Translations under genes and position numbers: made by a program | In this document: positions 1-64,000 of the stretch, piece after piece | Numbering within the stretch: the stretch's first letter is position 1 | Layout: each line of letters starts with the position of its first letter | Notes under the pieces: generated by a model | The model's input: the letters and a program-made list of their open reading frames with translations, nothing else | Database searches by the model: none | Told to the model about the DNA's origin: nothing | From: Cyanobacteria bacterium P01_D01_bin.156 | GTDB taxonomy: Bacteria; Cyanobacteriota; Cyanobacteriia; Phormidesmidales; Phormidesmidaceae | Direction: 5' to 3' | Length of the DNA stretch: 64,000 nt | Assembly: GCA_039024555.1 (NCBI GenBank) | Contig: JBCCQQ010000001.1 | Location: 32,001 to 96,000, forward strand

Positions 1-599
1 TTCTTAGGAAAAGAAGGTACAGGTTTTGGAGCCGATTTAGCATTCTCTGGTTTTGCTTTCTTATCTTCATCAGAGACATCTGTTTGATTCTTTCTTTGAA
101 GGTGCTTTACCGTTTTTGTGTCGAGTAACAGTTTCTTTATTTCATCAATATTTTTTACCCAATCAGCTATTGCCCAAAGCTCAAATTTATCGATTCTCGG
201 TTTCTTCCGTTGGTCTTTTCGCTTGCGTAGATCGGTGTAAACTGGACAATCATCCCTTAGAAGATCCTTTAGAAGAGAGAATGCCTCATTGAAGACATGA
301 TCATCAAATTTTTTGTAGCTGTTAAAATCTAAATCTTCAATTTCTTCATCTGTTAAACTTTCATTTACCTCTTCAGAGAGATAGTCATTTACATATCTCC
401 ATAAAGTCTTTTTGCTATCGCTTTCAATGATTAGTTTTGGTTTGTGAAAATCGGTTGTATCCCATTCCCATGTCAGATTGCCTCCTTCCCATTGTCTTGA
501 TTCTTCAAGGTCAGAATCATGGCAAAGATTGAGTAATGCTTCCATGTAAATCAGGGTTCGCCAGTGTACTACAGACTGAACATCGTTTCTCCTTATCAT
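1..599 (-). CDS. Hypothetical protein, 5' part only (runs off window start); not in the supplied ORF track
   Basis: Manual translation from ATG at 599 gives MIRRNDVQSVVHWRTLIYMEALLNLCHDSDLEESRQWEGGNLTWEWDTTDFHKPKLIIE...PKPVPSFPK, open to base 1. Confidence 0.75.
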   Translation of the reverse strand, partial: MIRRNDVQSVVHWRTLIYMEALLNLCHDSDLEESRQWEGGNLTWEWDTTDFHKPKLIIESDSKKTLWRYVNDYLSEEVNESLTDEEIEDLDFNSYKKFDDHVFNEAFSLLKDLLRDDCPVYTDLRKRKDQRKKPRIDKFELWAIADWVKNIDEIKKLLLDTKTVKHLQRKNQTDVSDEDKKAKPENAKSAPKPVPSFPK

Positions 600-801
600 G
601 CAAGCTCTTCCCCGACTCAGATACTCTAGTAACCTTTTTTGAAATTTTCTAGAGGAATTGAGTCAGTCAGTATGAATTTACTGAGAAGAGCTTGTTTCTT
701 AATAAATTACCTAGTATGTTTACGTGATGGCATGGTAGCAAAAGTTACATAGTCTTCCTGTTTGTAGTTGCACTGGATATTCCAACGATACGGAATGTGC
801 G

Positions 802-1338
802 GTGCAACTATCAGCGAGGAGCACTGTAATGGTTACGATGAAATCGCTTGAAATTCCCGACCATGAACATAAAGGGACATTAATATTGCTTAATGTATAT
901 TCAGGCCCGGTGTCAGAGCATAGTTATTCAGAACACCCAGATGTTCTGCAATCTATTGAAACGATGGGGGGCTATAGTATCGTACCTTTTGTAAAAAATG
1001 CGATACATAAGGCTGGAGAAATCAGCGTGAAACCCATCAAGTATATGGATCAGAGTCCGAAGCTGGGTTATTTCATCAATCGATACCGTATATCTGGAAA
1101 TGTTGGCTTGCTGAATATGCAAGACACCGATATCAAATTGCTCTTGAGGCAGCTGGAGGAATCTCCTCATGCCGTACAACGTCAGATTCCAGGTATCTTC
1201 CTTAGATGTAGCTATGGATTGAGCGGCAAGGGCAAATATGTGCATAACTATTACGCCCTTGGTCTCGTGCCAGGAGTTCCGGTTGATATCAGCGAGCCTA
1301 TTATCATTTCAAGTGGTTGGCTCAAACGCCTTAAATAA
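802..1338 (+). CDS. Hypothetical protein (start may be a downstream ATG)
   Basis: 178-codon ORF divergent from the 1-599 gene; no motif recognised. Confidence 0.55.
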   Translation: MQLSARSTVMVTMKSLEIPDHEHKGTLILLNVYSGPVSEHSYSEHPDVLQSIETMGGYSIVPFVKNAIHKAGEISVKPIKYMDQSPKLGYFINRYRISGNVGLLNMQDTDIKLLLRQLEESPHAVQRQIPGIFLRCSYGLSGKGKYVHNYYALGLVPGVPVDISEPIIISSGWLKRLK

Positions 1339-1436
1339 AAATGAATATACACGTAGGCATTTGCCTGAAAAGCTTTCCAGCATGGTTTTCAAAAGGGTTA
1401 TCCTTACCATGCCTTTTATGTAAACATTTGTAATGA

Positions 1437-1507
1437 GATCCCGAGAGTCCGAATTAGGATTCCGAGAGTCTGAATTAATGTTTTTGGGGCATTCCGAATG
1501 TCCGATT
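1437..1507. repeat. Tandem 21-bp imperfect repeat (heptamer-based, STRR-like)
   Basis: GATCCCGAGAGTCCGAATTA (1437-1456) and GATTCCGAGAGTCTGAATTA (1458-1477), plus a degenerate ATTCCGAATGTCCGATT (1491-1507). Confidence 0.7.
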
Positions 1508-1571
1508 GACCTAATAGAACTGGAGTCTTGAGGCTTTTAAGCTGTCATCAGTTGAATGTTGAAGCAACTAA

Positions 1572-2279
1572 ATGAACAGTGAATCTCGAAAAAAAGCAAA
1601 GCCTTCTAGGTCAGATACGCCAACCCATGAGCAGATAGGAGCCTGCCAAAAAGCTTACGACTATTTCAATGGCACTCTCTTTGATGGCACACTGCCCGAT
1701 GTGATGGAAAACTTTAGCCGCAAGAGTAGAGCAAAAGGCTTTTATTCTTCTGAAAGTTGGTATAAGGGTGAGCACTGTATCCCTGAAATTAGCCTCAATC
1801 CCGATATGCTTGCACGGCCTACTATTGAGGTCATGTCAACTCTTGTTCATGAAATGGTTCATCATTGGCAGTACACGTATGGAAAACCAAGCAGACGCGG
1901 ATATCACAATCGCGAATGGGCGCAAATGATGGAGTTAATTGGTTTGATGCCTTCTTCTACTGGCGAACCAGGGGGTAAGAGAACAGGATTTCGTGTCACT
2001 CATTACCTTATTAAAGGTGGTCGATTTTTTAACGTCTTTAGTCAGATGCCTGAAGATTGCTTGATGCCTTGGATACACCTTCCTAAAAAGATTGATAATC
2101 GCAAGGTAAATAGTAAGGTGAGGAAGACTGGTGAATCTAATTCTAGAGTCAAATCTAAATTCACTTGTCCTCTTTGTCAGGCAAATGCTTGGGGAAAACC
2201 TTCATCCAATCTCATCTGTGGCAGATGCTATGAGGTTGGTGGCGATATCGTGCGAATGAGTAATCAAGATATTGTTTGA
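1572..2279 (+). CDS. SprT-like zinc metalloprotease with C-terminal Zn ribbon
   Basis: HEMVH (HExxH), YHNREWA, GLMPSSTGEPGGKRTG, and C-terminal CPLC...CGRC; a type common on conjugative elements. Confidence 0.85.
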   Translation: MNSESRKKAKPSRSDTPTHEQIGACQKAYDYFNGTLFDGTLPDVMENFSRKSRAKGFYSSESWYKGEHCIPEISLNPDMLARPTIEVMSTLVHEMVHHWQYTYGKPSRRGYHNREWAQMMELIGLMPSSTGEPGGKRTGFRVTHYLIKGGRFFNVFSQMPEDCLMPWIHLPKKIDNRKVNSKVRKTGESNSRVKSKFTCPLCQANAWGKPSSNLICGRCYEVGGDIVRMSNQDIV

Positions 2280-2563
2280 TCGTACGATCAAATTTGCCAG
2301 TATTCAGGGTGTATCTCTATCTCGTATGTGTCATACGGACTCATCACAGGGTTTATCTAGCAAAAGCGGATATGGGCCAAGCGGTTTGAAGCATCGGGGC
2401 AATGTGTAGTCCGCTGTTAGCTGAATACCAAAGGGTTTTCAGGATAACAGAGCTAGGTCCGAATCGTTGAAGTTCCACTCAACGATGGCCTCACCATAAA
2501 AACGCTACGAAAATCCAAACTACTGAGATCACTACTACTAGACTCAGTTCTACTCATTTAACT

Positions 2564-2672
2564 GGAGGTTAAAGCTATGAAGTACTAAAAGCTCATTTGC
2601 TGCATCAACAGCAAATGAGCTAGTTCACACTGACCGAGTCAAGAGCTGTCACTCATATTTGGCTTGGTCGGT
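2564..2672 (+). promoter_or_regulatory. Micro-ORF (MKY*) with strong SD followed by two RNA stems; candidate cis-regulatory leader
   Basis: GGAGG 2564-2568; ATGAAGTACTAA 2577-2588; perfect 13-bp IR 2590-2602/2609-2621; 14-bp stem 2629-2642/2659-2672 with three G-U pairs on the + strand. Confidence 0.5.
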
Positions 2673-2708
2673 GCCAATCGATTCAACTTAGTGTCTCTGA
2701 TTTTAACT

Positions 2709-3017
2709 ATGAGTACTGGAATTAACAACCACTCAACAGAATTGATTGCTTCAATGTCTTTACCCGAATGCGTCCCAGACGTTGTGCGAGATCCAGATGC
2801 ATTAGCAAATCTGGCTTGTTTCGCGATTGACTCGGCAGCGGGTAGATCTGAAACATTTGTTGGGATTGATTTTCTGAAATACGAAGTTCAGATCACCTAC
2901 TTAGAAAGTAAATCCCCAATTGAACGACTGACGATAGCTCAGGAGATTATTGGCTATCTAAAGCTTCTCATTTCTCAACCTTCACAAGCCACACAGCCTA
3001 CAAAAATGCTGTCATAG
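2709..3017 (+). CDS. Hypothetical protein (~102 aa)
   Basis: ORF track 2664-3017; ATG at 2709 preferred because it lies beyond the stems; followed by a hairpin at 3048-3065. Confidence 0.6.
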   Translation: MSTGINNHSTELIASMSLPECVPDVVRDPDALANLACFAIDSAAGRSETFVGIDFLKYEVQITYLESKSPIERLTIAQEIIGYLKLLISQPSQATQPTKMLS

Positions 3018-3047
3018 CATTCATTTCGTAACTCGAAATCTTAACCG

Positions 3048-3065
3048 CTAGCCCATAAGGGCTAG
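3048..3065 (+). terminator. Short hairpin, possible terminator
   Basis: CTAGCCC-ATAA-GGGCTAG; no clear U-tract. Confidence 0.35.
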
Positions 3066-3280
3066 TATACCTAGTCCTATCACGACATGTGTTCCAGGGC
3101 ATAGGAATTCTTAGTATTCAAATGTGTTCATAGAGGTGATTCTGATGTGATGACACAGACCGTTTATGAATCGTGACCATTGAAGAGATTCCCGGCGCGA
3201 GCTTTGACTTAGAAGCTGCCAGGTAAGAGTTTTGGGATTGTATCTACTTTTTCTTTAATTGTTGTTTTCTTCCTATTCTC

Positions 3281-3850
3281 ATGGAGCAGAAACGAATGTC
3301 GAGAGAAGTCACCATTACGGCTTCTCAACTCTCACAAGAATCAGATCAGGCCCTACAGCTGCTTGCATTGGGTGTGCTTTACGTCTCAGGCTTTTCCATT
3401 GTGGTTGAAGCAGGCCCACCCACTCCCTTATGGCTGCTTCTGGATAGTGCGTTTGTAACCGCTGCGTACCTAGAGAAACATAAAGCTCAGCTACCTGCCA
3501 TGTGGCGATGCCTTGTTCCTCAAAGTGTATGGGGACATGTAGCCCTGTCAGCGGTTACTACTGTCGCAGCTATTGGTCTATCGTTAACCTTTCCAAATCA
3601 AGCCCATGCCTTTGCACAAACGCTTGAGCAGAACATCGGGCAGTGCTTTCCTCAAGCCCAGGAAGGAATCAAGATAATATTCGGTTTGCTACGCCTGGGC
3701 TTGTCTATCTTCTTGCTGAGTCAAATGGTCTCATCTGTTGTTCAGATTGGTCGGGGTGAAAGCCCACTTCCCCTTTTGATTCCAGCATTAGCCGTTATTG
3801 CAGCGGTGGTCATTGTGGATTTCATGGCGACGTTTATTGGTGGCTGCTGA
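3281..3850 (+). CDS. Conjugation pilin-like membrane protein (VirB2/TrbC-like C-terminal half; Alr7204-like by position)
   Basis: AHA-F processing-like motif followed by two hydrophobic helices; first gene of the T4SS operon. Confidence 0.6.
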   Translation: MEQKRMSREVTITASQLSQESDQALQLLALGVLYVSGFSIVVEAGPPTPLWLLLDSAFVTAAYLEKHKAQLPAMWRCLVPQSVWGHVALSAVTTVAAIGLSLTFPNQAHAFAQTLEQNIGQCFPQAQEGIKIIFGLLRLGLSIFLLSQMVSSVVQIGRGESPLPLLIPALAVIAAVVIVDFMATFIGGC

Positions 3851-3860
3851 GGAGGTTGCA

Positions 3861-5639
3861 ATGACATCAAGACAGTATCTCAGAGTAATTCAGCAGCTAG
3901 GCCAGGGTAGTGGCATCTTGTTTCTTCCCGTCCATATGATTGGCCCAGCCGTGCTAATCAGTGGCGGTAGCATTGCTCTAAAAGCCATTCGACCAGATCT
4001 TCCTTGGTCGGTTCTTGGATTTATGGTCGTTGGTGGAACGCTCTTCTGGTTTCTGCTGACCTTTAAAGAAGGAAGTTTCCGGTACCTTAACAAGCTGTTC
4101 AAATCGCTACATCCACGCTGGCGACGTGATGATTGGAAGCAAGAGACTGCGATGGCGCAGCCTTTGTTGATGCAGAAAACTCCTGAGGTTGAGTCACCTG
4201 CTAAGCAGCTTAGAGCGAAACCGCTGTATAAAGAGTTTCACCTGGTTGCCATTATCCATTTTGTCTATCAAGACAAGATCGTAGAAGCCTGCTTACTAGA
4301 ACGAGAGTCATCCTTTTCTCGACTTCTAGGAGGAGCATCTGACTGGCGTGTGGTCTTTGGGTTTCAGACTCAGGGGATCCATTCATATACCACTGAGGAC
4401 CAATTTGCCAGGTCATATAGTTGTCTAGACATGGGGCTTCGTGAATTCTCTCAAAACGAGCATATTACCTTTTCCCTCCGGCTACGAGCCGATGCCTCAG
4501 ACTGTCGTGATGAACTACTTGGAACCATTGAAAAAGCCGACAATACCGCGTTTAAGATACTTGCGAGTTATGAGTTAGGGCGTCGCGAAGAGCTAGCCAC
4601 TGCCAGGCAGAGAAAACTTATGGACCTGTTGGTCTTTGCAACGTATACCGAAGAACGAGCACTGTTCCGTGGAGATGATTGGGTGGCATTGATTATCAAT
4701 AGTCTCCAAATGGGGTTACGCCTTAGTTGGCTACCGCTCAAGCTTGGACTTGCTCGTTACATTCATTATCTTAAAGGTGATGAAGCTCAGCAAGAGAGTG
4801 CTCAACTGTCTGCGTTTTTACGCAGGGCCTATACCGAAGGTTATTTTCATTGGGAGTCATTTTTGACCCAAAAGCTTAAGCTTTCTGATGCGATCGCACT
4901 TTCACGTGGTGAATACTGGCAAGAGATCTGGTCGCAGCTCAACGGCCCCGATCCTGTCTCTGACATCCCTCGCATTATTACTGTCACGGCTACAGGGAGT
5001 TCTGAAGAGATCACCACCCCCCTAGATCCCCGACGCATGCTGCTTCAGCACATTCCAGATGCTAGAAGTTCAACCGTAGATGTTGCCGGTAACTGCGTCA
5101 TGCTGGCTCGATGTATCGCCAAACCCGGTGGAGCCACCAGTGCGCGTGAGGTGATGCACTTCATTTTTGAGCGTATTCACGAGAGTAACCATGTTGAGAT
5201 TATCACCCAGCTGTCGAAGGCAGATAGCCAGATGACGCGGGCGTTACTGAATTTTCAGAGTCGTCGTGCCAGCCACGCCGCCGCAAAAGCAGACGCCATG
5301 AATATTCCAGATGTCGGGGCCTTGCAAAATAGGCAAGGCTCCCTCGACGCCGAATCTGCCATTCTTTCAGGCCAAGCGGTACTCAAAGTAGCGTTTGTTA
5401 TTAAAGTTACCGCACCGACCTATGCGGACGCCCACGCAGAGCTACGCAAACTTTGTCGTTGTTGGCCGATGCCGATGCAACTGGAGATAGATCGGTATGG
5501 AGCGTGGAGAACGTGGCTTCAGACGTTGCATAGCACTTGGGAACAACTGCTCGTCTATGGTCCGTTTGATCAACGACAGCTGATGCTGTCATCTGAGGTG
5601 CCATTGCTGCTGCCCATTGTGATGCCGAGGTGCGAGTGA
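3861..5639 (+). CDS. VirB3-like N-terminus fused to N-terminal half of VirB4-like ATPase
   Basis: ATG 3861 with GGAGG at 3851-3855; two N-terminal TM segments; ends ...AWRTWLQTL...EVPLLLPIVM, the segment that precedes the VirB4 ATPase domain in cyanobacterial homologues. Confidence 0.7.
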   Translation: MTSRQYLRVIQQLGQGSGILFLPVHMIGPAVLISGGSIALKAIRPDLPWSVLGFMVVGGTLFWFLLTFKEGSFRYLNKLFKSLHPRWRRDDWKQETAMAQPLLMQKTPEVESPAKQLRAKPLYKEFHLVAIIHFVYQDKIVEACLLERESSFSRLLGGASDWRVVFGFQTQGIHSYTTEDQFARSYSCLDMGLREFSQNEHITFSLRLRADASDCRDELLGTIEKADNTAFKILASYELGRREELATARQRKLMDLLVFATYTEERALFRGDDWVALIINSLQMGLRLSWLPLKLGLARYIHYLKGDEAQQESAQLSAFLRRAYTEGYFHWESFLTQKLKLSDAIALSRGEYWQEIWSQLNGPDPVSDIPRIITVTATGSSEEITTPLDPRRMLLQHIPDARSSTVDVAGNCVMLARCIAKPGGATSAREVMHFIFERIHESNHVEIITQLSKADSQMTRALLNFQSRRASHAAAKADAMNIPDVGALQNRQGSLDAESAILSGQAVLKVAFVIKVTAPTYADAHAELRKLCRCWPMPMQLEIDRYGAWRTWLQTLHSTWEQLLVYGPFDQRQLMLSSEVPLLLPIVMPRCE

Positions 5640-6988
5640 TGAGCCTTGAATTATTGAGCCTTAAAGGCGGGAGACCCACTCGCATCTCACTCACCGAATC
5701 AGTCTTTCATCTGCTAATTACGGGCAAGACCGGGTGTGGCAAAAGTGCCTTGGCTGTTCAGACTCTCATCGATAGCATGATTGCTGGAATGCCTGTCTCA
5801 GCGCTGGACGTGACGAAGCCAGACGGCAGTGGAACGTTTAGCTTTGTGCATTATATTGGTGGACGATATCAGGATTTACGGAGAGGAGGCAATCCCCTTG
5901 AGCCGCCTGATGTCCGATACTGTGCCGATGATCAAGAGCGCCAAGAGAAACTAGCCCAGTTTCGGCAGTCGGTCGCAGGCTTACTTCTTGCCATGACGAT
6001 CAGTCCCCAGGAGAGTGATGCTGATATTGTTCATGCGCTTGTGTATCGAGTCGTTTCAGCGTTTTATGATGACGTGTCGATTGCACAGCGTTGGCAGCAA
6101 GCCATCGAAGCAGGTCTAGGGACTTCTGCGTGGGAAGAGCAGCCGACCTTAAGGGATATGGTTAACTATTTTTCCCCTGAGAGACTTCAGATGAAACGTT
6201 ATGGAGAGCGTATTCGTGAAGTCAGCGCGCGGATGTTGCTAAAGCTTGAAGGATGGCTGAATAGGCCTCTAGGAGAGTCGCTCTGTATACCCAGACAGTA
6301 TGAGGATAACCACTTATGTGTGATCTATCCCTTACAAAGTCTTGATACAGATGAGGCTCCTGTCGTTGCTCAGAGGATTTTGAATGAAATCACTCGAAAA
6401 TCACTGAATTATCGTAACAGTGTAGTCTTTCTAGATGAAGCTCCCATTCTCCTTCAGCATGATGCGATTGCAGCTACGGTCGCCCAGATTATCTCGAAAG
6501 GCCGTAAAGATGGCACTCGAATGCTTATCGCAACGCAGGGGCCAGACGCCATCCAACGGTCACCCTTTCGAGCACAGATTCTCGATAATATCAGTGTGAG
6601 ACTGATTGGCGTCATTGAAGAAAGCTCAGTCACGGATTACGAAAACATCTTCAGGTATCCACGTGAGCTACTGATACCGTGCAGTGAACGAGGGTTTTAC
6701 CCATCTCGACAGCTTATCTGTAGTCATTGGTTAGTGGATAACAGAGGAATACTGACCCCGTCTCGATTTTTTGTTAATTACTTGACGTTAGCCCTCTGCG
6801 CCAATCAAGTAGAGGAAGTCGCTGCACGGGACCGACTACTCGCGTCCTTTCCAGAGGATGCCATAACTGCCTTTACGACCTTCGCTCATCTACTCAAACT
6901 CTCGTTTCGGAGTGGTCAATCTATCGAACGGTTGGTTGACGACTGGATAGCGGCCCATGTCCCGAAGCCCTTAATTCAAATGCCGTAA
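5630..6988 (+). CDS. virB4: VirB4-like conjugation ATPase, C-terminal ATPase half
   Basis: Walker A GKTGCGKS, Walker B VVFLDEAP, GRKDG...ATQ motif. Confidence 0.8.
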   Translation: MRVMSLELLSLKGGRPTRISLTESVFHLLITGKTGCGKSALAVQTLIDSMIAGMPVSALDVTKPDGSGTFSFVHYIGGRYQDLRRGGNPLEPPDVRYCADDQERQEKLAQFRQSVAGLLLAMTISPQESDADIVHALVYRVVSAFYDDVSIAQRWQQAIEAGLGTSAWEEQPTLRDMVNYFSPERLQMKRYGERIREVSARMLLKLEGWLNRPLGESLCIPRQYEDNHLCVIYPLQSLDTDEAPVVAQRILNEITRKSLNYRNSVVFLDEAPILLQHDAIAATVAQIISKGRKDGTRMLIATQGPDAIQRSPFRAQILDNISVRLIGVIEESSVTDYENIFRYPRELLIPCSERGFYPSRQLICSHWLVDNRGILTPSRFFVNYLTLALCANQVEEVAARDRLLASFPEDAITAFTTFAHLLKLSFRSGQSIERLVDDWIAAHVPKPLIQMP

Positions 6989-7012
6989 TTGTTGTGTATC
7001 TAAGAAAAAACG

Positions 7013-7792
7013 ATGCGACTTCGCCAAATTTTACTTGCTTCTGTCCTTGCCTGTGGTGGCCTTGCATGCACCGCTGGAGCCTACGCTCAATTTTTTCCTG
7101 ATAGTATGTTCTCGTTCCCTGGTAGTCATTCAGCAAATGAGAATCTGTGGCCAGAACTCCACGGAGTTTATGAAGACTCCTATAATCGCTTGGAGGATAT
7201 TCTTGCTGACACCATTAATGAACAATTTGGTGTACTAAGTGATGCCGTTGAAGATATTCTCGCGTCAACTCTTAGCGAGCTAGGTATTGTCGATATCGAG
7301 CAAGCCAAAGCACAGATACACGACTTACTGAAACGTGAGCACAGCGACTTTGACTTGTATCAATTCCCGGTAACTCAGCAACTAACCGCATGGCTTAATC
7401 AAGTCAATCGTGCTCAGGTAGAATCCCGTGCTCACGCTGTTATTGGCACGACTGGCCAGCAGGCAACCACCCTTAAACTAGAACAGCTCCAGCAGGACAT
7501 TGTTGAGGTTGGCCTACTCGCTGATGAAGCACAAGGAGACATTGCTACGCAGGATGTACTCAAAAGGGTTGCCGAACAAACCGCGATCAATACTCAGATT
7601 CTAGGTGCCCTTCATTCAGAAACCATTGATACGCGCCTTGATACCCATTTACAGGGTCAAGTACTGGTTGATGTTTCAGAAGCACTGGCCGCTGAGCGCA
7701 AGCAGCGACTCTATGAAGAATTAGCAACCACCACCAGCGCTTTTTATGGTGCCGCGAGTTACATGCTCACAGTGACCCCACCGGAGGAATAA
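7013..7792 (+). CDS. Secreted helical T4SS protein (Alr7207-like by position)
   Basis: Signal peptide (AGAYA-Q), helical composition, TQDVLK motif, follows virB4. Confidence 0.6.
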   Translation: MRLRQILLASVLACGGLACTAGAYAQFFPDSMFSFPGSHSANENLWPELHGVYEDSYNRLEDILADTINEQFGVLSDAVEDILASTLSELGIVDIEQAKAQIHDLLKREHSDFDLYQFPVTQQLTAWLNQVNRAQVESRAHAVIGTTGQQATTLKLEQLQQDIVEVGLLADEAQGDIATQDVLKRVAEQTAINTQILGALHSETIDTRLDTHLQGQVLVDVSEALAAERKQRLYEELATTTSAFYGAASYMLTVTPPEE

Positions 7793-7797
7793 TACTT

Positions 7798-8811
7798 ATG
7801 CTACTCCTTCAAGTAGCCCCTAATCTCTCTCTGCAAGATACACAAATCATCTTTGAGACCGTCAGTAGCTCATTTGATCAAATAGTGACTGATTTATTTA
7901 CGAAGCAGGGCATCTTCACAGCCTTGGTGACCTATGGACGAGTAATTTCACTGGGTGCCTCTACCTTTTGGATTGTGCAATGGAGTCGAAAGGTGGCCAG
8001 TGGCCAGGAGGCGATGTCAAAGCTAGTATGGCCCCTTGTCTGTGTCATTCTCTTCTCTAATCAGGGGAAACCGCTTGCTGCGATTAATCTTGGCGCACGG
8101 TCTATCGTCAATCAGATTACGACAGGAATTCTTTCAGAAACCGTCAATGGGTTGAAACTGCAGACTGCCATGAGTCAAGCCCTCGCTCAGGGCTCAGCGG
8201 CTCAATTTGGAGCATTGGCTCAGCGAGCCTGCGCCGACCTATCTGAAGGCGAACGTATACAGTGTCTTGAAGACTATGATGCACAACTGCAGCAACAATT
8301 GAAGCAGCTTCAACGCGATAAAGACAGTGAGGCGTGGTACTCGGGAATTACTCAATATCTGAGTATTAAAAAGCTCAAAGAGTCGTTGATTGGTGATCTA
8401 GCGCTGACGCTCGAACTAGCTGCTTTTTCAGCTGTGTTCTATGGAATCGCGACCGTGATGGTCTGGACAATTGAAATCGCTCTGATAATTTTCATGGTGA
8501 CATCTCCGATTGCTGTGGGTCTTTCTCTCTTACCTGTTCCAGGTAGACCTCTTATCGTGTGGGCGTCAACATTTATCGGCATTGGGATGGCGAAGATTGG
8601 TCTCATTACCTCTAATGCGATTGCCGCCAGCGTGGTGGTGTCTTCGTCAGCAAACCTAAATACTGTGCTATTACCTCTCTTCATGGCTCTGGGAGCTCCT
8701 GTAATTGCGACAGGACTTGCCGTTGCTGCAGGAGGAGGCACGTTTCTCTCGATTGCAGCAGGGCCAGTCGCCTCAGTCTCTCTTTTAAGTCGTCTTTTCA
8801 GCAAAAAATGA
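7798..8811 (+). CDS. VirB6-like polytopic membrane protein (Alr7208-like)
   Basis: Multiple TM segments, WP...ILFSNQG and PIAVGLSLLP motifs, operon position. Confidence 0.7.
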   Translation: MLLLQVAPNLSLQDTQIIFETVSSSFDQIVTDLFTKQGIFTALVTYGRVISLGASTFWIVQWSRKVASGQEAMSKLVWPLVCVILFSNQGKPLAAINLGARSIVNQITTGILSETVNGLKLQTAMSQALAQGSAAQFGALAQRACADLSEGERIQCLEDYDAQLQQQLKQLQRDKDSEAWYSGITQYLSIKKLKESLIGDLALTLELAAFSAVFYGIATVMVWTIEIALIIFMVTSPIAVGLSLLPVPGRPLIVWASTFIGIGMAKIGLITSNAIAASVVVSSSANLNTVLLPLFMALGAPVIATGLAVAAGGGTFLSIAAGPVASVSLLSRLFSKK

Positions 8812-9533
8812 AACCACTACTCTCAACTCGTCCAGCATCCAGCCGTCTGCCAATGCTGGTCACTGTGCTCGCATTTCTGCAATTTGGTGCGCTTGGTTCT
8901 TCATTGTTGCAGTGGGGCGCAATCTCCCGATTATTGGCACAGGATAGGGTTTATCTCCATACCGAGGTCGGGGAGATCCATACACTGCAAAAGATAGATC
9001 CACGTCATAAAACACCAGAAGTTATACAAGCGTTTACGCTCAAAGCATTGATGCTGCTTTATTCTTGGCCTGGGTCACAGCCTAATCACTTTGGACAGAT
9101 AAAGACAGATACGGGGGTTGACGTTGATGTTGGAGATGAGGTGTTTAAGGTTCCCACCCACGTCGCTCAGGCAATTTTTCTAATCATTCCAGGATTTCGA
9201 GAGGCTCTGCTCAAACGAATCGATCAGGTATTGCCGAGTGATTATTTTAGCGGATCAGTTGAAGTGTTACTGGTAGTAGATGAAATTACCCTGCCCAAAG
9301 AGATTGAGCCAGGACGCTATGAGCTAATAGTCGTCGGGAATCGCTACACCGTCCATAACGGCCTGCTGCCCGGTCAGCGAGAGGCATTTAATAAGGTCGT
9401 TACGGTAGAGACTTCACACCTCTCTGCCATACCCATCGGAGAAACTCAACTAGCCCGCCAAGTGTTTGGAGTGCGTTCAGCGGGGTTAGTCATTGTCGAT
9501 ATTCATGATATGTCATTTGAGGAACAACAATAA
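8808..9533 (+). CDS. VirB8-like bitopic T4SS protein (Alr7209-like)
   Basis: Single N-terminal TM, ATGA overlap with the upstream gene, C-terminal RSAGLVIVDI. Confidence 0.6.
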   Translation: MKPLLSTRPASSRLPMLVTVLAFLQFGALGSSLLQWGAISRLLAQDRVYLHTEVGEIHTLQKIDPRHKTPEVIQAFTLKALMLLYSWPGSQPNHFGQIKTDTGVDVDVGDEVFKVPTHVAQAIFLIIPGFREALLKRIDQVLPSDYFSGSVEVLLVVDEITLPKEIEPGRYELIVVGNRYTVHNGLLPGQREAFNKVVTVETSHLSAIPIGETQLARQVFGVRSAGLVIVDIHDMSFEEQQ

Positions 9534-11263
9534 TGTACGCTCAAGAATTTGATAAAGATCGTATTTTCGAGATGGCTGGCGTTGAGTTGCAGTCTGATGA
9601 ACCACTGCTCACGCCAGAACAAACGCAACAATTTATTGATGAAGAAGAGAAGAGCGAGGGTTGGGGGGATAACCCCATAGTTCGTGCGCTTGTAATTGCT
9701 GCTGTCATCGGAGTAGGCGGTGGAGGTTTGTTTTTGCTGTCGGGACTTGGCAGAGGGGGAAATCCCCCCAAGCTAGCTAACGATGAGTCTGAGGCTGCTC
9801 AGCAAGAGCTTCTTGCTCGCATTACACAGCTGGAGCAACAAAATTCTGAGCTGAAAGCTGAGCGAGCGATTGGAGGGCTATCTGATGAACCATCTAAGGT
9901 GTCAGACGCTCCCTCTAATACAGATGAAGCAGAGGTATTGGACAATGATGATTTGCAGCGTGAGCAGCCCGATACGATTGCAACGAAGCCAGAGTCGGTA
10001 CCTGTTCCAGGTCCTCGTCAGACGGCGCTGCCGCCGCCACCGCCGCCGATTCAGCCAGTGTATCAAGCACCTCGGTTGAGCCCTGGTCCGTTAGTGCAGC
10101 AGGTTCCTGAGATCGTTCCGGTTGCTGATTCGGTAGTAGTGACACCCCCGGTAGTTGAGCCGGTGGCAGAGTTACCCCCTCAATTTACAGCACCAGCCGA
10201 ACCGATTTCGCCGTCAGTCTCTGCGCCGGTGCCGGAGGAACCCGATACACCACCAACTCAAATGCCTTTTATTCCCGAGGATATAGAACCAGTACAGGTG
10301 GCCGTAGACTTCAAGGCTCCCGTTACTAAGCAGGTGCTTACCGGGACAGAAGCTCGCATCCAACTGGAGCGCGAGCTGAGCTGGGAGGAAGGCCGCAGTC
10401 AGGATCGCCGGATATTAGCCGAGTTGTTGGAACCGCTTCTGTTTGGTGATGGTACAACCTGGCTGGAACCAGGTACTAGGCTGGTATTGGCTAATCAAGG
10501 TATTACAGGCCGCCACGGTGAAGTCCAGTTGGATGTGATTGCCTATCAACACGGGGGCAGGGAACACGTCGTAGAGGCTGGAGCATTTGTGGTGCAGGCT
10601 GCCAATGGTGATATGGTCGTTGCCCGTAAGCACGGCGGACGCACACTTGGAGATGACATCACAGATATTGTTGTCGATGCAGCGGTTGAGGAAGCTCAAG
10701 AGCTGATTGAAGACTCGGTTGGTGGTATTGGCGGTGAGATTCTCAGCTCTGCTCTAGAACGTAATAAAGCAATTCTTGAGCCGTCTGTTGAACGTCCGAC
10801 ACGCTACGTGTTGGAGCGCGACGCAGAGTTAACGCTGGAAGTAAATCAACCCATAGAAGTGACCGTTGAGCCTGAAGTGGTAAAAGTTGCCGAGATTCCC
10901 GAATCACCTGCTTCTCAGATTGCAGTGACCGAACCGCCTGAAGATTTGGCTGCTGATTTTGCCGCAGCTGCTCCACAGGTTCGAGTACTCGAACCTGCGA
11001 TGGCTGCTGGCCGCGAGCAAGATCCTCCCACATTAGCCGAGCCGCAAGCAGACGTGCTTCAGCAAGAGCAGGAACTTCCTACCCTAGAGCACCTTATCGC
11101 GACCATTCCCGATCGAGATCGTGGCACTGAGTCCGTTGTTGTACAGAATGAAATCAATGAAGTATTTTCCTCGCAGACTGCTCCTCGTATTTCTGAGCGT
11201 TCTGTTAGTCCTACCGCTCCTGCGCAGCCGTGCGATCGCACAACAATCCCCGGTACCCTCTAA
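9533..11263 (+). CDS. TrbI/VirB10-like protein (Alr7210-like)
   Basis: TM segment, coiled coil, Pro-rich linker, then a beta-rich domain (LTGTEARIQL...LEPGTRLV). Confidence 0.7.
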   Translation: MYAQEFDKDRIFEMAGVELQSDEPLLTPEQTQQFIDEEEKSEGWGDNPIVRALVIAAVIGVGGGGLFLLSGLGRGGNPPKLANDESEAAQQELLARITQLEQQNSELKAERAIGGLSDEPSKVSDAPSNTDEAEVLDNDDLQREQPDTIATKPESVPVPGPRQTALPPPPPPIQPVYQAPRLSPGPLVQQVPEIVPVADSVVVTPPVVEPVAELPPQFTAPAEPISPSVSAPVPEEPDTPPTQMPFIPEDIEPVQVAVDFKAPVTKQVLTGTEARIQLERELSWEEGRSQDRRILAELLEPLLFGDGTTWLEPGTRLVLANQGITGRHGEVQLDVIAYQHGGREHVVEAGAFVVQAANGDMVVARKHGGRTLGDDITDIVVDAAVEEAQELIEDSVGGIGGEILSSALERNKAILEPSVERPTRYVLERDAELTLEVNQPIEVTVEPEVVKVAEIPESPASQIAVTEPPEDLAADFAAAAPQVRVLEPAMAAGREQDPPTLAEPQADVLQQEQELPTLEHLIATIPDRDRGTESVVVQNEINEVFSSQTAPRISERSVSPTAPAQPCDRTTIPGTL

Positions 11264-12338
11264 TATTCCAGATTTTGGGGCACTGACCTTTGATTCCTTG
11301 CGGTTTAGCGAGTCTGGAAATGTCGATTTACGGGGTGTTGTCTCACAGCTTGGCTACGATGCCTCGCGCACTTGGCAAGCTGGTAACAGTCTCGCTGGTA
11401 TTACAGAACTTGGTGACTTTGGTGGCAGCTTTCCCTATAGCTTGCGTGGAATAGCATCTGTGGCAGGGTTTGATATAGGCCGTTACCGCTTATCCGGCCT
11501 GGGGCGATTGCTTGGCAATCAGACTATAGGCGATGTGGTGCAGGCTATTCCCAGTTTGCGCAGCAGGCGGATTGACGAGGTAGCAGTGATCGCCAGCCTC
11601 TTAAGACGATCAGGGGTACGTTATACCGCTGAAAACACAGTGAACGATATCTTACTTGACTCACGTCTTGCAGGACTTCGTTTAGGGGCTGTGAATTTGT
11701 CGAGACATTCACTTGCTGCGCTTCCTGGGGTAGTTGATGTCCGTCTCGATCAATTTGGTAGCTGGCAGACTATTCGATTCTCAGAAATCGCAGGTTTGGG
11801 CTCGTTGCCGATTACTTCACTGTCGCGATCACCCGATGAACCTCAACAATTTCAGAACAATTCTCTGCAAGAGCCTGATATGCGCCGTGCACTTGTTCAA
11901 GCCGATATCGTATTTTCCTCAGCAGAGAAGAAGGCATTAAGAAGTATCTCTGGTAGCTACAACGAAGGCTTCCAGGTAGCGTGCCAGCAGGAACGAGGGT
12001 GCCCGCATGTAGAGCTAACCAACAGATGTATTTTCGGAGAGGGTTGCATTCAACTGGCTGTGGACCCGAGGATGACGCCGCTGAGGGGTAAGCAATGGAT
12101 TAGCGGGCGATATCACAAAGTGATAGGAGGTAGCGGACTGCTTACAGGCCTTGAGCCTACAGGTCGACACCCGCTTGGTGACAATTTCAAAATGGTTCTG
12201 ACTGACATGGACGAGAGCAGAGGAGAGGCTACGTTTGCTGCTTACTTTCGCATCTGTAGCCCCGTAGGCTGTAGTCCTTATCTGATAGGTCCTCTGCCGC
12301 TTTATGTGGTACGTGAAAAAGGTTTGTTGTTGATGTAG
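11148..12338 (+). CDS. Secreted cyanobacterial conjugation protein (Alr7212-like)
   Basis: Signal peptide (RAIA-Q), Leu-rich IPxL-type repeats, C-terminal CPHVEL...GKQWISG...EPTGRHP...GCSPYLIGP. Confidence 0.7.
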   Translation: MKSMKYFPRRLLLVFLSVLLVLPLLRSRAIAQQSPVPSNIPDFGALTFDSLRFSESGNVDLRGVVSQLGYDASRTWQAGNSLAGITELGDFGGSFPYSLRGIASVAGFDIGRYRLSGLGRLLGNQTIGDVVQAIPSLRSRRIDEVAVIASLLRRSGVRYTAENTVNDILLDSRLAGLRLGAVNLSRHSLAALPGVVDVRLDQFGSWQTIRFSEIAGLGSLPITSLSRSPDEPQQFQNNSLQEPDMRRALVQADIVFSSAEKKALRSISGSYNEGFQVACQQERGCPHVELTNRCIFGEGCIQLAVDPRMTPLRGKQWISGRYHKVIGGSGLLTGLEPTGRHPLGDNFKMVLTDMDESRGEATFAAYFRICSPVGCSPYLIGPLPLYVVREKGLLLM

Positions 12339-12343
12339 AGGAG

Positions 12344-14083
12344 GTGAGTGTTATGGACGACGTTATTCACAAGTTAATAGTAGATGCTGGTGAATACAAA
12401 GCTCTAAAGGAGTTGTTGTTAACCCCCAATATGGTCTTGCTGATGGGTATCTTGGTGCTTTGCGGCCTGCTCTATTTGTTGGAAGATAGGTTTGGTAAGA
12501 ACGACAAGCTGGCCACTGCCCGTTTTGCTAGCAACAAGGAGCGTGAGCACGCCAGACGTGAGTGCCTAAAGCAGATGATAGCCCGCAAGCACAATGAGGT
12601 GGGCCTTACCATTGGCACGCCAACGAGCAGGAATGATCGTAAGCGCGTTTATATTCCAGATTCCCAGCGCTCAATACTCGGTGTTGGGGGTCCGGGCACT
12701 GGTAAGTCATTCAGTTTTATAGATCCTGTCTTGCTTTCTACACTCCAGCAAGGATTTCCTACTATCTTGTACGATTTTAAGTATGCTAGCCAGGCCAAGC
12801 TAGCTGCATATGCAGCTAGCTTGGGTTACGAAGTACATATCTTTGCGCCTGGGTATCCAGAAAGTGGAGTGATTAACCCTTTACAGTTCTTGCGATCTCC
12901 GTCTGATACGGAGAGCAGTCGTCAGTTGATCACGCTGATGAATAAAAATCTTAGAGTGCTCACCAACTCAGCTGCCAATCGTTTTTTTGATACAGGCGGT
13001 GACCAAATAGGAGAGGGTGTGCTGTGTCTGGCGAGAGCCACTGAGTATCCCGATTTGTTGATGACCCAAACTATCTTGGGGCTTCCTCAACTGGTTGAAC
13101 GCCTTGCTGCAGCTGAGCATATCAACCCATGGGTGAAAAAGTCCTTTTCCCAACTGCTAAGTGTGCAGAAGGCTCCAGAAACTGTTTCAGGTCTGCTTGC
13201 CAGTGCCTCAGAAGTATTCAGCCGCATGATGAAGTCAAACTTACTGGCAACATTTTGTGGAGAGTCTTCCATTCCCTTGGACCTCAACGATAAGCAGCTG
13301 ATTATCTTCGGCATGGACCGCGTCAGACGTGATGTAGTGGCTCCAGTGACCGCAGCGATTATCAATATGCTTATCACCTTAAACGTGGCGCGTACACGAG
13401 AACTTCCACTTTGTGTCTTTTTAGACGAACTCCCGACCTTAGTGCTGCCGAGTCTGGCTCAGATGATCAATGAGAACAGGAGTGACGGGTTAGTTTGTGT
13501 GGCAGGTATACAGAGCTTTCCGCAGTTAGAAAAAACCTATGGTCGTGAGCTAGCACGAGTCATTTGGGCGGGCTTTGGACACAAGATCATTTTCAATCCA
13601 CAGGATGGCACTACTGCCGAGGAAATATCTAAATTCCTCGGCAATAAGGAGATCAGATATAAGCAGCGATCTCGCAGCTATGGTCACAAATCGGGGCGTA
13701 GTCGGAGTGTGAGCGAACAGCGACAAACACAACCGCTGATCTCAGCTTCAGACCTTCTCAAAATGAAGACGGGTGAATGTGTAATTATCAGTCCAGGCTT
13801 TGCCAACAAGAAAGAAGCGTATCTCCCCCTTAAAACAAAGATCAAAATCCCCAAACATGACCAGAAGATAGCCACGTTGAGTAAAAAGATATGGCCATCC
13901 ATCCAGCAGGAATTAGTCGCACGCTCCCAAGCACGACCGCCCACGGAGGCCGATGTGATTGCTCGCCAGCGTGTAGCTGAGAGACTGCTTCCCTTGCCAG
14001 AGGAGGCAGCCACGCAGCATGAGCATCAGGGTGCTGATTATTTTCAAGAGCAAGTAAGGGAAAGACTCAAGGGATGGCTCTGA
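12344..14083 (+). CDS. virD4: Type IV coupling protein (VirD4/TraD family)
   Basis: N-terminal TM, Walker A GGPGTGKS, YDFKY, INPL, Walker B FLDELPTL, GIQSFPQLEKTYG, TAEEISKFLG. Confidence 0.9.
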   Translation: MSVMDDVIHKLIVDAGEYKALKELLLTPNMVLLMGILVLCGLLYLLEDRFGKNDKLATARFASNKEREHARRECLKQMIARKHNEVGLTIGTPTSRNDRKRVYIPDSQRSILGVGGPGTGKSFSFIDPVLLSTLQQGFPTILYDFKYASQAKLAAYAASLGYEVHIFAPGYPESGVINPLQFLRSPSDTESSRQLITLMNKNLRVLTNSAANRFFDTGGDQIGEGVLCLARATEYPDLLMTQTILGLPQLVERLAAAEHINPWVKKSFSQLLSVQKAPETVSGLLASASEVFSRMMKSNLLATFCGESSIPLDLNDKQLIIFGMDRVRRDVVAPVTAAIINMLITLNVARTRELPLCVFLDELPTLVLPSLAQMINENRSDGLVCVAGIQSFPQLEKTYGRELARVIWAGFGHKIIFNPQDGTTAEEISKFLGNKEIRYKQRSRSYGHKSGRSRSVSEQRQTQPLISASDLLKMKTGECVIISPGFANKKEAYLPLKTKIKIPKHDQKIATLSKKIWPSIQQELVARSQARPPTEADVIARQRVAERLLPLPEEAATQHEHQGADYFQEQVRERLKGWL

Positions 14084-14118
14084 TGTTTCCATAGTTTATT
14101 GATGTAAGGAGTATTACG

Positions 14119-15450
14119 ATGGAACAGAATGGATACCAAAACGGCTTTGACCACACGGAAGACGCACAACCTACACAGGCTGATACTGAACAGGCACGAG
14201 CAGCTGGGGAATCGATGACCAATGCGCTGTTTGAGCTACTCGAACAGCTACGGAAGGCGGTCCCATCATATCAAAACGGTAATGGGGACAGGGTAAGCAA
14301 CACCCCTATCGAAATTAAGCTTGATCACATCGCCTATTACCGAGATGGAAGTCAGGATAAACCTTCATTTAACCTCACCACCCTCAGTGATGTTGATTAT
14401 TTGCACTATGCCCTGAAACAATCTCCTGGAAAACGTATCGGGGGGCGGGATAACAGCATTACGATCACAGTTGGAGGGCAGCCAGTCTTTAAGGCTGAGG
14501 CCGGGATTGTGACCCACAATACGGTGCCACAACCGACAGTTGACCAGGTACCCGTTTACCAGCCGGGGCCACAATACTATAGTGCGCCTCAAATGGCAGC
14601 GATGCCAGTCCCACCCATGATTGTCCAGAGTCCTGTCACATTGGAACGCTCACGAGATAAAGCGCCTTCCTTTTTGGAGCGAATTGACCAAGCCAGTGAG
14701 ATTGAAAAACCCTCGGTTCGTCAAGATAAATGGATGAAGATGAAGCCGAGTACTCGTCTCCAAATGGCGATAGAACGCCTATTTTCGTTCAAAAAGAAGG
14801 GCCAGGCCGTTGACGTGGCTATGGAGCTGCTTCAGCGTTATGGGACACGACAAGGAGATGAATTTGTGTATGAGGCCCAGGGTTACCGAATACGTGGAGT
14901 CGGGCGACATGTTCTGGTTGAAGACCGCGAGGGCCGTGGACTGATGGCGTTCAAAACCAAAGTGTTTGGTCGTCCCGCGATCAAAAGTTACAAGCTTGAC
15001 TCCACCCAAGAGATGGAATTCTTGAGAGTGCATACTGAGTTGGCAGATCGTAATTTTGAGGGTATTTCTTCAGATCCACTGCTAAGAGCAATGCAGCTCA
15101 GAGGTCTGGCACCGGATGGAGACACGCAAATTGTTGATGACCTAAAAGCCCTCTCCGTATCGGATATTGCCCGAGATTTGCTCAATGCCAGCGGTAGTCA
15201 ACCAGATAAAGAGGGGACTCGCGTGCTGGATGGCAAGCAGTATCGCATCGTCCATAGTCCTGAAAGCCTGAGTATCTATGCGAAGGGTGGGCGAGGTCTG
15301 GTGTTCAAGCAACAGGGAGGTACCATTGATTCAAAGCTCACAGCAGCAGATACCAAGCATTTCATATTCGTGAGTAAGGAGCTTGCGGCGCTTCAAAAGC
15401 AGCGGGCCGTGCAGTCGATTCAGCCCCAGGTCAATGGTATGCGGCTATAA
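14119..15450 (+). CDS. Hypothetical T4CP-adjacent protein with two copies of a novel-looking domain
   Basis: SD AAGGAG upstream; C-terminal ~90 aa align to the C-terminus of 15933-17636; a weaker internal copy lies near 14800-14960. Confidence 0.8.
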   Translation: MEQNGYQNGFDHTEDAQPTQADTEQARAAGESMTNALFELLEQLRKAVPSYQNGNGDRVSNTPIEIKLDHIAYYRDGSQDKPSFNLTTLSDVDYLHYALKQSPGKRIGGRDNSITITVGGQPVFKAEAGIVTHNTVPQPTVDQVPVYQPGPQYYSAPQMAAMPVPPMIVQSPVTLERSRDKAPSFLERIDQASEIEKPSVRQDKWMKMKPSTRLQMAIERLFSFKKKGQAVDVAMELLQRYGTRQGDEFVYEAQGYRIRGVGRHVLVEDREGRGLMAFKTKVFGRPAIKSYKLDSTQEMEFLRVHTELADRNFEGISSDPLLRAMQLRGLAPDGDTQIVDDLKALSVSDIARDLLNASGSQPDKEGTRVLDGKQYRIVHSPESLSIYAKGGRGLVFKQQGGTIDSKLTAADTKHFIFVSKELAALQKQRAVQSIQPQVNGMRL

Positions 15451-15493
15451 GTGCCAGTTCACCTGTTTTTTAATACAGCCAAAGGTTTTTTCA

Positions 15494-15919
15494 ATGCAAC
15501 AAACACATAAACAAAATAAATCAGGCTATCGCGTTCCTTTGAGTGAAGCAACAAAAGCCGAAATAGAAACAAGAATCACTCATTTTCTTATGTCAGCAGG
15601 GATCATGGAACAAGTCACGAGTGATCAGAATTTCAGTCTCAAAGTTAGCCATGGTCAGTATCATCCTTTAACGATCCGTCGCAATGGATCCGAGATTGAA
15701 TTTAGTCAAAGCGGCATTAACAACGACGGTAGCTTCATTGGCACCGAGCTGACTTTTGCAATTGGCAGAGATGGATTGCTGTCATTTAAAGACTCGTTAC
15801 GGTTTATGAATGGCCCAAGTCTTGCACCGACGTTCTCTGAATCGCTTTTACAGCAAGGGTTTCCCAATTTTGTAAAAGCGGCTGTGATGCAATGCCAGAA
15901 ATCACAGCTCAAGCTTTGA
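15494..15919 (+). CDS. Hypothetical protein, DUF6908-like
   Basis: ATG at 15494 is in frame with the track ORF; FLMSAGI...FSLKV...YHPLTI...ELTF...FSESLLQQGF pattern recalled from plasmid/ICE DUF6908-type domains. Confidence 0.5.
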   Translation: MQQTHKQNKSGYRVPLSEATKAEIETRITHFLMSAGIMEQVTSDQNFSLKVSHGQYHPLTIRRNGSEIEFSQSGINNDGSFIGTELTFAIGRDGLLSFKDSLRFMNGPSLAPTFSESLLQQGFPNFVKAAVMQCQKSQLKL

Positions 15920-15932
15920 GTAGGAGGAAATC

Positions 15933-17636
15933 ATGTCTCATGACGCGATGGTCAGCTCATTTGCCCATCATTTTGAGGTGGGAAAGGGATTTTCATCGAT
16001 TCAAGACGCCCGAGACCACGCTGCCGTGATTCTCGGCACCCTAGTACAACCTGGCACTGCTCAGGCAAAGTTGGTCGATGAAGCGATAGAAAATGGCGTT
16101 ATTCGAGCTGCCAGAACACTGGTTCAGCAGGCTCCCACACCCGAAGTGGCCTATCAATCGTTAGTGGATTTGTATAACCGTCATCCGCCGCTCAAGGTGA
16201 GATCATCTACAAGTGTTCAGCTCAAGGCGTACAGCACCCCTATACCCATAGCCTATCTTGCCTCAGTGCTGGCAGGCATTAGCCCAAAGACCACGGTTTA
16301 TGAGCCGACTGCTGGGAATGGTGCGTTGTTGATTGAGGCAACTCCCGAGCATGCAACCGTCAATGAGTTAGATGCTGAGCGTGCTGCAGCATTGAGGACT
16401 CAGGGATTCAGGGTTACTGAAAACGATGCGCTTAATTTTGTCCCCGACAAGAAGCATGATGCAATTATCATGAATCCACCCTTTGCAGGATATGCCAAGA
16501 ATGAAGGCGGCTACAAACAATTTGACACTGGGTATTACCAATCCAGCTTTTGCGATCATGCGATCGCACTACAAGCACTTAGGTCTTTGAAGCCTGATGG
16601 AAAAGCAGTGCTGATTTTATGTGGTCAGCCTGAAAATCAGGTGCATCGCTACAACTGGAGTCATTCAAAAAAGTTCTATCAAACCCTCTACCAGCAATAC
16701 AACGTGACTGATCATGTGACTGTAGCTGGCAAACTCTATGAGAAACAAGGAGCTGCCTACCCCATGGATATCATCGTGATACAGGGGACAGGTCCATCAG
16801 CACGTCCATTACCGGGTGAACAATATCCTCGCAGATATAACTCTTTTGAGGAACTAGGAGCGCTATTGCAGTGGAAGTTGCGCGAACAAGGAGTAGCTAC
16901 AACCATGCCATTAAACTCTGTGAAAGACGCCTTAGCTGCTTTAGAGCAGGGCTCGGCAGTACACTCGGCTGATCATGTTCTAACGATTGCAAGTCGTGAC
17001 GAGGGCAACACATATGTCTTGAAAACACCATTGCAGGTGAGCATTGGTGGAGCATACTATCTCGATGAAGAGCTGCTCAAAGCAGCAGGTTCTCCCTTTT
17101 TCTCAGCAAAGGGTCACATGGAGAATGTTATTCCTGCTGAAAAGTTAGAAGCAACACTTGCTGTGCTTATGAAGAAAGGTACACCGCTTATAGCCGTTGA
17201 AGCTTCACATGTTGGGGAGGAGTCGCTAACACAGGCCACAACATCCCTGAAGGAGCAGAGCGATTGGTATCGGATCGTGCAAGACATTCCGCTCAACGAT
17301 GACTTGAGTAGTTACGCCGCAATTAATACAGCTCGACATTTGCTTGAAATAAGTGGGATACAAGCCGACATGCAGGGGAGGCGGTTACTGGAAGGGAGCC
17401 TCTATCGTATTGAGGAATTTCCCAAAGGCTTGAGTATTCAATCTAAGAACGGAGGCGAAATTATCCGTCTAGAAGAGGGGAAGCTTACTAGTGATCTCTC
17501 AAATGAAGATATTGCACGTTTTAGCATCATTTCTGAGCGGTTATCTGAGCTCGTTCAGCAGCGTGAGGGTTTGACAAAGCTTGTAACCAGCGGTCGGTCT
17601 AATAATCACAACTCAAACGCTCAAACTAAACTCTAA
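15933..17636 (+). CDS. N6-adenine DNA methyltransferase-like protein (plasmid DarB/strawberry-notch N-terminal type) with shared C-terminal domain
   Basis: AYSTPIPIAY, SAM-binding YEPTAGNGALL, catalytic IMNPPF; SD AGGAGG; no helicase motifs follow. Confidence 0.8.
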   Translation: MSHDAMVSSFAHHFEVGKGFSSIQDARDHAAVILGTLVQPGTAQAKLVDEAIENGVIRAARTLVQQAPTPEVAYQSLVDLYNRHPPLKVRSSTSVQLKAYSTPIPIAYLASVLAGISPKTTVYEPTAGNGALLIEATPEHATVNELDAERAAALRTQGFRVTENDALNFVPDKKHDAIIMNPPFAGYAKNEGGYKQFDTGYYQSSFCDHAIALQALRSLKPDGKAVLILCGQPENQVHRYNWSHSKKFYQTLYQQYNVTDHVTVAGKLYEKQGAAYPMDIIVIQGTGPSARPLPGEQYPRRYNSFEELGALLQWKLREQGVATTMPLNSVKDALAALEQGSAVHSADHVLTIASRDEGNTYVLKTPLQVSIGGAYYLDEELLKAAGSPFFSAKGHMENVIPAEKLEATLAVLMKKGTPLIAVEASHVGEESLTQATTSLKEQSDWYRIVQDIPLNDDLSSYAAINTARHLLEISGIQADMQGRRLLEGSLYRIEEFPKGLSIQSKNGGEIIRLEEGKLTSDLSNEDIARFSIISERLSELVQQREGLTKLVTSGRSNNHNSNAQTKL

Positions 17637-17736
17637 ATTGATTTTGGACTTGACTCATCCTGGCAATTCGTAAAGATGCCCCTAATTTGATCTGTTTCGA
17701 CAGAACGAAGAAATGTTTTGTATGAGGATATAGACT

Positions 17737-18084
17737 GTGAAAAAGAAAACCTACAATACTAACCGCGTTCTTTTGACTGGTTTTGTCGGTGAAAAGGTTG
17801 ACCACAAGAAGGTAGGAGACCCAGTTGTCAGTGTTGCTACTTTCTTTCTAGGAATCCCTTATGAAGAAGACAATGGTGAGAAAACAAGCTGGGAAACTCA
17901 TGCGATAGAAACTTGGCGTGGACTTGCCGATCTCTGTAAGGAGAAGCTTACAAAAGGTTCAAAGGTGTTAGTTGAGGGCGCACTTCGCCAAGATCGTTGG
18001 GATGACAATGATAATAAAACCCAATTTCGAACTTATATTCGCGCTGATCGCGTGGAATTCCTTAAGCTCAAGAGGCCGGAGTAA
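17737..18084 (+). CDS. ssb: Single-stranded DNA-binding protein
   Basis: NRVLLTGFVG, W..LADLCKEKLTKGSKVLVEGAL..RW OB-fold motifs; no acidic tail. Confidence 0.9.
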   Translation: MKKKTYNTNRVLLTGFVGEKVDHKKVGDPVVSVATFFLGIPYEEDNGEKTSWETHAIETWRGLADLCKEKLTKGSKVLVEGALRQDRWDDNDNKTQFRTYIRADRVEFLKLKRPE

Positions 18085-18132
18085 GGCGAATTCACAATTT
18101 AGCTGAGTGTTTTTGAAGAGGTAACCCGATGC

Positions 18133-18157
18133 GAGGGCGGCGAAACGCCCTCCTTTT
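18133..18157 (+). terminator. Rho-independent terminator after ssb
   Basis: GAGGGCG-GCGAAA-CGCCCTC followed by CTTTT. Confidence 0.7.
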
Positions 18158-18271
18158 CACTTTGAGAAATAACGCCAACTTATCGGTCGTTTTCAATGGA
18201 TAAATGTCTATATTCATCTAAAAAATTAGGGGGGTAATCTATAATGACCAATTGATTTGTGAAAGTCTATT

Positions 18272-19198
18272 ATGGATTTAGAAGAGCTATATCGTTCGCT
18301 GAGTTTTCAAGATATTGAAGAATATATTGCGATTGGACAAGAAGAAAACTTATACATTGATTTCAAGTTATTGAATAGCCCGAGCCTTGACCGTCGTGAA
18401 GATCGCAAGACGTTTGCCAAAGCTTTATCAGGGTTTGCCAATTCTAGCGGTGGCCTAATTATTTGGGGGGTCGATGCTCGTAAAAACGAGTATGGAATTG
18501 ATTGTGCATGTGATGGTCGAGAAATTCAACCTCTGTCGCTTTTTATTTCCAAACTCAATAAGTTTACTGGTGAATTCGCTTCTCCAATCATCGATGGTGT
18601 CCAGCACAAAAGAATTTCTACACAGGACGATAAAGGCTATGCTGTGACTTTTGTTCCGCCAAGTGATGCTGGCCCTCATATGGCCAAAGCAGGTGAGGAT
18701 CGTTATTACAAGCGTAGTGGTGATAGTTTTTATAAAATGGAGCATTTCGATATTGAAGACATGTTCGGGAGGAGAAAACGTCCATTATTATCATTGAAAG
18801 CAAATATCCAACCAGGAAGTATTACAACGTCTGGCAATCAGAAACACTATAGACCTAATATCACCTTGATTATTGAAAACATTGGACGTGGTAGCGCACG
18901 TTCTATATATATAGCGCTTAGATTTGAGTCTGGGCACAAGATACGTCGTCAAACGGGTTTTATTTTATCTCCGTTGCTAACTGTTGATAAAGAGAAGATT
19001 TGTTTTGGAGGCAGTTCTGATATCGTTGTTCACCCCGGAACGCATATTAATCTTTGTAATGTCGAATACGAAGTGTCAGACTCCAACGCAAGCCCTGAAA
19101 ACATTGTAATTCATTATGATGTAATAGCTGAAGATACCAGAATGCGTCATGATATACTTCAGATAATCGGCTCGGATATTTTAAGTCAGCTAGAGTAG
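18272..19198 (+). CDS. Schlafen/AlbA_2-domain protein with beta-rich C-terminal domain
   Basis: EENLYIDFK, ALSGFANSSGGLIIWGVD, PHMA...RYYKRSG motifs; C-terminal ITLIIENIG..SA (Ig-like pattern). Confidence 0.85.
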   Translation: MDLEELYRSLSFQDIEEYIAIGQEENLYIDFKLLNSPSLDRREDRKTFAKALSGFANSSGGLIIWGVDARKNEYGIDCACDGREIQPLSLFISKLNKFTGEFASPIIDGVQHKRISTQDDKGYAVTFVPPSDAGPHMAKAGEDRYYKRSGDSFYKMEHFDIEDMFGRRKRPLLSLKANIQPGSITTSGNQKHYRPNITLIIENIGRGSARSIYIALRFESGHKIRRQTGFILSPLLTVDKEKICFGGSSDIVVHPGTHINLCNVEYEVSDSNASPENIVIHYDVIAEDTRMRHDILQIIGSDILSQLE

Positions 19199-19304
19199 TA
19201 TATCTACTTTTCTTACTTCAATATTGAACGGTTTCTATAATTTCTTTGAAGCCTTGACCAAGTAAAGATGTAGGAACTATTGTTGTTGGAAGTTACTCTA
19301 ATAA

Positions 19305-19326
19305 AGGAGGCAAAGAATTGCCTCCT
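19305..19326. terminator. Hairpin between convergent genes
   Basis: AGGAGGCAA-AGAA-TTGCCTCCT; a T-rich tail follows on the - strand. Confidence 0.65.
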
Positions 19327-19338
19327 GATTTCCTGAAA

Positions 19339-20274
19339 TTAAAACAATGTAAACTGTCCTCTATCATCCTGCTCAAAATGAGTAGGCATTGGTATAGATT
19401 CTGTTTCAGCTTTAGGTAAACCTTTCTCAGATGTCTTTTGACCCACATCTCTTTCCATTTGCCTAAGGAACCTCAGCAGATGGAAGGCTGGCTGCTTTTC
19501 CCAGTGGTAACGAGATAGCTTTAGATGAGGAGTCTCACGAAACTCATTAACCTCAAGCGATAGAGTATTTGCACACCAAACACGGCAAGGTAATCCAAGC
19601 AATGCGAGCTGCATGTAAGCAATGTTAAAGAACGTCTGATTTACATCAATTGCTTCTACATAAAGTATTTCCTGTGGGTTATGTCCAAGTTCCTTGAGGG
19701 CATTGGCAAATGCGATCACCATCCCCCCAGCACCACAGCAAGGTTCAGAAAGCGTGATAAATCCTTTGCGATCAATAATGTCTTCCACATCTGCAAGTGA
19801 CATCTGGGCCATCATTTTTGCTACGGAAGAAGGTGTAAAAAACTCGCCACGGCTTCCACGCTGGGCACTACCACTCAGGTCTAATTCTTCATACAATGCC
19901 CCTAAAAAGTCTTCTCCAAACACATTTAGTGCATAGTCGGTATAACCATAAAGTTGACTCATCAGAGTCATGCCTTCCTTACCGTACTTCGGTACAAAAG
20001 CTAGATATCTATTCTCAAGTGCTTTCCAATCGTCATCAATCGGCAATAGACTTTCACGAGCCTTTGTAACTTCCGAATGATCTTCCATTCCAGATGGCAC
20101 CATCGAAGGGTTGAAGTAAGCTGTTTGATGAGCACATATCGCGCCAATTATTGCAAAATCAGCCCATGCCTCACTGTAATTATGCTTACGAGTCAGTACA
20201 GTAAATACTTCCTTAAAGCCCACCTTGCAAGCTGCAATGGAGTTTAAGTTCTTCGGTTTAACCATTCCCAACAA
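19339..20274 (-). CDS. N-6 DNA methylase (HsdM)-like protein lacking the catalytic NPP(Y/F) motif
   Basis: DFLGALYEEL, GEFFTP, EPCCGAGGM and YMQLALLG motifs present; no NPPY/F or DPPY in the translation. Confidence 0.8.
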   Translation of the reverse strand: MLGMVKPKNLNSIAACKVGFKEVFTVLTRKHNYSEAWADFAIIGAICAHQTAYFNPSMVPSGMEDHSEVTKARESLLPIDDDWKALENRYLAFVPKYGKEGMTLMSQLYGYTDYALNVFGEDFLGALYEELDLSGSAQRGSRGEFFTPSSVAKMMAQMSLADVEDIIDRKGFITLSEPCCGAGGMVIAFANALKELGHNPQEILYVEAIDVNQTFFNIAYMQLALLGLPCRVWCANTLSLEVNEFRETPHLKLSRYHWEKQPAFHLLRFLRQMERDVGQKTSEKGLPKAETESIPMPTHFEQDDRGQFTLF

Positions 20275-20340
20275 CCTCCTGAAAAACAGAAGGTCAGTTG
20301 GTACTAATTTATTTTTTTAGTCAATAAAAAACGAGAATGC

Positions 20341-20433
20341 TATAGCAATTTTGTCTCGATCGAGGTACGTCTTCAACCCCTGAGCCCTTGCCAATAAAAA
20401 ACGCCGTACTTCACTGGATATGAAAACGCTATA
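20341..20433. mobile_element. IS630-type MITE (~93 bp)
   Basis: TATAGC...GAGGTACG / CGTACTTCACTGGATATGAAAACGCTATA ends with TA; right end nearly identical to that of 38680-38773. Confidence 0.6.
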
Positions 20434-20759
20434 ATCTCCCTCTCGAAATTAACGGTGACTTTTGTTTTTTTTATTGCTGTTATCAAAGTAATAAGAGCCT
20501 AAGTGCCGAATTGATAGGCGTTGCACAGTCCTTGTCTTACTCTTTAAGCTGCTCAAACACATCTGCATTAAATCTAGGAGTAGTCAGTTCTTTAATTTTG
20601 AGGATAAACTATATGAGCATTTTCTCACATGCTTCAGTCTTTTATATTTTTATTTCTCTCATGTATCAGTTCATCCTTCAAAGAAACATCACTCAAATGT
20701 GAGTTAAAAAAGCCTTTGCTGCTTATGTTCAAAAGCTCTAAAGTATCAAGACTAATAGC

Positions 20760-23700
20760 TTAAGGAGAAACACACACCACCCGAAATCCAACATTATTGT
20801 CGCGAGTGTCTGAACCGTTTCGGAGACGCAGTGCTGAGCGGCAATGATCAGGACCGTCACACCAAGAACCACCCCGTACGATACGGAGATTTTTGTTCCC
20901 ATCTGTCACCCAAGCATCACCATTAGCCGGTGCATTGTCATAGCTAGGATGCCAATGATCTAGGCACCATTCATATACATTGCCATGCATATCTGCTAAA
21001 CCAAAAGCATTGACCCCAAAACTGCCCACCGCAACGGTAGTCTCTCGATAGCTCCCTTTTTGGCCTTGACCATAGATATAGTTGCCATTGTAGTTGGCTA
21101 CATCCGTAGATAAGGTATTTCCACAGTAAAAGGGGCTGGTTGTTTTAGCACGACAAGCATACTCCCACTCGGCTTCGGAGGGTAAGCGATAGGTGTTACC
21201 AGTGTAGAGAGAGAGACGTGTACAAAACTCCACTGCCTCGTGCCAAGTAACCCGTTCCACTGGGCGCTCGTCTCCTTTAAAGTTGGTTGGATTGCAATTA
21301 AGCTCATGAGTAATGACTGGCAGTGACGCCACAGCTCGCCATTGAGCTTGGGTAATGGGGTGTTGTCCCATCCAAAAGGGTGGGACAGTCACGTGATGCT
21401 GGGCTTCCACATCTAATCCCTTCGTATCTTCATAGGTTGGAAAATAGATTGCTCGCCCGATCTCATCCGGTGGCGACCCCATCATAAACTCGCCCCCTGG
21501 CAATGCCACCAGATCGAGAGTCAGGTTATCGGGTAAGCGCTCTTTCCAGACCTGGAAAGCCTTCACTTTGGTGATCACGTCACCCTTTCGTATCTGTAAG
21601 ATCAGCATTGGTACTGCCTCCCCGCTGGGGGCACCGGCCAATCCCAGGGCACGAGCAGCGCCCTGGCGCAAGGCCAGGGGTTGTTCCGTATCTTCTAGAG
21701 TAGCCAATAGGATGGATTGAGCCGCCTGCATCTGCCCCAAGGCTTCGACAGCAATGCGACGCAGAGCAATTTCCGTTGATTCTTGCATGAGCAGGCGTAG
21801 CAGAGCCCCTTGTCCAATGCCTAGCCGCCCTAATGTCTGTGCGGCGGCCTGCCGTGGAGTGAGAGATTGGTTCGGGTTTTCCAGCATGCCGATTAATTCT
21901 GGTTCGGCGACTTTGGCCAGTGTGCCCCGCCGACCTAGCTTAACGGCAGCCTCAGTGCGAAACTCCTCTTCAGGGGCTGAGAGTTCAGCGATTAATTTCT
22001 GAATTCGGCGGTTTTCTTGCTGCCGCAATAACTCATTTGGGTCAAGTTGAGCTGTCTCCAAGAGTCGATCGAGCAAGTTTTGGTCAATTGCACCGTAGTG
22101 AGCATTGTCTAAACAGCAGTCGTGCAAGGCTAGCAAAAAGCCGTAAATCACTTCCGGTGTTTCATTCGCTTTTAACAGTATTTGATCAATCGATGCAAAG
22201 AAATCATTCCAAGTGGCCACGGGATTGGGTTGCTGGCAAGCATGCTCGACTAAATACATGGCAGCCAAGTACTCAGCTAGCGGATCTAGCACAATACGGA
22301 TATGGTCTCCCGGTTCGGGCGCTTGCAACACCTGTAATCGCTTTTCTAAGTAGTTGAGACGATTCTTAGGCGAAGTTGAATCATCCAGCTCAGCAAGGAC
22401 TACTATCGCATCTACTTTTTTGATAGTGGTGGGGCGATAGGTTTGCTTTAAGCATGCCCAGGCAATGGCTTTAGCATCTTGCTGTACCTCAAGATTGTCC
22501 CGTTTATCGTCGGCTTCGATGGAACGATTAAGCTGATTTAGGTAACTCAGCATCAGCTTGGGCACGGAATGCGGCAAAATCGTACCAGTACGCTCACGGG
22601 CCTCAATCATATGCTCCAGGTATAGCCGTACCAAAAGCACTGTAATGTTGCGCCCTTTTACCATCTCGCTCAGGCGATCGCACCCCTTGGAGTAATGGAA
22701 GTCTTTAAATAAGTTTTGCTTGCCTTTGGCTTCCAAATAGGCAGACATAAACGGTAAGAGCCGATCAGAGTCAATGCGAAGAGGTTTTAATACTGTTTGA
22801 AGTATCCCTTTAAATTTTTCTTCTAATCGAGAGGTCACAATTAATGCCTTAGCAGGAAAGTCCGCCAGGTTCGGCTTGATTTGATTGCGGGTAGTTACTC
22901 CCATCTCCGAGAGATGATCCACGATCACCAACACCCGCTGACGCCGTAACAGTTTCACTAAGAGTTCAGTAGCAATCGGTTCAGCTTGGTCAGTCAAGGC
23001 ATTGAGTTGGCCCTGAATCGCCGCCAACAGAGTGACCTGTTCATCTAGCTCTGTTTCCACTAGCACTGGTATCATGCGATGGGTAGCGAGTTTTCCTGCC
23101 AATCCCCAACGGGCAATCTGACAAGCCAAGCTGGTTTTGCCAGTCCCCCCTTCACCACAAATCAGCAATACCGCAGTTTTTCTTTGAAACGTGGGTTTCA
23201 AGTCGGATCCTTGTAGATTAGGAATCTTGGTTTGTTCTAGCTGGATGGGCAAATGGATATGAATTGCACGCGCCTTGACATTATCCAGTTGAAAGAAAGC
23301 AGTCTGGGCTGCTGAATAATGCTGTTTAATCCAAGCATCTAGAACTCGATTTCTATACTTAAACCAGCTCAGGGGAACTTTCAACTTTATCCACGGTAGG
23401 GAAATATCCTGGGCAGGCAGTTTCAAGAGCCATAGAGGCTTGAATGTCCAAACACCTAAATACCCAACTAGCAACAAGCCGATCAAGATGATGTAGCTCT
23501 TATGCTCTTGCCAAAGTGCTTCAGAACGTTCTTGTAATGTCAGGGTCTGACTTGACGTCATTCCAGCTGGAGCAGAGGTAGGTGAGCTGGAAGTTGGGGT
23601 CTGGGCAATCGTGACTGGGACCCTCTGTGACCCAGCAATATAAATACATCTCACAGCGGTCTGGGGATTAGCCAGTGAACTTCCCGGACTGATCAGCAAC

Positions 23701-23765
23701 CCAACCGTTAAAATGTTGACCCAAAAAGATGAGTAGGCATTAATTCTCATGAACCGGTGACCCAT
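20760..23765 (-). CDS. NACHT NTPase + HEAT repeats + FGE-sulfatase (SUMF1) domain protein
   Basis: Walker A GEGGTGKT, LVIVDHLSE, RxxAAxxLG HEAT repeats; C-terminal GGEFMMGSP, RLPSEAEWEYACRA, NAFGLADMHGNVYEWC, RGGSW, GFRVV. Confidence 0.9.
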   Translation of the reverse strand: MGHRFMRINAYSSFWVNILTVGLLISPGSSLANPQTAVRCIYIAGSQRVPVTIAQTPTSSSPTSAPAGMTSSQTLTLQERSEALWQEHKSYIILIGLLLVGYLGVWTFKPLWLLKLPAQDISLPWIKLKVPLSWFKYRNRVLDAWIKQHYSAAQTAFFQLDNVKARAIHIHLPIQLEQTKIPNLQGSDLKPTFQRKTAVLLICGEGGTGKTSLACQIARWGLAGKLATHRMIPVLVETELDEQVTLLAAIQGQLNALTDQAEPIATELLVKLLRRQRVLVIVDHLSEMGVTTRNQIKPNLADFPAKALIVTSRLEEKFKGILQTVLKPLRIDSDRLLPFMSAYLEAKGKQNLFKDFHYSKGCDRLSEMVKGRNITVLLVRLYLEHMIEARERTGTILPHSVPKLMLSYLNQLNRSIEADDKRDNLEVQQDAKAIAWACLKQTYRPTTIKKVDAIVVLAELDDSTSPKNRLNYLEKRLQVLQAPEPGDHIRIVLDPLAEYLAAMYLVEHACQQPNPVATWNDFFASIDQILLKANETPEVIYGFLLALHDCCLDNAHYGAIDQNLLDRLLETAQLDPNELLRQQENRRIQKLIAELSAPEEEFRTEAAVKLGRRGTLAKVAEPELIGMLENPNQSLTPRQAAAQTLGRLGIGQGALLRLLMQESTEIALRRIAVEALGQMQAAQSILLATLEDTEQPLALRQGAARALGLAGAPSGEAVPMLILQIRKGDVITKVKAFQVWKERLPDNLTLDLVALPGGEFMMGSPPDEIGRAIYFPTYEDTKGLDVEAQHHVTVPPFWMGQHPITQAQWRAVASLPVITHELNCNPTNFKGDERPVERVTWHEAVEFCTRLSLYTGNTYRLPSEAEWEYACRAKTTSPFYCGNTLSTDVANYNGNYIYGQGQKGSYRETTVAVGSFGVNAFGLADMHGNVYEWCLDHWHPSYDNAPANGDAWVTDGNKNLRIVRGGSWCDGPDHCRSALRLRNGSDTRDNNVGFRVVCVSP

Positions 23766-24058
23766 GAATGGATGACTTTGGCATTGATTAATAGCCTATG
23801 CAAAATTTGCAAGTTTTTCGGGAAATCGAGCTGTGAAACGCCATCTTCATCTATCAGCTTGCCGATCAAGATGACATTTTATTAGACCAATGTGTTGTAC
23901 TACTAGCTCAATCAACTATGGATAATCTATTTTATCTTAAGTTAGCAGGATATCTAGTTATTCAATATTTACACAGTAATTACTCGACAAAAGTGTAATT
24001 ACAACCTGTCACACATAACGAATAATTTTGATGCCCGGACAAATAGTAATAATAAGGA

Positions 24059-24634
24059 TTATTGATCCGATTCTTTTGATTTTCGAGAATTTAAGTGGTT
24101 GATAACTTCCTCTTCTTTGATCATTGATACTTTCTGTTCAAAATCAATTCTATCTTGGAGTGCTTTTTTTTCTTCCAAGCTAAGCTTCGATAAACTGATT
24201 TCTAATGGTATAGATGTTTTGTCGTTTCTTTTAATGGAAGGATTAGCACAGCATAAAACTTCGACATTGCACTCTCCTCCCAGAAAAGCATAATGTTGGA
24301 GTTCAGATATCGTACTTTCAACAAGAGAACGACTTGATTCTTTCCCTCCATATTCCCAAGCTTTTAGCCAATTTGAGTCATAACACCTGTATGCAAAAAA
24401 ACTTCTATCACGAGTTGCATGAATCCATTCTAATGTAGGGGCATAACTTTCATCTTCATACTTAAACCCCAATATGTTAGATAAAGATATGAGCCAGGAT
24501 TCCCATTTAATTCCATCAAAAACCACATAGATACTCACTTCATTCAGGTTCTGTCCTAATACTGGCACTAGGGAGGGGAATAAAACTTCTGAATCAAAGA
24601 TATCAAAATCATCTTTTAAGCTTTCTAGTTTCAT
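24059..24634 (-). CDS. Putative immunity protein for the upstream RHS toxin
   Basis: Small, AT-rich gene 219 bp downstream of the RHS gene on the same strand. Confidence 0.55.
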   Translation of the reverse strand: MKLESLKDDFDIFDSEVLFPSLVPVLGQNLNEVSIYVVFDGIKWESWLISLSNILGFKYEDESYAPTLEWIHATRDRSFFAYRCYDSNWLKAWEYGGKESSRSLVESTISELQHYAFLGGECNVEVLCCANPSIKRNDKTSIPLEISLSKLSLEEKKALQDRIDFEQKVSMIKEEEVINHLNSRKSKESDQ

Positions 24635-24852
24635 ATAGCTCCTAGGTAAAAATCTGTTTTTCTTGATATTTCTAGCGTGATCAAAGGCTCGGAATAAATG
24701 TTTATGTTAATAGGAGTTACACAATGTACAAAATCGCCAATATAAGGATTTATGAATTCAAAGGGAGCTAGCCTGCTTCTAAAACCGTTGCTAAAAGTAT
24801 AAATGCATATTTCGATTTTCTGTCAATGAGTAAGCCGAGTTAAGGAGATTAT

Positions 24853-27800
24853 TTATCGATAAACTTTGTCAATCTGTGACCAATCAACAAACCGAATTAT
24901 TTCAGATTGCCTTGTCGCAAAATTATTAATTTGTACGGTTGGATTTCTACTACTGCTTCTAAGAAGTACTTGAAAAACGAGTTCTCCATTTTTGACTACT
25001 CTATAATCGGTAGTAGATGCTTGGCCGGTAAATTTTATAAAGAAATCTTTTGCCCCTTGAGTACCACCTACAAGCTGTGTCTGATATGTTCTAATGAAAA
25101 CTCCACCCTTATTGAGAAATGGTTTAACTTTATCCTGAATCCCGGCTAATGGAGTGCCGACACCTGCTGTATATCTCAGAGTTGAAGCCGAAAACTGTTT
25201 TAGCAAGAAAATTGCTCTACCTAATGATAGAGCTCCACTCGCGACTTCAGCTTCAAGGCTGAAGTTTTTGATCGAATGCTCGGGGAAAACGACTCGACCT
25301 GAGGGATCGATGAAATTTATTGGATTATTGATTGCATAAAAGTAATCATGCAAGGTTTCAGGAAATGCTGGATAACCATCAAATGGATCTTGAGACGTAA
25401 ATCTTCCAGTTGCCGGATCGTAATATCTTGCTCTCAAGTAAGTCAGCCCTGTTTCGCTATCAAACTGTTCACCAGTAAACAGATAGTTATTGTTTGTATC
25501 TTCAATACTATATAACGGCTGACCGTAGGCATCATAAATATATCTGTCGGTTGCTACCCCACTTAAATTTGTCAGTATCCGAGTACTACCTAATCCATCA
25601 ACCTGATAGAAGAAGTGCTCATCGTCCTGCTTCTGAGAGACCAAATCTAGCCCATGAACATAAGATGCTAATACCTGATCACTTGAACGATATTCTTCAA
25701 TTACCTGGACATACTCTTGTTGAGTCTTGTCAACTAGGAAGTGGGTCTCTTCTCCATTAACAGTTATAGAAACCCGAATACCTTCGTGGTCATATTGATA
25801 CTCAATTCGACCAGTTTCTCCTCCTTCTACAATATCAACCGCAACTAACTCACCTTCAGCATTCCATTGATACGTTGCAGCATTTTCGCCATTCTGAAGC
25901 TTGACTCTCAGATTTCCATTGTCGTCATAGCGATATTTAGTCACCAGACCATTCAAGGTTTCAGTGAGTAGCCTATCGTTATTGTCGTAGGTGTACGTGG
26001 TTGTTCCTTCAAGAGAGTCACTATGCTCTAAGCGATTACCCACATTGTCAAAGTTGTATTCAATAATGCGATTGCCATTGACTGCATCGCTAATGGTTTC
26101 TCGCTCAATTTGATAGAGAGCATCGTAGTCATATTCAACAATTCTTCCTGAATTCTCTTCAACTTTGGTGCGATTTCCGACTGGATCAAGGGTGTAGCGA
26201 TAGCTTGAAAGCACCTCATCGTCATTGCGATTTTCTAAGAAGAGTAATCGATTGAGTGGATCGTATTCACGAGTTTCAATCACGCTGTTAGGAAATGCAG
26301 TTTGAATGAGATTTCTGACAGCATCATAGGTATAGGTCGTCAGTCCTCCATCTGGATCGCTGACTGTTTCTAAACGATTGAGTGCATCGTAGGTGTAGGT
26401 AATAGTGCCAGACGGTGTCGTGAGCGATCGCACGTTTCCAGCATCGTCATAGGTGTAGGAAATGACTCGACCATCCGGCTCTGTACGATTTACCAGGCGG
26501 TCCCTCTCATCGTAGAGGTAGACAGTTACCCCTCTGTCATCAGTAACTGTCTGAAGCTGGCCTGTTGCCGTATACGTATACAGCTCGTCAGCCTCATCGG
26601 GAAGTCGCTTTGCGATCAGCCGATTGCGCTCATCATATTCGTAGGTGATGGTATCTACATTGAAATCAGTTGTGCTAATTACGTTACCTACGAGGTCATA
26701 TTCTGTTTCAGATGTTTGGTCCAACGGCAATGTCATGCCTGTACGTCGGCCAACACCGTCATACTCAAAGGTTGTGACATGATTGTTGGCATCAATCTGT
26801 TCAATGATGTTTCCTATCAAGTCACGGTTATACACAGTGCGATTGCCAAGGGCATCTACCACCACCGTTAGACGTCCAAAGGGATCATATTCAAATTGAG
26901 TGGTAATACCGACCTGGTCAATTTCAGCCTCCACGTAGCCTAAGGCATTGTAGACAGAAGTTCTGCGAGACCCATCGGCAAACTCAGTTTCCGTGAGTTG
27001 TCCCAATGCATCGTAGATAAACGATGTGGTATGCCCTAATGCATCCGTGATGGAGTCTTGATTCCCCGCATCGTCATACGTGAATGAGGTTACATTCCCC
27101 AGTGCATCTGTCTGCTCGATGAGACGACTCGCACGGTCATACTCAAATTCAGTACGATTACCTCGTTCATCAATTTCAGCCTTGACTAAGCCATTGCCAA
27201 AATACTCAGTCTGAATACGAGGATTATCGTCTAGGATTGCAGGTGTATCGTCAGGATATATCGTTTGAACAATGCGTCCCAGCTCATCGTAGATAAAGAA
27301 TGTGGTGCGTCCTGCTTCATCCGTAGTTGAAATGAGTCGGTCTAAGGCGTCGTACTCATTAACTTCTCTAGGATTATTCGATAGATTCTCTAGCGTGCTG
27401 TCAGGGTAAATGGTTTCAATTAATAGCCCACGAGTGTTGTAACGGAATTCTGTTTCTCGTCCCAGGGCATCAATCGTTGTCACCCGATCACCTAAGCCGT
27501 TGTAGACAGTGGTCTCGACACCACCTTCAGGATCGGTTACTGAAGTTACTCTCCCTTCATCGTCAACTGTATAGGTGTAGGTATCATCTAGCGGGTTAGT
27601 GAAGGATTGCAGATTACCATTCGTATCGTAGGTGAAGAGACTAATGCCAACCGTTGGATCAACGATGCGCGTGAGATTGCCCACCGTATCATAGTCAAAT
27701 GTAGTTTCATTGCCTAATGGATCGGTGAGCTTATCGAGTAGACCCAGCTCGTCGTACTCATAGGTGGTTATATGCCCTTCAGCATCTTCACGCTCGATGA

Positions 27801-30800
27801 GGTTCCCTCTGTCGTCATAGGTAAAGGTGGTGGTGTTCTCTAAGGCATCAGTTTCAGTCAGAACCTGGTTATTGGCATTGTAGGTGAAGGTGATCGTTTC
27901 ATTTTCACCATTGGTTTCAGTGAGTCGATTACCTTGCTCATCGTAGGTATAGGTTGTGATATAGCCTTGTTGATCGGTTTCACGAATGAGGTTGTTGTCA
28001 TCATCATAGGCTCGAATAATCTCCCCGCCTTGGTCATCAATCTCTCGAATAACATTGCCTCTGTCATCAAAGACAAACGTAGTGGGATTGCCAAAGGGAT
28101 CAGTGATCGTTTGGGTGGAGGCGGCTGAATCAAAATTCAGATCAAGCGCATTTCCTTCAGCATCAATAATCCGAGCGATTTGGCCTTGGTCATCATATTC
28201 AGTACGGATAGTTGTATTACCAAGTGGATTAACTATCTCGGTGAGGTAGTGAGCCCGATCAGGATTGTCATATACAAATTCTGTGGTGTGATCGGTTCGA
28301 TCCTCCACACCTACCAGGTCTCCATTGGCATCATAGGTGTACTCAATGACATTACCTTCAGGGTCAATGATTTGTTCAATGCGCCCCTGGTCATCGCGCA
28401 CAAACTGAATTGATTGCCCGGTCGAGCTGGTAATACCCTCTTCGGTATAGGTGAGGACATTGCCGTTGCGCTCAGTAATGGTTTGTAGACCTGCATCCTC
28501 CTCATAGCGATACTGGGTGCCGTCTTTCGTGGTCAGGATATATTCAGATGGGTTGTAGTTGAAGTTAAAGGGAAAGAGCCCAACCGTTGCGTCACCACGT
28601 ATGGTCAGCGGTACGTTGTCCACTACTTCCAGGGTCGCCTCCACTCCAGGATCTGGTGTAAAGTGGGGCCGGAAGTTGGCTCCTAAGAAGCTCACGGGAT
28701 TGGGCTGTGGATCAAAGGTAAAGCCGATGCGTTCACCGTCTGGGCTGGTCAGCGTCACCCGAGAGCCTACTTTGAAGGGTGTAGCTGAGAAGAAGCCACC
28801 TGTATCAGGAACCGATTCTCGAATTTGAGCATCTTGGAGATCCAAGCTCCAACCATAGCCAAAGTCGTCACTATGTTGGGTATTAAAGCTGCTATAGGTG
28901 CGGCTTACGGTAATGGGAATCCCAGTGAGCGGAATCGATAGGTCCGTAAAGGTTTGGGTGAATTCTCCAGGCTTATTCTCACTGAAGACAGCCAGCACAA
29001 CACCTTGGGTATTTATCTTGCCCCCTACATCCTTGGCTACTACTCGGAAGAAGTAGTCATCATTTGCAATGAGCCTTGGATCTATTGTGGCTAATACACC
29101 ATCCTCAAGATTGCTATCACCTTCAGCTAAGAGGATATAGTCAGGATCATTGGCTGAAGGCTGGCTAAGGTTGACTAAACTAGCGGGAGCATACTCTACT
29201 CGATAGGACACTAAGTTTTCATCTCTAACCGTTCCAATGAGCTCCGTGACTTCATCGATCACCGGATCTAACAACAGTACAGGTAAATCGGAGTCAGGCG
29301 GTACTGTTTCTACCGGCACAAAATTGCCATCCGGTGTAATCAGACGTTTTGGTCTCAATGCTTCTAGAGCTTCTTCATTAAAGGCGACAAACGGTGCTTC
29401 ATCATCGGTGGGATCGATTACCCGGATAGAGAGTGTTTCAGTATCTGTGTTGCCAGAGGTATCGGTAGCTGTCGCAACAACGTCAAAGAGGCCCGCTTGG
29501 TCAAGTGTTACTGAAGTACTGTTAATCAGGCCGTTTACTGCTGAATCAGGATTAAGAGCTAAGGCGTCACCATCAAAGGAGAGATCTAAATCGGTCAAGC
29601 CAACATTATCAAAACCTTGTATTTGTAAGTCGAGAGTATCACCTATATTGAGCACAGTACTGTTGAAACCAAGATTCACCTGGGGGGCTTCTGCATCAAC
29701 GATGGCTTCTATAATCTCTAATTCATAGCTCTGAGTTATAACGACTCCGTCCGCATCGCTAATCTGAATCTCAATTGGATAGATGCCGACAGCATTGTCC
29801 TCCCAAGTAATGAAACCATTTTCATCAATGCTCATCCCATCTGGTGCCTTAGTGAGCACATAAGTTAAATCATCATCTCCATCACTCACCACCACCACTT
29901 GGTAATGATAGAGGGCACCATTAACTACTGTTGTAGGCGGCTGAGAGATAATGTAAGGGGCCACATCATCTAAATTAACTCTGTTGTTGCCAAAGTCAAT
30001 ATTCTCTTTGATTTCACCTGCTTCTATTTGTACAGTATGAAAATCAGGAGAAAAGCTGCTTCCTGGTAAAACCTCAACTCCAATCAAGTCAAATCCTGGA
30101 GAACTTCCACGATTATCAAGCCCTACCACTCTGACAGCTGAAACCGTTTCAGTAAAACCAATAGAGGCTAAATCAAGAGAAACAACTCCACGCTCATTGA
30201 CTGTGCCAAGAAACTCAAAGTCTGTTCCATCAGAACTTACAAAAATATCAGCAAACTCGTTCGCAGAATCCTGTGGCTCAAAGCTACGAATAAAGATGTC
30301 ATCTCCTGGTCCATCAATAATGCGTTCATCGGTAAATCCGACCGTTACATAAGATCCTTGAGGAAGCGCCAACCAGTCCACCTCAGAATTGCGGCTTACC
30401 ACAGGGCTCGGTGGTGGTGGCCCAAGTATTATTTCTGGGTCAACAGATTCGATTGTAAATCCACCATTCTCCGATGTTTCTGGTGGTAATCCACCATTAG
30501 AACCATAAGGCTCAGTCAGTGGACTAGGACTGTTTCCTGCTGCAGAGTATTCCAAGATAATATCTGCATAGCCATCTCCTTGTGGTGCATTACTGCCGCC
30601 AGGAAACGTTTGTTCAAATCCTTGAGGAATAAATTCTCGAACCTGATAAACTCCAGGTAAAAGATTTGTGAAAGCATACTGTCCGGTTTCATCAATGTCA
30701 GGTGTGTCTGGATTATCTCCTGCTGTTACTTGAACTGGTTCGCCGCTATCTAATAATCCATTATTATTCTCATCCAGATAAATAGAGACACCACTTAGCC

Positions 30801-33800
30801 CCGACTCGCCCGCATCTCTGAGTCCATTATCATTATTATCTTCCCACTTTGTCCCACGAATAATTCCACCAGAGAAGTTTCCAAAATCGATATTTTCAAC
30901 AACTTCACCCGTTTCGAGAGTTACGTAATGAAAATCGGGGCTGATAATGCTATTGGGCAAACCTTGAACATTCGCTAATTCAAAACCTGGTGTACCACTT
31001 CCATTATTCAGGGCAGTAACTTTAACTGCACGAACAGGCTCGGTAAATCCAATATCGTTCAGATCTAGTGCTGTCGTTGTCCCTCCATCTGCGACTCCTA
31101 ACAAAGTAAAGTCAGTTAAATTAGAGCTGACAAATACATGAGCTTGTTCATCACGAGGGAGAAATTCAGCGATGAATATGTCATCACCAGGGCCATCAAT
31201 AATGACTTCATCGGTGAATCCAACCGTAATCGATGAATCTTTAGGAAGTACCAAAAAATCTACACTATCCAAATCATTTCCTAAAACTACATCTACGCTA
31301 ACAGGAACAATATCTCGTACTGATCTAAAGTCTGTTGACGTCCCTCCATGAGGACCAGGTAATATCCCTAGACCGCTGTCAAAGTAATCCAAAACAGTAT
31401 CAGCATAGCCATCTCCTGTTGAGGCATTTATGCTCACTGGAAAGGTTTGTTCAAATCCGTCTGGAACCACTTCTCGAACGACGTAGTTTCCTGGCAAAAG
31501 ATTCGTAAAAGCATATTGGCCTGATTCGTCAATGTCAGGTGTAGAAGGATCGTCCTCTGCCGTTACCTGAATTGGTTCATTGGGATCAAGAATTCCATTG
31601 TCATTGGCATCCAGATAAACACTCACTCCTGGTAGCCCAGGTTCCAACGAATTCTCAGGACCTCCAATGAGACCAGCAAAGGCATCTAACAGCTCGTCAG
31701 TTGACTCAAATTTACTACCATCAGGGTCTATTGCTTGAATAACGCCTGACGCGGCATCATTCCCAACACCAAAGGCCGTGAGATTGAAATTCTTGGCCAG
31801 CAGTCGCTCAACCTCATCTGTAATAGAGCCTCCTCTATTTTGGTCGCCATCGGTTAAGAAAATAACATTACCATCACTATCTTGTGTGCCAATAGTATCG
31901 AAGGTTGTTTCAACTTGTCGTAAAGCAGCTTCCGGGTTGGTTCCAGTTGTATTTCCTACGCTAAATGCTCCAGAACGAATGGATCTAAGAATATCTTCTA
32001 CGTCGGAAACGCCATTGCCATCGATATCAGCATTCGATGTAGTTGTGAGCTGAAGACCCTCATCAATCAGGTTCATATCTGCATTAGCAGCAAAACCACT
32101 AAATACAACAATCGAAATATCAACCTGCTCACCGAGTCCTAGCGAAGTCAGCTGTTCATTGAGTGTGATAAATCCTTCGATTTCCGCATCTAATCGGGTA
32201 TCGGCTAGACCATCTCCATTGACATCGCCCAGAGGTGAGCCATCAAAGGCAAAATCAGCACTGCCAGAAACATCGATAACGAAGACCACATCAGGATCGC
32301 CGCCCTGAATTAATTCAGTATCGCGAAAACCATTCGCATTCAAATCATTCCACTTTATTCCACGAATCTCCCCAGCGGCAGCACTGATGACTGGATCAAC
32401 GACGGTAAAACTCTGAGTGTCCTTCCCACCGCGATCATCCGTTACTTCAACCGTAAACACATACTCTGGTTGTAATACTCCAGATGGAGTAAATGTGAGT
32501 AAACCTGCCTCATCAATGTCTGTGTCCAGTGGCCCCTCAATAAGGGTATAAGCCAACTCATCCCCATCCGGGTCAGTCGCCTCTAGCTGATACGAATAAG
32601 TAGACTGCTCACCTGCATCAAAGGTCGTCTCTGGTGTACTTGTAATCTCTGGAGCACCGTTGATGCCTTCACGGGTCAATAATTCCTGCGTCCATCCTTG
32701 ATTGCCTGCTGTATCAATCGTTCTCACCGAGAAAGGAGCAGCCCCTGCTGAGGCCATTGCAGCATCAGTGACAACAAAATTTCCGTCCTCACCAGCAACA
32801 ATCGTCTGCTGAGTATTATCAAAGGTAACGGATAGTCCGGGCTCTGTCTGACCTACTAGGGTGACAACACGTTCGGTTGTAATGCCATCTCCTACCGTGC
32901 CAGTATCACTTTCAGGAGCCAGCTCAAAACTAATGGGTGGTGGTGTCCGATCTAACGTAAAAGTTACCACTGCCGGAATCGACGTTTGACCGATATCATT
33001 CGTAGCCTGGAGCGTCACTGTATATGCCCCATCAGGCATAGAGCCACTGGTTAAGCGTTCATACTGTTCAAGAGAAAGTGTAAAGCTGTTATCTTCCCCA
33101 TTGAGTGCATCAGAGATATCAATGAAGTTATTGCCGTCTACACGTCCCTCCAGTGTTGTGATCGGGCGCTCACTCACAATGTGCCCTATAACCGTTGGGT
33201 CAAATGTCAAACCATCGGCAGTGTCATCTCCTGTATCCTCTGCCAATTGGGCTGTTATTTCGGGAGGACTCGCATCAACACTTCCTAAAAAGACAAGATC
33301 ATACGTAAACTGATTCCTTTGAGGATTCTTAAAGCGGAGAGTAGCATTCTCAGTGTGCTCTCCTGGAGTGAGGGTACTACCGTTTATCGCATTAGAGAGG
33401 TCATAGTAAGGCAATCCATTAAGGGTCAGCCCATCTGCACCTAATACAGTTACCGTTGGGTCACTAATGTTCGTGACTGCCATAATTAATGGCGTGTCTA
33501 TGTCAGACTGCCCCGTATTGCGCACCGTAAAGTCTGCGAGTAATGTCTCAGTTTCTCCATTAAATGACGTGAGGCCATAGTCAACAACAAGGTTTGCAGA
33601 GACATCTTGAATGCCATCAAAAATCAATGATTCTGTGAGTTCTGCTGTTGACTGCTGTGTTGATGTGGGAGGTGTTACCGTTGAAGGCAGTACATCAGCT
33701 GCTAAGGTTTGAATATCCTTGATGCGGGCCTGTGTAGTGGTGTCCTCGTCGTTGTTGATGAGTCGTAGAATCAGGGTTGCCTCTGTCCCTGATACGATGC

Positions 33801-35415
33801 CTGCCAGATTAACGGTAATGGTTTGACCGTCCTGACTGACGCCATCTGCTAGTTGATGAGTTTCTCCTTCTGTCCAGTTAAAGAAGGCGTCTCGATTACC
33901 GGAAATAGTAGGAACCAGGGAATTCCCTTGACTATCGACTAGGGCTACCTCAAATGCATCATTAATGGCATCATCATCAGTCGTGTCGAAGGCGAGATTT
34001 GCGATCGTAAACTGGAGCGTTGATGATTGACCTGAAATGCTGATCGATGACCGATGACTGACCTCAAATTCGCTTCCCTCTGTCAGAATAATTTCACCCT
34101 CAACTTGCTGAGGTGCCTTGAGCGTGTAGCTGAAAATTAGGTCATCGTAGTCGCGATCTCCACCACTACCCAAATCCTCCCACGCCATCGTATTGGCATC
34201 GATAAAGTGGACATGACTCAGCCCATCGGGATTGGCACCTGGATATGAAAAGAAGGCGTGTGGTCCTTGGCCCAGGATATTATCTGGATTTTGAGTTAAA
34301 AATTCAGCAGTGGTTGCATTTTGAATAAGATACCAGCCAATAAACCGCTGTGCTTCAAAATTAGGAGTGGCAATAGTTCCTGCATCCTGACCTTGAGTAA
34401 ATACCACCTGTGAGCGAGTAGCATTTAAGGCAGCGAGGGCATAGCCAGGATCACCTGGATTCAGGTTGCCAATCCGACCTGTCTCGTCATCGACATAGAA
34501 AAAGCCCATTTCATTGAGGAAGCGGGCATTATGGCTGTGCAGTGTGATTTCGCTTGGGATGGTTTGACCGAGCACACCAGGGGTGTGTATCCCTGATTCA
34601 CTGACCGTGAAGACGACATCATTGAAGTCCTGATCGCCACCGCCAGTGATATCTTCCCACTTGAATTGCCATACCCCATCGCTGATTTCGCTGCTTCGAG
34701 TATGGTCAAAGCCATCAGGATTACCGGACGCCAGTGAAAAAAATGCAACGGGGCCGTTATCAATCAGATTGTCTGGATTTTGTGCCAGCCAATTGGCTTG
34801 GCTACTATTTTGAATCAGGTAAAACCCGAGCTGTGTGCCGCCCTGGAATTCGAGTTCTTTCCACGCCCCAGCAGACTCACCGCTGAAAAATAGGACATGG
34901 CGCTCAGCCTGCGTCAATACTGCCTGAGCATAGCCTGCCTCTCCTGGCTGAATACCATTGACACTACCTTGCACATCATCCAGTAAATAGACCCCAACCT
35001 CATTGTTGAAAGCCGCGTCACGTTCAGCCCATTGAAACCGGATGGACATAGATTCAGAGGTAGGACCAGCAATCTGTAGTGCGTCACTAAGGCCATCAAC
35101 TGCGGTAATGGCCTCTACCTCAGAAAATGTGGCATCACTTTGCAATAGCGCAGTATTTTCAGCTAATCGTGTAACGCTATCATCCGGTGTGCCAGGGGTA
35201 TGCTCTTCTTGCTCATATCCCTGCGATCTCGGATCGCTGATATCTGTAAACGGAAAGACAGTTGGAATAGATGAAGTATCCGGTTCGGATACAATCGCTG
35301 TACCTTGGGGTGAGCCGATTAGAGGTTGCTCAGCATCTGTAAATGGTTTTTGTAGGAGGGGAACTACAACAGGGGAGTCTTGAGTGACGTCAGGGAACAC
35401 AGTCACATTATCCAT
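24853..35415 (-). CDS. Giant RHS/YD-repeat protein: 2x DUF4114, Ig-like domains, VWA, 2x SdrD-B-type modules, RHS core, variable C-terminal toxin-like domain
   Basis: WED.xGGD.D(F/Y).D motifs, MIDAS DVSGS, G.KW.D.N.NG modules, many YD repeats, YLRARYYDPATGRFTSQDP...NPINFIDPSG autoproteolysis motif, ~150-aa AT-rich C-terminal domain. Confidence 0.92.
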   Translation of the reverse strand: MDNVTVFPDVTQDSPVVVPLLQKPFTDAEQPLIGSPQGTAIVSEPDTSSIPTVFPFTDISDPRSQGYEQEEHTPGTPDDSVTRLAENTALLQSDATFSEVEAITAVDGLSDALQIAGPTSESMSIRFQWAERDAAFNNEVGVYLLDDVQGSVNGIQPGEAGYAQAVLTQAERHVLFFSGESAGAWKELEFQGGTQLGFYLIQNSSQANWLAQNPDNLIDNGPVAFFSLASGNPDGFDHTRSSEISDGVWQFKWEDITGGGDQDFNDVVFTVSESGIHTPGVLGQTIPSEITLHSHNARFLNEMGFFYVDDETGRIGNLNPGDPGYALAALNATRSQVVFTQGQDAGTIATPNFEAQRFIGWYLIQNATTAEFLTQNPDNILGQGPHAFFSYPGANPDGLSHVHFIDANTMAWEDLGSGGDRDYDDLIFSYTLKAPQQVEGEIILTEGSEFEVSHRSSISISGQSSTLQFTIANLAFDTTDDDAINDAFEVALVDSQGNSLVPTISGNRDAFFNWTEGETHQLADGVSQDGQTITVNLAGIVSGTEATLILRLINNDEDTTTQARIKDIQTLAADVLPSTVTPPTSTQQSTAELTESLIFDGIQDVSANLVVDYGLTSFNGETETLLADFTVRNTGQSDIDTPLIMAVTNISDPTVTVLGADGLTLNGLPYYDLSNAINGSTLTPGEHTENATLRFKNPQRNQFTYDLVFLGSVDASPPEITAQLAEDTGDDTADGLTFDPTVIGHIVSERPITTLEGRVDGNNFIDISDALNGEDNSFTLSLEQYERLTSGSMPDGAYTVTLQATNDIGQTSIPAVVTFTLDRTPPPISFELAPESDTGTVGDGITTERVVTLVGQTEPGLSVTFDNTQQTIVAGEDGNFVVTDAAMASAGAAPFSVRTIDTAGNQGWTQELLTREGINGAPEITSTPETTFDAGEQSTYSYQLEATDPDGDELAYTLIEGPLDTDIDEAGLLTFTPSGVLQPEYVFTVEVTDDRGGKDTQSFTVVDPVISAAAGEIRGIKWNDLNANGFRDTELIQGGDPDVVFVIDVSGSADFAFDGSPLGDVNGDGLADTRLDAEIEGFITLNEQLTSLGLGEQVDISIVVFSGFAANADMNLIDEGLQLTTTSNADIDGNGVSDVEDILRSIRSGAFSVGNTTGTNPEAALRQVETTFDTIGTQDSDGNVIFLTDGDQNRGGSITDEVERLLAKNFNLTAFGVGNDAASGVIQAIDPDGSKFESTDELLDAFAGLIGGPENSLEPGLPGVSVYLDANDNGILDPNEPIQVTAEDDPSTPDIDESGQYAFTNLLPGNYVVREVVPDGFEQTFPVSINASTGDGYADTVLDYFDSGLGILPGPHGGTSTDFRSVRDIVPVSVDVVLGNDLDSVDFLVLPKDSSITVGFTDEVIIDGPGDDIFIAEFLPRDEQAHVFVSSNLTDFTLLGVADGGTTTALDLNDIGFTEPVRAVKVTALNNGSGTPGFELANVQGLPNSIISPDFHYVTLETGEVVENIDFGNFSGGIIRGTKWEDNNDNGLRDAGESGLSGVSIYLDENNNGLLDSGEPVQVTAGDNPDTPDIDETGQYAFTNLLPGVYQVREFIPQGFEQTFPGGSNAPQGDGYADIILEYSAAGNSPSPLTEPYGSNGGLPPETSENGGFTIESVDPEIILGPPPPSPVVSRNSEVDWLALPQGSYVTVGFTDERIIDGPGDDIFIRSFEPQDSANEFADIFVSSDGTDFEFLGTVNERGVVSLDLASIGFTETVSAVRVVGLDNRGSSPGFDLIGVEVLPGSSFSPDFHTVQIEAGEIKENIDFGNNRVNLDDVAPYIISQPPTTVVNGALYHYQVVVVSDGDDDLTYVLTKAPDGMSIDENGFITWEDNAVGIYPIEIQISDADGVVITQSYELEIIEAIVDAEAPQVNLGFNSTVLNIGDTLDLQIQGFDNVGLTDLDLSFDGDALALNPDSAVNGLINSTSVTLDQAGLFDVVATATDTSGNTDTETLSIRVIDPTDDEAPFVAFNEEALEALRPKRLITPDGNFVPVETVPPDSDLPVLLLDPVIDEVTELIGTVRDENLVSYRVEYAPASLVNLSQPSANDPDYILLAEGDSNLEDGVLATIDPRLIANDDYFFRVVAKDVGGKINTQGVVLAVFSENKPGEFTQTFTDLSIPLTGIPITVSRTYSSFNTQHSDDFGYGWSLDLQDAQIRESVPDTGGFFSATPFKVGSRVTLTSPDGERIGFTFDPQPNPVSFLGANFRPHFTPDPGVEATLEVVDNVPLTIRGDATVGLFPFNFNYNPSEYILTTKDGTQYRYEEDAGLQTITERNGNVLTYTEEGITSSTGQSIQFVRDDQGRIEQIIDPEGNVIEYTYDANGDLVGVEDRTDHTTEFVYDNPDRAHYLTEIVNPLGNTTIRTEYDDQGQIARIIDAEGNALDLNFDSAASTQTITDPFGNPTTFVFDDRGNVIREIDDQGGEIIRAYDDDNNLIRETDQQGYITTYTYDEQGNRLTETNGENETITFTYNANNQVLTETDALENTTTFTYDDRGNLIEREDAEGHITTYEYDELGLLDKLTDPLGNETTFDYDTVGNLTRIVDPTVGISLFTYDTNGNLQSFTNPLDDTYTYTVDDEGRVTSVTDPEGGVETTVYNGLGDRVTTIDALGRETEFRYNTRGLLIETIYPDSTLENLSNNPREVNEYDALDRLISTTDEAGRTTFFIYDELGRIVQTIYPDDTPAILDDNPRIQTEYFGNGLVKAEIDERGNRTEFEYDRASRLIEQTDALGNVTSFTYDDAGNQDSITDALGHTTSFIYDALGQLTETEFADGSRRTSVYNALGYVEAEIDQVGITTQFEYDPFGRLTVVVDALGNRTVYNRDLIGNIIEQIDANNHVTTFEYDGVGRRTGMTLPLDQTSETEYDLVGNVISTTDFNVDTITYEYDERNRLIAKRLPDEADELYTYTATGQLQTVTDDRGVTVYLYDERDRLVNRTEPDGRVISYTYDDAGNVRSLTTPSGTITYTYDALNRLETVSDPDGGLTTYTYDAVRNLIQTAFPNSVIETREYDPLNRLLFLENRNDDEVLSSYRYTLDPVGNRTKVEENSGRIVEYDYDALYQIERETISDAVNGNRIIEYNFDNVGNRLEHSDSLEGTTTYTYDNNDRLLTETLNGLVTKYRYDDNGNLRVKLQNGENAATYQWNAEGELVAVDIVEGGETGRIEYQYDHEGIRVSITVNGEETHFLVDKTQQEYVQVIEEYRSSDQVLASYVHGLDLVSQKQDDEHFFYQVDGLGSTRILTNLSGVATDRYIYDAYGQPLYSIEDTNNNYLFTGEQFDSETGLTYLRARYYDPATGRFTSQDPFDGYPAFPETLHDYFYAINNPINFIDPSGRVVFPEHSIKNFSLEAEVASGALSLGRAIFLLKQFSASTLRYTAGVGTPLAGIQDKVKPFLNKGGVFIRTYQTQLVGGTQGAKDFFIKFTGQASTTDYRVVKNGELVFQVLLRSSSRNPTVQINNFATRQSEIIRFVDWSQIDKVYR

Positions 35416-35588
35416 AGTCAGACGAAGTCTGTAGAAGGCGTGGAACGTTTAACTGGCACCCTGGGCTCTAGCTACACTGAGAAAAACCTCGATTTACGAT
35501 CAAATACCCAATTTTTTTTGATACAACCGGATAAACGTAGTCATACTTAAGATTACTTTTGGGTTCTCAGCAGTAGCGCATGATTGGT

Positions 35589-35694
35589 TCACTCACTGCC
35601 CTTTGCCTGCTCGACAGCCAGCTGCAATCGCTCTTCTAGTAGTTCCTTTTGCGGAAGTTCGGTGAGGTATTCAGCAACGCGGATTTCACCTTTC
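35589..35694 (-). pseudogene. 3' remnant of a YhcG/DUF1016 PDDEXK gene
   Basis: Translates KGEIRVAEYLTELPQKELLEERLQLAVEQAKGSE*; the VAEYLTELP motif is characteristic of DUF1016 C-termini. Truncated by IS1. Confidence 0.6.
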
Positions 35695-36227
35695 TAAACT
35701 ATTGGATGTCCTACATCATTCCTGCCTGCCCAAGGTGTCACTCTGAATCGGTTAGTTTCAAGGGTCACACTCGTCATGGCAAACGAAATCACAAATGCCG
35801 AGATTGTGGCCGTCAGTTTGTTGTCCATCCTCAATGGTCACCATTATCCCAAGAGAACCGGGACCTGATTGACCGTCTTCTACTGGAACGACTGTCATTC
35901 GCAGGCATTGCGCGTGTGATGCAGCGTTCAGAAGGCTGTATTCAGCGCTATGTCAATCAGAAGGCTAAGACCGTGCCCACACAAGTAGAGGTCACCAATA
36001 AGCCCAAAAAGCCGCTAACGCTCCAAATGGATGAATTGTGGTCCTTTGTCGATGACAAAGGCAATGAACAATGGGTTTGGTTGGCGTTGGATGTCGACAC
36101 TCGTGAGATTGTCGGTGTCTATATCGGTGACCGCAGTGGTGAGTCAGCTCAGGCCGTATGGAATCGTTACCTGCCGTGTATCGTCAATGTGCGGTGATTT
36201 ACACGGATCGCTTAAGTTCCTATTCTG

Positions 36228-37409
36228 GAGTGCATCCCAAATATGTAATGAGCATAAATGCTTAAGCTCATATAAGCAGAGTAGCGATAAGCTTTGAGCA
36301 GTTTACAGAAGGATAGCCCTGGACATGGATGCCTCTAAAGAAGCGCGATTCAAAGCCCTGACTGAAGAGCTAGCCGCATTACTCTACGAGGAGACGGATC
36401 CTGAGCAAGTCAAGACCCTCGCAGGCATCGAAGAAGCGATTCGAGATCACCTGTTAGAGCGTGTGGGTCCAGAGCTTGGAAATTTTTTATTGCAACAAGC
36501 AGCGGCACGACAAATGGGCGAAAACGGAGTCTCCAAAGCATTGTCGGACAATTGAGTATCAGCGAGAAACAAGGGACGTATTTAGGTGTTAAACCGTACA
36601 GTCGTTGGAGCCCCTACCTTGAGAAGTGCTGTCTTCTAGTGAGTGCGAACGAATCCTATCAGCGGGCCGCTGAAGATATTGCCGTGCTGACTGGAGTGCG
36701 CGTTTCAGGGAGCACGCAACAGCGACTGGTCCACCGTCAAGCCTTTGAACCAGAGCCCGTTGACGTTGGCGTCAAGGAGATGAGTATTGACGGCGGCAAA
36801 GTACGTCTGCGAACACCGCTCGGTCAACCCAGTGAGTGGCGTGACTACAAAGGCGTCAACCTACATCAGTGTGCTGTCAGCGCCTTCTTCCGAGCGAACG
36901 ACACGTTGGTGAATTGGCTAAACCAACAACCCTTGGCCTCGCCGTTAGTCTGCTTGGGGGATGGGCATGACGGTATCTGGAATCTGTTTGAGCAGATTGA
37001 TGGGTCACTTGAACGGCTGGAGATTTTAGACTGGTACCACCTGGTCGAAAATTTAGGCAAGGTGGGCGGTTCGCAGCAGCGGCTTGATGCCGTAGAAGCC
37101 AGGTTATGGCAAGGGGATGTGGATGGAGCCGTCAGGCTGTTTGATGACTGGTCCCATGAGCGGGTTGAGCGGTTCATCGCTTATCTCTCCGAACATCGGC
37201 ATCGGATTGTCAACTACAGTTACTACCAAGCAGAAGGTATTTCGATTGGGTCCGGTGAGATTGAGTCATCGATTAAACAGATTGGCAGACGCGTTAAAAT
37301 CTCGGGTGCTCAGTGGAATCCAGACAATGTACAACAAGTACTGCTGCATCGGTGTGCTTATCTCAATGGGATGTTCTCAACCTAAAATCTGCAAAACTGG
37401 GATGCACTC
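36228..37409 (+). mobile_element. ISKra4-family insertion sequence inserted in IS1
   Basis: IRs GAGTGCATCCCA / TGGGATGCACTC; 8-bp target duplication CTATTCTG (36220-36227, 37410-37417). Confidence 0.88.
36325..37385 (+). CDS. ISKra4-family transposase, two ORFs joined by probable -1 programmed frameshift
   Basis: ORFs 36325-36555 and 36552-37385; slippery-like GGAAATTTTTTA near 36478-36489; IDGG, GDGHDGIW, LDWYHL, IGSGEIES motifs. Confidence 0.85.
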
Positions 37410-37666
37410 CTATTCTGTAGCCTTACTCAGCAACCATCATCGTCCTGTGGATAAGGATAGCGGTCAGACCAGTTATATTGAGCGATTTAACAACACCCTA
37501 CGGCAGCGCGTTTCTCGATTGGTGCGTAAAACGTTATCTTGCTCGAAAAAGTTGGCAAATCACATAGCCGCAATTTGGTATTTCATTCATCACTACAACG
37601 ATCAGTTACGACTCAAACAAAAACACCTTGCTTCTTTTTATCCATCCTTTCCTTAATAGGACTACC

Positions 37667-38040
37667 CTCGACGAGTCCACAAGGCGCTGTCAATGTCATA
37701 GTCGTCTGCAAAATCATCCCGAATCGCAGCCTTCACTTTCGTTTCTAACGCCTCACTTAGTGTTCGTCCTGAGCCGACTTGACGACCTCGGTCGCGTTGA
37801 CACAACGCGGCGTTTCCTCGCTGCTTGTACTGTCGATACCATTTGGTCACGGTATTCGGATTGCCCCCGAGATAGGCGCTAATATTCTTGCCCCGCTGGC
37901 CCTCTTTGCGAAGCAGGATTGCATGTTGACGAAGGTAATTTTGAGTCTCCATCGATAGATGACGACCATCCGAATGCTGCATGAAGACTGTTGCTCGATT
38001 ACACCTCTATTGTCATCCTTATTTCATGGCTGGGGTGATA
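37667..38040 (-). mobile_element. IS630-family 5' remnant truncated by IS1
   Basis: ORF from 37982 MQHSDGRHLSMETQNYLRQ...IDSALWTRR (HTH N-terminus); terminal TATCACCCCAGCCATG on the - strand at 38040. Confidence 0.75.
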
Positions 38041-38679
38041 GATAAACCTGTTTTAGTCTTGTGCTACAACGTTGCCTTTGCATCAATGCTACGACAAAAG
38101 CTTCATGCAGAGGAAATTTCTAAGCAGGTCATAGTTCATAACATCCATAAATAGTGGAATGATACGCTCTGAAACTAGAAACAACCAAAGCCTAGCGGCA
38201 CCCAGTTTTTCGAAAGTACAAGTATAGCCCATGCTTAAGAGTGTGACACTAGTTAGACAATACTGCTCCCAAAACGACTGACCGCATTTACTTGGTGATC
38301 AAAAGAGAATTGAAGATAGTCCAATTCATAAAGTGTAATATTTAAGATGCAATATGGAAAGGTATGCCTATTTTTTAAGGAGTATGTTCATATTGGTCAA
38401 AAAGACTACTCATACTTTAGATTATCGAGACTAGTATTACCCCTTTGGGTACTGTACAAAATCGAATTTCCTTGCAAAATATCGTTAGTGGAATCATCCA
38501 AAATCATGATTGGTACATAACTAGAGATCAAATTCGTAATTTTCTATTATTCTTTAATCGTTTGATTCAGAACTCTTAAATATTTTTTAATCGTCCATTC
38601 AGTCTGATTACATTCTGAGAATTCTTATGCTGTTAGAAGGAGCCCCCCCCTAAAGAATTAGCATTAGTGGTTGGACAGT

Positions 38680-38773
38680 TATAGCGATTTTAGCCCTGGT
38701 GAAGTACATCAGATGCACCTATTGAATGGCTTGAGCTTTGAGTTCGTGCCTCACTGGATAGGAAAACGCTGTA
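38680..38773. mobile_element. IS630-type MITE (~94 bp)
   Basis: TATAGCGATTTTAGCCCTGGTGAAGTAC ... GTGCCTCACTGGATAGGAAAACGCTGTA; same family as 20341-20433. Confidence 0.65.
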
Positions 38774-38869
38774 TATGATTTGCTGACAGAGTGACAAGTA
38801 GATTGTAAACCAGTTTCAGCTGACTAGCAGAAGAGCTAAACATAAAGTTCTACCAATAATGGAACAGCA

Positions 38870-39140
38870 GTTTTCTTGACCAGCTAAACGTGCTTTTCAA
38901 AGCTCAGACTTGTTACCTCGTGATAAGAAAAGATCAATTCGAAGTATTGAAGCAAGTAAAGATGAAATTCAATTTGAAGAACCAGACAAAGACTCTGTGT
39001 CTGAGATTTTGAAAAACTACTAATGTCCTGAAAAAAGCTAGTGAGACAGTACAAGTTATAATAAATCTTTGACACAAATAAAGCCGATTTGAGAAATCAG
39101 TAACTTATAGTTGGGTATAGCCTATAGCTTTTTAGTTTGA
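38870..39140 (+). pseudogene. Decayed remnant of a small helical-domain gene directly upstream of the NACHT gene
   Basis: Stitching across frameshifts and stops gives FLDQLNVLF/QSSDLLPRDKKRSIRSIEASKDEIQFEEPDKDSVSEILK/TTNVLKKASETVQVIINL*H/IKPI*EISNL*LGIAYSFLV*. Confidence 0.55.
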
Positions 39141-39151
39141 AAAAATAGAAA

Positions 39152-41422
39152 ATGGTCAATCAACACCCTCAAGAATCTAATCAAGAGATAAACATTGTAG
39201 ATAGCTCTCTTGAAAAAGTTCAAATTGGTGGTCAGGCAAATAGAGACCTTTATCTTAATCAGATCCAGGGAGATGTAATAAATCTAAGTGTTATTGACCA
39301 TATCTCAGCGTGTGTAGGATTTGGGCAACAGTCTTCACATGAACTGAAAACATTAACCTATACGGCGTATCGCCAACGTAGAGTGTTACTTAACAAAGTA
39401 AAGCTTTTTTGGATTAAGGGGGTGTTGGAAAAGGCTCTACATCATCCGTCAATAATTGAATTAGCGTTAACAAGAGAGACAGACGCCGTACAGCATCCAT
39501 TTGATGGTATAGATGAGTTTTCAGATCAATCTAAAAAGAAAATTCGTCAAGACACTGAGATAATAGATATTTTTGAAAATATGGGGACAGGGCGCACCTT
39601 ATTACTTCTTGGTGAACCAGGCTCTGGCAAAACAACAACTCTTCTAAAATTAACTCGCACTTTAATTAATCGCATCGAAGATAATTTGAGTCAACCGATA
39701 CCGGTCGTATTTAATCTCTCAAGCTGGGTTAATAATAAGCTCTTTTCTGATTGGTTAATTGAAGAACTCTATAGTAAATATCAAATACCTAAAAACCTTG
39801 GCCATCAGTGGATTGAGAATCAAGACTTAATATTAATGTTAGATGGCTTGGATGAAGTTAAAAATAGCCTTCGAAATGAATGTGTACAAGAGTTAAATGA
39901 ATTCATTCAAACACATGGCATGACAGAAATTGTAGTATGCTGTCGCCTTGCAGAATATAAGAAAATTTCTAACAAATTGAGACTGCATGGAGCAATTTGT
40001 CTTCAACCACTAACTTGCACTCAAGTAATGCAATACCTGAGTCAGAAGGGAGATAAGTTAAAAGCCGTCAAAGATCTTTTGCAAAAAGATACAGAATTGC
40101 AAGACTTTGCCCGAAATCCTTTAATATTAAATATAATCAGTCTTGCTTATCAAGATCAATCGGTTGAAGATATAGAGCAGACTAGATCAATGGTTGAACT
40201 TCGTGAGTTGATCTTCAGAAAATATATCAACAGAGTTATTAACCGAAAGCTTCATAAACAAAAATATGCTGAATGTGATAGTCTCTTTTGGCTGACTTGG
40301 TTAGCAAAAAAAATGAAAGAAGAGTCTAAAACAATTTTTTTTGTTGAGGAACTTCAACCCACAGTCCTAAATAACAACCAAAAGAACACTTATAAGATAT
40401 TTAGCCAAACTACATTAATAACAATATATGCATTACTCTTTTTGCCTTCAGTGATTTTCATTGATTTTCTTATATTACATAATTCCACTCGTCTCTTTCA
40501 AGGAATACTAGGTGATGCAGTCATAGCTCTTATACTAGGCATAATCAGTAGTTCGTCAGTAGAAGAGATACGCCTTGTAGAAAAGATAGATTTTTCCTGG
40601 AGCAGAGCATTAAAGGGGATGTTGTTCTACGGCTTAATATTAGGCCCGACAATAGGAACTTTTTATGATTTACTCACTCGCGGAATCATATTCAAATTCC
40701 GAAAAGCTATTAGATTTATTGATAAAGTAAGACAATATACAGCGTTAATCGGAGCATTTATAGGATTTATATCAGGTGTTATTACTAGTACATATAATTC
40801 TGTCTATTATGCTTGGGATTTAACGAGCCTTATGCATAATATAATTCAGATTTTATTGTCTATAGTAACTATAATTTCAGCAAGCATAGTTGGGCTTTTG
40901 TCAGGCTATGCATTGTTATCTTTTGGTTGGCTATTAACATTGATTTGGTTCTTAGCCTATGTCTTTTCTGGTACAGTAGCAGGAGCAGTTGAAGGTATTA
41001 AATGTGGATTAAGTGTATCAAAGATAAAGACAAAGACTTATCCAAATGAAGGATTAATAGAGTCAGTTAAAAACTCTCTTATGATAGGTTTGGTCGTGGG
41101 ATTAATATCGGCTGTTATCATATACCCAGTAGTAAAGGTTGTTGCCAATGCAATACTAGTAAGTATATTTATTGGTACATCTTTAGGCTTACTTACCTTA
41201 TTTATCTTTGGTGGCCAAGCCTTTTCTAAATATTTTTTGCTGCGTGTTTTTCTATATCATAAAGGATTAGTTCCATGGCATTATTCTGATTTTCTTGATT
41301 ATGCTTCTGAACGCATTATTCTGCAAAAGGTGGGTGGGGGCTATATCTTTATTCATCGAATGTTACTAGAATATTTTACGGAAATAGAGATGGCGAAAAA
41401 ACCTTCGCCTAAGTATTTCTAG
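39152..41422 (+). CDS. NACHT NTPase (bacterial NLR-like) with C-terminal transmembrane helices
   Basis: Walker A GEPGSGKT, Walker B LMLDGLDE, IPVVFNLSSW, C-terminal FLDYASERIILQKVGGGYIFIHRML; low GC. Confidence 0.92.
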   Translation: MVNQHPQESNQEINIVDSSLEKVQIGGQANRDLYLNQIQGDVINLSVIDHISACVGFGQQSSHELKTLTYTAYRQRRVLLNKVKLFWIKGVLEKALHHPSIIELALTRETDAVQHPFDGIDEFSDQSKKKIRQDTEIIDIFENMGTGRTLLLLGEPGSGKTTTLLKLTRTLINRIEDNLSQPIPVVFNLSSWVNNKLFSDWLIEELYSKYQIPKNLGHQWIENQDLILMLDGLDEVKNSLRNECVQELNEFIQTHGMTEIVVCCRLAEYKKISNKLRLHGAICLQPLTCTQVMQYLSQKGDKLKAVKDLLQKDTELQDFARNPLILNIISLAYQDQSVEDIEQTRSMVELRELIFRKYINRVINRKLHKQKYAECDSLFWLTWLAKKMKEESKTIFFVEELQPTVLNNNQKNTYKIFSQTTLITIYALLFLPSVIFIDFLILHNSTRLFQGILGDAVIALILGIISSSSVEEIRLVEKIDFSWSRALKGMLFYGLILGPTIGTFYDLLTRGIIFKFRKAIRFIDKVRQYTALIGAFIGFISGVITSTYNSVYYAWDLTSLMHNIIQILLSIVTIISASIVGLLSGYALLSFGWLLTLIWFLAYVFSGTVAGAVEGIKCGLSVSKIKTKTYPNEGLIESVKNSLMIGLVVGLISAVIIYPVVKVVANAILVSIFIGTSLGLLTLFIFGGQAFSKYFLLRVFLYHKGLVPWHYSDFLDYASERIILQKVGGGYIFIHRMLLEYFTEIEMAKKPSPKYF

Positions 41423-41447
41423 AGTTAGAGGTTTGCTGGGTACGGAC

Positions 41448-42752
41448 CTTGGTGATGCAGAAAACTCTGTAGAGTCTCAAGATGAGAATACTGTGACTTT
41501 TGAGAATTCAATACGAGAGTCTAATCGATCTCGTTTTCGTTGAGACGCGCTAGCAGGAATCGGATTGAGCTTGGGTAATCCCTGTAGTGTTGGTAAAGGT
41601 AAACGCAGACAACAGAGTCTGGCGAGTTCTCGGAGCCCGAGCTGCAGAAAACTCAGTCCTCGTTGGCCATGCCAATCGAGACGCGAGCGCTGCCTCGCTT
41701 GAACGACCATCATTCCGAGGACAACGGCAAGTAACGAGGCACAGTCGAGGAGCATAAATAGGCAGGTGAGTGCGGTAGAGTTGCGTAAGCCAGAACGTAG
41801 GACGTCAAAGGTCGCAGATTTGTAATCTTTGAAGTGTGGTTCAATGCCCCCAAAGCGTTTCCCATACATGGCAAAGGTTTGTAAGGAAGGTGATTAGTTT
41901 GATAAAACAGCCCACGCCTCTCCGGCAAGAGGTACATTAGCCGTGGCAAGATGCCCCTTGATATCATCGAGAACGGTCACGTCATGGAATAGGTAAGCCT
42001 GCTGATCCGGGGGTAGGAGATGCTCAACGGATATGGGCATTCCTGTTGTCAGAGTCACCTGCAAATCAGATTTAACCCGAATCGCCCAGTCCCACTTTTG
42101 GTGTTGCAACCAACGTAGCAAGGCTCCATGCTGAAAGCCTCTGTCAGCTAGAAATGTGATACTACAGTTCGATGGCAAAACAGCTCTAGCACGCTCTAAA
42201 ACAGGCTGATAATCGTCAAAACCAACCGTTGCACTGCCATGCTCTAAAACAACTTGGGCTAAGGTCAGAGACCGTCCACCCCAGGCAAGGCACACTTCAA
42301 TCAGACAAAACTCATCCCACAACATACTGGTATCGAGCACCAATGTCAGAGCACTCCCGGCAAATGCCTTCAGAACCTGACGGAGAAGAGGAGCATAGAA
42401 TCGTTCAGCATTGATGTGCTCATTGTGGACCAAATAACTCAGACGTTCCAAGTGACCACGCGCCTGACAGGTCCGATGGCTCAGATACGGAATCCATTTC
42501 CCCATCGATGCACTTTGGGATTGTAGAATGGCCGAAACAGCCTCTGCAACGCCTTGGAGATGACGTTGGTCTTTAGGATTCACCCATTGACGCAATTGCA
42601 TTTGAAGTTGACGATACAGGAGAGGTGTTTCCATGAGACGGACTGTGAGTTGGGGAACTTCAGCCTCTCACGAAATGCCTCTTCCACACGGCCTTGTCTC
42701 AAATAAGACTCCAGATATAGAGAGACTTTCAAGACTTTTCTGCATCACTAAG
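41448..42752 (-). mobile_element. IS4-like element with inactivated transposase, inserted in an IS630 remnant
   Basis: IRs CTTGGTGATGCAGAAAA / TTTTCTGCATCACTAAG; 10-bp duplication GGGTACGGAC (41438-41447, 42753-42762). Confidence 0.85.
41477..42634 (-). pseudogene. IS4-like DDE transposase with in-frame premature TAA at 41894-41896
   Basis: LVLDTS, LADRGF and YGKRFGGIEPHFKDYKS (YREK-like) motifs; the two track ORFs share one frame and are separated by a single stop. Confidence 0.85.
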
Positions 42753-42987
42753 GGGTACGGACTTTGGGGGCAACATGGTCCGTCTCTCGATATTGCTTGA
42801 GCAATTTACCAACAAAGCTGGGGGCCACTCTGAATTGTTCTGCTAGCTTACGTTGAGAAATCCCACTGGCCACATAGGCGTCTACAATCTTCTGACGCAA
42901 GTCAATTGAATACGGCTTCATAACGTCGCAGAATCAGTCTGTTGGACAATACTAGTGTCATACCTTATCTGCATGGGAAACGCTATA
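42753..42987 (-). mobile_element. IS630-family 5' remnant
   Basis: End TATAGCGTTTCCCATGCAG; ATG 42921 MKPYSIDLRQKIVDAY...SQRKLAEQF...VAPKVRT, continuing QQTSNS across the IS4 insertion and then truncated. Confidence 0.8.
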
Positions 42988-43163
42988 TGCTCATTAGTTG
43001 CTAAGAATTAGGCAATAGTTAATGAGTTGAAAAAGGCTGATAAATATTAACAACGCAAAGCAGCTATTGAAATATCCCAGGACTAATCACTACAAGCTAG
43101 AGGCTATCTGTTCCAATTAGTGAATAGTCAAGTAACAAAGGATAGGATCTTATATACTTTGTT

Positions 43164-45008
43164 CTACGGGACCATTTTTCGAATTACTTGCAAAGCTAAA
43201 TTTGCATCTATTCTGCCCTTACCATAACGAGCATGCCATTCTGTATCTGGTAGAGTTGAGCGAGCAGATTCAGCTAAGACTTCACGAATTTTTTCGATGG
43301 AAAGATCTTTGTTCAAATTACGAGCTTCAGCAAGCATAAGGGCTATAACTCCAGAAACAGCTGGTGCAGCCATACTAGTTCCAGATTTGCTAGTAACGCC
43401 TATCCCACTCGCTGAACTTGCCGCCATTACATTATGCCCAGGCGCACTTATCTCTGGTTTTTGACGTTTATCCCTAGTCGGTCCTGCACTTGAAAAGTCA
43501 GATATCGGCTGCCCAGGAGAGTAGGCATCATACGAGCCAACAACTATGCTGCATTTTCCGCAAGCAATAGAACTCAATGTATGGGAACTATCATGAGGTG
43601 AAGCAAATCGAGATGGCCCATCATCGTCACGTTCTATCCAGGCATGAAAATTACCATCCGTTATACTGATACCGTGAAGACGGACTGTGATTTTTGAAGG
43701 GGGAATTGGAGCTCCAGAACTAGCATTCATAAAAATGCCAATGCTGTTATCTCCATTCAAAGGGTCTTCTCGATTATGAGCTATAAAAAATATAAGTTCT
43801 CCATTTTCGTTACTGATTTTAGAGGAAGTTCCTAAATCTGTTAGACCTATGGTTTGACCCGTTTCATCAATTAATTCAACTCTTAGCTGATCTACTTTAC
43901 TGTACCAAATTTCCATTTCATTATGAGTGAAATCAAAATCTGCTGGATTAAAGTCATCATCAAAACCAACTTCCCATATCAAATCCGTAAAACATCCTTC
44001 TGCAACCCTACCTTGAGCATGAATACCGTCTGCAAAAGAATTGCTAGCCGCCACGACTACTGCACGGTTAGGCTTTGATTGGACTATTACATCAATTGCT
44101 TGCTCAACCAAGTTGGTGCCATCATGAGGGCCTCCATTAGTGCCAAGACTGACATTAATTACGCAAGGGTGATTTCCAGCTTGCTCAAATATATAGCAGA
44201 TAGCCTCTATGAGTTGACTTGAGCTGCCATAATTAGCTCGATTATTATCTGTATCAACAACATCTGTTCCTACCCACGCAACGTCACTCTTGCTAAGATG
44301 AACAAAAATAATATCTGATTGAGGAGCGATTCCAGCAACACCACTACCAAGACCATTGCCACAAGCAATGTCCATTACATGTGTTCCATGGCTTTTGAAA
44401 CCTGGAGAATAACCAAGAGTTATAAAGGGACTAGTATCAGCTGAAGTAAGTGCAGCATTAATTTCAGCTTGTGTATGAACTTTTCCATAGCCAAAAGGGC
44501 TTGTAGGATCTGATGTGGCCGTTTGATCCCACAACTTGAGAATTCGTGAAGTGCCATCAGAGTTGCGAAAATTACGGTGTAAGAAGTCACACCCTGTATC
44601 AATAATGCCAACTATTGTTCCTTGGCCCTGTTGCCCTTGATCCGGTTTTGGTAATAACTCTGTACGAACACCGATTTCTTGTACAGTCTTCCCTAAAGTT
44701 GTCTTTAGAGGTTGAGTCACCTGAATACTTTGAACATAAGGTAGTTGCATTAAAGCTTCTACTCTTGCTAATGGGATTTTTGCAGTTACAATATGAGCTC
44801 CCTCAGATGTCTTACCTAAGTCAGCTCCGGCAGAGACTTCACTAATATCTAACCAGCTTGTTAAATCAGAGACTTTAGCTAAAATGGCCATCTTATTGTT
44901 CGAAGTTGAACATGTCGCAGGAATCACCATTCCTTCTGACATAAGCTCCAGATAGAATTGGATTCTCGGATCAACTTTATGAGCAATCTGATTCGTTTCA
45001 AAATACAT
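43164..45008 (-). CDS. S8 (subtilisin-like) serine peptidase with internal insertion domain
   Basis: Catalytic triad motifs GIIDTG, HGTHV, GTSMAAP; FSSAGPT; no obvious signal peptide. Confidence 0.92.
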   Translation of the reverse strand: MYFETNQIAHKVDPRIQFYLELMSEGMVIPATCSTSNNKMAILAKVSDLTSWLDISEVSAGADLGKTSEGAHIVTAKIPLARVEALMQLPYVQSIQVTQPLKTTLGKTVQEIGVRTELLPKPDQGQQGQGTIVGIIDTGCDFLHRNFRNSDGTSRILKLWDQTATSDPTSPFGYGKVHTQAEINAALTSADTSPFITLGYSPGFKSHGTHVMDIACGNGLGSGVAGIAPQSDIIFVHLSKSDVAWVGTDVVDTDNNRANYGSSSQLIEAICYIFEQAGNHPCVINVSLGTNGGPHDGTNLVEQAIDVIVQSKPNRAVVVAASNSFADGIHAQGRVAEGCFTDLIWEVGFDDDFNPADFDFTHNEMEIWYSKVDQLRVELIDETGQTIGLTDLGTSSKISNENGELIFFIAHNREDPLNGDNSIGIFMNASSGAPIPPSKITVRLHGISITDGNFHAWIERDDDGPSRFASPHDSSHTLSSIACGKCSIVVGSYDAYSPGQPISDFSSAGPTRDKRQKPEISAPGHNVMAASSASGIGVTSKSGTSMAAPAVSGVIALMLAEARNLNKDLSIEKIREVLAESARSTLPDTEWHARYGKGRIDANLALQVIRKMVP

Positions 45009-45538
45009 TCATTGTCTCCTAATTGAAAAATTGTTTCTTATATATCGTTGTATGCTCAATAAATAATTTAAGGAGATAAAAAAAGGCTAGATCATGGATA
45101 TATATTTAGGGGGGAAAATAGATATCGTACCTAAGATATGCTTAGGAATGCTCACGACTAGTACTGCTAAGATCACATTAACGAGCCTAACCAATGATAC
45201 CAAACGTTATGAAGCCGTTTAACGGTTGCATTAACTAGCAGGACGAATATAGCCTTGTACTATCTTGAGTTACACGAAGTTTTACACAATAGTTAGCCTG
45301 TGTTTTGTAGTATCTCTATAGATGAAAAATTGTTGTTGTCTTTGCGTCAAGAGATAATGTTGCTTCAGAAACTTCGGCATAGTTTTTTGCAGAAACTTAG
45401 CATAGAAGTTAAGGAGTGCCATGAATAACCAGCGTTACATAATTGAATAATTTTCGAAGGCAGTTATGATGTGGTTCAAGTGTTCTACTACCAAGGAACT
45501 CTTCAGCCTATGGATCATAAATACTGAATATCTGCTCT

Positions 45539-46618
45539 ATGCCTTCGCAATCACCGTTAATTCTATCTGATGCTTACGAACGGTTTTTAACCGACCTCAA
45601 GACGCTGATCAAAACTTCACAGATCAAAGCTGCGCTTGCGGTTAATTCTGAACTCATCAAACTCTACTGGAAAATCGGTCGAGACATTCTTCACCGTCAG
45701 CAACAGGAAGGCTGGGGTAGTAAGGTCATTGACCGCCTATCCCAAGATTTGAAACGGGAATTCCCTACGATGAAAGGGTTTTCTCCTAGAAATCTCAAGT
45801 ACATGAGGGCATTTGCTGAAGCCAATCCAGACCAGCAAATTGTGCAAGAGGTGCTTGCACAAATCACTTGGTACCACAATATTGCCCTGCTGGAAAAGCT
45901 TAAAGTCCCCGAAACTCGCTACTGGTATGCTCAGCAGACGGTTATTCATGGCTGGAGCCGTAATATTCTGGTCATGCAAATTGAAAATGGCTTGTTTGAG
46001 CGCCAGGGCAATGCCATCAATAATTTCCAGCAAACTTTACCACCTGAGCAAACTGATCTCAGCCATAGTTTGCTCAAAGACCCCTATAATTTTGACTTTT
46101 TAACATTACAGGATGCCTATCAAGAGCGTGACCTGGAACAGGCATTGATCGTACGAATCCGCGATTTTTTGCTGGAACTAGGCGTAGGCTTTGCCTTTGT
46201 GGGTAGTCAATATCGTTTAGAAGTAGAAGGCGACGAGTTCTTTCTTGATATGCTTCTCTACCATGTCAAGCTCCATCGATACGTGGTCCTCGAACTTAAG
46301 GTCACCGATTTCAAGCCAGAATATGCTGGAAAAATGAACTTCTACATCACTGCCGTTAATCAACTGCTGTGTGGTGACCGTGATGATCCAACCATTGGCA
46401 TCATCCTATGCCGCTCCAAGAAGCAAACGATAGTCGAGTTTGCTTTGGGAACTGTTCAGAACCCTATCGGTGTTTCAACCTATAAACTGCGTGACGAGTT
46501 ACCGCCAGCTCTGCAAGAAAGTCTACCGACTGTCGAGCAATTGGAGATGGAGCTGGATACAGCATTTCAAGAACTTAAATCCCAAAGCAATACATCCTTT
46601 AACCAAAGTGATGATTGA
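45539..46618 (+). CDS. yhcG: YhcG/DUF1016 family PDDEXK nuclease
   Basis: AVNSELIKLYWKIG, GFSPRNLKYMRAFA, KDPYNFDFL, FLLELGVGFAFVGSQ, ELK, PTIGIILC motifs. Confidence 0.9.
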   Translation: MPSQSPLILSDAYERFLTDLKTLIKTSQIKAALAVNSELIKLYWKIGRDILHRQQQEGWGSKVIDRLSQDLKREFPTMKGFSPRNLKYMRAFAEANPDQQIVQEVLAQITWYHNIALLEKLKVPETRYWYAQQTVIHGWSRNILVMQIENGLFERQGNAINNFQQTLPPEQTDLSHSLLKDPYNFDFLTLQDAYQERDLEQALIVRIRDFLLELGVGFAFVGSQYRLEVEGDEFFLDMLLYHVKLHRYVVLELKVTDFKPEYAGKMNFYITAVNQLLCGDRDDPTIGIILCRSKKQTIVEFALGTVQNPIGVSTYKLRDELPPALQESLPTVEQLEMELDTAFQELKSQSNTSFNQSDD

Positions 46619-46665
46619 GATTGCCATCAATGAGCAAAGGTAACAAGACCTAACTTAGCTGAGCG

Positions 46666-46804
46666 TGAGGAGTTTTCTTCCTTGTCCTAAGACGCTAGTT
46701 GAGTAGCCGTATGACGTCAAAGGTAAAATGCACGCTCCTCCGTCGCGCCCTTGACATCATACGGCTACTCAACTCTCAGAAAGGACAGAAAGAAAAAACT
46801 CTCA
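46666..46804. promoter_or_regulatory. Long imperfect hairpin; candidate single-stranded-DNA promoter (Frpo/ssi-like)
   Basis: 24-bp stem 46697-46720/46751-46774 (1 mismatch) plus an outer imperfect stem; the - strand carries TTGACG-N17-TAGCGT with the -10 in the unpaired bubble. Confidence 0.6.
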
Positions 46805-46986
46805 AACGAAGTCATTGTTAATCAGGACAACCTAGACAAGGTTATTGCTCAAAAGATCAGTTCTGAATACACCGCTCATTCTTCTACATTGAACGCCACC
46901 TATTTCAAGAGCAGTTCTGAGTAGCAGAATAAGGCTTTCTGTCTTCGTGCTTTTTGAACTTGAAATAGCCCAAATTTACTTCGCCA

Positions 46987-47030
46987 TACTAAAAGGATTT
47001 GCGGCAAACTTGCGGCAAATCCTTTTAGTA
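46987..47030 (-). terminator. Perfect 16-bp inverted repeat downstream of tRNA-Gln (terminator and/or att-associated site)
   Basis: TACTAAAAGGATTTGC / GCAAATCCTTTTAGTA with a 12-nt loop. Confidence 0.65.
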
Positions 47031-47045
47031 AATCTCTGAAACTAA

Positions 47046-47117
47046 CTGGGGCGGTAGGATTCGAACCTACGAATGACGGGACCAAAACCCGCTGCCTTAC
47101 CGCTTGGCCACGCCCCA
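47046..47117 (-). tRNA. trnQ: tRNA-Gln (anticodon TTG), CCA not encoded
   Basis: TGGGGCGTGGCCAAGCGGTAAGGCAGCGGGTTTTGGTCCCGTCATTCGTAGGTTCGAATCCTACCGCCCCAG folds as a cloverleaf with a GTTCGAATC T-loop. Confidence 0.97.
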
Positions 47118-47178
47118 ACGTGTCCATACAAGCACTAGATTTACCAATACTTGACTGGTTTGATTTACCAGCTCATGT

Positions 47179-47209
47179 ATATTAGCAGTTTTTATCCTTG
47201 TGCTGTCAA
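47179..47209 (-). promoter_or_regulatory. Possible tRNA promoter
   Basis: TTGACA-N19-TAATAT with extended TG; the spacer is long. Confidence 0.4.
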
Positions 47210-47323
47210 TAACTACCGCTAATTTTTTTGAATTCCGCCCTATACCTCTGAATTAGTCGCTACAAGAACCTATTGCAGAGTTATGTAATAGTGAAGTCTT
47301 AAACATCAGCACTGCGTCCCCCA

Positions 47324-48415
47324 ATGAGTTCCATCCCATATCAAGCACCCTGGCCATTGAATCATGGCTTACTGATGACGATTCATACGGGGTTATGGGC
47401 TGGCAAAAACTGGCAGGCTACCCTCAACGAACCTGAACCCACCTATCAAGAGACGATTTTTACCGGTGCTCAGGGTATACCCATCTTCGGCCTCGTTGCC
47501 ATACCCCCCAATCCAAAAGGAACAATTATTGGCACCTACGGCATCACGGGCGACCTAGAAAATCAGTGGTTTCTGCGCATTATGGGTCGCAAAGCCTATG
47601 CCCAAGGCTATGCGGTCGTTCTTTACGATTGGCGTGCCCATGGAAAAACAGCCCAGCTATCTCCCACGCTAACGTCCGATGGCCTTTACGAAGGGGAGGA
47701 CTTTGTCAGAATTGCAGCGGCAGCCAAAGCGATGGGTTGTCCAGCGTCCTTTTGGTTTACGGCATTTTCGCTGGGAGGGCTACTGGCTCTATGGGGTGTC
47801 AACGCCGCCCAGGACTTACCTGCATGGGGTCCCAATCTGGACCTGACACCAGATGACATTGGTGGTTGTGCCGTTATTTGTCCAGCATTGGAATCGTTGC
47901 GATCGCTCCAATATTTAGTCAAGGCCCCCATCGGCAAATATCTAGAAAAATCCATCACTCGCAAGCTCAAGCTGCTGCTCCACGATCTACAGGAGGCCCA
48001 TCCTGGTGAATTTGATCCGGCGGCGGCTGCACGGGTACACAGCATTTGGAGCTTTGACCACGAAATGGTGATCGGTCGTTTGGGTTTCCAATCAGTAGCA
48101 GACTACTACCGGGCTACCAGCGGATTGTACCTATTGCCAGCGCTCAAAAAGCCCACCCTAATTCTCTATGCCGCTGACGATCCGCTGTTTGACCCCACAC
48201 TGGTACCGGATATTCAAGAACAGTGCGCAGCAAATCCGGCCATTGATTTGATCATGACAGCCCAGGGTGGCCATGTGGGCTACATTAGCAGCGCCGCTTG
48301 CCAACAAACAATTCAAGATCCTGACTGCTGGTGGGCTTGGAACCGTGTTCTAGATTGGTGTAATGCTCAGACGGCAAGCACTCAGCCTATGTCTCTGGCT
48401 GTGGACAGGGTTTAA
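47324..48415 (+). CDS. YheT-family alpha/beta hydrolase
   Basis: AFSLGG nucleophile elbow, YAADDP, GGHVGY. Confidence 0.85.
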   Translation: MSSIPYQAPWPLNHGLLMTIHTGLWAGKNWQATLNEPEPTYQETIFTGAQGIPIFGLVAIPPNPKGTIIGTYGITGDLENQWFLRIMGRKAYAQGYAVVLYDWRAHGKTAQLSPTLTSDGLYEGEDFVRIAAAAKAMGCPASFWFTAFSLGGLLALWGVNAAQDLPAWGPNLDLTPDDIGGCAVICPALESLRSLQYLVKAPIGKYLEKSITRKLKLLLHDLQEAHPGEFDPAAAARVHSIWSFDHEMVIGRLGFQSVADYYRATSGLYLLPALKKPTLILYAADDPLFDPTLVPDIQEQCAANPAIDLIMTAQGGHVGYISSAACQQTIQDPDCWWAWNRVLDWCNAQTASTQPMSLAVDRV

Positions 48416-48451
48416 GCCTAGACTGGAGGAGCTTTGGGGATTGGGATTAAA

Positions 48452-48520
48452 TTCGGAAGTCGGAATTTTGAAGTCGGAATTTTCACCCTTTCAGAATTGC
48501 GAACTCCGAATTCCAAATCC
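48452..48520. repeat. Heptamer-based (STRR-like) intergenic inverted repeat
   Basis: TTCGGAAGTCGGAATTTTGAAGTCGGAATT ... AATTGCGAACTCCGAATTCCAAAT. Confidence 0.55.
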
Positions 48521-48576
48521 TAGATGCCTCAAAAAATCATCCTGCTTTGTGTTGATATCCAGCGTCCTGGCTATCT

Positions 48577-49710
48577 ATGTTTCTTCAATCTCTACACCTC
48601 AAACAGTTTCGAAACTACGGTGACCAGGCCGTTGAATTTTTGGCACCCAAAACTATACTCCTGGGGGAAAATGCCCAGGGTAAATCGAACCTGCTAGAAG
48701 CGGTAGAACTGCTGGCTACGCTCAAGTCCCACCGCACAAGTCGCGATCGCGACCTAGTTCAAAATGATGAAAACATTGCCCAAGTCCAGGCTAGCCTAAA
48801 ACGAGAGCTAGGCGTTGCCGCACTCCAACTCACCCTGCGACGGGGGAGTCGCCGTACAGCGATTATTAATGGGGAAACCCTCAAACGCCAACAGGATTTT
48901 CTCGGTCATCTCAATGCCGTACAGTTCTCCTGCCTAGACTTAGACCTCGTACGCGGTGGCCCCGGCATTCGCCGCACCTGGACCGATACTTTGCTGATGC
49001 AGCTAGAACCGATTTATGTGCATATTCTGCAGCAGTATAACCAGGTACTAAAACAGCGAAATGCCCTGTTCAAACACCACGCAAAACAACACTCAGCTGA
49101 GGAACAGCTGCCGCCCCTAGATCCCACACAGCTTGCCCTCTGGGATGCCCAGCTGGCCACCCTGGGGACTAGGGTCATTCGTCGCCGGTCCAGAATGCTG
49201 CAGCGGTTGATTCCCATCGCCCAAGCCTGGCACCAGTCCATTAGCGGCAGCACCGAACAGCTAACCATTCACTACAGTCCCAATGTCGATTTGGACAGCG
49301 ATAATCCTGTTGAAATTCAGCAGGCATTTCTGGATCAACTCAAGTCTCGCACCATGGCAGAACACTATCAGCGAACAACATTGGTAGGCCCCCACCGCGA
49401 TGACATCCAGTTTTTTATTAACGAAACACCCGCAAGACAATATGGCTCCCAAGGGCAACAGCGCACCCTAGTGTTAGCCCTAAAACTATCAGAACTCCAG
49501 TTAATAGAAGAAGTGGTGGGAGAGCCCCCACTCCTATTGTTAGACGATGTTTTAGCAGAGCTAGATCTCAATCGTCAAAATCAGCTACTAGAGACTATTC
49601 AAGACCGATTTCAAACGCTCATTACCACTACCCATTTAGGCTCATTTGATGCCCAATGGCTCAAATCTTCTCAGATTTTACGGGTTAGCCAAGGTCATTT
49701 ATCGCAGTAG
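48577..49710 (+). CDS. recF: DNA replication/repair protein RecF
   Basis: [41 protein letters not shown]. Confidence 0.97.
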
Positions 49711-49722
49711 TAAGAGAGTTTT

Positions 49723-51006
49723 TTAACTAACTGTCTTGATAGCCGCTGCCAGCTTCTGTAATGCTTCATCGATCTCAGCAGCCGTAATTATCAGGGGAGG
49801 CACAAACCGGACAACATTAGGTCCTGCAGGCACCAATAACAGCTTTTCTGCAATGGCGGCTTTGACAATATCAATGGATTTAATCGGTGCATCGGCATTG
49901 AGCACTAGACCATTGATCAAGCCCCAGCCCCGTGCCTGTTCAAACAGATTAGGATAAGCGTCTACTAACTTCAAAAGCCCCTGACGCAGCTGTTGTCCTC
50001 GGGCGCTGGCATTCGCTATCAGTTTTTGCGATTCAACCGTCTGGCAAACAGCAAGAGCAACACCACACACAAAGGGATTACCGCCATAGGTGCTGGCATG
50101 GTCACCGGGCTGCAATACATCGCAGCTGGACTTACATAGCATGGCGCCAATGGGCACGCCACCGCCTAGGCCCTTAGCCACGGTAAAGACATCGGGTTCA
50201 ATGCCAAGATTTTCATAGCCCCAGAGTTTACCGGTACGGCCTACACCCACCTGCACTTCGTCCATGATCAACAAAATCTTATGCTGGTCGCACAGCTGTC
50301 GCACCCGCTGAAAGTATTGAGCATTGCCAGGGTTTACACCGCCTTCTCCCTGTAGGGCTTCGAGCAAAATACCGGCGACACGGGGGCCATTAGCATTTAA
50401 GGATGCGATCGCACTTTCTAAAGCGTCGCCATCGTTAAAGGGTACGTAATGAAATCCAGGAACCAACGGGGCAAAGTTCTTTTGATATTTAGGCTGTCCT
50501 GTAGCCGTGATAGTAGCCAGGGTGCGTCCATGGAAGCTGGCATTGGCCGTGATAATAACTGGCTCTTCAATACCTAGCCGAGTGTGGCCATACTTACGAG
50601 CCAGTTTGATCGCCCCTTCATTCGCCTCCGCTCCAGAATTACAAAAGAAAACCCGGTCAGTACAGGAATGCTCCGTCAACCATTGAGCCAATGCCCCCTG
50701 CTCTGGGATGTAATACAGGTTTGAGACATGATGAAGCTGCTGCATTTGGTGCGTTACCGCTTCGACCATCACTGGATTGGCATGGCCTAGGGTGCAGGTG
50801 GCAATTCCCGCCACCATATCGAGGTACTCATTACCCTGGTCATCCCACACACGACAGCCCGCACCGCGTGTCAAGGTCAAGGGAAATCGCCCGTATGTGG
50901 TCATCACATGGCGGTCAAAAACCTCTGGCTGAAAGCTCTGGGAGGATTTTGATCCATTACTAAAAACCTGAAGTGGATTTTTAACAAGCTGTTTGAGACT
51001 GACCAC
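49723..51006 (-). CDS. argD: Acetylornithine aminotransferase
   Basis: NSGAEANEGAIKLARK, FHGRT, DEVQVGVGRTG, AKGLGGG, HASTYGGNP. Confidence 0.93.
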   Translation of the reverse strand: MVSLKQLVKNPLQVFSNGSKSSQSFQPEVFDRHVMTTYGRFPLTLTRGAGCRVWDDQGNEYLDMVAGIATCTLGHANPVMVEAVTHQMQQLHHVSNLYYIPEQGALAQWLTEHSCTDRVFFCNSGAEANEGAIKLARKYGHTRLGIEEPVIITANASFHGRTLATITATGQPKYQKNFAPLVPGFHYVPFNDGDALESAIASLNANGPRVAGILLEALQGEGGVNPGNAQYFQRVRQLCDQHKILLIMDEVQVGVGRTGKLWGYENLGIEPDVFTVAKGLGGGVPIGAMLCKSSCDVLQPGDHASTYGGNPFVCGVALAVCQTVESQKLIANASARGQQLRQGLLKLVDAYPNLFEQARGWGLINGLVLNADAPIKSIDIVKAAIAEKLLLVPAGPNVVRFVPPLIITAAEIDEALQKLAAAIKTVS

Positions 51007-51229
51007 GGGCTGACCTCTAGAGGAGAAAAAGGACGGTAGGGTTTGTGCCGCTGCTGATGTAAGGGATAAAACAAGCCGCAGAACTTGGCGAGGTTCAGCA
51101 TTGGAGAACCAACGTTATCCCAAAGATTAGCAACGGTAGAATTTTTAATTCCCTAAAAGATTGTAGAAAATTGCTGGCGTTTTAACCGCTAAATCATTCG
51201 ATAGGTATTATCAAACTGAGCAATGTAAG

Positions 51230-53506
51230 CTATCTTCCGGCCCGGCGCAATTCACGCAGTTCGGACTGAACACCCTCTATATTCACGGTTTCACCACCGT
51301 AGCGCCAACGGACATAGCGATCAATCATTTGACCCACCAAATTACCCTGGGTAAAGTCGCTGCGCTGTTGTAATTCTGCTGCATACTCCAGCGGTGTTTG
51401 GCTAGGCCGTTTACTAAATCCTTGTCGCTCTAAGATATGCAACATTTGTCGATAACCTTTCTCAACCGGTGCCAACCGAGCCAGCGTTAGCTGACGCTGC
51501 CATCGTCGCCAGCCTTGCCAACCAAGCCATCCTAGAAAGCTGACACCAGTTAAACCAGCAATTCCCCACAGCAGACTTAACCAGCCTTGACCACCCAACC
51601 GAGAAATCAATCGCAGCAGGGTACCAATCCCCCCCATTAATATCTGAAAGCCTCGTTGGATGAGCTGGGTAACAGGCGGTGGTAGAGTCCCTGCCAGTAA
51701 ATCCCATAGTTGACGCAACACACTAAAGGGGTTAAATCCATTGTCTTCTGGAGAGAACAACAGACTGTTGGGAATCGGATTAAAGTAAAACCAACCTTGG
51801 CCTGGGAAATAGACCTCGGTCTGGGCGTAGGCATCGGTGTTGCGAACAATATAAAACCCGGTAAAGGGGTTAAACTGCCCTGGACCAAAACCAGTAGCTA
51901 ATCTAGCGGGAATACCAATGGAACGGAGCATCACAGTTAGCACGGTGGCAAACTGGTCGCGGCTGCCGCCTTGATAGTCAAACAAAAAGGCACTGACCAG
52001 ATCTTCACCTTCTTCAAAGTAGGGTAGCTCTGCATCAATGGTGTAGTTTTCTCGCAGAACCTGGGCTAGAAACGTCGCTTTTTCGTAGGGTGTGGTGAGC
52101 GGTTCCTCAGAGGTGGCTAGCCAGCGCTCTGTTTCGGTGCGAATGCGATCGCCAATAGCGTCGGGGAGCTGTAAATAGTATTGACTAATATACTTGCCAT
52201 AGTCAGTTCCACTCTGATTAAGACGCTCCGGAATCCGCAGAGGCACCCGCGATACCACCGTATAGGTCAAACCCTCCGGTAACAAACCTGATGGCCGTAG
52301 CGTCCCTTCAGGATCCATGGCCAAATTTTCGGCTGGAAAATAAACCGATTCTGGAGAATACAGGACCGGTACTAGGTTCTGAAAGTCCTGCACCATAGTG
52401 TAAGTTTGCACGACTTCTTCGGCTGGCCCAATGGGCTGAGGGGTAATGGGTAAAAAACGATAGGACAGGGGGGAACGGCGTAAATCCACCAATTCATTAG
52501 AACGTGAGGCTTCCCAACCCTGCCCCGTATACTGGTTAAAGGCCATGACTCGCCAGAAACCAGCCCGTTGAGACCGGACTCGCATAATCACCTGGGGCTC
52601 CAGCTCTCCCTTTAGGTTTTGATTAATGCGACGATTAAAACCATAGTAAAAGTCAGGGCTCATTCGGCCAGGTCCCGTTTCAGGGCTGCCTCCAGCATTC
52701 GAATTATTGCCATCACCGTCGTCAGACGCTGGATTATTACCGCGGCTAACATAACCAGGGTTAAAAATTTGCCGACTAGAGGCATCGCCCGTCACATCGA
52801 TACTTCCACTCACTGGAAACGTTTGGAGCTGATACCCCGGAACCCTAGGCATGGCCGTGAATATCACCATCCCTAGGGTTAGGACAATAGCAATAATGCC
52901 CGCCAACTGTTTTAAGGGGACTCCAATAGCACCTCGTTTCCAGTCCAGCAGTCCCAACCTTGAGCGATAGTCCAGCACTAACACTGGTAGCGCTATAAGA
53001 AAAAATAAAAGCAAAAATGGCCCAAACCAAAGTGTTTGGCTAATGGTGGCAGCCACACCAATCAGCACCAGACCAATCATCATCGAATACCCCAAATCCT
53101 TGCGTCGGGGTAAGTCAAAACTATGGAGTACCTGTAGATGAATTAACAGCTCTGCTAAAACAATACGAGTATCCCCGGGCACACGTAGCATCTGGCCTAA
53201 AAAAAACGCCAGGGCAATTAACATACCCAAGGCGATCAAAAACTTAGCTGCAATATTACGGCGACGGCGGCTGCGCCAGCTCCAGTAGGCTCCAGCCATA
53301 CTCAGAGGAATCGCCAGCAGATTCCAAATAGAGGTATCAGTCACCCCAGCGGCGGCTACGCTCAAACTGCAGATACCAATGGTCACCAGGCACTGTACCA
53401 GTCCTCTCAGGGCCATGGAATCTTCAGGCACTGATGGCGGCTGGGCTGAAAGCCGTTGCCGCCATCGTGAGGTCAAATCACCGACCAAAGTATTAGAGCG
53501 AAACAT
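51230..53506 (-). CDS. TgpA-like membrane transglutaminase-family protein (DUF3488/Transglut/DUF4129)
   Basis: N-terminal TM bundle, LRSIGIPARLATGF, AYAQTEVYFPGQGW, SQTPLEYA...RYG. Confidence 0.85.
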   Translation of the reverse strand: MFRSNTLVGDLTSRWRQRLSAQPPSVPEDSMALRGLVQCLVTIGICSLSVAAAGVTDTSIWNLLAIPLSMAGAYWSWRSRRRRNIAAKFLIALGMLIALAFFLGQMLRVPGDTRIVLAELLIHLQVLHSFDLPRRKDLGYSMMIGLVLIGVAATISQTLWFGPFLLLFFLIALPVLVLDYRSRLGLLDWKRGAIGVPLKQLAGIIAIVLTLGMVIFTAMPRVPGYQLQTFPVSGSIDVTGDASSRQIFNPGYVSRGNNPASDDGDGNNSNAGGSPETGPGRMSPDFYYGFNRRINQNLKGELEPQVIMRVRSQRAGFWRVMAFNQYTGQGWEASRSNELVDLRRSPLSYRFLPITPQPIGPAEEVVQTYTMVQDFQNLVPVLYSPESVYFPAENLAMDPEGTLRPSGLLPEGLTYTVVSRVPLRIPERLNQSGTDYGKYISQYYLQLPDAIGDRIRTETERWLATSEEPLTTPYEKATFLAQVLRENYTIDAELPYFEEGEDLVSAFLFDYQGGSRDQFATVLTVMLRSIGIPARLATGFGPGQFNPFTGFYIVRNTDAYAQTEVYFPGQGWFYFNPIPNSLLFSPEDNGFNPFSVLRQLWDLLAGTLPPPVTQLIQRGFQILMGGIGTLLRLISRLGGQGWLSLLWGIAGLTGVSFLGWLGWQGWRRWQRQLTLARLAPVEKGYRQMLHILERQGFSKRPSQTPLEYAAELQQRSDFTQGNLVGQMIDRYVRWRYGGETVNIEGVQSELRELRRAGR

Positions 53507-53559
53507 CCCAGGAACCCTACCAGGTAGATACAGACAAACGTATGCCTATCCTAGCGGGC

Positions 53560-54555
53560 CTAACTGGCAGATGGTTCTAATACCATTACGGAAAATCGTA
53601 GGGGACGCTGGCAATCATTATCTAATGACACCTCTAGCGAATAAGACGAACCTACAACTGGAGCCGTTTGGGCCAGAGTTAAGATACCGGCCTCAGGTCG
53701 AGAGGCCTGACTATCCACATCCGGACCCACCAGTTGAATGCCGCCCCCCATGGGCAACATGGCATTGATGATTAAAACTGCACCTGTATAATTCACATCT
53801 ACGTGAATTACGCCTTCCGGGGTGACCCAGTCGCGCTTCAGGCTTGGTTCCTCAGTGGATACTGTCAACGCTAAGGCTGACATAATTTCCATGGACGCCA
53901 GCATAGTTAACGCAATCTGCTGTTCTGGCGTCGCTTGGTCATAGCCATCTGCAAGATTCTCAACTTCCTGCAGCGCGGCCTCCTTGAAGCCGGTATCTCG
54001 ATAAGCAGGCGTTAAGACAATATTGGCAATGGGATCCAAGACATCCAAGGATTCTGGAAACAGAGATTCTGCAATCTGCACCAGCTTAACGCCCTGCTTC
54101 TGGGTAGACTGAGCCATACTCTGGCAACGGTCTAGTAAATGATGCAGAACAGTCTGGGGCAGCTTACTGGAAATACTAAAGTGGAGTGGATTTTCAATCC
54201 ACATCCGACTCATGGGTTGAGCATACGCAGGGATTTCAGCTGGATACTCGCGCACCTCAGCCTCCCACGGGAATAATGGAGGACGATTTGCAAATTCCGT
54301 TTGGAAACGGTGCTTTAAAAGTGTGTGGAAACGATCTTGCACAGTGGTTTTATCTCCGAAGTGAAACGACTGACCCGTTTCAAATAAAGTGTCAAATGAT
54401 ACAGCGTCAGATCCGACTTCAGATGCACAGACTGCTGATGGATTGGATTCTGTCAAAGAGGTAGACTTCTTCCCTGATTTTGGGGACGCCGAGCGGTCAT
54501 CAAAAGTTAAGAACTCTAGCAATAAGCGTTTCAAATTTTCTGACTCACTATTCAT
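53560..54555 (-). CDS. patU: PatU-like protein
   Basis: VQDRFHTLLKHRFQTE...PPLFPWE motif; directly downstream of hetZ. Confidence 0.8.
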   Translation of the reverse strand: MNSESENLKRLLLEFLTFDDRSASPKSGKKSTSLTESNPSAVCASEVGSDAVSFDTLFETGQSFHFGDKTTVQDRFHTLLKHRFQTEFANRPPLFPWEAEVREYPAEIPAYAQPMSRMWIENPLHFSISSKLPQTVLHHLLDRCQSMAQSTQKQGVKLVQIAESLFPESLDVLDPIANIVLTPAYRDTGFKEAALQEVENLADGYDQATPEQQIALTMLASMEIMSALALTVSTEEPSLKRDWVTPEGVIHVDVNYTGAVLIINAMLPMGGGIQLVGPDVDSQASRPEAGILTLAQTAPVVGSSYSLEVSLDNDCQRPLRFSVMVLEPSAS

Positions 54556-54647
54556 GGTGAAATGTCCCTGATCCGGATGATAAAACCGACGGTGTAAAAA
54601 ATTTAGCTCGACCCGATACCCACAAGTACGACCTATAAATTAAGGAA

Positions 54648-55844
54648 TTACCCCACTGATAGATTACGCAATTCCCAGGCTTGTTCAAGTAATTTAGACC
54701 AATGCTTTCTAATTTGAGTCAAACTCAGGCCAAGGGTTTGAGAGATATCTGTATCAGACAGACCTTGCTGCTTTAACTGCAGCAGCTTAGTTTGACTTTG
54801 GTCCATTTTTTCTTTTAGGTGATCCCACTGTTGAGGCGTGAGTCCTAGATTTTTATCTAACTCAATACCGAGCCACTCATGAACGAGTTCCCAATGATGG
54901 GCGAGGGCAAATCTCAGTAAATGATATTTAAAGCGCTGTTGTAAGTAGTCTCGCTGACGCGATGTTAACCCCAGCAGTTCCTCAATTTCACTAGCAGGTA
55001 AGTCCTTGAGGCGCAGCGTAAAGTAGTCTGCACAGTCCTCTTGCTTTTTTTCTTTGAGATAGACCATCAGTTCATCCACCACTCGCTCCCGTAGGCTGTC
55101 TTCTGGAGGAATATCCGACTGCTGCAAAATTTCTTCCCGCAGTCGTTGTACCGGTGCATTTTTCCAAGCCTGATCGCTGTCATTGGCGGCCTCAGTCGCT
55201 TGTTCAATGTCTACGGTTGTTTCGGGAGGCTGCTGCTTAGAAAAGGTTTGGGCCCGCAAAATAATTAATTGCTGGCTCCGTCCCCCCCTTAAGGGAATGC
55301 GACGTTTCCCATAGCGTTCGGTAAACGCCATATATTCTGCTAGTTCTAATGCGGTACGTGGCTGAAAATTATCTACCATCTGATTTTCTCGACGAAACGC
55401 ATTGATAGCTTCACCGTAAAAATTTTGGAGAAAATCTTCAATTAGGGAAAGACGGGCTTGGTAACTGGTCTGGGCATGGGGAACCGAAATGTAGCGATAG
55501 ACAATAGCACTTAGGGTACTATGCAACTCGATTCTGCCCCGTTCAGAGCTAAGTTTGTAATAGCGAATGCACTGATCAACTCGATGATTAGCGAGGTTAA
55601 ATGCCCAACTTCTTACATCGCCAGAGTCCTGAATACGTTGACTCTCCGTACAAATACGTAGAGATTCACTACAGATGCGATCGGCAACGGCCTGGCAGCT
55701 TCTTTCAGAGGTCCTGGTTGCCTGCTTTAGTAACTGCAATACTTCCTTATTTAGAGCGTCTACCAGATTGGTGGATGTGTCCTCAAGCATTAGCAGCGTG
55801 GTCATTAGAGCTTGCGCGTCCCAGGCAATATATGACCTGAGCAT
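54648..55844 (-). CDS. hetZ: HetZ-like DNA-binding regulator
   Basis: ELHSTLSAIVYRYI, LAEYMAFTERYGKRRIPL, RQRDYLQQRFKYH motifs. Confidence 0.88.
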   Translation of the reverse strand: MLRSYIAWDAQALMTTLLMLEDTSTNLVDALNKEVLQLLKQATRTSERSCQAVADRICSESLRICTESQRIQDSGDVRSWAFNLANHRVDQCIRYYKLSSERGRIELHSTLSAIVYRYISVPHAQTSYQARLSLIEDFLQNFYGEAINAFRRENQMVDNFQPRTALELAEYMAFTERYGKRRIPLRGGRSQQLIILRAQTFSKQQPPETTVDIEQATEAANDSDQAWKNAPVQRLREEILQQSDIPPEDSLRERVVDELMVYLKEKKQEDCADYFTLRLKDLPASEIEELLGLTSRQRDYLQQRFKYHLLRFALAHHWELVHEWLGIELDKNLGLTPQQWDHLKEKMDQSQTKLLQLKQQGLSDTDISQTLGLSLTQIRKHWSKLLEQAWELRNLSVG

Positions 55845-55907
55845 AGACAGTTTTCCGTAGGTTCTAACAAAAGTCAGTAATTTTCACGAAACTATCAAAA
55901 AAGTCGA

Positions 55908-56369
55908 ATGGATATTGAACAACAAATTGCAATTTTAATTGAAGAAGCTCCGGATCAAACAACAGGGCAAGCGATCGCACTGGTAGCACCACTATTAAAA
56001 GAAGTTGCTGGGCAACTACCGGTACAAACCTACTATGTGGTCCAATCCCTGGGGCAGGGATGGGTCATGAGCACCCTACGAGGGCGACAGGATCCCAAGG
56101 CAACAAAAACGGTGATTTATGCCTATCCGTCTTTGGAAACAGCTGCCATGGGTGTGGCGGACAATCCGCAGATGATGGCACTGCCCCATCCTAGTACCCA
56201 TTTATTGTTTCAGCTTCTGTCGATGAAACAGGTGGACAGTCTGATTTTTATGCAGGAAAAGGGAAAAGGCCAAGGGGTGGAGGTGCCTAGAACCATGTTG
56301 GAGCAGGTGATGCGATCGCAGCTTCAACAGCTTAAAGACAACCAAGACGCCCCCACAGATATCGCATAG
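55908..56369 (+). CDS. Conserved cyanobacterial hypothetical protein
   Basis: Intact ORF divergent from hetZ; KTVIYAY, LLFQLL, DSLIF motifs. Confidence 0.75.
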   Translation: MDIEQQIAILIEEAPDQTTGQAIALVAPLLKEVAGQLPVQTYYVVQSLGQGWVMSTLRGRQDPKATKTVIYAYPSLETAAMGVADNPQMMALPHPSTHLLFQLLSMKQVDSLIFMQEKGKGQGVEVPRTMLEQVMRSQLQQLKDNQDAPTDIA

Positions 56370-56837
56370 CTAACTGCAGGCTTCCTGCGTCACCTTGTGG
56401 CGATACTCAAACATATCTTGCAATCGCTGCAACACAAACCAGCCAATCATCGGCTCGCTGGCCCATTCCACCGGCAGGGTAAAGGTAATATCATCCGTCA
56501 GTCGGGTATAGTCGCCCTCCGGCTCAAATCGGTGGCGGTGAGTCCAGGCGTCGAGGGGACCACTTTCTTGAATATCGGTGAATAGTCGATTGGGCTCATA
56601 TTCGTCGGTATGGCGAGCAATCCAGGTAATGGGAACAGGACCGAGCCATAAACGAAACTCACTAATAGCCCCTGGGCCAAGTCCACCCTCGCGACGGACC
56701 GCCTCAACCGGTTGCCACGGTGGTGTGAGCAATTTCAGAATTTCAGGCCTTTCGTGAAAGCGCCATACCGCTTCAGGAGAAGCAGAAATCAGACTGCTGT
56801 GTTGAAAATGGGTCATAACCTCAGGGGAGCTGTGCAC
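56370..56837 (-). CDS. SRPBCC/START-like protein
   Basis: VWRFHE...LTPPW, FTDIQESGP..W.HRHRF, F.YRH; the real start may be the ATG at 56816. Confidence 0.85.
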   Translation of the reverse strand: MHSSPEVMTHFQHSSLISASPEAVWRFHERPEILKLLTPPWQPVEAVRREGGLGPGAISEFRLWLGPVPITWIARHTDEYEPNRLFTDIQESGPLDAWTHRHRFEPEGDYTRLTDDITFTLPVEWASEPMIGWFVLQRLQDMFEYRHKVTQEACS

Positions 56838-56925
56838 AATGTGACATTTGTCATACCTCCATCATGACCTTTTCCTCAAGTTCTAGAATAAGTTTCGTCT
56901 ATTTCACGGTGTCATCATTAGTCAG

Positions 56926-57126
56926 ATGCTCTTGGCCGTTGCTCTGTTAAAGCCAGTTGCCCAACGGGTGGGCCAACGTGATGACTTTACGGTTGAAGAG
57001 ATGATGCAACATTTACAGCAGGCCTATCAGCGAGGGCGTCAATCTCAGCTAGATCCTGATCGTTGGCAACCAGAACAACTATGGAATCTGCCGTTAGACG
57101 AGGTAAAAGCCATGTTTCATGTCTAA
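56926..57126 (+). pseudogene. Short ORF, probable 3' fragment of a Coq4-like gene
   Basis: AYQRGRQS...EQLWNLPLDEVK resembles a Coq4 C-terminus; no N-terminal part seen. Confidence 0.35.
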
Positions 57127-57435
57127 AAATTCAGCTTAAGCATCGGGATTAGTGTCAAGGGCAAAACCTGCAGAGACCTAGTACCATATCGGCGAAAATT
57201 ATCGTTTTTAATAAAGGGCTCAATCGTCAGTGATGGCCGCCACAAAATTGTTAAGCTATTCTTGCGGCAAAAAACAAATTGAGCCCACCAAAAACAGAAG
57301 ACCTTCAGCAAGATGAACAAACGCTATGGACGAAAAAGCATTAACCATCTCATTCATAGCATCCAAAACAAATAAGCTGGAGCCAAAAATAAACAACCAG
57401 CAGCCCAAAGCCAGGCGATTTTTCATTTGCAAGCT

Positions 57436-59145
57436 TTAAAATAAAAAGTAGCGCTGAGCCATGGGTAGCTCATCTGCCGGTTCACAGGTGAGCAACTGCC
57501 CATCTGCACGCACTTCATAGGTTTCTGGATCGACTTCCATATTGGGCTGATAGTCGTTGAGCTTCATGTCAGCCTTACTGAGATTACGGCAGCCGCTGAC
57601 AGCCACGGTGGTTGTTTGAAGCCCAATCTGGCTAGCAATATCTGCCTCAGCCGCCGCTTTCGAGATAAAGGTGAGCGACGTACTGCCAATAGCGCCACCA
57701 TAGCTGCCGAACATGGGGCGCATGTGAATGGGCTGCGGTGTAGGAATACTAGCATTGGGGTCGCCCATTTGCGCCCAGGCAATGGTGCCCCCCTTAATGA
57801 CAATCTCGGGCTTTACGCCAAAGAAAGCAGGCTTCCATAGACAAATATCGGCAAGCTTTCCTTCCTCTAAAGAACCCACCTCATGGGCAATACCGTGGGT
57901 AATAGCTGGGTTGATAGTGTACTTAGCCACGTAGCGTTTAGCCCGATGGTTGTCGTTGCGCTCAGAATCTTCTGTTAAAGCCCCACGCTGTACTTTCATT
58001 TTGTGGGCCGTTTGCCAGGTACGGATAACAACTTCCCCCACTCGCCCCATGGCCTGGGAGTCGGAGGCAATCATACTAAAGGCTCCAAGATCGTGAAGAA
58101 TATCTTCAGCCGCAATGGTTTCACGACGAATGCGAGACTCGGCAAAGGCAACATCTTCAGGAATACTAGGGCTGAGGTGGTGACACACCATCAGCATGTC
58201 TAAATGCTCATCCAGGGTATTGCGCGTGTAGGGTCGGGTGGGGTTTGTGGAGGATGGCAGCACATTCGCTTCACCACACACTTTGATAATGTCTGGGGCA
58301 TGGCCACCGCCTGCCCCTTCGGTGTGATAGGTGTGAATTACCCGGTTTTTGAAAGCCGCAATTGTGTTTTCCACAAACCCGGCCTCGTTCAAGGTATCGG
58401 TATGAATAGCAACCTGGACATCAAACTCATCGGCCACCCCTAGACAGGTATCGATGGAGCCCGGTGTGGTGCCCCAGTCCTCGTGGAGCTTTAGGCCCAT
58501 GGCTCCAGCCTGAACTTGCTCCACAAGTCCCAGGGGCTGGGCGCTATTGCCTTTGCCCATGAATCCTAAATTCATCGGGAAGGCATCGGCGGCTTGCAGC
58601 ATCCGGTAGATGTTCCACGCCCCTGGAGTACAGGTGGTTGCATTGGTGCCTGTAGCCGGGCCAGTACCACCGCCAATCATGGTGGTTACACCGCTCGCGA
58701 TCGCAGTTTCAATCTGCTGTGGACAGATAAAGTGAATGTGGGAATCAATACCCCCAGCGGTGACAATCATCCCCTCGCCCGCAACCGCCTCGGTAGCAGG
58801 GCCAATAATAATGTCTACATTGTCTTGAATGTAAGGATTGCCCGCTTTACCAATTTTGGCAATCCGACCATCCTTGATGCCAATATCCGCTTTGACGATG
58901 CCCCACCAATCCAAAATAAGGGCATTGGTAATCACCATATCCACCGCACCATCGGCTCGCGATATGGGCGACTGCCCCATACCGTCACGGATTACTTTGC
59001 CGCCCCCAAACTTAACTTCATCTCCATAGGTCGTAAAGTCTCGTTCTACTTCGATAATCAAAGCAGTATCTGCCAAACGAACCCGGTCGCCCACAGTGGG
59101 GCCATAGGTTTCAGCATAGGCGCGGCGATCCATGCGGTAGCTCAT
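57436..59145 (-). CDS. ureC: Urease subunit alpha
   Basis: [45 protein letters not shown]. Confidence 0.99.
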
Positions 59146-59265
59146 TTGGAGTCTCCTAGGCGAACGGGAAAATGCAAAGCCACTGGATAGCTTACGCTAC
59201 CTCCGCTGAGCCAACGAGTCTATGACAAACATTTTAAAGAATTGGAGAGGGTAGCTTATGGGTAG

Positions 59266-60048
59266 CTAGCCAGCACAGTCCTCTCGACTGGGCAACATCA
59301 GCACATCACCCGCCAAGTTTTTCCACTGGAGCCAGCCTTCTTCTTCACGGGCGCCGGTTAGGGGTTGGCAACCATTCACCGGCCGGGTAACTCGAACCCG
59401 GACCCAATTATCCTGTATTTCCAAGGGTTCGATCAGGCTGTTGGTACTCACTAAGCTCAGAACATTTCGCCCCCGCGCAGGCTGCGATCGCAAAACCTGG
59501 GCATTGCTGCCATCCCGCAAAGATAGGCTGTCGGCATCTTCTAGCCCCTCTTCCCAAGAATAAAAGGCCAACTCCAGACCGCGATCATCAAACTGAGCGC
59601 GATGGACCCAAGCACTACCGCCATCGGTATATTGCATTTGCATCCAGCCATCTTCACGGGCTTGCAATATGGGGAATGCCAGTTTGAGGGGTTCCACACT
59701 AACCATGGTGAAGCTAGCATCACGACCAATGGCAAATGCCTGCTGCCCATTGGGTATCAACCACCCTTGCCAGATCCACCCCCAATGTTCACCACCGGGT
59801 TGACTATAGAGAGGAAGTTCCACCTCTGACAGCCAGTTCGCCTGAATTCCTGATGAACGTTTGGGAGCTAAGTAACCAACACCCAACGGCATATCAGTCT
59901 CTGCTAAATCCACAATCCCCTCTAGGGCAGGGTTAATAGCTTCTGGCAGAGCATCTGCGCCAGTGGTTTGTCCCCATGCTGGCGCATTACCCAACAGTAG
60001 TCCGCACTGTAGGCAAGCGATGGCAGCAAATTGGTGTATTCGTAGCAT
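59266..60048 (-). CDS. Secreted hypothetical protein (SH3-like C-terminal region)
   Basis: Signal peptide (PAWG-Q); LRSQP...WVRVRV...GWLQW pattern. Confidence 0.7.
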   Translation of the reverse strand: MLRIHQFAAIACLQCGLLLGNAPAWGQTTGADALPEAINPALEGIVDLAETDMPLGVGYLAPKRSSGIQANWLSEVELPLYSQPGGEHWGWIWQGWLIPNGQQAFAIGRDASFTMVSVEPLKLAFPILQAREDGWMQMQYTDGGSAWVHRAQFDDRGLELAFYSWEEGLEDADSLSLRDGSNAQVLRSQPARGRNVLSLVSTNSLIEPLEIQDNWVRVRVTRPVNGCQPLTGAREEEGWLQWKNLAGDVLMLPSREDCAG

Positions 60049-60305
60049 GTTGAATGTCAGTAAATCTCTAAAAAGTGTGTGTAATTAGGTGCTGAACTTA
60101 AATCAGGCCAACGGCCTCTAAAAACAGCATACAATTACATTTCAGCTCTGCACATTGAACAGGTAGCATTTCCTATTTCAAGCAGTTAGCAGCTTTATCA
60201 GACATACTCAATTTTTTGTAGCAACGTCACTTGAGTAGGTACTGATTTTCTAAGTGATTTACAGCAAATTCCTAAATTTATTGAGTTTTTGCACCGATTT
60301 AGGCT

Positions 60306-60623
60306 TTATACAGCCCCTTCAACCCGTTGGTTAAACCCATAAACGCGGCGCTCTCCCGCCAACGCAACTAAGGTAACAGAGCGTTCATCGCCCGGCTCAA
60401 ATCTCACTGCTGTCCCCGCTGGGATATCCAAACGCATGCCCTTCGACTGATCACGATCAAACTGTAGCGCGTCGTTCACTTCATAAAAGTGGAAATGAGA
60501 CCCCACCTGGATAGGACGATCGCCGCTATTGGCAACCGTTAAGGTGACAGTATCACGACCCACATTGAGTTCAATATCGCCTTCAGCAGGCAGTAGTTCT
60601 CCTGGAATTGAGCTACGGACCAT
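60306..60623 (-). CDS. ureB: Urease subunit beta
   Basis: [34 protein letters not shown]. Confidence 0.98.
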
Positions 60624-61687
60624 TATCGTAATCCTCCAAGCTGACTAATTAAATCTTGCTGCATTTGATCCAGCTGTTTTTTGACCGTTTCCAGGGCGGC
60701 ATCCAGTTCCTGGCTTGGGTGCTGCGATCGCTTTCTAAAATCAGTTAGCCCCATGTAGTGGGCTGTTTTCAAGGCCAGCTCCTCCGGCACCTTAAAGTCT
60801 GGTAAGACACCACTGCTCTCCCAGTTTTCTCCAGTCACAGAACTGAGCACCTGCCCTGTGGGCAAAAACATCCAGAAATGATCGTGCAACCGCTGCCCAG
60901 CACCTGGGTTTGCCTTACCAGCCGTGGTTTCGCCAATGAGTGTGGCTCGCTTCAGTTGCTTTAGGGTGTAAGCAAATTCCTCTGCCGCTGTTGCTGTTTC
61001 CGGCCCGATCAACAGATAAATTGGTCGGCCCAAATAGCGAGGTCCGGCCACATGGGGCACCGTCCAACTCTGCTCCACACGTTGCTCCACAGGCCAGCAC
61101 ACATCACTGATGTGCACCGCTGGATAGGCTGGCAGCAAATAACTACATAACAAGGCCACCATCGCTGGGGACCCACCTCGGTTGTACCGGAGATCAATGA
61201 TCAGCCCATCGGTATAGGCAATACAGGTCATCGCAGCCGCTAGGGTTTCCCCAGCAAACTCAGGGGGTTCAAAGCCATAGAGCTGTAAAAAACCAATATT
61301 GCCAGCCAAACGCTCAACTCGATTAATGTCAAAGTTACGGCGCTGGCTTTGCTGATGTTGATAATCGAGTTCTTCTGCCGTAGGTGCGGTGTCTGCACTC
61401 AGGTTAGGCAGCGGTGTAGCACTGCAGTAAACCTTGACGCTGCGATCGCTAGTCAAGGTCTGGAGCTGTGTGGTCAGGGTTTCAGCAAACTGGTGACCGC
61501 TCACAATATCACCGTATCCCCCCTGATCTAACCGTTGGCGAATATCGGTTTGGGCCTTATTTGCAGCTTCTGGAAAAGCATAGCGGTCCAATACTTCAAC
61601 AATGGCCTCTAGAACCTCAGTGCGGCTCGTTTGATCCAGGTCAATGTCTTGTAAATAACCACCATCAGTACTGCCCGACTCCATCAT
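60623..61687 (-). CDS. S41 family (IRBP-like) peptidase
   Basis: [42 protein letters not shown]. Confidence 0.88.
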
Positions 61688-61727
61688 AAGAAACCTACTC
61701 GCAACTCACTCGTGCAACCCACTCGCC

Positions 61728-62030
61728 TTACTGAATTGGATTATGTACGGTTACCAGCTTAGTACCATCTGGGAAAGTCGCTTCCACCTGTACTTCATGG
61801 ATCATCTCGGCAATACCGTCCATGACGTCATCCCGCTTGAGTAACGTTGTACCGTAGGTCATGAGTTCGGCAACGGTCCGTCCATCCCGTGCACCTTCTA
61901 AAATCGCTGCAGAAATATAGGCGACCGACTCTGGATGGTTGAGCTTCAGGCCACGCTCTTTACGGCGTTCAGCCACCAGAGCAGCGGTAAAAATCAGCAG
62001 CTTGTCTTTTTCCTGGGGAGTAAGTTGCAT
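61728..62030 (-). CDS. ureA: Urease subunit gamma
   Basis: [36 protein letters not shown]. Confidence 0.98.
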
Positions 62031-62186
62031 AGGTGCGGACTGACCACGACGGGTAACTTCTATGTCAAGGCAATATTAAACCAGGATATTGACAGGTCAA
62101 GGGTGGGTTAAACCTTATCTAAATAAAAGGTTATTGTGTCTGCCATTCACGACTTTTGTAATTGTGCGGCAGTCGGCTGCCCGCAA

Positions 62187-63053
62187 CTACACTCCCCACA
62201 CTCTGGGCACATACGTGGCTTGTTCCAAAACATTATTACGAAGCCATTGCCAAAGCTGAATAAAGTATTGACGGGCCATTTGGCTAGATGGACCACGATA
62301 GCGGGCAACTAAACCATGCTCTAGCTGAGTGATACCCATATCCCCAGAATGCATGGACGGGCACAGGGTCCTCAGAGCAGTGATGTGTTCAGGTGTAATC
62401 TCACACCCCAATAGTAAAAACGTCCCTACAACGGGATGCCCCGCTAACCCGTTCTGACTGGTGAGTACCTCAGAACCTCCCGTCAGCTGCTGACGGTCAA
62501 TCCACAGTGGACGTCCCTGCTGCCAAACCTCCGTAGCAGAACACCACTGCCCTGCCTGCAGAGTTTCTCCCCGAGCGCTACGGCCAAAGCGAGTTATGTC
62601 CCACCCCAGCCACACGCCGTCAGTCGCCAGCTCTACCCGCAGAGATTGCTTAAACCGCCCCCCGTTAAACAAAATCAGCTCCTGAGGGAACCACTCCACA
62701 TAGGCACCTTCTTTCACCGTCAGCTGAATCGTTTGTTGTGCCCAGTCTCCAGCACTGCGATACACCTTGTGGGCAGCAGCAGTAGTGACCAACGCTTGAG
62801 TATGGGGCTCTGCAGTAATGGCCATGTCCAGCCGATCGCCAGCCACCATCCCCCCTGCCGTATGGACAATCACACTCTGACAGTTGTCCGGTGCTGCCGC
62901 TGGATAAAACGGTCGCTGAATCCGGAGGGGAGATGTCGTATAGCTTTTGGTAGGAAATGTGGTGTCACCTACTTTTGTAAAGCAGAGATCCAAGGTGCCG
63001 TGCCAGCTGCGGTCTGGAAAGGGCTTAGCGGGAAGAGTCTTCGTCGTTTCCAT
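62187..63053 (-). CDS. ureD: Urease accessory protein UreD
   Basis: PLRIQRPFYP, HTAGGMVAGD, TTAAAHKVYRS, EWFPQE, GRSARGE; ATG at 63053 preferred over the track start. Confidence 0.95.
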   Translation of the reverse strand: METTKTLPAKPFPDRSWHGTLDLCFTKVGDTTFPTKSYTTSPLRIQRPFYPAAAPDNCQSVIVHTAGGMVAGDRLDMAITAEPHTQALVTTAAAHKVYRSAGDWAQQTIQLTVKEGAYVEWFPQELILFNGGRFKQSLRVELATDGVWLGWDITRFGRSARGETLQAGQWCSATEVWQQGRPLWIDRQQLTGGSEVLTSQNGLAGHPVVGTFLLLGCEITPEHITALRTLCPSMHSGDMGITQLEHGLVARYRGPSSQMARQYFIQLWQWLRNNVLEQATYVPRVWGV

Positions 63054-64000
63054 TGGCACAGAATTTTTCAACACAGCGTACAAAAATCTCCACCCCTGTA
63101 CTCAAAACCGTCTCATCAAAGTCAAATCGAGGATGGTGGTGAGGGAAAGCAAGATTCAAATCTGGATTCGCCGAACCCAAAAAGAAATAACAGCCTGGTT
63201 TCTCTTGCAAGAAGAACGACATGTCTTCTCCCCCCATGGTTTGGCACTCAGGCACCACACCAGCTGGAGTCTCAATAACCTTACTAGCCACAGAACGGAC
63301 CAAATCGGTGATGGTCGGATCGTTGACCACAGGTGGATACAACCGAGTGTAGTCAAACTGATAGCGAGCACCATGGGCCTGACAAATACCAGCAATAATT
63401 GCCTCAATCCGATCCGGCAACAGATCGTGGTATTCAGACTTGAAATACCGCACAGTACCACTCAAGCGAGCACTGTCGGCCACTACATTGACAGCCGTAC
63501 CCGAGTGGAATTCTCCAATGGTGACCACGGCGGATTCTAGAGGGCTAACATTACGAGACACAACTGTTTGGAGTGCATTGACCACCTGGGCACCTACCAC
63601 AATCGAATCCACCGTTTGGTGGGGCAGGGCGCCGTGGCCACCACGACCTTGAATGGTGCAGTGAAAAAATTCAGTAGCGGCCATCAGCGGGCCATTGCGA
63701 ACACCTACGGTTCCCAGCGGCATATTGTTCCAGATATGCAAACCGATAATGGCATCGACTTCAGGCTGACTGAGTACCCCCGCGTCAATCATGGGTTTGG
63801 CACCACCCGGCCCTTCTTCCGCAGGCTGAAAAATGATTTTGACCGTACCGGCAAAGGTGTCACGATGCTGGGACAAATAGTAAGCGGTTCCCAAGGCAAT
63901 GGTGACGTGGCCATCATGACCACAGGCGTGCATTTTGCCATCGTGGAGTGACCGATAAGGCACCTTATTTAACTCTTGGATAGGAAGTGCATCCATATCC
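63025..64000 (-). CDS. M20 family amidohydrolase (N-acyl-L-amino acid amidohydrolase type), 5' end outside window
   Basis: DMDALP, MHACGHDGH, FQPAEEG, GGEDMS, PHHHPRFDFDE. Confidence 0.93.
   Translation of the reverse strand, partial: DMDALPIQELNKVPYRSLHDGKMHACGHDGHVTIALGTAYYLSQHRDTFAGTVKIIFQPAEEGPGGAKPMIDAGVLSQPEVDAIIGLHIWNNMPLGTVGVRNGPLMAATEFFHCTIQGRGGHGALPHQTVDSIVVGAQVVNALQTVVSRNVSPLESAVVTIGEFHSGTAVNVVADSARLSGTVRYFKSEYHDLLPDRIEAIIAGICQAHGARYQFDYTRLYPPVVNDPTITDLVRSVASKVIETPAGVVPECQTMGGEDMSFFLQEKPGCYFFLGSANPDLNLAFPHHHPRFDFDETVLSTGVEIFVRCVEKFCANGNDEDSSR

Follow-up and report, generated by a model that had tools for sequence, protein, structure and literature searches.

What is the role of a domain of ~90 residues that closes two otherwise unrelated proteins encoded close to a type IV coupling protein? 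The window analyzed here, a stretch of 64,000 nucleotides from Cyanobacteria bacterium P01_D01_bin.156, contains these proteins as A (14119..15450, forward strand, 443 aa), whose gene is kept beside the coupling-protein gene, and M (15933..17636, forward strand, 567 aa). An earlier note had proposed that their common domain is a signal for type IV secretion (T4SS). The terminal copies lie at residues 340-429 of A (15136..15405, forward) and residues 456-544 of M (17298..17564, forward), and the hand count of the note holds exactly: 35 of 90 positions are identical (38.9%) with one gap. The pair is recovered by tblastn within the window (E 2e-15), and its local score is 164, whereas 1000 shuffles reach 66 at most. 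BLAST gives no second common segment, in agreement with the claim that the remainder of the two proteins is unrelated. A recent DNA duplication behind the two copies was ruled out, with 142 of 266 bases identical. The weak third copy claimed within A is also real, although it is longer (14788..15048, forward, approximately residues 224-310) than the 14800-14960 first given. The pairwise score of this diverged first copy, 50 against a shuffle maximum of 53, is not significant by itself; it reaches 23 bits with the family HMM, and hhalign of 51 first copies, cut from relatives of A, against the 45-row domain alignment gives a probability of 97.1% (E 6e-11, 80 columns). Protein A, which has no Pfam family, thus consists of an N-terminal region of no assigned function, a low-complexity linker, the two tandem domains and a short tail.

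The surroundings of these genes are those of a conjugative element. Upstream of the coupling-protein gene, MPF_C-type mating-pair genes (3798..12338, all forward) comprise a VirB4-like ATPase in two coupled ORFs (3798-5639 and 5630-6988), VirB6-like (7798-8811), VirB8-like (8808-9533) and VirB10-like (9533-11263) ORFs, and two further mating-pair ORFs (7013-7792 and 11121-12338). None of them matches a Pfam family over the cut-off, and the VirB names were assigned from position, homology and the available text on this class (PMC4027160). Six mating-pair ORFs match genes of Nostoc PCC 7120 plasmid alpha (pCC7120alpha) in the same order; the VirB10-like ORF matches locus L049 and not pCC7120alpha. 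The Pfam families PF10412, PF12696 and PF02534 bear out the earlier identification of 12344..14083 (forward) as a VirD4/TrwB-like coupling protein (TrwB_AAD_bind E 1e-28, also TraG-D_C and T4SS-DNA_transf), and this protein is the predicted receptor. Between A and M lies a stand-alone homologue of the DUF6908 region (15383..15919, forward, likely ATG start 15494) that lacks the ~90-residue domain. It has no Pfam match itself, and it is similar to four giant methylase-helicases (blastp E 3e-16 to 1e-4), in three of which Pfam locates DUF6908. A single-strand DNA-binding protein follows M (17737..18084, forward; Pfam SSB E 7e-18), and a profile search of the genome gave no domain copy in it. Together with a MOBF relaxase and an integrase-like gene upstream of the window on the same contig (C1), these genes identify the element as an MPF_C conjugative system with VirB4, VirB6/8/10-like proteins, a coupling protein and an element-borne relaxase.

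The family HMM that the earlier note had called for recovered the domain on relaxases, primases and methylase-helicases, in a family of 496 clusters at 50% identity. The domain does not map to a known unrelated family: no convincing match was found in Pfam (best E 0.005, a single member), NCBIfam, PHROG (one member, E 0.009) or the PDB sequences (best E 0.43), and a literature search, mostly outside subscription journals, found no description of such a domain. After exclusion of P0067, a false match with MBG repeats, the 149 top representatives include four relaxases (two MOBQ, one MOBP and one MOBF), two Prim-Pol primases, seven methylase-helicase/DUF6908 proteins, ten peptidoglycan-degrading or -binding proteins and one PIN protein, and 114 have no Pfam family. 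An organism could be assigned for two of 30 representatives looked up, both cyanobacterial. Further relaxases with the domain occur on the mobilizable plasmids pC (MOBQ, 64 bits) and pB (MOBF, 32 bits) of Crocosphaera ATCC 51142 and in loci L119 (MOBF, 41 bits) and L125 (MOBQ, 68 bits), and pCC7120alpha carries two domain-bearing genes (WP_010999746.1, 43 bits; WP_010999771.1, 27 bits). Furthermore, an HMM restricted to 31 copies taken from relaxases, primases, PIN proteins and hydrolases places A and M on top of the 40,889 reading frames of the genome (domain E 7e-13 and 2e-10).

The domain might instead be a general interaction or oligomerization module that has been spread by mobile DNA and has no dedicated secretion role, and some carriers fit such a module. 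An internal copy is found in a WD40 protein (L124), and a FolD-domain fusion cluster appears in the Atlas listing by structure alone (TM 0.75; the family search in 401 genomes covered the best 150 of 574 matches). In addition, the domain occurs in part away from T4SS loci, which the earlier note had regarded as a point against its proposal: 13 of 30 domain-positive genomes of the phylum sample contain it in an HTH-antitoxin/PIN-domain pair on the chromosome. The 12-20 kb retrieved around these modules contained no T4SS homologue, and in eight of these genomes no coupling protein was found with the present query. However, of 150 proteins examined, 143 have the end of their last copy no more than 30 residues from the C-terminus, a strict terminal bias that is not expected of a general module; two to four copies are present in 74 of the 150. 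A common tail pattern, although picked post hoc, recurs among the 149 proteins (103 have it, compared with 15% of long genome frames), and fusions of a toxin–antitoxin toxin to a signal of the relaxase type are already known as substrates (VbhT; PMC5675462, as far as its available text goes). Gln, Ser, Arg and Lys make up 37.5% of the final 25 residues (23% in long genome frames); the tail mostly closes with an acidic-hydrophobic motif, with Arg as the final residue in 55 of 149 proteins and Glu at positions -3 and -2 in 46 and 40, respectively. With the link to coupling proteins described below, these data make the general module very unlikely.

The terminal copy of A is predicted with good confidence (pLDDT 93.2, pTM 0.82) as a helix (2-19), a five-strand meander and a second helix (70-92). 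A single-sequence fold of residues 211-443 of A (pLDDT 52) was left out of the evidence. The best VIA-align match to the domain model has Z 5.2 (rmsd 2.7, 62 aligned), with nothing at Z of 8 or more, and Foldseek gave no match at E of 0.001 or less in the PDB or BFVD, results from which it does not follow that the fold is new or different. Among the least significant Foldseek rows are MoSub1/PC4 and PURA (E 0.18-0.46, TM about 0.25), and many carriers act on DNA; both points would suit a domain that binds single-stranded DNA, so that its proteins travel with the transferred strand or process it. These fold matches are not significant, however, conservation falls on Gly, Tyr, Leu, Asp and Phe and does not outline a basic patch, and the same domain is found on cell-wall hydrolases. 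Binding of single-stranded DNA is therefore highly improbable as its function.

A more specific connection is given by the coupling proteins. In 57 coupling-protein loci, which were collected independently of the domain, a clear copy lies nearby in 17 and a weak copy in nine. In trees of the coupling proteins (quick IQ-TREE and FastTree runs, with long-branch warnings), one side has 15 clear and six weak copies in 23 loci (21/23), whereas the opposite side has no clear and three weak copies in 31 loci; one clade there has none in 24, a count that represents approximately three independent lineages only and that was obtained with an HMM trained on the positive branch, which a diverged form may escape. 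Such a branch-specific link is not expected of a general module. In the source genome, four of the five clear domain matches are in its two T4SS loci, and the fifth is at a contig end. Relatives of A with the domain lie directly 3' of the coupling-protein gene in most mapped loci.

Co-folding of the coupling protein (residues 52-560, a monomer without the membrane anchor) with the terminal copy of A, as proposed in the earlier note, gave a passing score of 0.82, against 0.00 for the best of three controls; one of the three runs scored 0.00. Of 157 solved complexes, 116 pass the mark applied, as do 2 of 215 mismatched pairs; it is a rough guide here, where the alignments were our own. At least 2% of contacts are common to the runs, and the partner pLDDT is at least 77. 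In the model, the domain would contact the nucleotide-binding domain and the C-terminal helix (residues 78-97, 135-137, 155-161 and 503-516), not the all-alpha domain. Most of the modelled interface residues vary among coupling-protein relatives, and positions 155, 156, 160, 509 and 512 differ between the branches, a difference that is confounded by kinship. The passing model, too, speaks against a general module.

Contact with the coupling protein could also mean that the domain docks proteins on the coupling complex inside the donor and is itself not carried, with A as an adaptor or structural subunit that recruits a domain-less relaxase, presumably in the manner of TraM, MobB or TcpK. Several observations fit: A-like genes adjoin the coupling-protein gene from Gloeobacter (Gloeobacter morelensis plasmid pGMOR1) to Nostoc, the model places the contact elsewhere than on the all-alpha domain, and stand-alone domain proteins of 109-133 aa exist. 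Furthermore, neither the MOBF relaxases of the two elements of the source genome (C1:26190-27446 and C48:5008-6789) nor the MobV relaxase of pCC7120alpha contains a copy, so that DNA transfer by these elements cannot rest on a relaxase-borne domain. However, it is hard to see what use PIN toxins, primases and peptidoglycan hydrolases lacking signal peptides would have at the cytoplasmic side of the donor, and the two roles are compatible: A could serve as the adaptor and other domain proteins as cargo. Docking as the sole function is thus considered unlikely.

The hydrolases bear on transport. A near-identical tandem tail is present on four of them with unlike heads (GH108, M23 plus glucosaminidase, GH19-like and VgrG3-like). 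None of the ten peptidoglycan proteins has a signal-peptide-like start, and a membrane-like stretch is found in one of 149 domain proteins compared with 32% of 2341 long genome frames; the hydrolases therefore require a way across the inner membrane. In locus L146 the coupling-protein gene is followed by a WG-repeat protein whose N-terminus is hydrophobic and then by GH108-domain-domain. This is the one locus with a candidate upstream immunity gene among the hydrolase contexts recovered; two M23-domain genes, in G608 and G667, have no such neighbor and lie apart from their coupling-protein genes. The hydrolase loci comprise one from genomes and two orphan M23 loci, the latter among seven of 301 genomes that match P0014, five of which match the N-terminal enzyme part only. 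No hydrolase locus was recovered from metagenomes, and none with the ~90-residue domain from viral contigs. It is conceivable, though we hold it only tentatively as a whole, that these conjugation machines double as protein injectors with their own signal fold, delivering interchangeable hydrolases (with immunity genes) and toxin–antitoxin toxins to contacted bacteria besides DNA-protecting cargo, that the tag is borrowed by chromosomal orphan genes and by mobilizable plasmids for access to a resident machine, and that stand-alone copies compete for the coupling protein. If true, this would be a contact-dependent cyanobacterial weapon reaching back to the Gloeobacterales.

Protein M may illustrate the DNA-protecting cargo. 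Residues 1-312 form an N6-adenine methyltransferase (N6_Mtase E 3e-5, NPPF motif) with 42-51% identity over 312 aa to giant relatives, residues ~343-446 form a small domain whose counterpart in those relatives comes after the helicase, and the terminal ~90-residue domain follows. M has no helicase and hence not the architecture of a Strawberry-notch (DarB-like) methylase-helicase; by sequence it is a helicase-less short form of one. A one-off deletion was ruled out by four full-length short-form relatives, which are 557-574 aa long with 43-54% identity and each carry the terminal domain. A point against a signal role is that no terminal copy was detected in six giant methylase-helicase-Toprim proteins, although they are complete and lie in domain-positive loci. 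Polyvalent proteins and DarB-like methylase-helicases are giant multi-domain proteins that are thought to be delivered with incoming DNA (PMC5512222); M resembles them as a short form and differs in the missing helicase. The main text of that paper, as available, mentions cyanobacteria once and names no secretion signal. The methylation of incoming DNA by M against restriction is a possibility, although a somewhat doubtful one.

The reading that we prefer is that the domain is probably a translocation signal of MPF_C type IV secretion that is read by the coupling protein. The modular C-terminal tag of the earlier note thus gains strong comparative support from the terminal position on varied cargo, the branch link and the co-fold, while the lack of the domain on the element's own relaxase and the chromosomal PIN fusions away from T4SS genes count against it; the family, terminal position, head shuffling and branch link are computed, the coupling-protein contact is modelled, and translocation is inferred. 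The domain would be the folded half of a two-part C-terminal signal, with the short polar tail as the other half. This signal would serve a large branch of the cyanobacterial (MPF_C) conjugation systems, whose coupling protein would bind the domain and pass the tagged protein to the channel. Primases, methylase-helicases and M may then arrive in the contacted cell as helpers of the incoming DNA, and the same cell may be reached by mobilizable-plasmid relaxases and by some cell-wall hydrolases or toxins. MPF_C is among the least-studied T4SS classes, and a 90-residue tag makes its substrate choice testable in a laboratory strain, since two genes with the tag are present on pCC7120alpha, the model plasmid. 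The domain HMM is also a substrate finder, with three quarters of the top 149 representatives lacking a Pfam family, and points to possible interbacterial effectors in cyanobacteria. Restriction limits the engineering of cyanobacteria, and the tag could be a native handle for delivering methylases or editors into them.

Among known systems, the nearest in machinery is MPF_C itself, which is modelled on pCC7120alpha with eight structural profiles (PMC4027160) and to which the window operon is syntenic and homologous. The available text of that study gives no substrate signal for MPF_C and states that its authors found no studies, experimental or computational, on the conjugative systems of cyanobacteria. 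The XVIPCD of Xanthomonadales X-Tfe effectors, according to the accessible part of its description (PMC8740702), is likewise a folded C-terminal domain with a Gln-rich tail on cell-wall hydrolases and is read by the coupling protein, as is proposed here from modelling. However, it is alpha-alpha-beta-beta-beta by NMR and binds the all-alpha domain of VirD4, whereas the present domain is predicted to be alpha-beta5-alpha, is often in tandem, is modelled on the nucleotide-binding domain and C-terminal helix, and also occurs on relaxases and primases of conjugative elements. The XVIPCD family PF20410 has no match at E of 1 or less in the source genome and is absent from the families listed for 45 copies and 149 representatives; a solved XVIPCD is absent among the fold-search matches listed, where an unlisted family could still match. 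The BID domain of Bartonella Beps, the VbhT toxin and alphaproteobacterial relaxases is, in the portions available (PMC6509941, PMC5675462), a four-helix bundle with a hook and a positively charged tail. The present domain differs in being mostly beta in the model, in having no sequence match to BID and, apparently, in a tail that ends mostly acidic-hydrophobic. Nevertheless, both are ~100 aa, bipartite with a tail and found in terminal and non-terminal tandem copies, both are common to relaxases and toxin–antitoxin toxins, and both co-evolve with a coupling-protein branch, so that BID appears, by analogy, to be the closest functional parallel of the ~90-residue domain.

The C-terminal domain of about 90 residues that the earlier note had described as common to the ORF at 14119–15450 (A, 443 aa) and the N6-adenine methyltransferase at 15933–17636 (M, 567 aa) was recovered by a search within the window, with 35/90 identities, one gap and an E value of 2e-15; the segment alignment scored 164, against a highest score of 66 for shuffles. 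Since only 142 of 266 bases are identical between the two DNA copies, the copies are old. A weaker third copy inside A, also described in that note, was confirmed at about residues 224–310 by profile comparison (97.1%, E 6e-11), although it is below significance in pairwise comparison. The gene preceding A encodes the coupling protein (12344–14083). The predicted fold (AlphaFold2, pLDDT 93.2) consists of a helix, five strands and a helix, for which fold searches gave no clear structural neighbour, and no fitting sequence family was found in Pfam, NCBIfam, PHROG or PDB. No description of such a domain was found in the literature searched; the supplements of PMC5512222 could contain one.

A search of 173 genomes from the order with a two-sequence profile gave matches in 60 (E ≤ 0.01), some weak rows of which (e.g. 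loci L059, L060 and L068) dropped out with the later HMM. An iterative search yielded a 45-row alignment. Run against 1.84 billion representatives, it matched 496 clusters with E ≤ 0.001, of which 182 reached E ≤ 1e-10. Architecture counts rest on the best 150 of the 496 clusters; P0067 was dropped as a repeat artefact, leaving the domain in 150 of 151 stored proteins. The last copy ends at most 30 residues from the C-terminus in 143 of these 150, which carry one (76), two (61), three (12) or four (1) copies. The domain is real, widespread and without a name so far. Stand-alone domain proteins of 109–133 aa, partly adjoining T4SS genes and partly far from them, were also observed (L051:10811-11194, L061:3402-3767, L062:10387-10773, L063:9637-10026, L145:11403-11780, L191:9812-10210 and L192:9400-9726), and are candidates for competition for the coupling protein (fertility inhibition).

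C-terminal fusions to relaxases, primases and methylases, for which an HMM search had been suggested, were found. No Pfam family was detected in 114 of the 149 scanned representatives; the others include four relaxases (MOBQ, MOBP and MOBF), two Prim-Pol primases, seven methylase-helicase or DUF6908 proteins, M itself, ten peptidoglycan-degrading or -binding proteins, one PIN, one GHL10 and six proteins with TSP3 repeats. Furthermore, L127 contains a DNA polymerase A–Toprim fusion with the domain, and two mobilizable Crocosphaera plasmids encode relaxases, one MOBQ and one MOBF, that both carry it terminally. A large domain-ending protein without a Pfam family (1100–1750 aa; L120:8579-13420, L129:4049-9250 and L168:8777-13606) is common on large Nostoc plasmids, its terminal segment matching 46 plasmid records (33 from Nostoc). 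When an HMM was built from relaxase, primase, PIN and hydrolase copies alone (31 in all), with boundaries set by the family HMM, A and M ranked first in the genome, so that all of these copies form one family. A closely similar tandem tail is shared by four hydrolases with different heads. None of the ten peptidoglycan-related proteins has a hydrophobic N-terminus, and a membrane-like stretch occurs in 1/149 domain proteins, some of which may be partial, versus 32% of 2341 long frames. In one Gloeobacterales assembly the coupling-protein gene is followed by a WG-repeat protein with a signal-like start and then a GH108–domain–domain protein, an order that recalls, at this single locus, immunity–effector pairs.

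M corresponds to the first 312 residues of the 2100–2500-aa Strawberry-notch methylase-helicases, joined to a small post-helicase domain and the terminal domain; the preceding ORF matches their DUF6908 region. Four relatives (557–574 aa) have this short architecture and also end in the domain, and the NPPF motif of M is intact. It is plausible, from the literature on polyvalent proteins (PMC5512222) and orphan plasmid methylases (PMC12282955), that M shields incoming DNA from restriction. At the end of contig C103, a 76-aa fragment (L005:4833-5060) closely resembles the C-terminus of the methylase-helicase on contig C48, implying a third, unassembled gene of this type.

The contig belongs to a 6.6-Mb genome with a second T4SS on C48. 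The operon at 3798–14083 shares homology and gene order with the T4SS on plasmid alpha of Nostoc PCC 7120, the MPF_C model of PMC4027160, where the evidence for cyanobacterial conjugation is termed circumstantial, citing Muro-Pastor 1994. Upstream of the window lie a 417-aa MOBF relaxase (TrwC homology, E 2e-11) and, named by sequence appearance, an integrase-like gene and a ParA/ParB-like pair, so that the element is probably an integrated conjugative element. The VirB4-like ATPase (3798–6988) is encoded by two ORFs whose stop and start overlap, the break falling immediately ahead of Walker A. On C48, pCC7120alpha and pGMOR1 a single 940-aa ORF encodes it, and its C-terminal half is also a separate ORF in L072. 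The split may be natural rather than damage. The SSB (17737–18084) is 98% identical to that at L072:19047-19391, whereas the coupling proteins of the two elements share only 38%, which suggests recent exchange of the SSB gene. Beyond it, 18272–23765 encodes a Schlafen/AlbA_2 protein, a second N6 methylase (minus strand) and a NACHT-HEAT-FGE-sulfatase protein, likely defence or cargo, and 24853–35415 encodes a 3520-aa RHS-repeat protein with Ig-like, SdrD_B, vWA and DUF4114 domains.

Among 401 genomes of the phylum, with at most 13 domain and three coupling-protein candidates scored per genome, the domain occurred in 30, the coupling protein in 42 and both in 17. All 57 coupling-protein matches were inspected with 2.4–38 kb of surrounding DNA; a nearby copy reached at least 25 bits at 17, 13–25 bits at nine and was lacking at 31 (the reversed-frame null peaks at 8.5 bits). 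In a FastTree of 54 coupling proteins, the three without sequence being left out, one side had 15 clear, six weak and two absent copies, and the other none clear, three weak and 28 absent, including a clade of 24 wholly without a copy. The association of the domain with one side of the tree falls short of proven co-evolution, because the clade of 24 amounts to a small number of independent lineages, the training copies of the HMM came from the opposite side and long branches meet. A second coupling-protein clade (L149–L163 and L197–L205; 626–651 aa) has another gene layout and no detected domain, and should use another signal. In the genome of the window, four of the five clear matches lie inside its two T4SS loci. 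In Gloeobacter morelensis pGMOR1, the domain ends both the methylase-helicase and the gene following the coupling protein.

The suggested co-fold of coupling-protein residues 52–560 with the terminal copy of A passed, giving 0.84, 0.82 and 0.00 (median 0.82) against 0.00 for the best of three controls; the pass mark, only roughly applicable here, was met by 116/157 solved and 2/215 mismatched pairs. Contact agreement between runs was at least 2% and partner pLDDT at least 77. The PDB searches gave no similar complex, which makes memorisation by the model a less likely cause of the pass. The model supports binding of the domain to the coupling protein. In the model, the domain contacts the coupling protein through both of its helices, at residues that do not belong to the all-alpha domain, which we take, from TrwB anatomy, to span about 175–295. 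We consider it probable that the domain and tail are a translocation signal, which the coupling protein would read; A may be cargo, or an adaptor for the domain-less relaxase.

Several observations bear against this reading. Six complete methylase-helicase-Toprim giants lack the domain, though in domain-positive loci, as do the relaxases of both elements of this genome and MobV of pCC7120alpha. Docking may instead be the only role of the domain, with A an adaptor for the domain-less relaxase; we regard this as unlikely. Convergent with the domain-less C48 relaxase, a 227-aa ORF (L003:1752-2438; C48:6752-7438, minus strand) resembles two degenerate copies, at a whole-protein E of 0.11, the reversed-null level, and is a possible adaptor. 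The M23-domain genes of genomes G608 and G667 are far from coupling-protein genes or on another contig, and the Atlas gave a candidate FolD fusion by structure. In 13 genomes a chromosomal HTH-antitoxin/PIN pair with the domain sits amid housekeeping genes; the DNA fetched around these pairs contained no T4SS homologue, and the query used found no coupling protein in eight of the 13. These loci (L106–L118) place an HTH_17 antitoxin and a domain-ending PIN_3 toxin at several chromosomal sites, with PIN and the domain split apart in L111 and an apparently reduced pair in L113. Such copies could just as well be stranded or re-purposed.

A precedent for PIN toxins ending in the domain is VbhT, a BID-fused TA toxin that is secreted by a conjugative T4SS (PMC5675462). 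In the proposed translocation role, the domain would work like the folded signals BID and XVIPCD while being a member of neither; the binding site of XVIPCD (PMC8740702) differs from the one modelled here, which is predicted to lie outside the all-alpha domain of the coupling protein.
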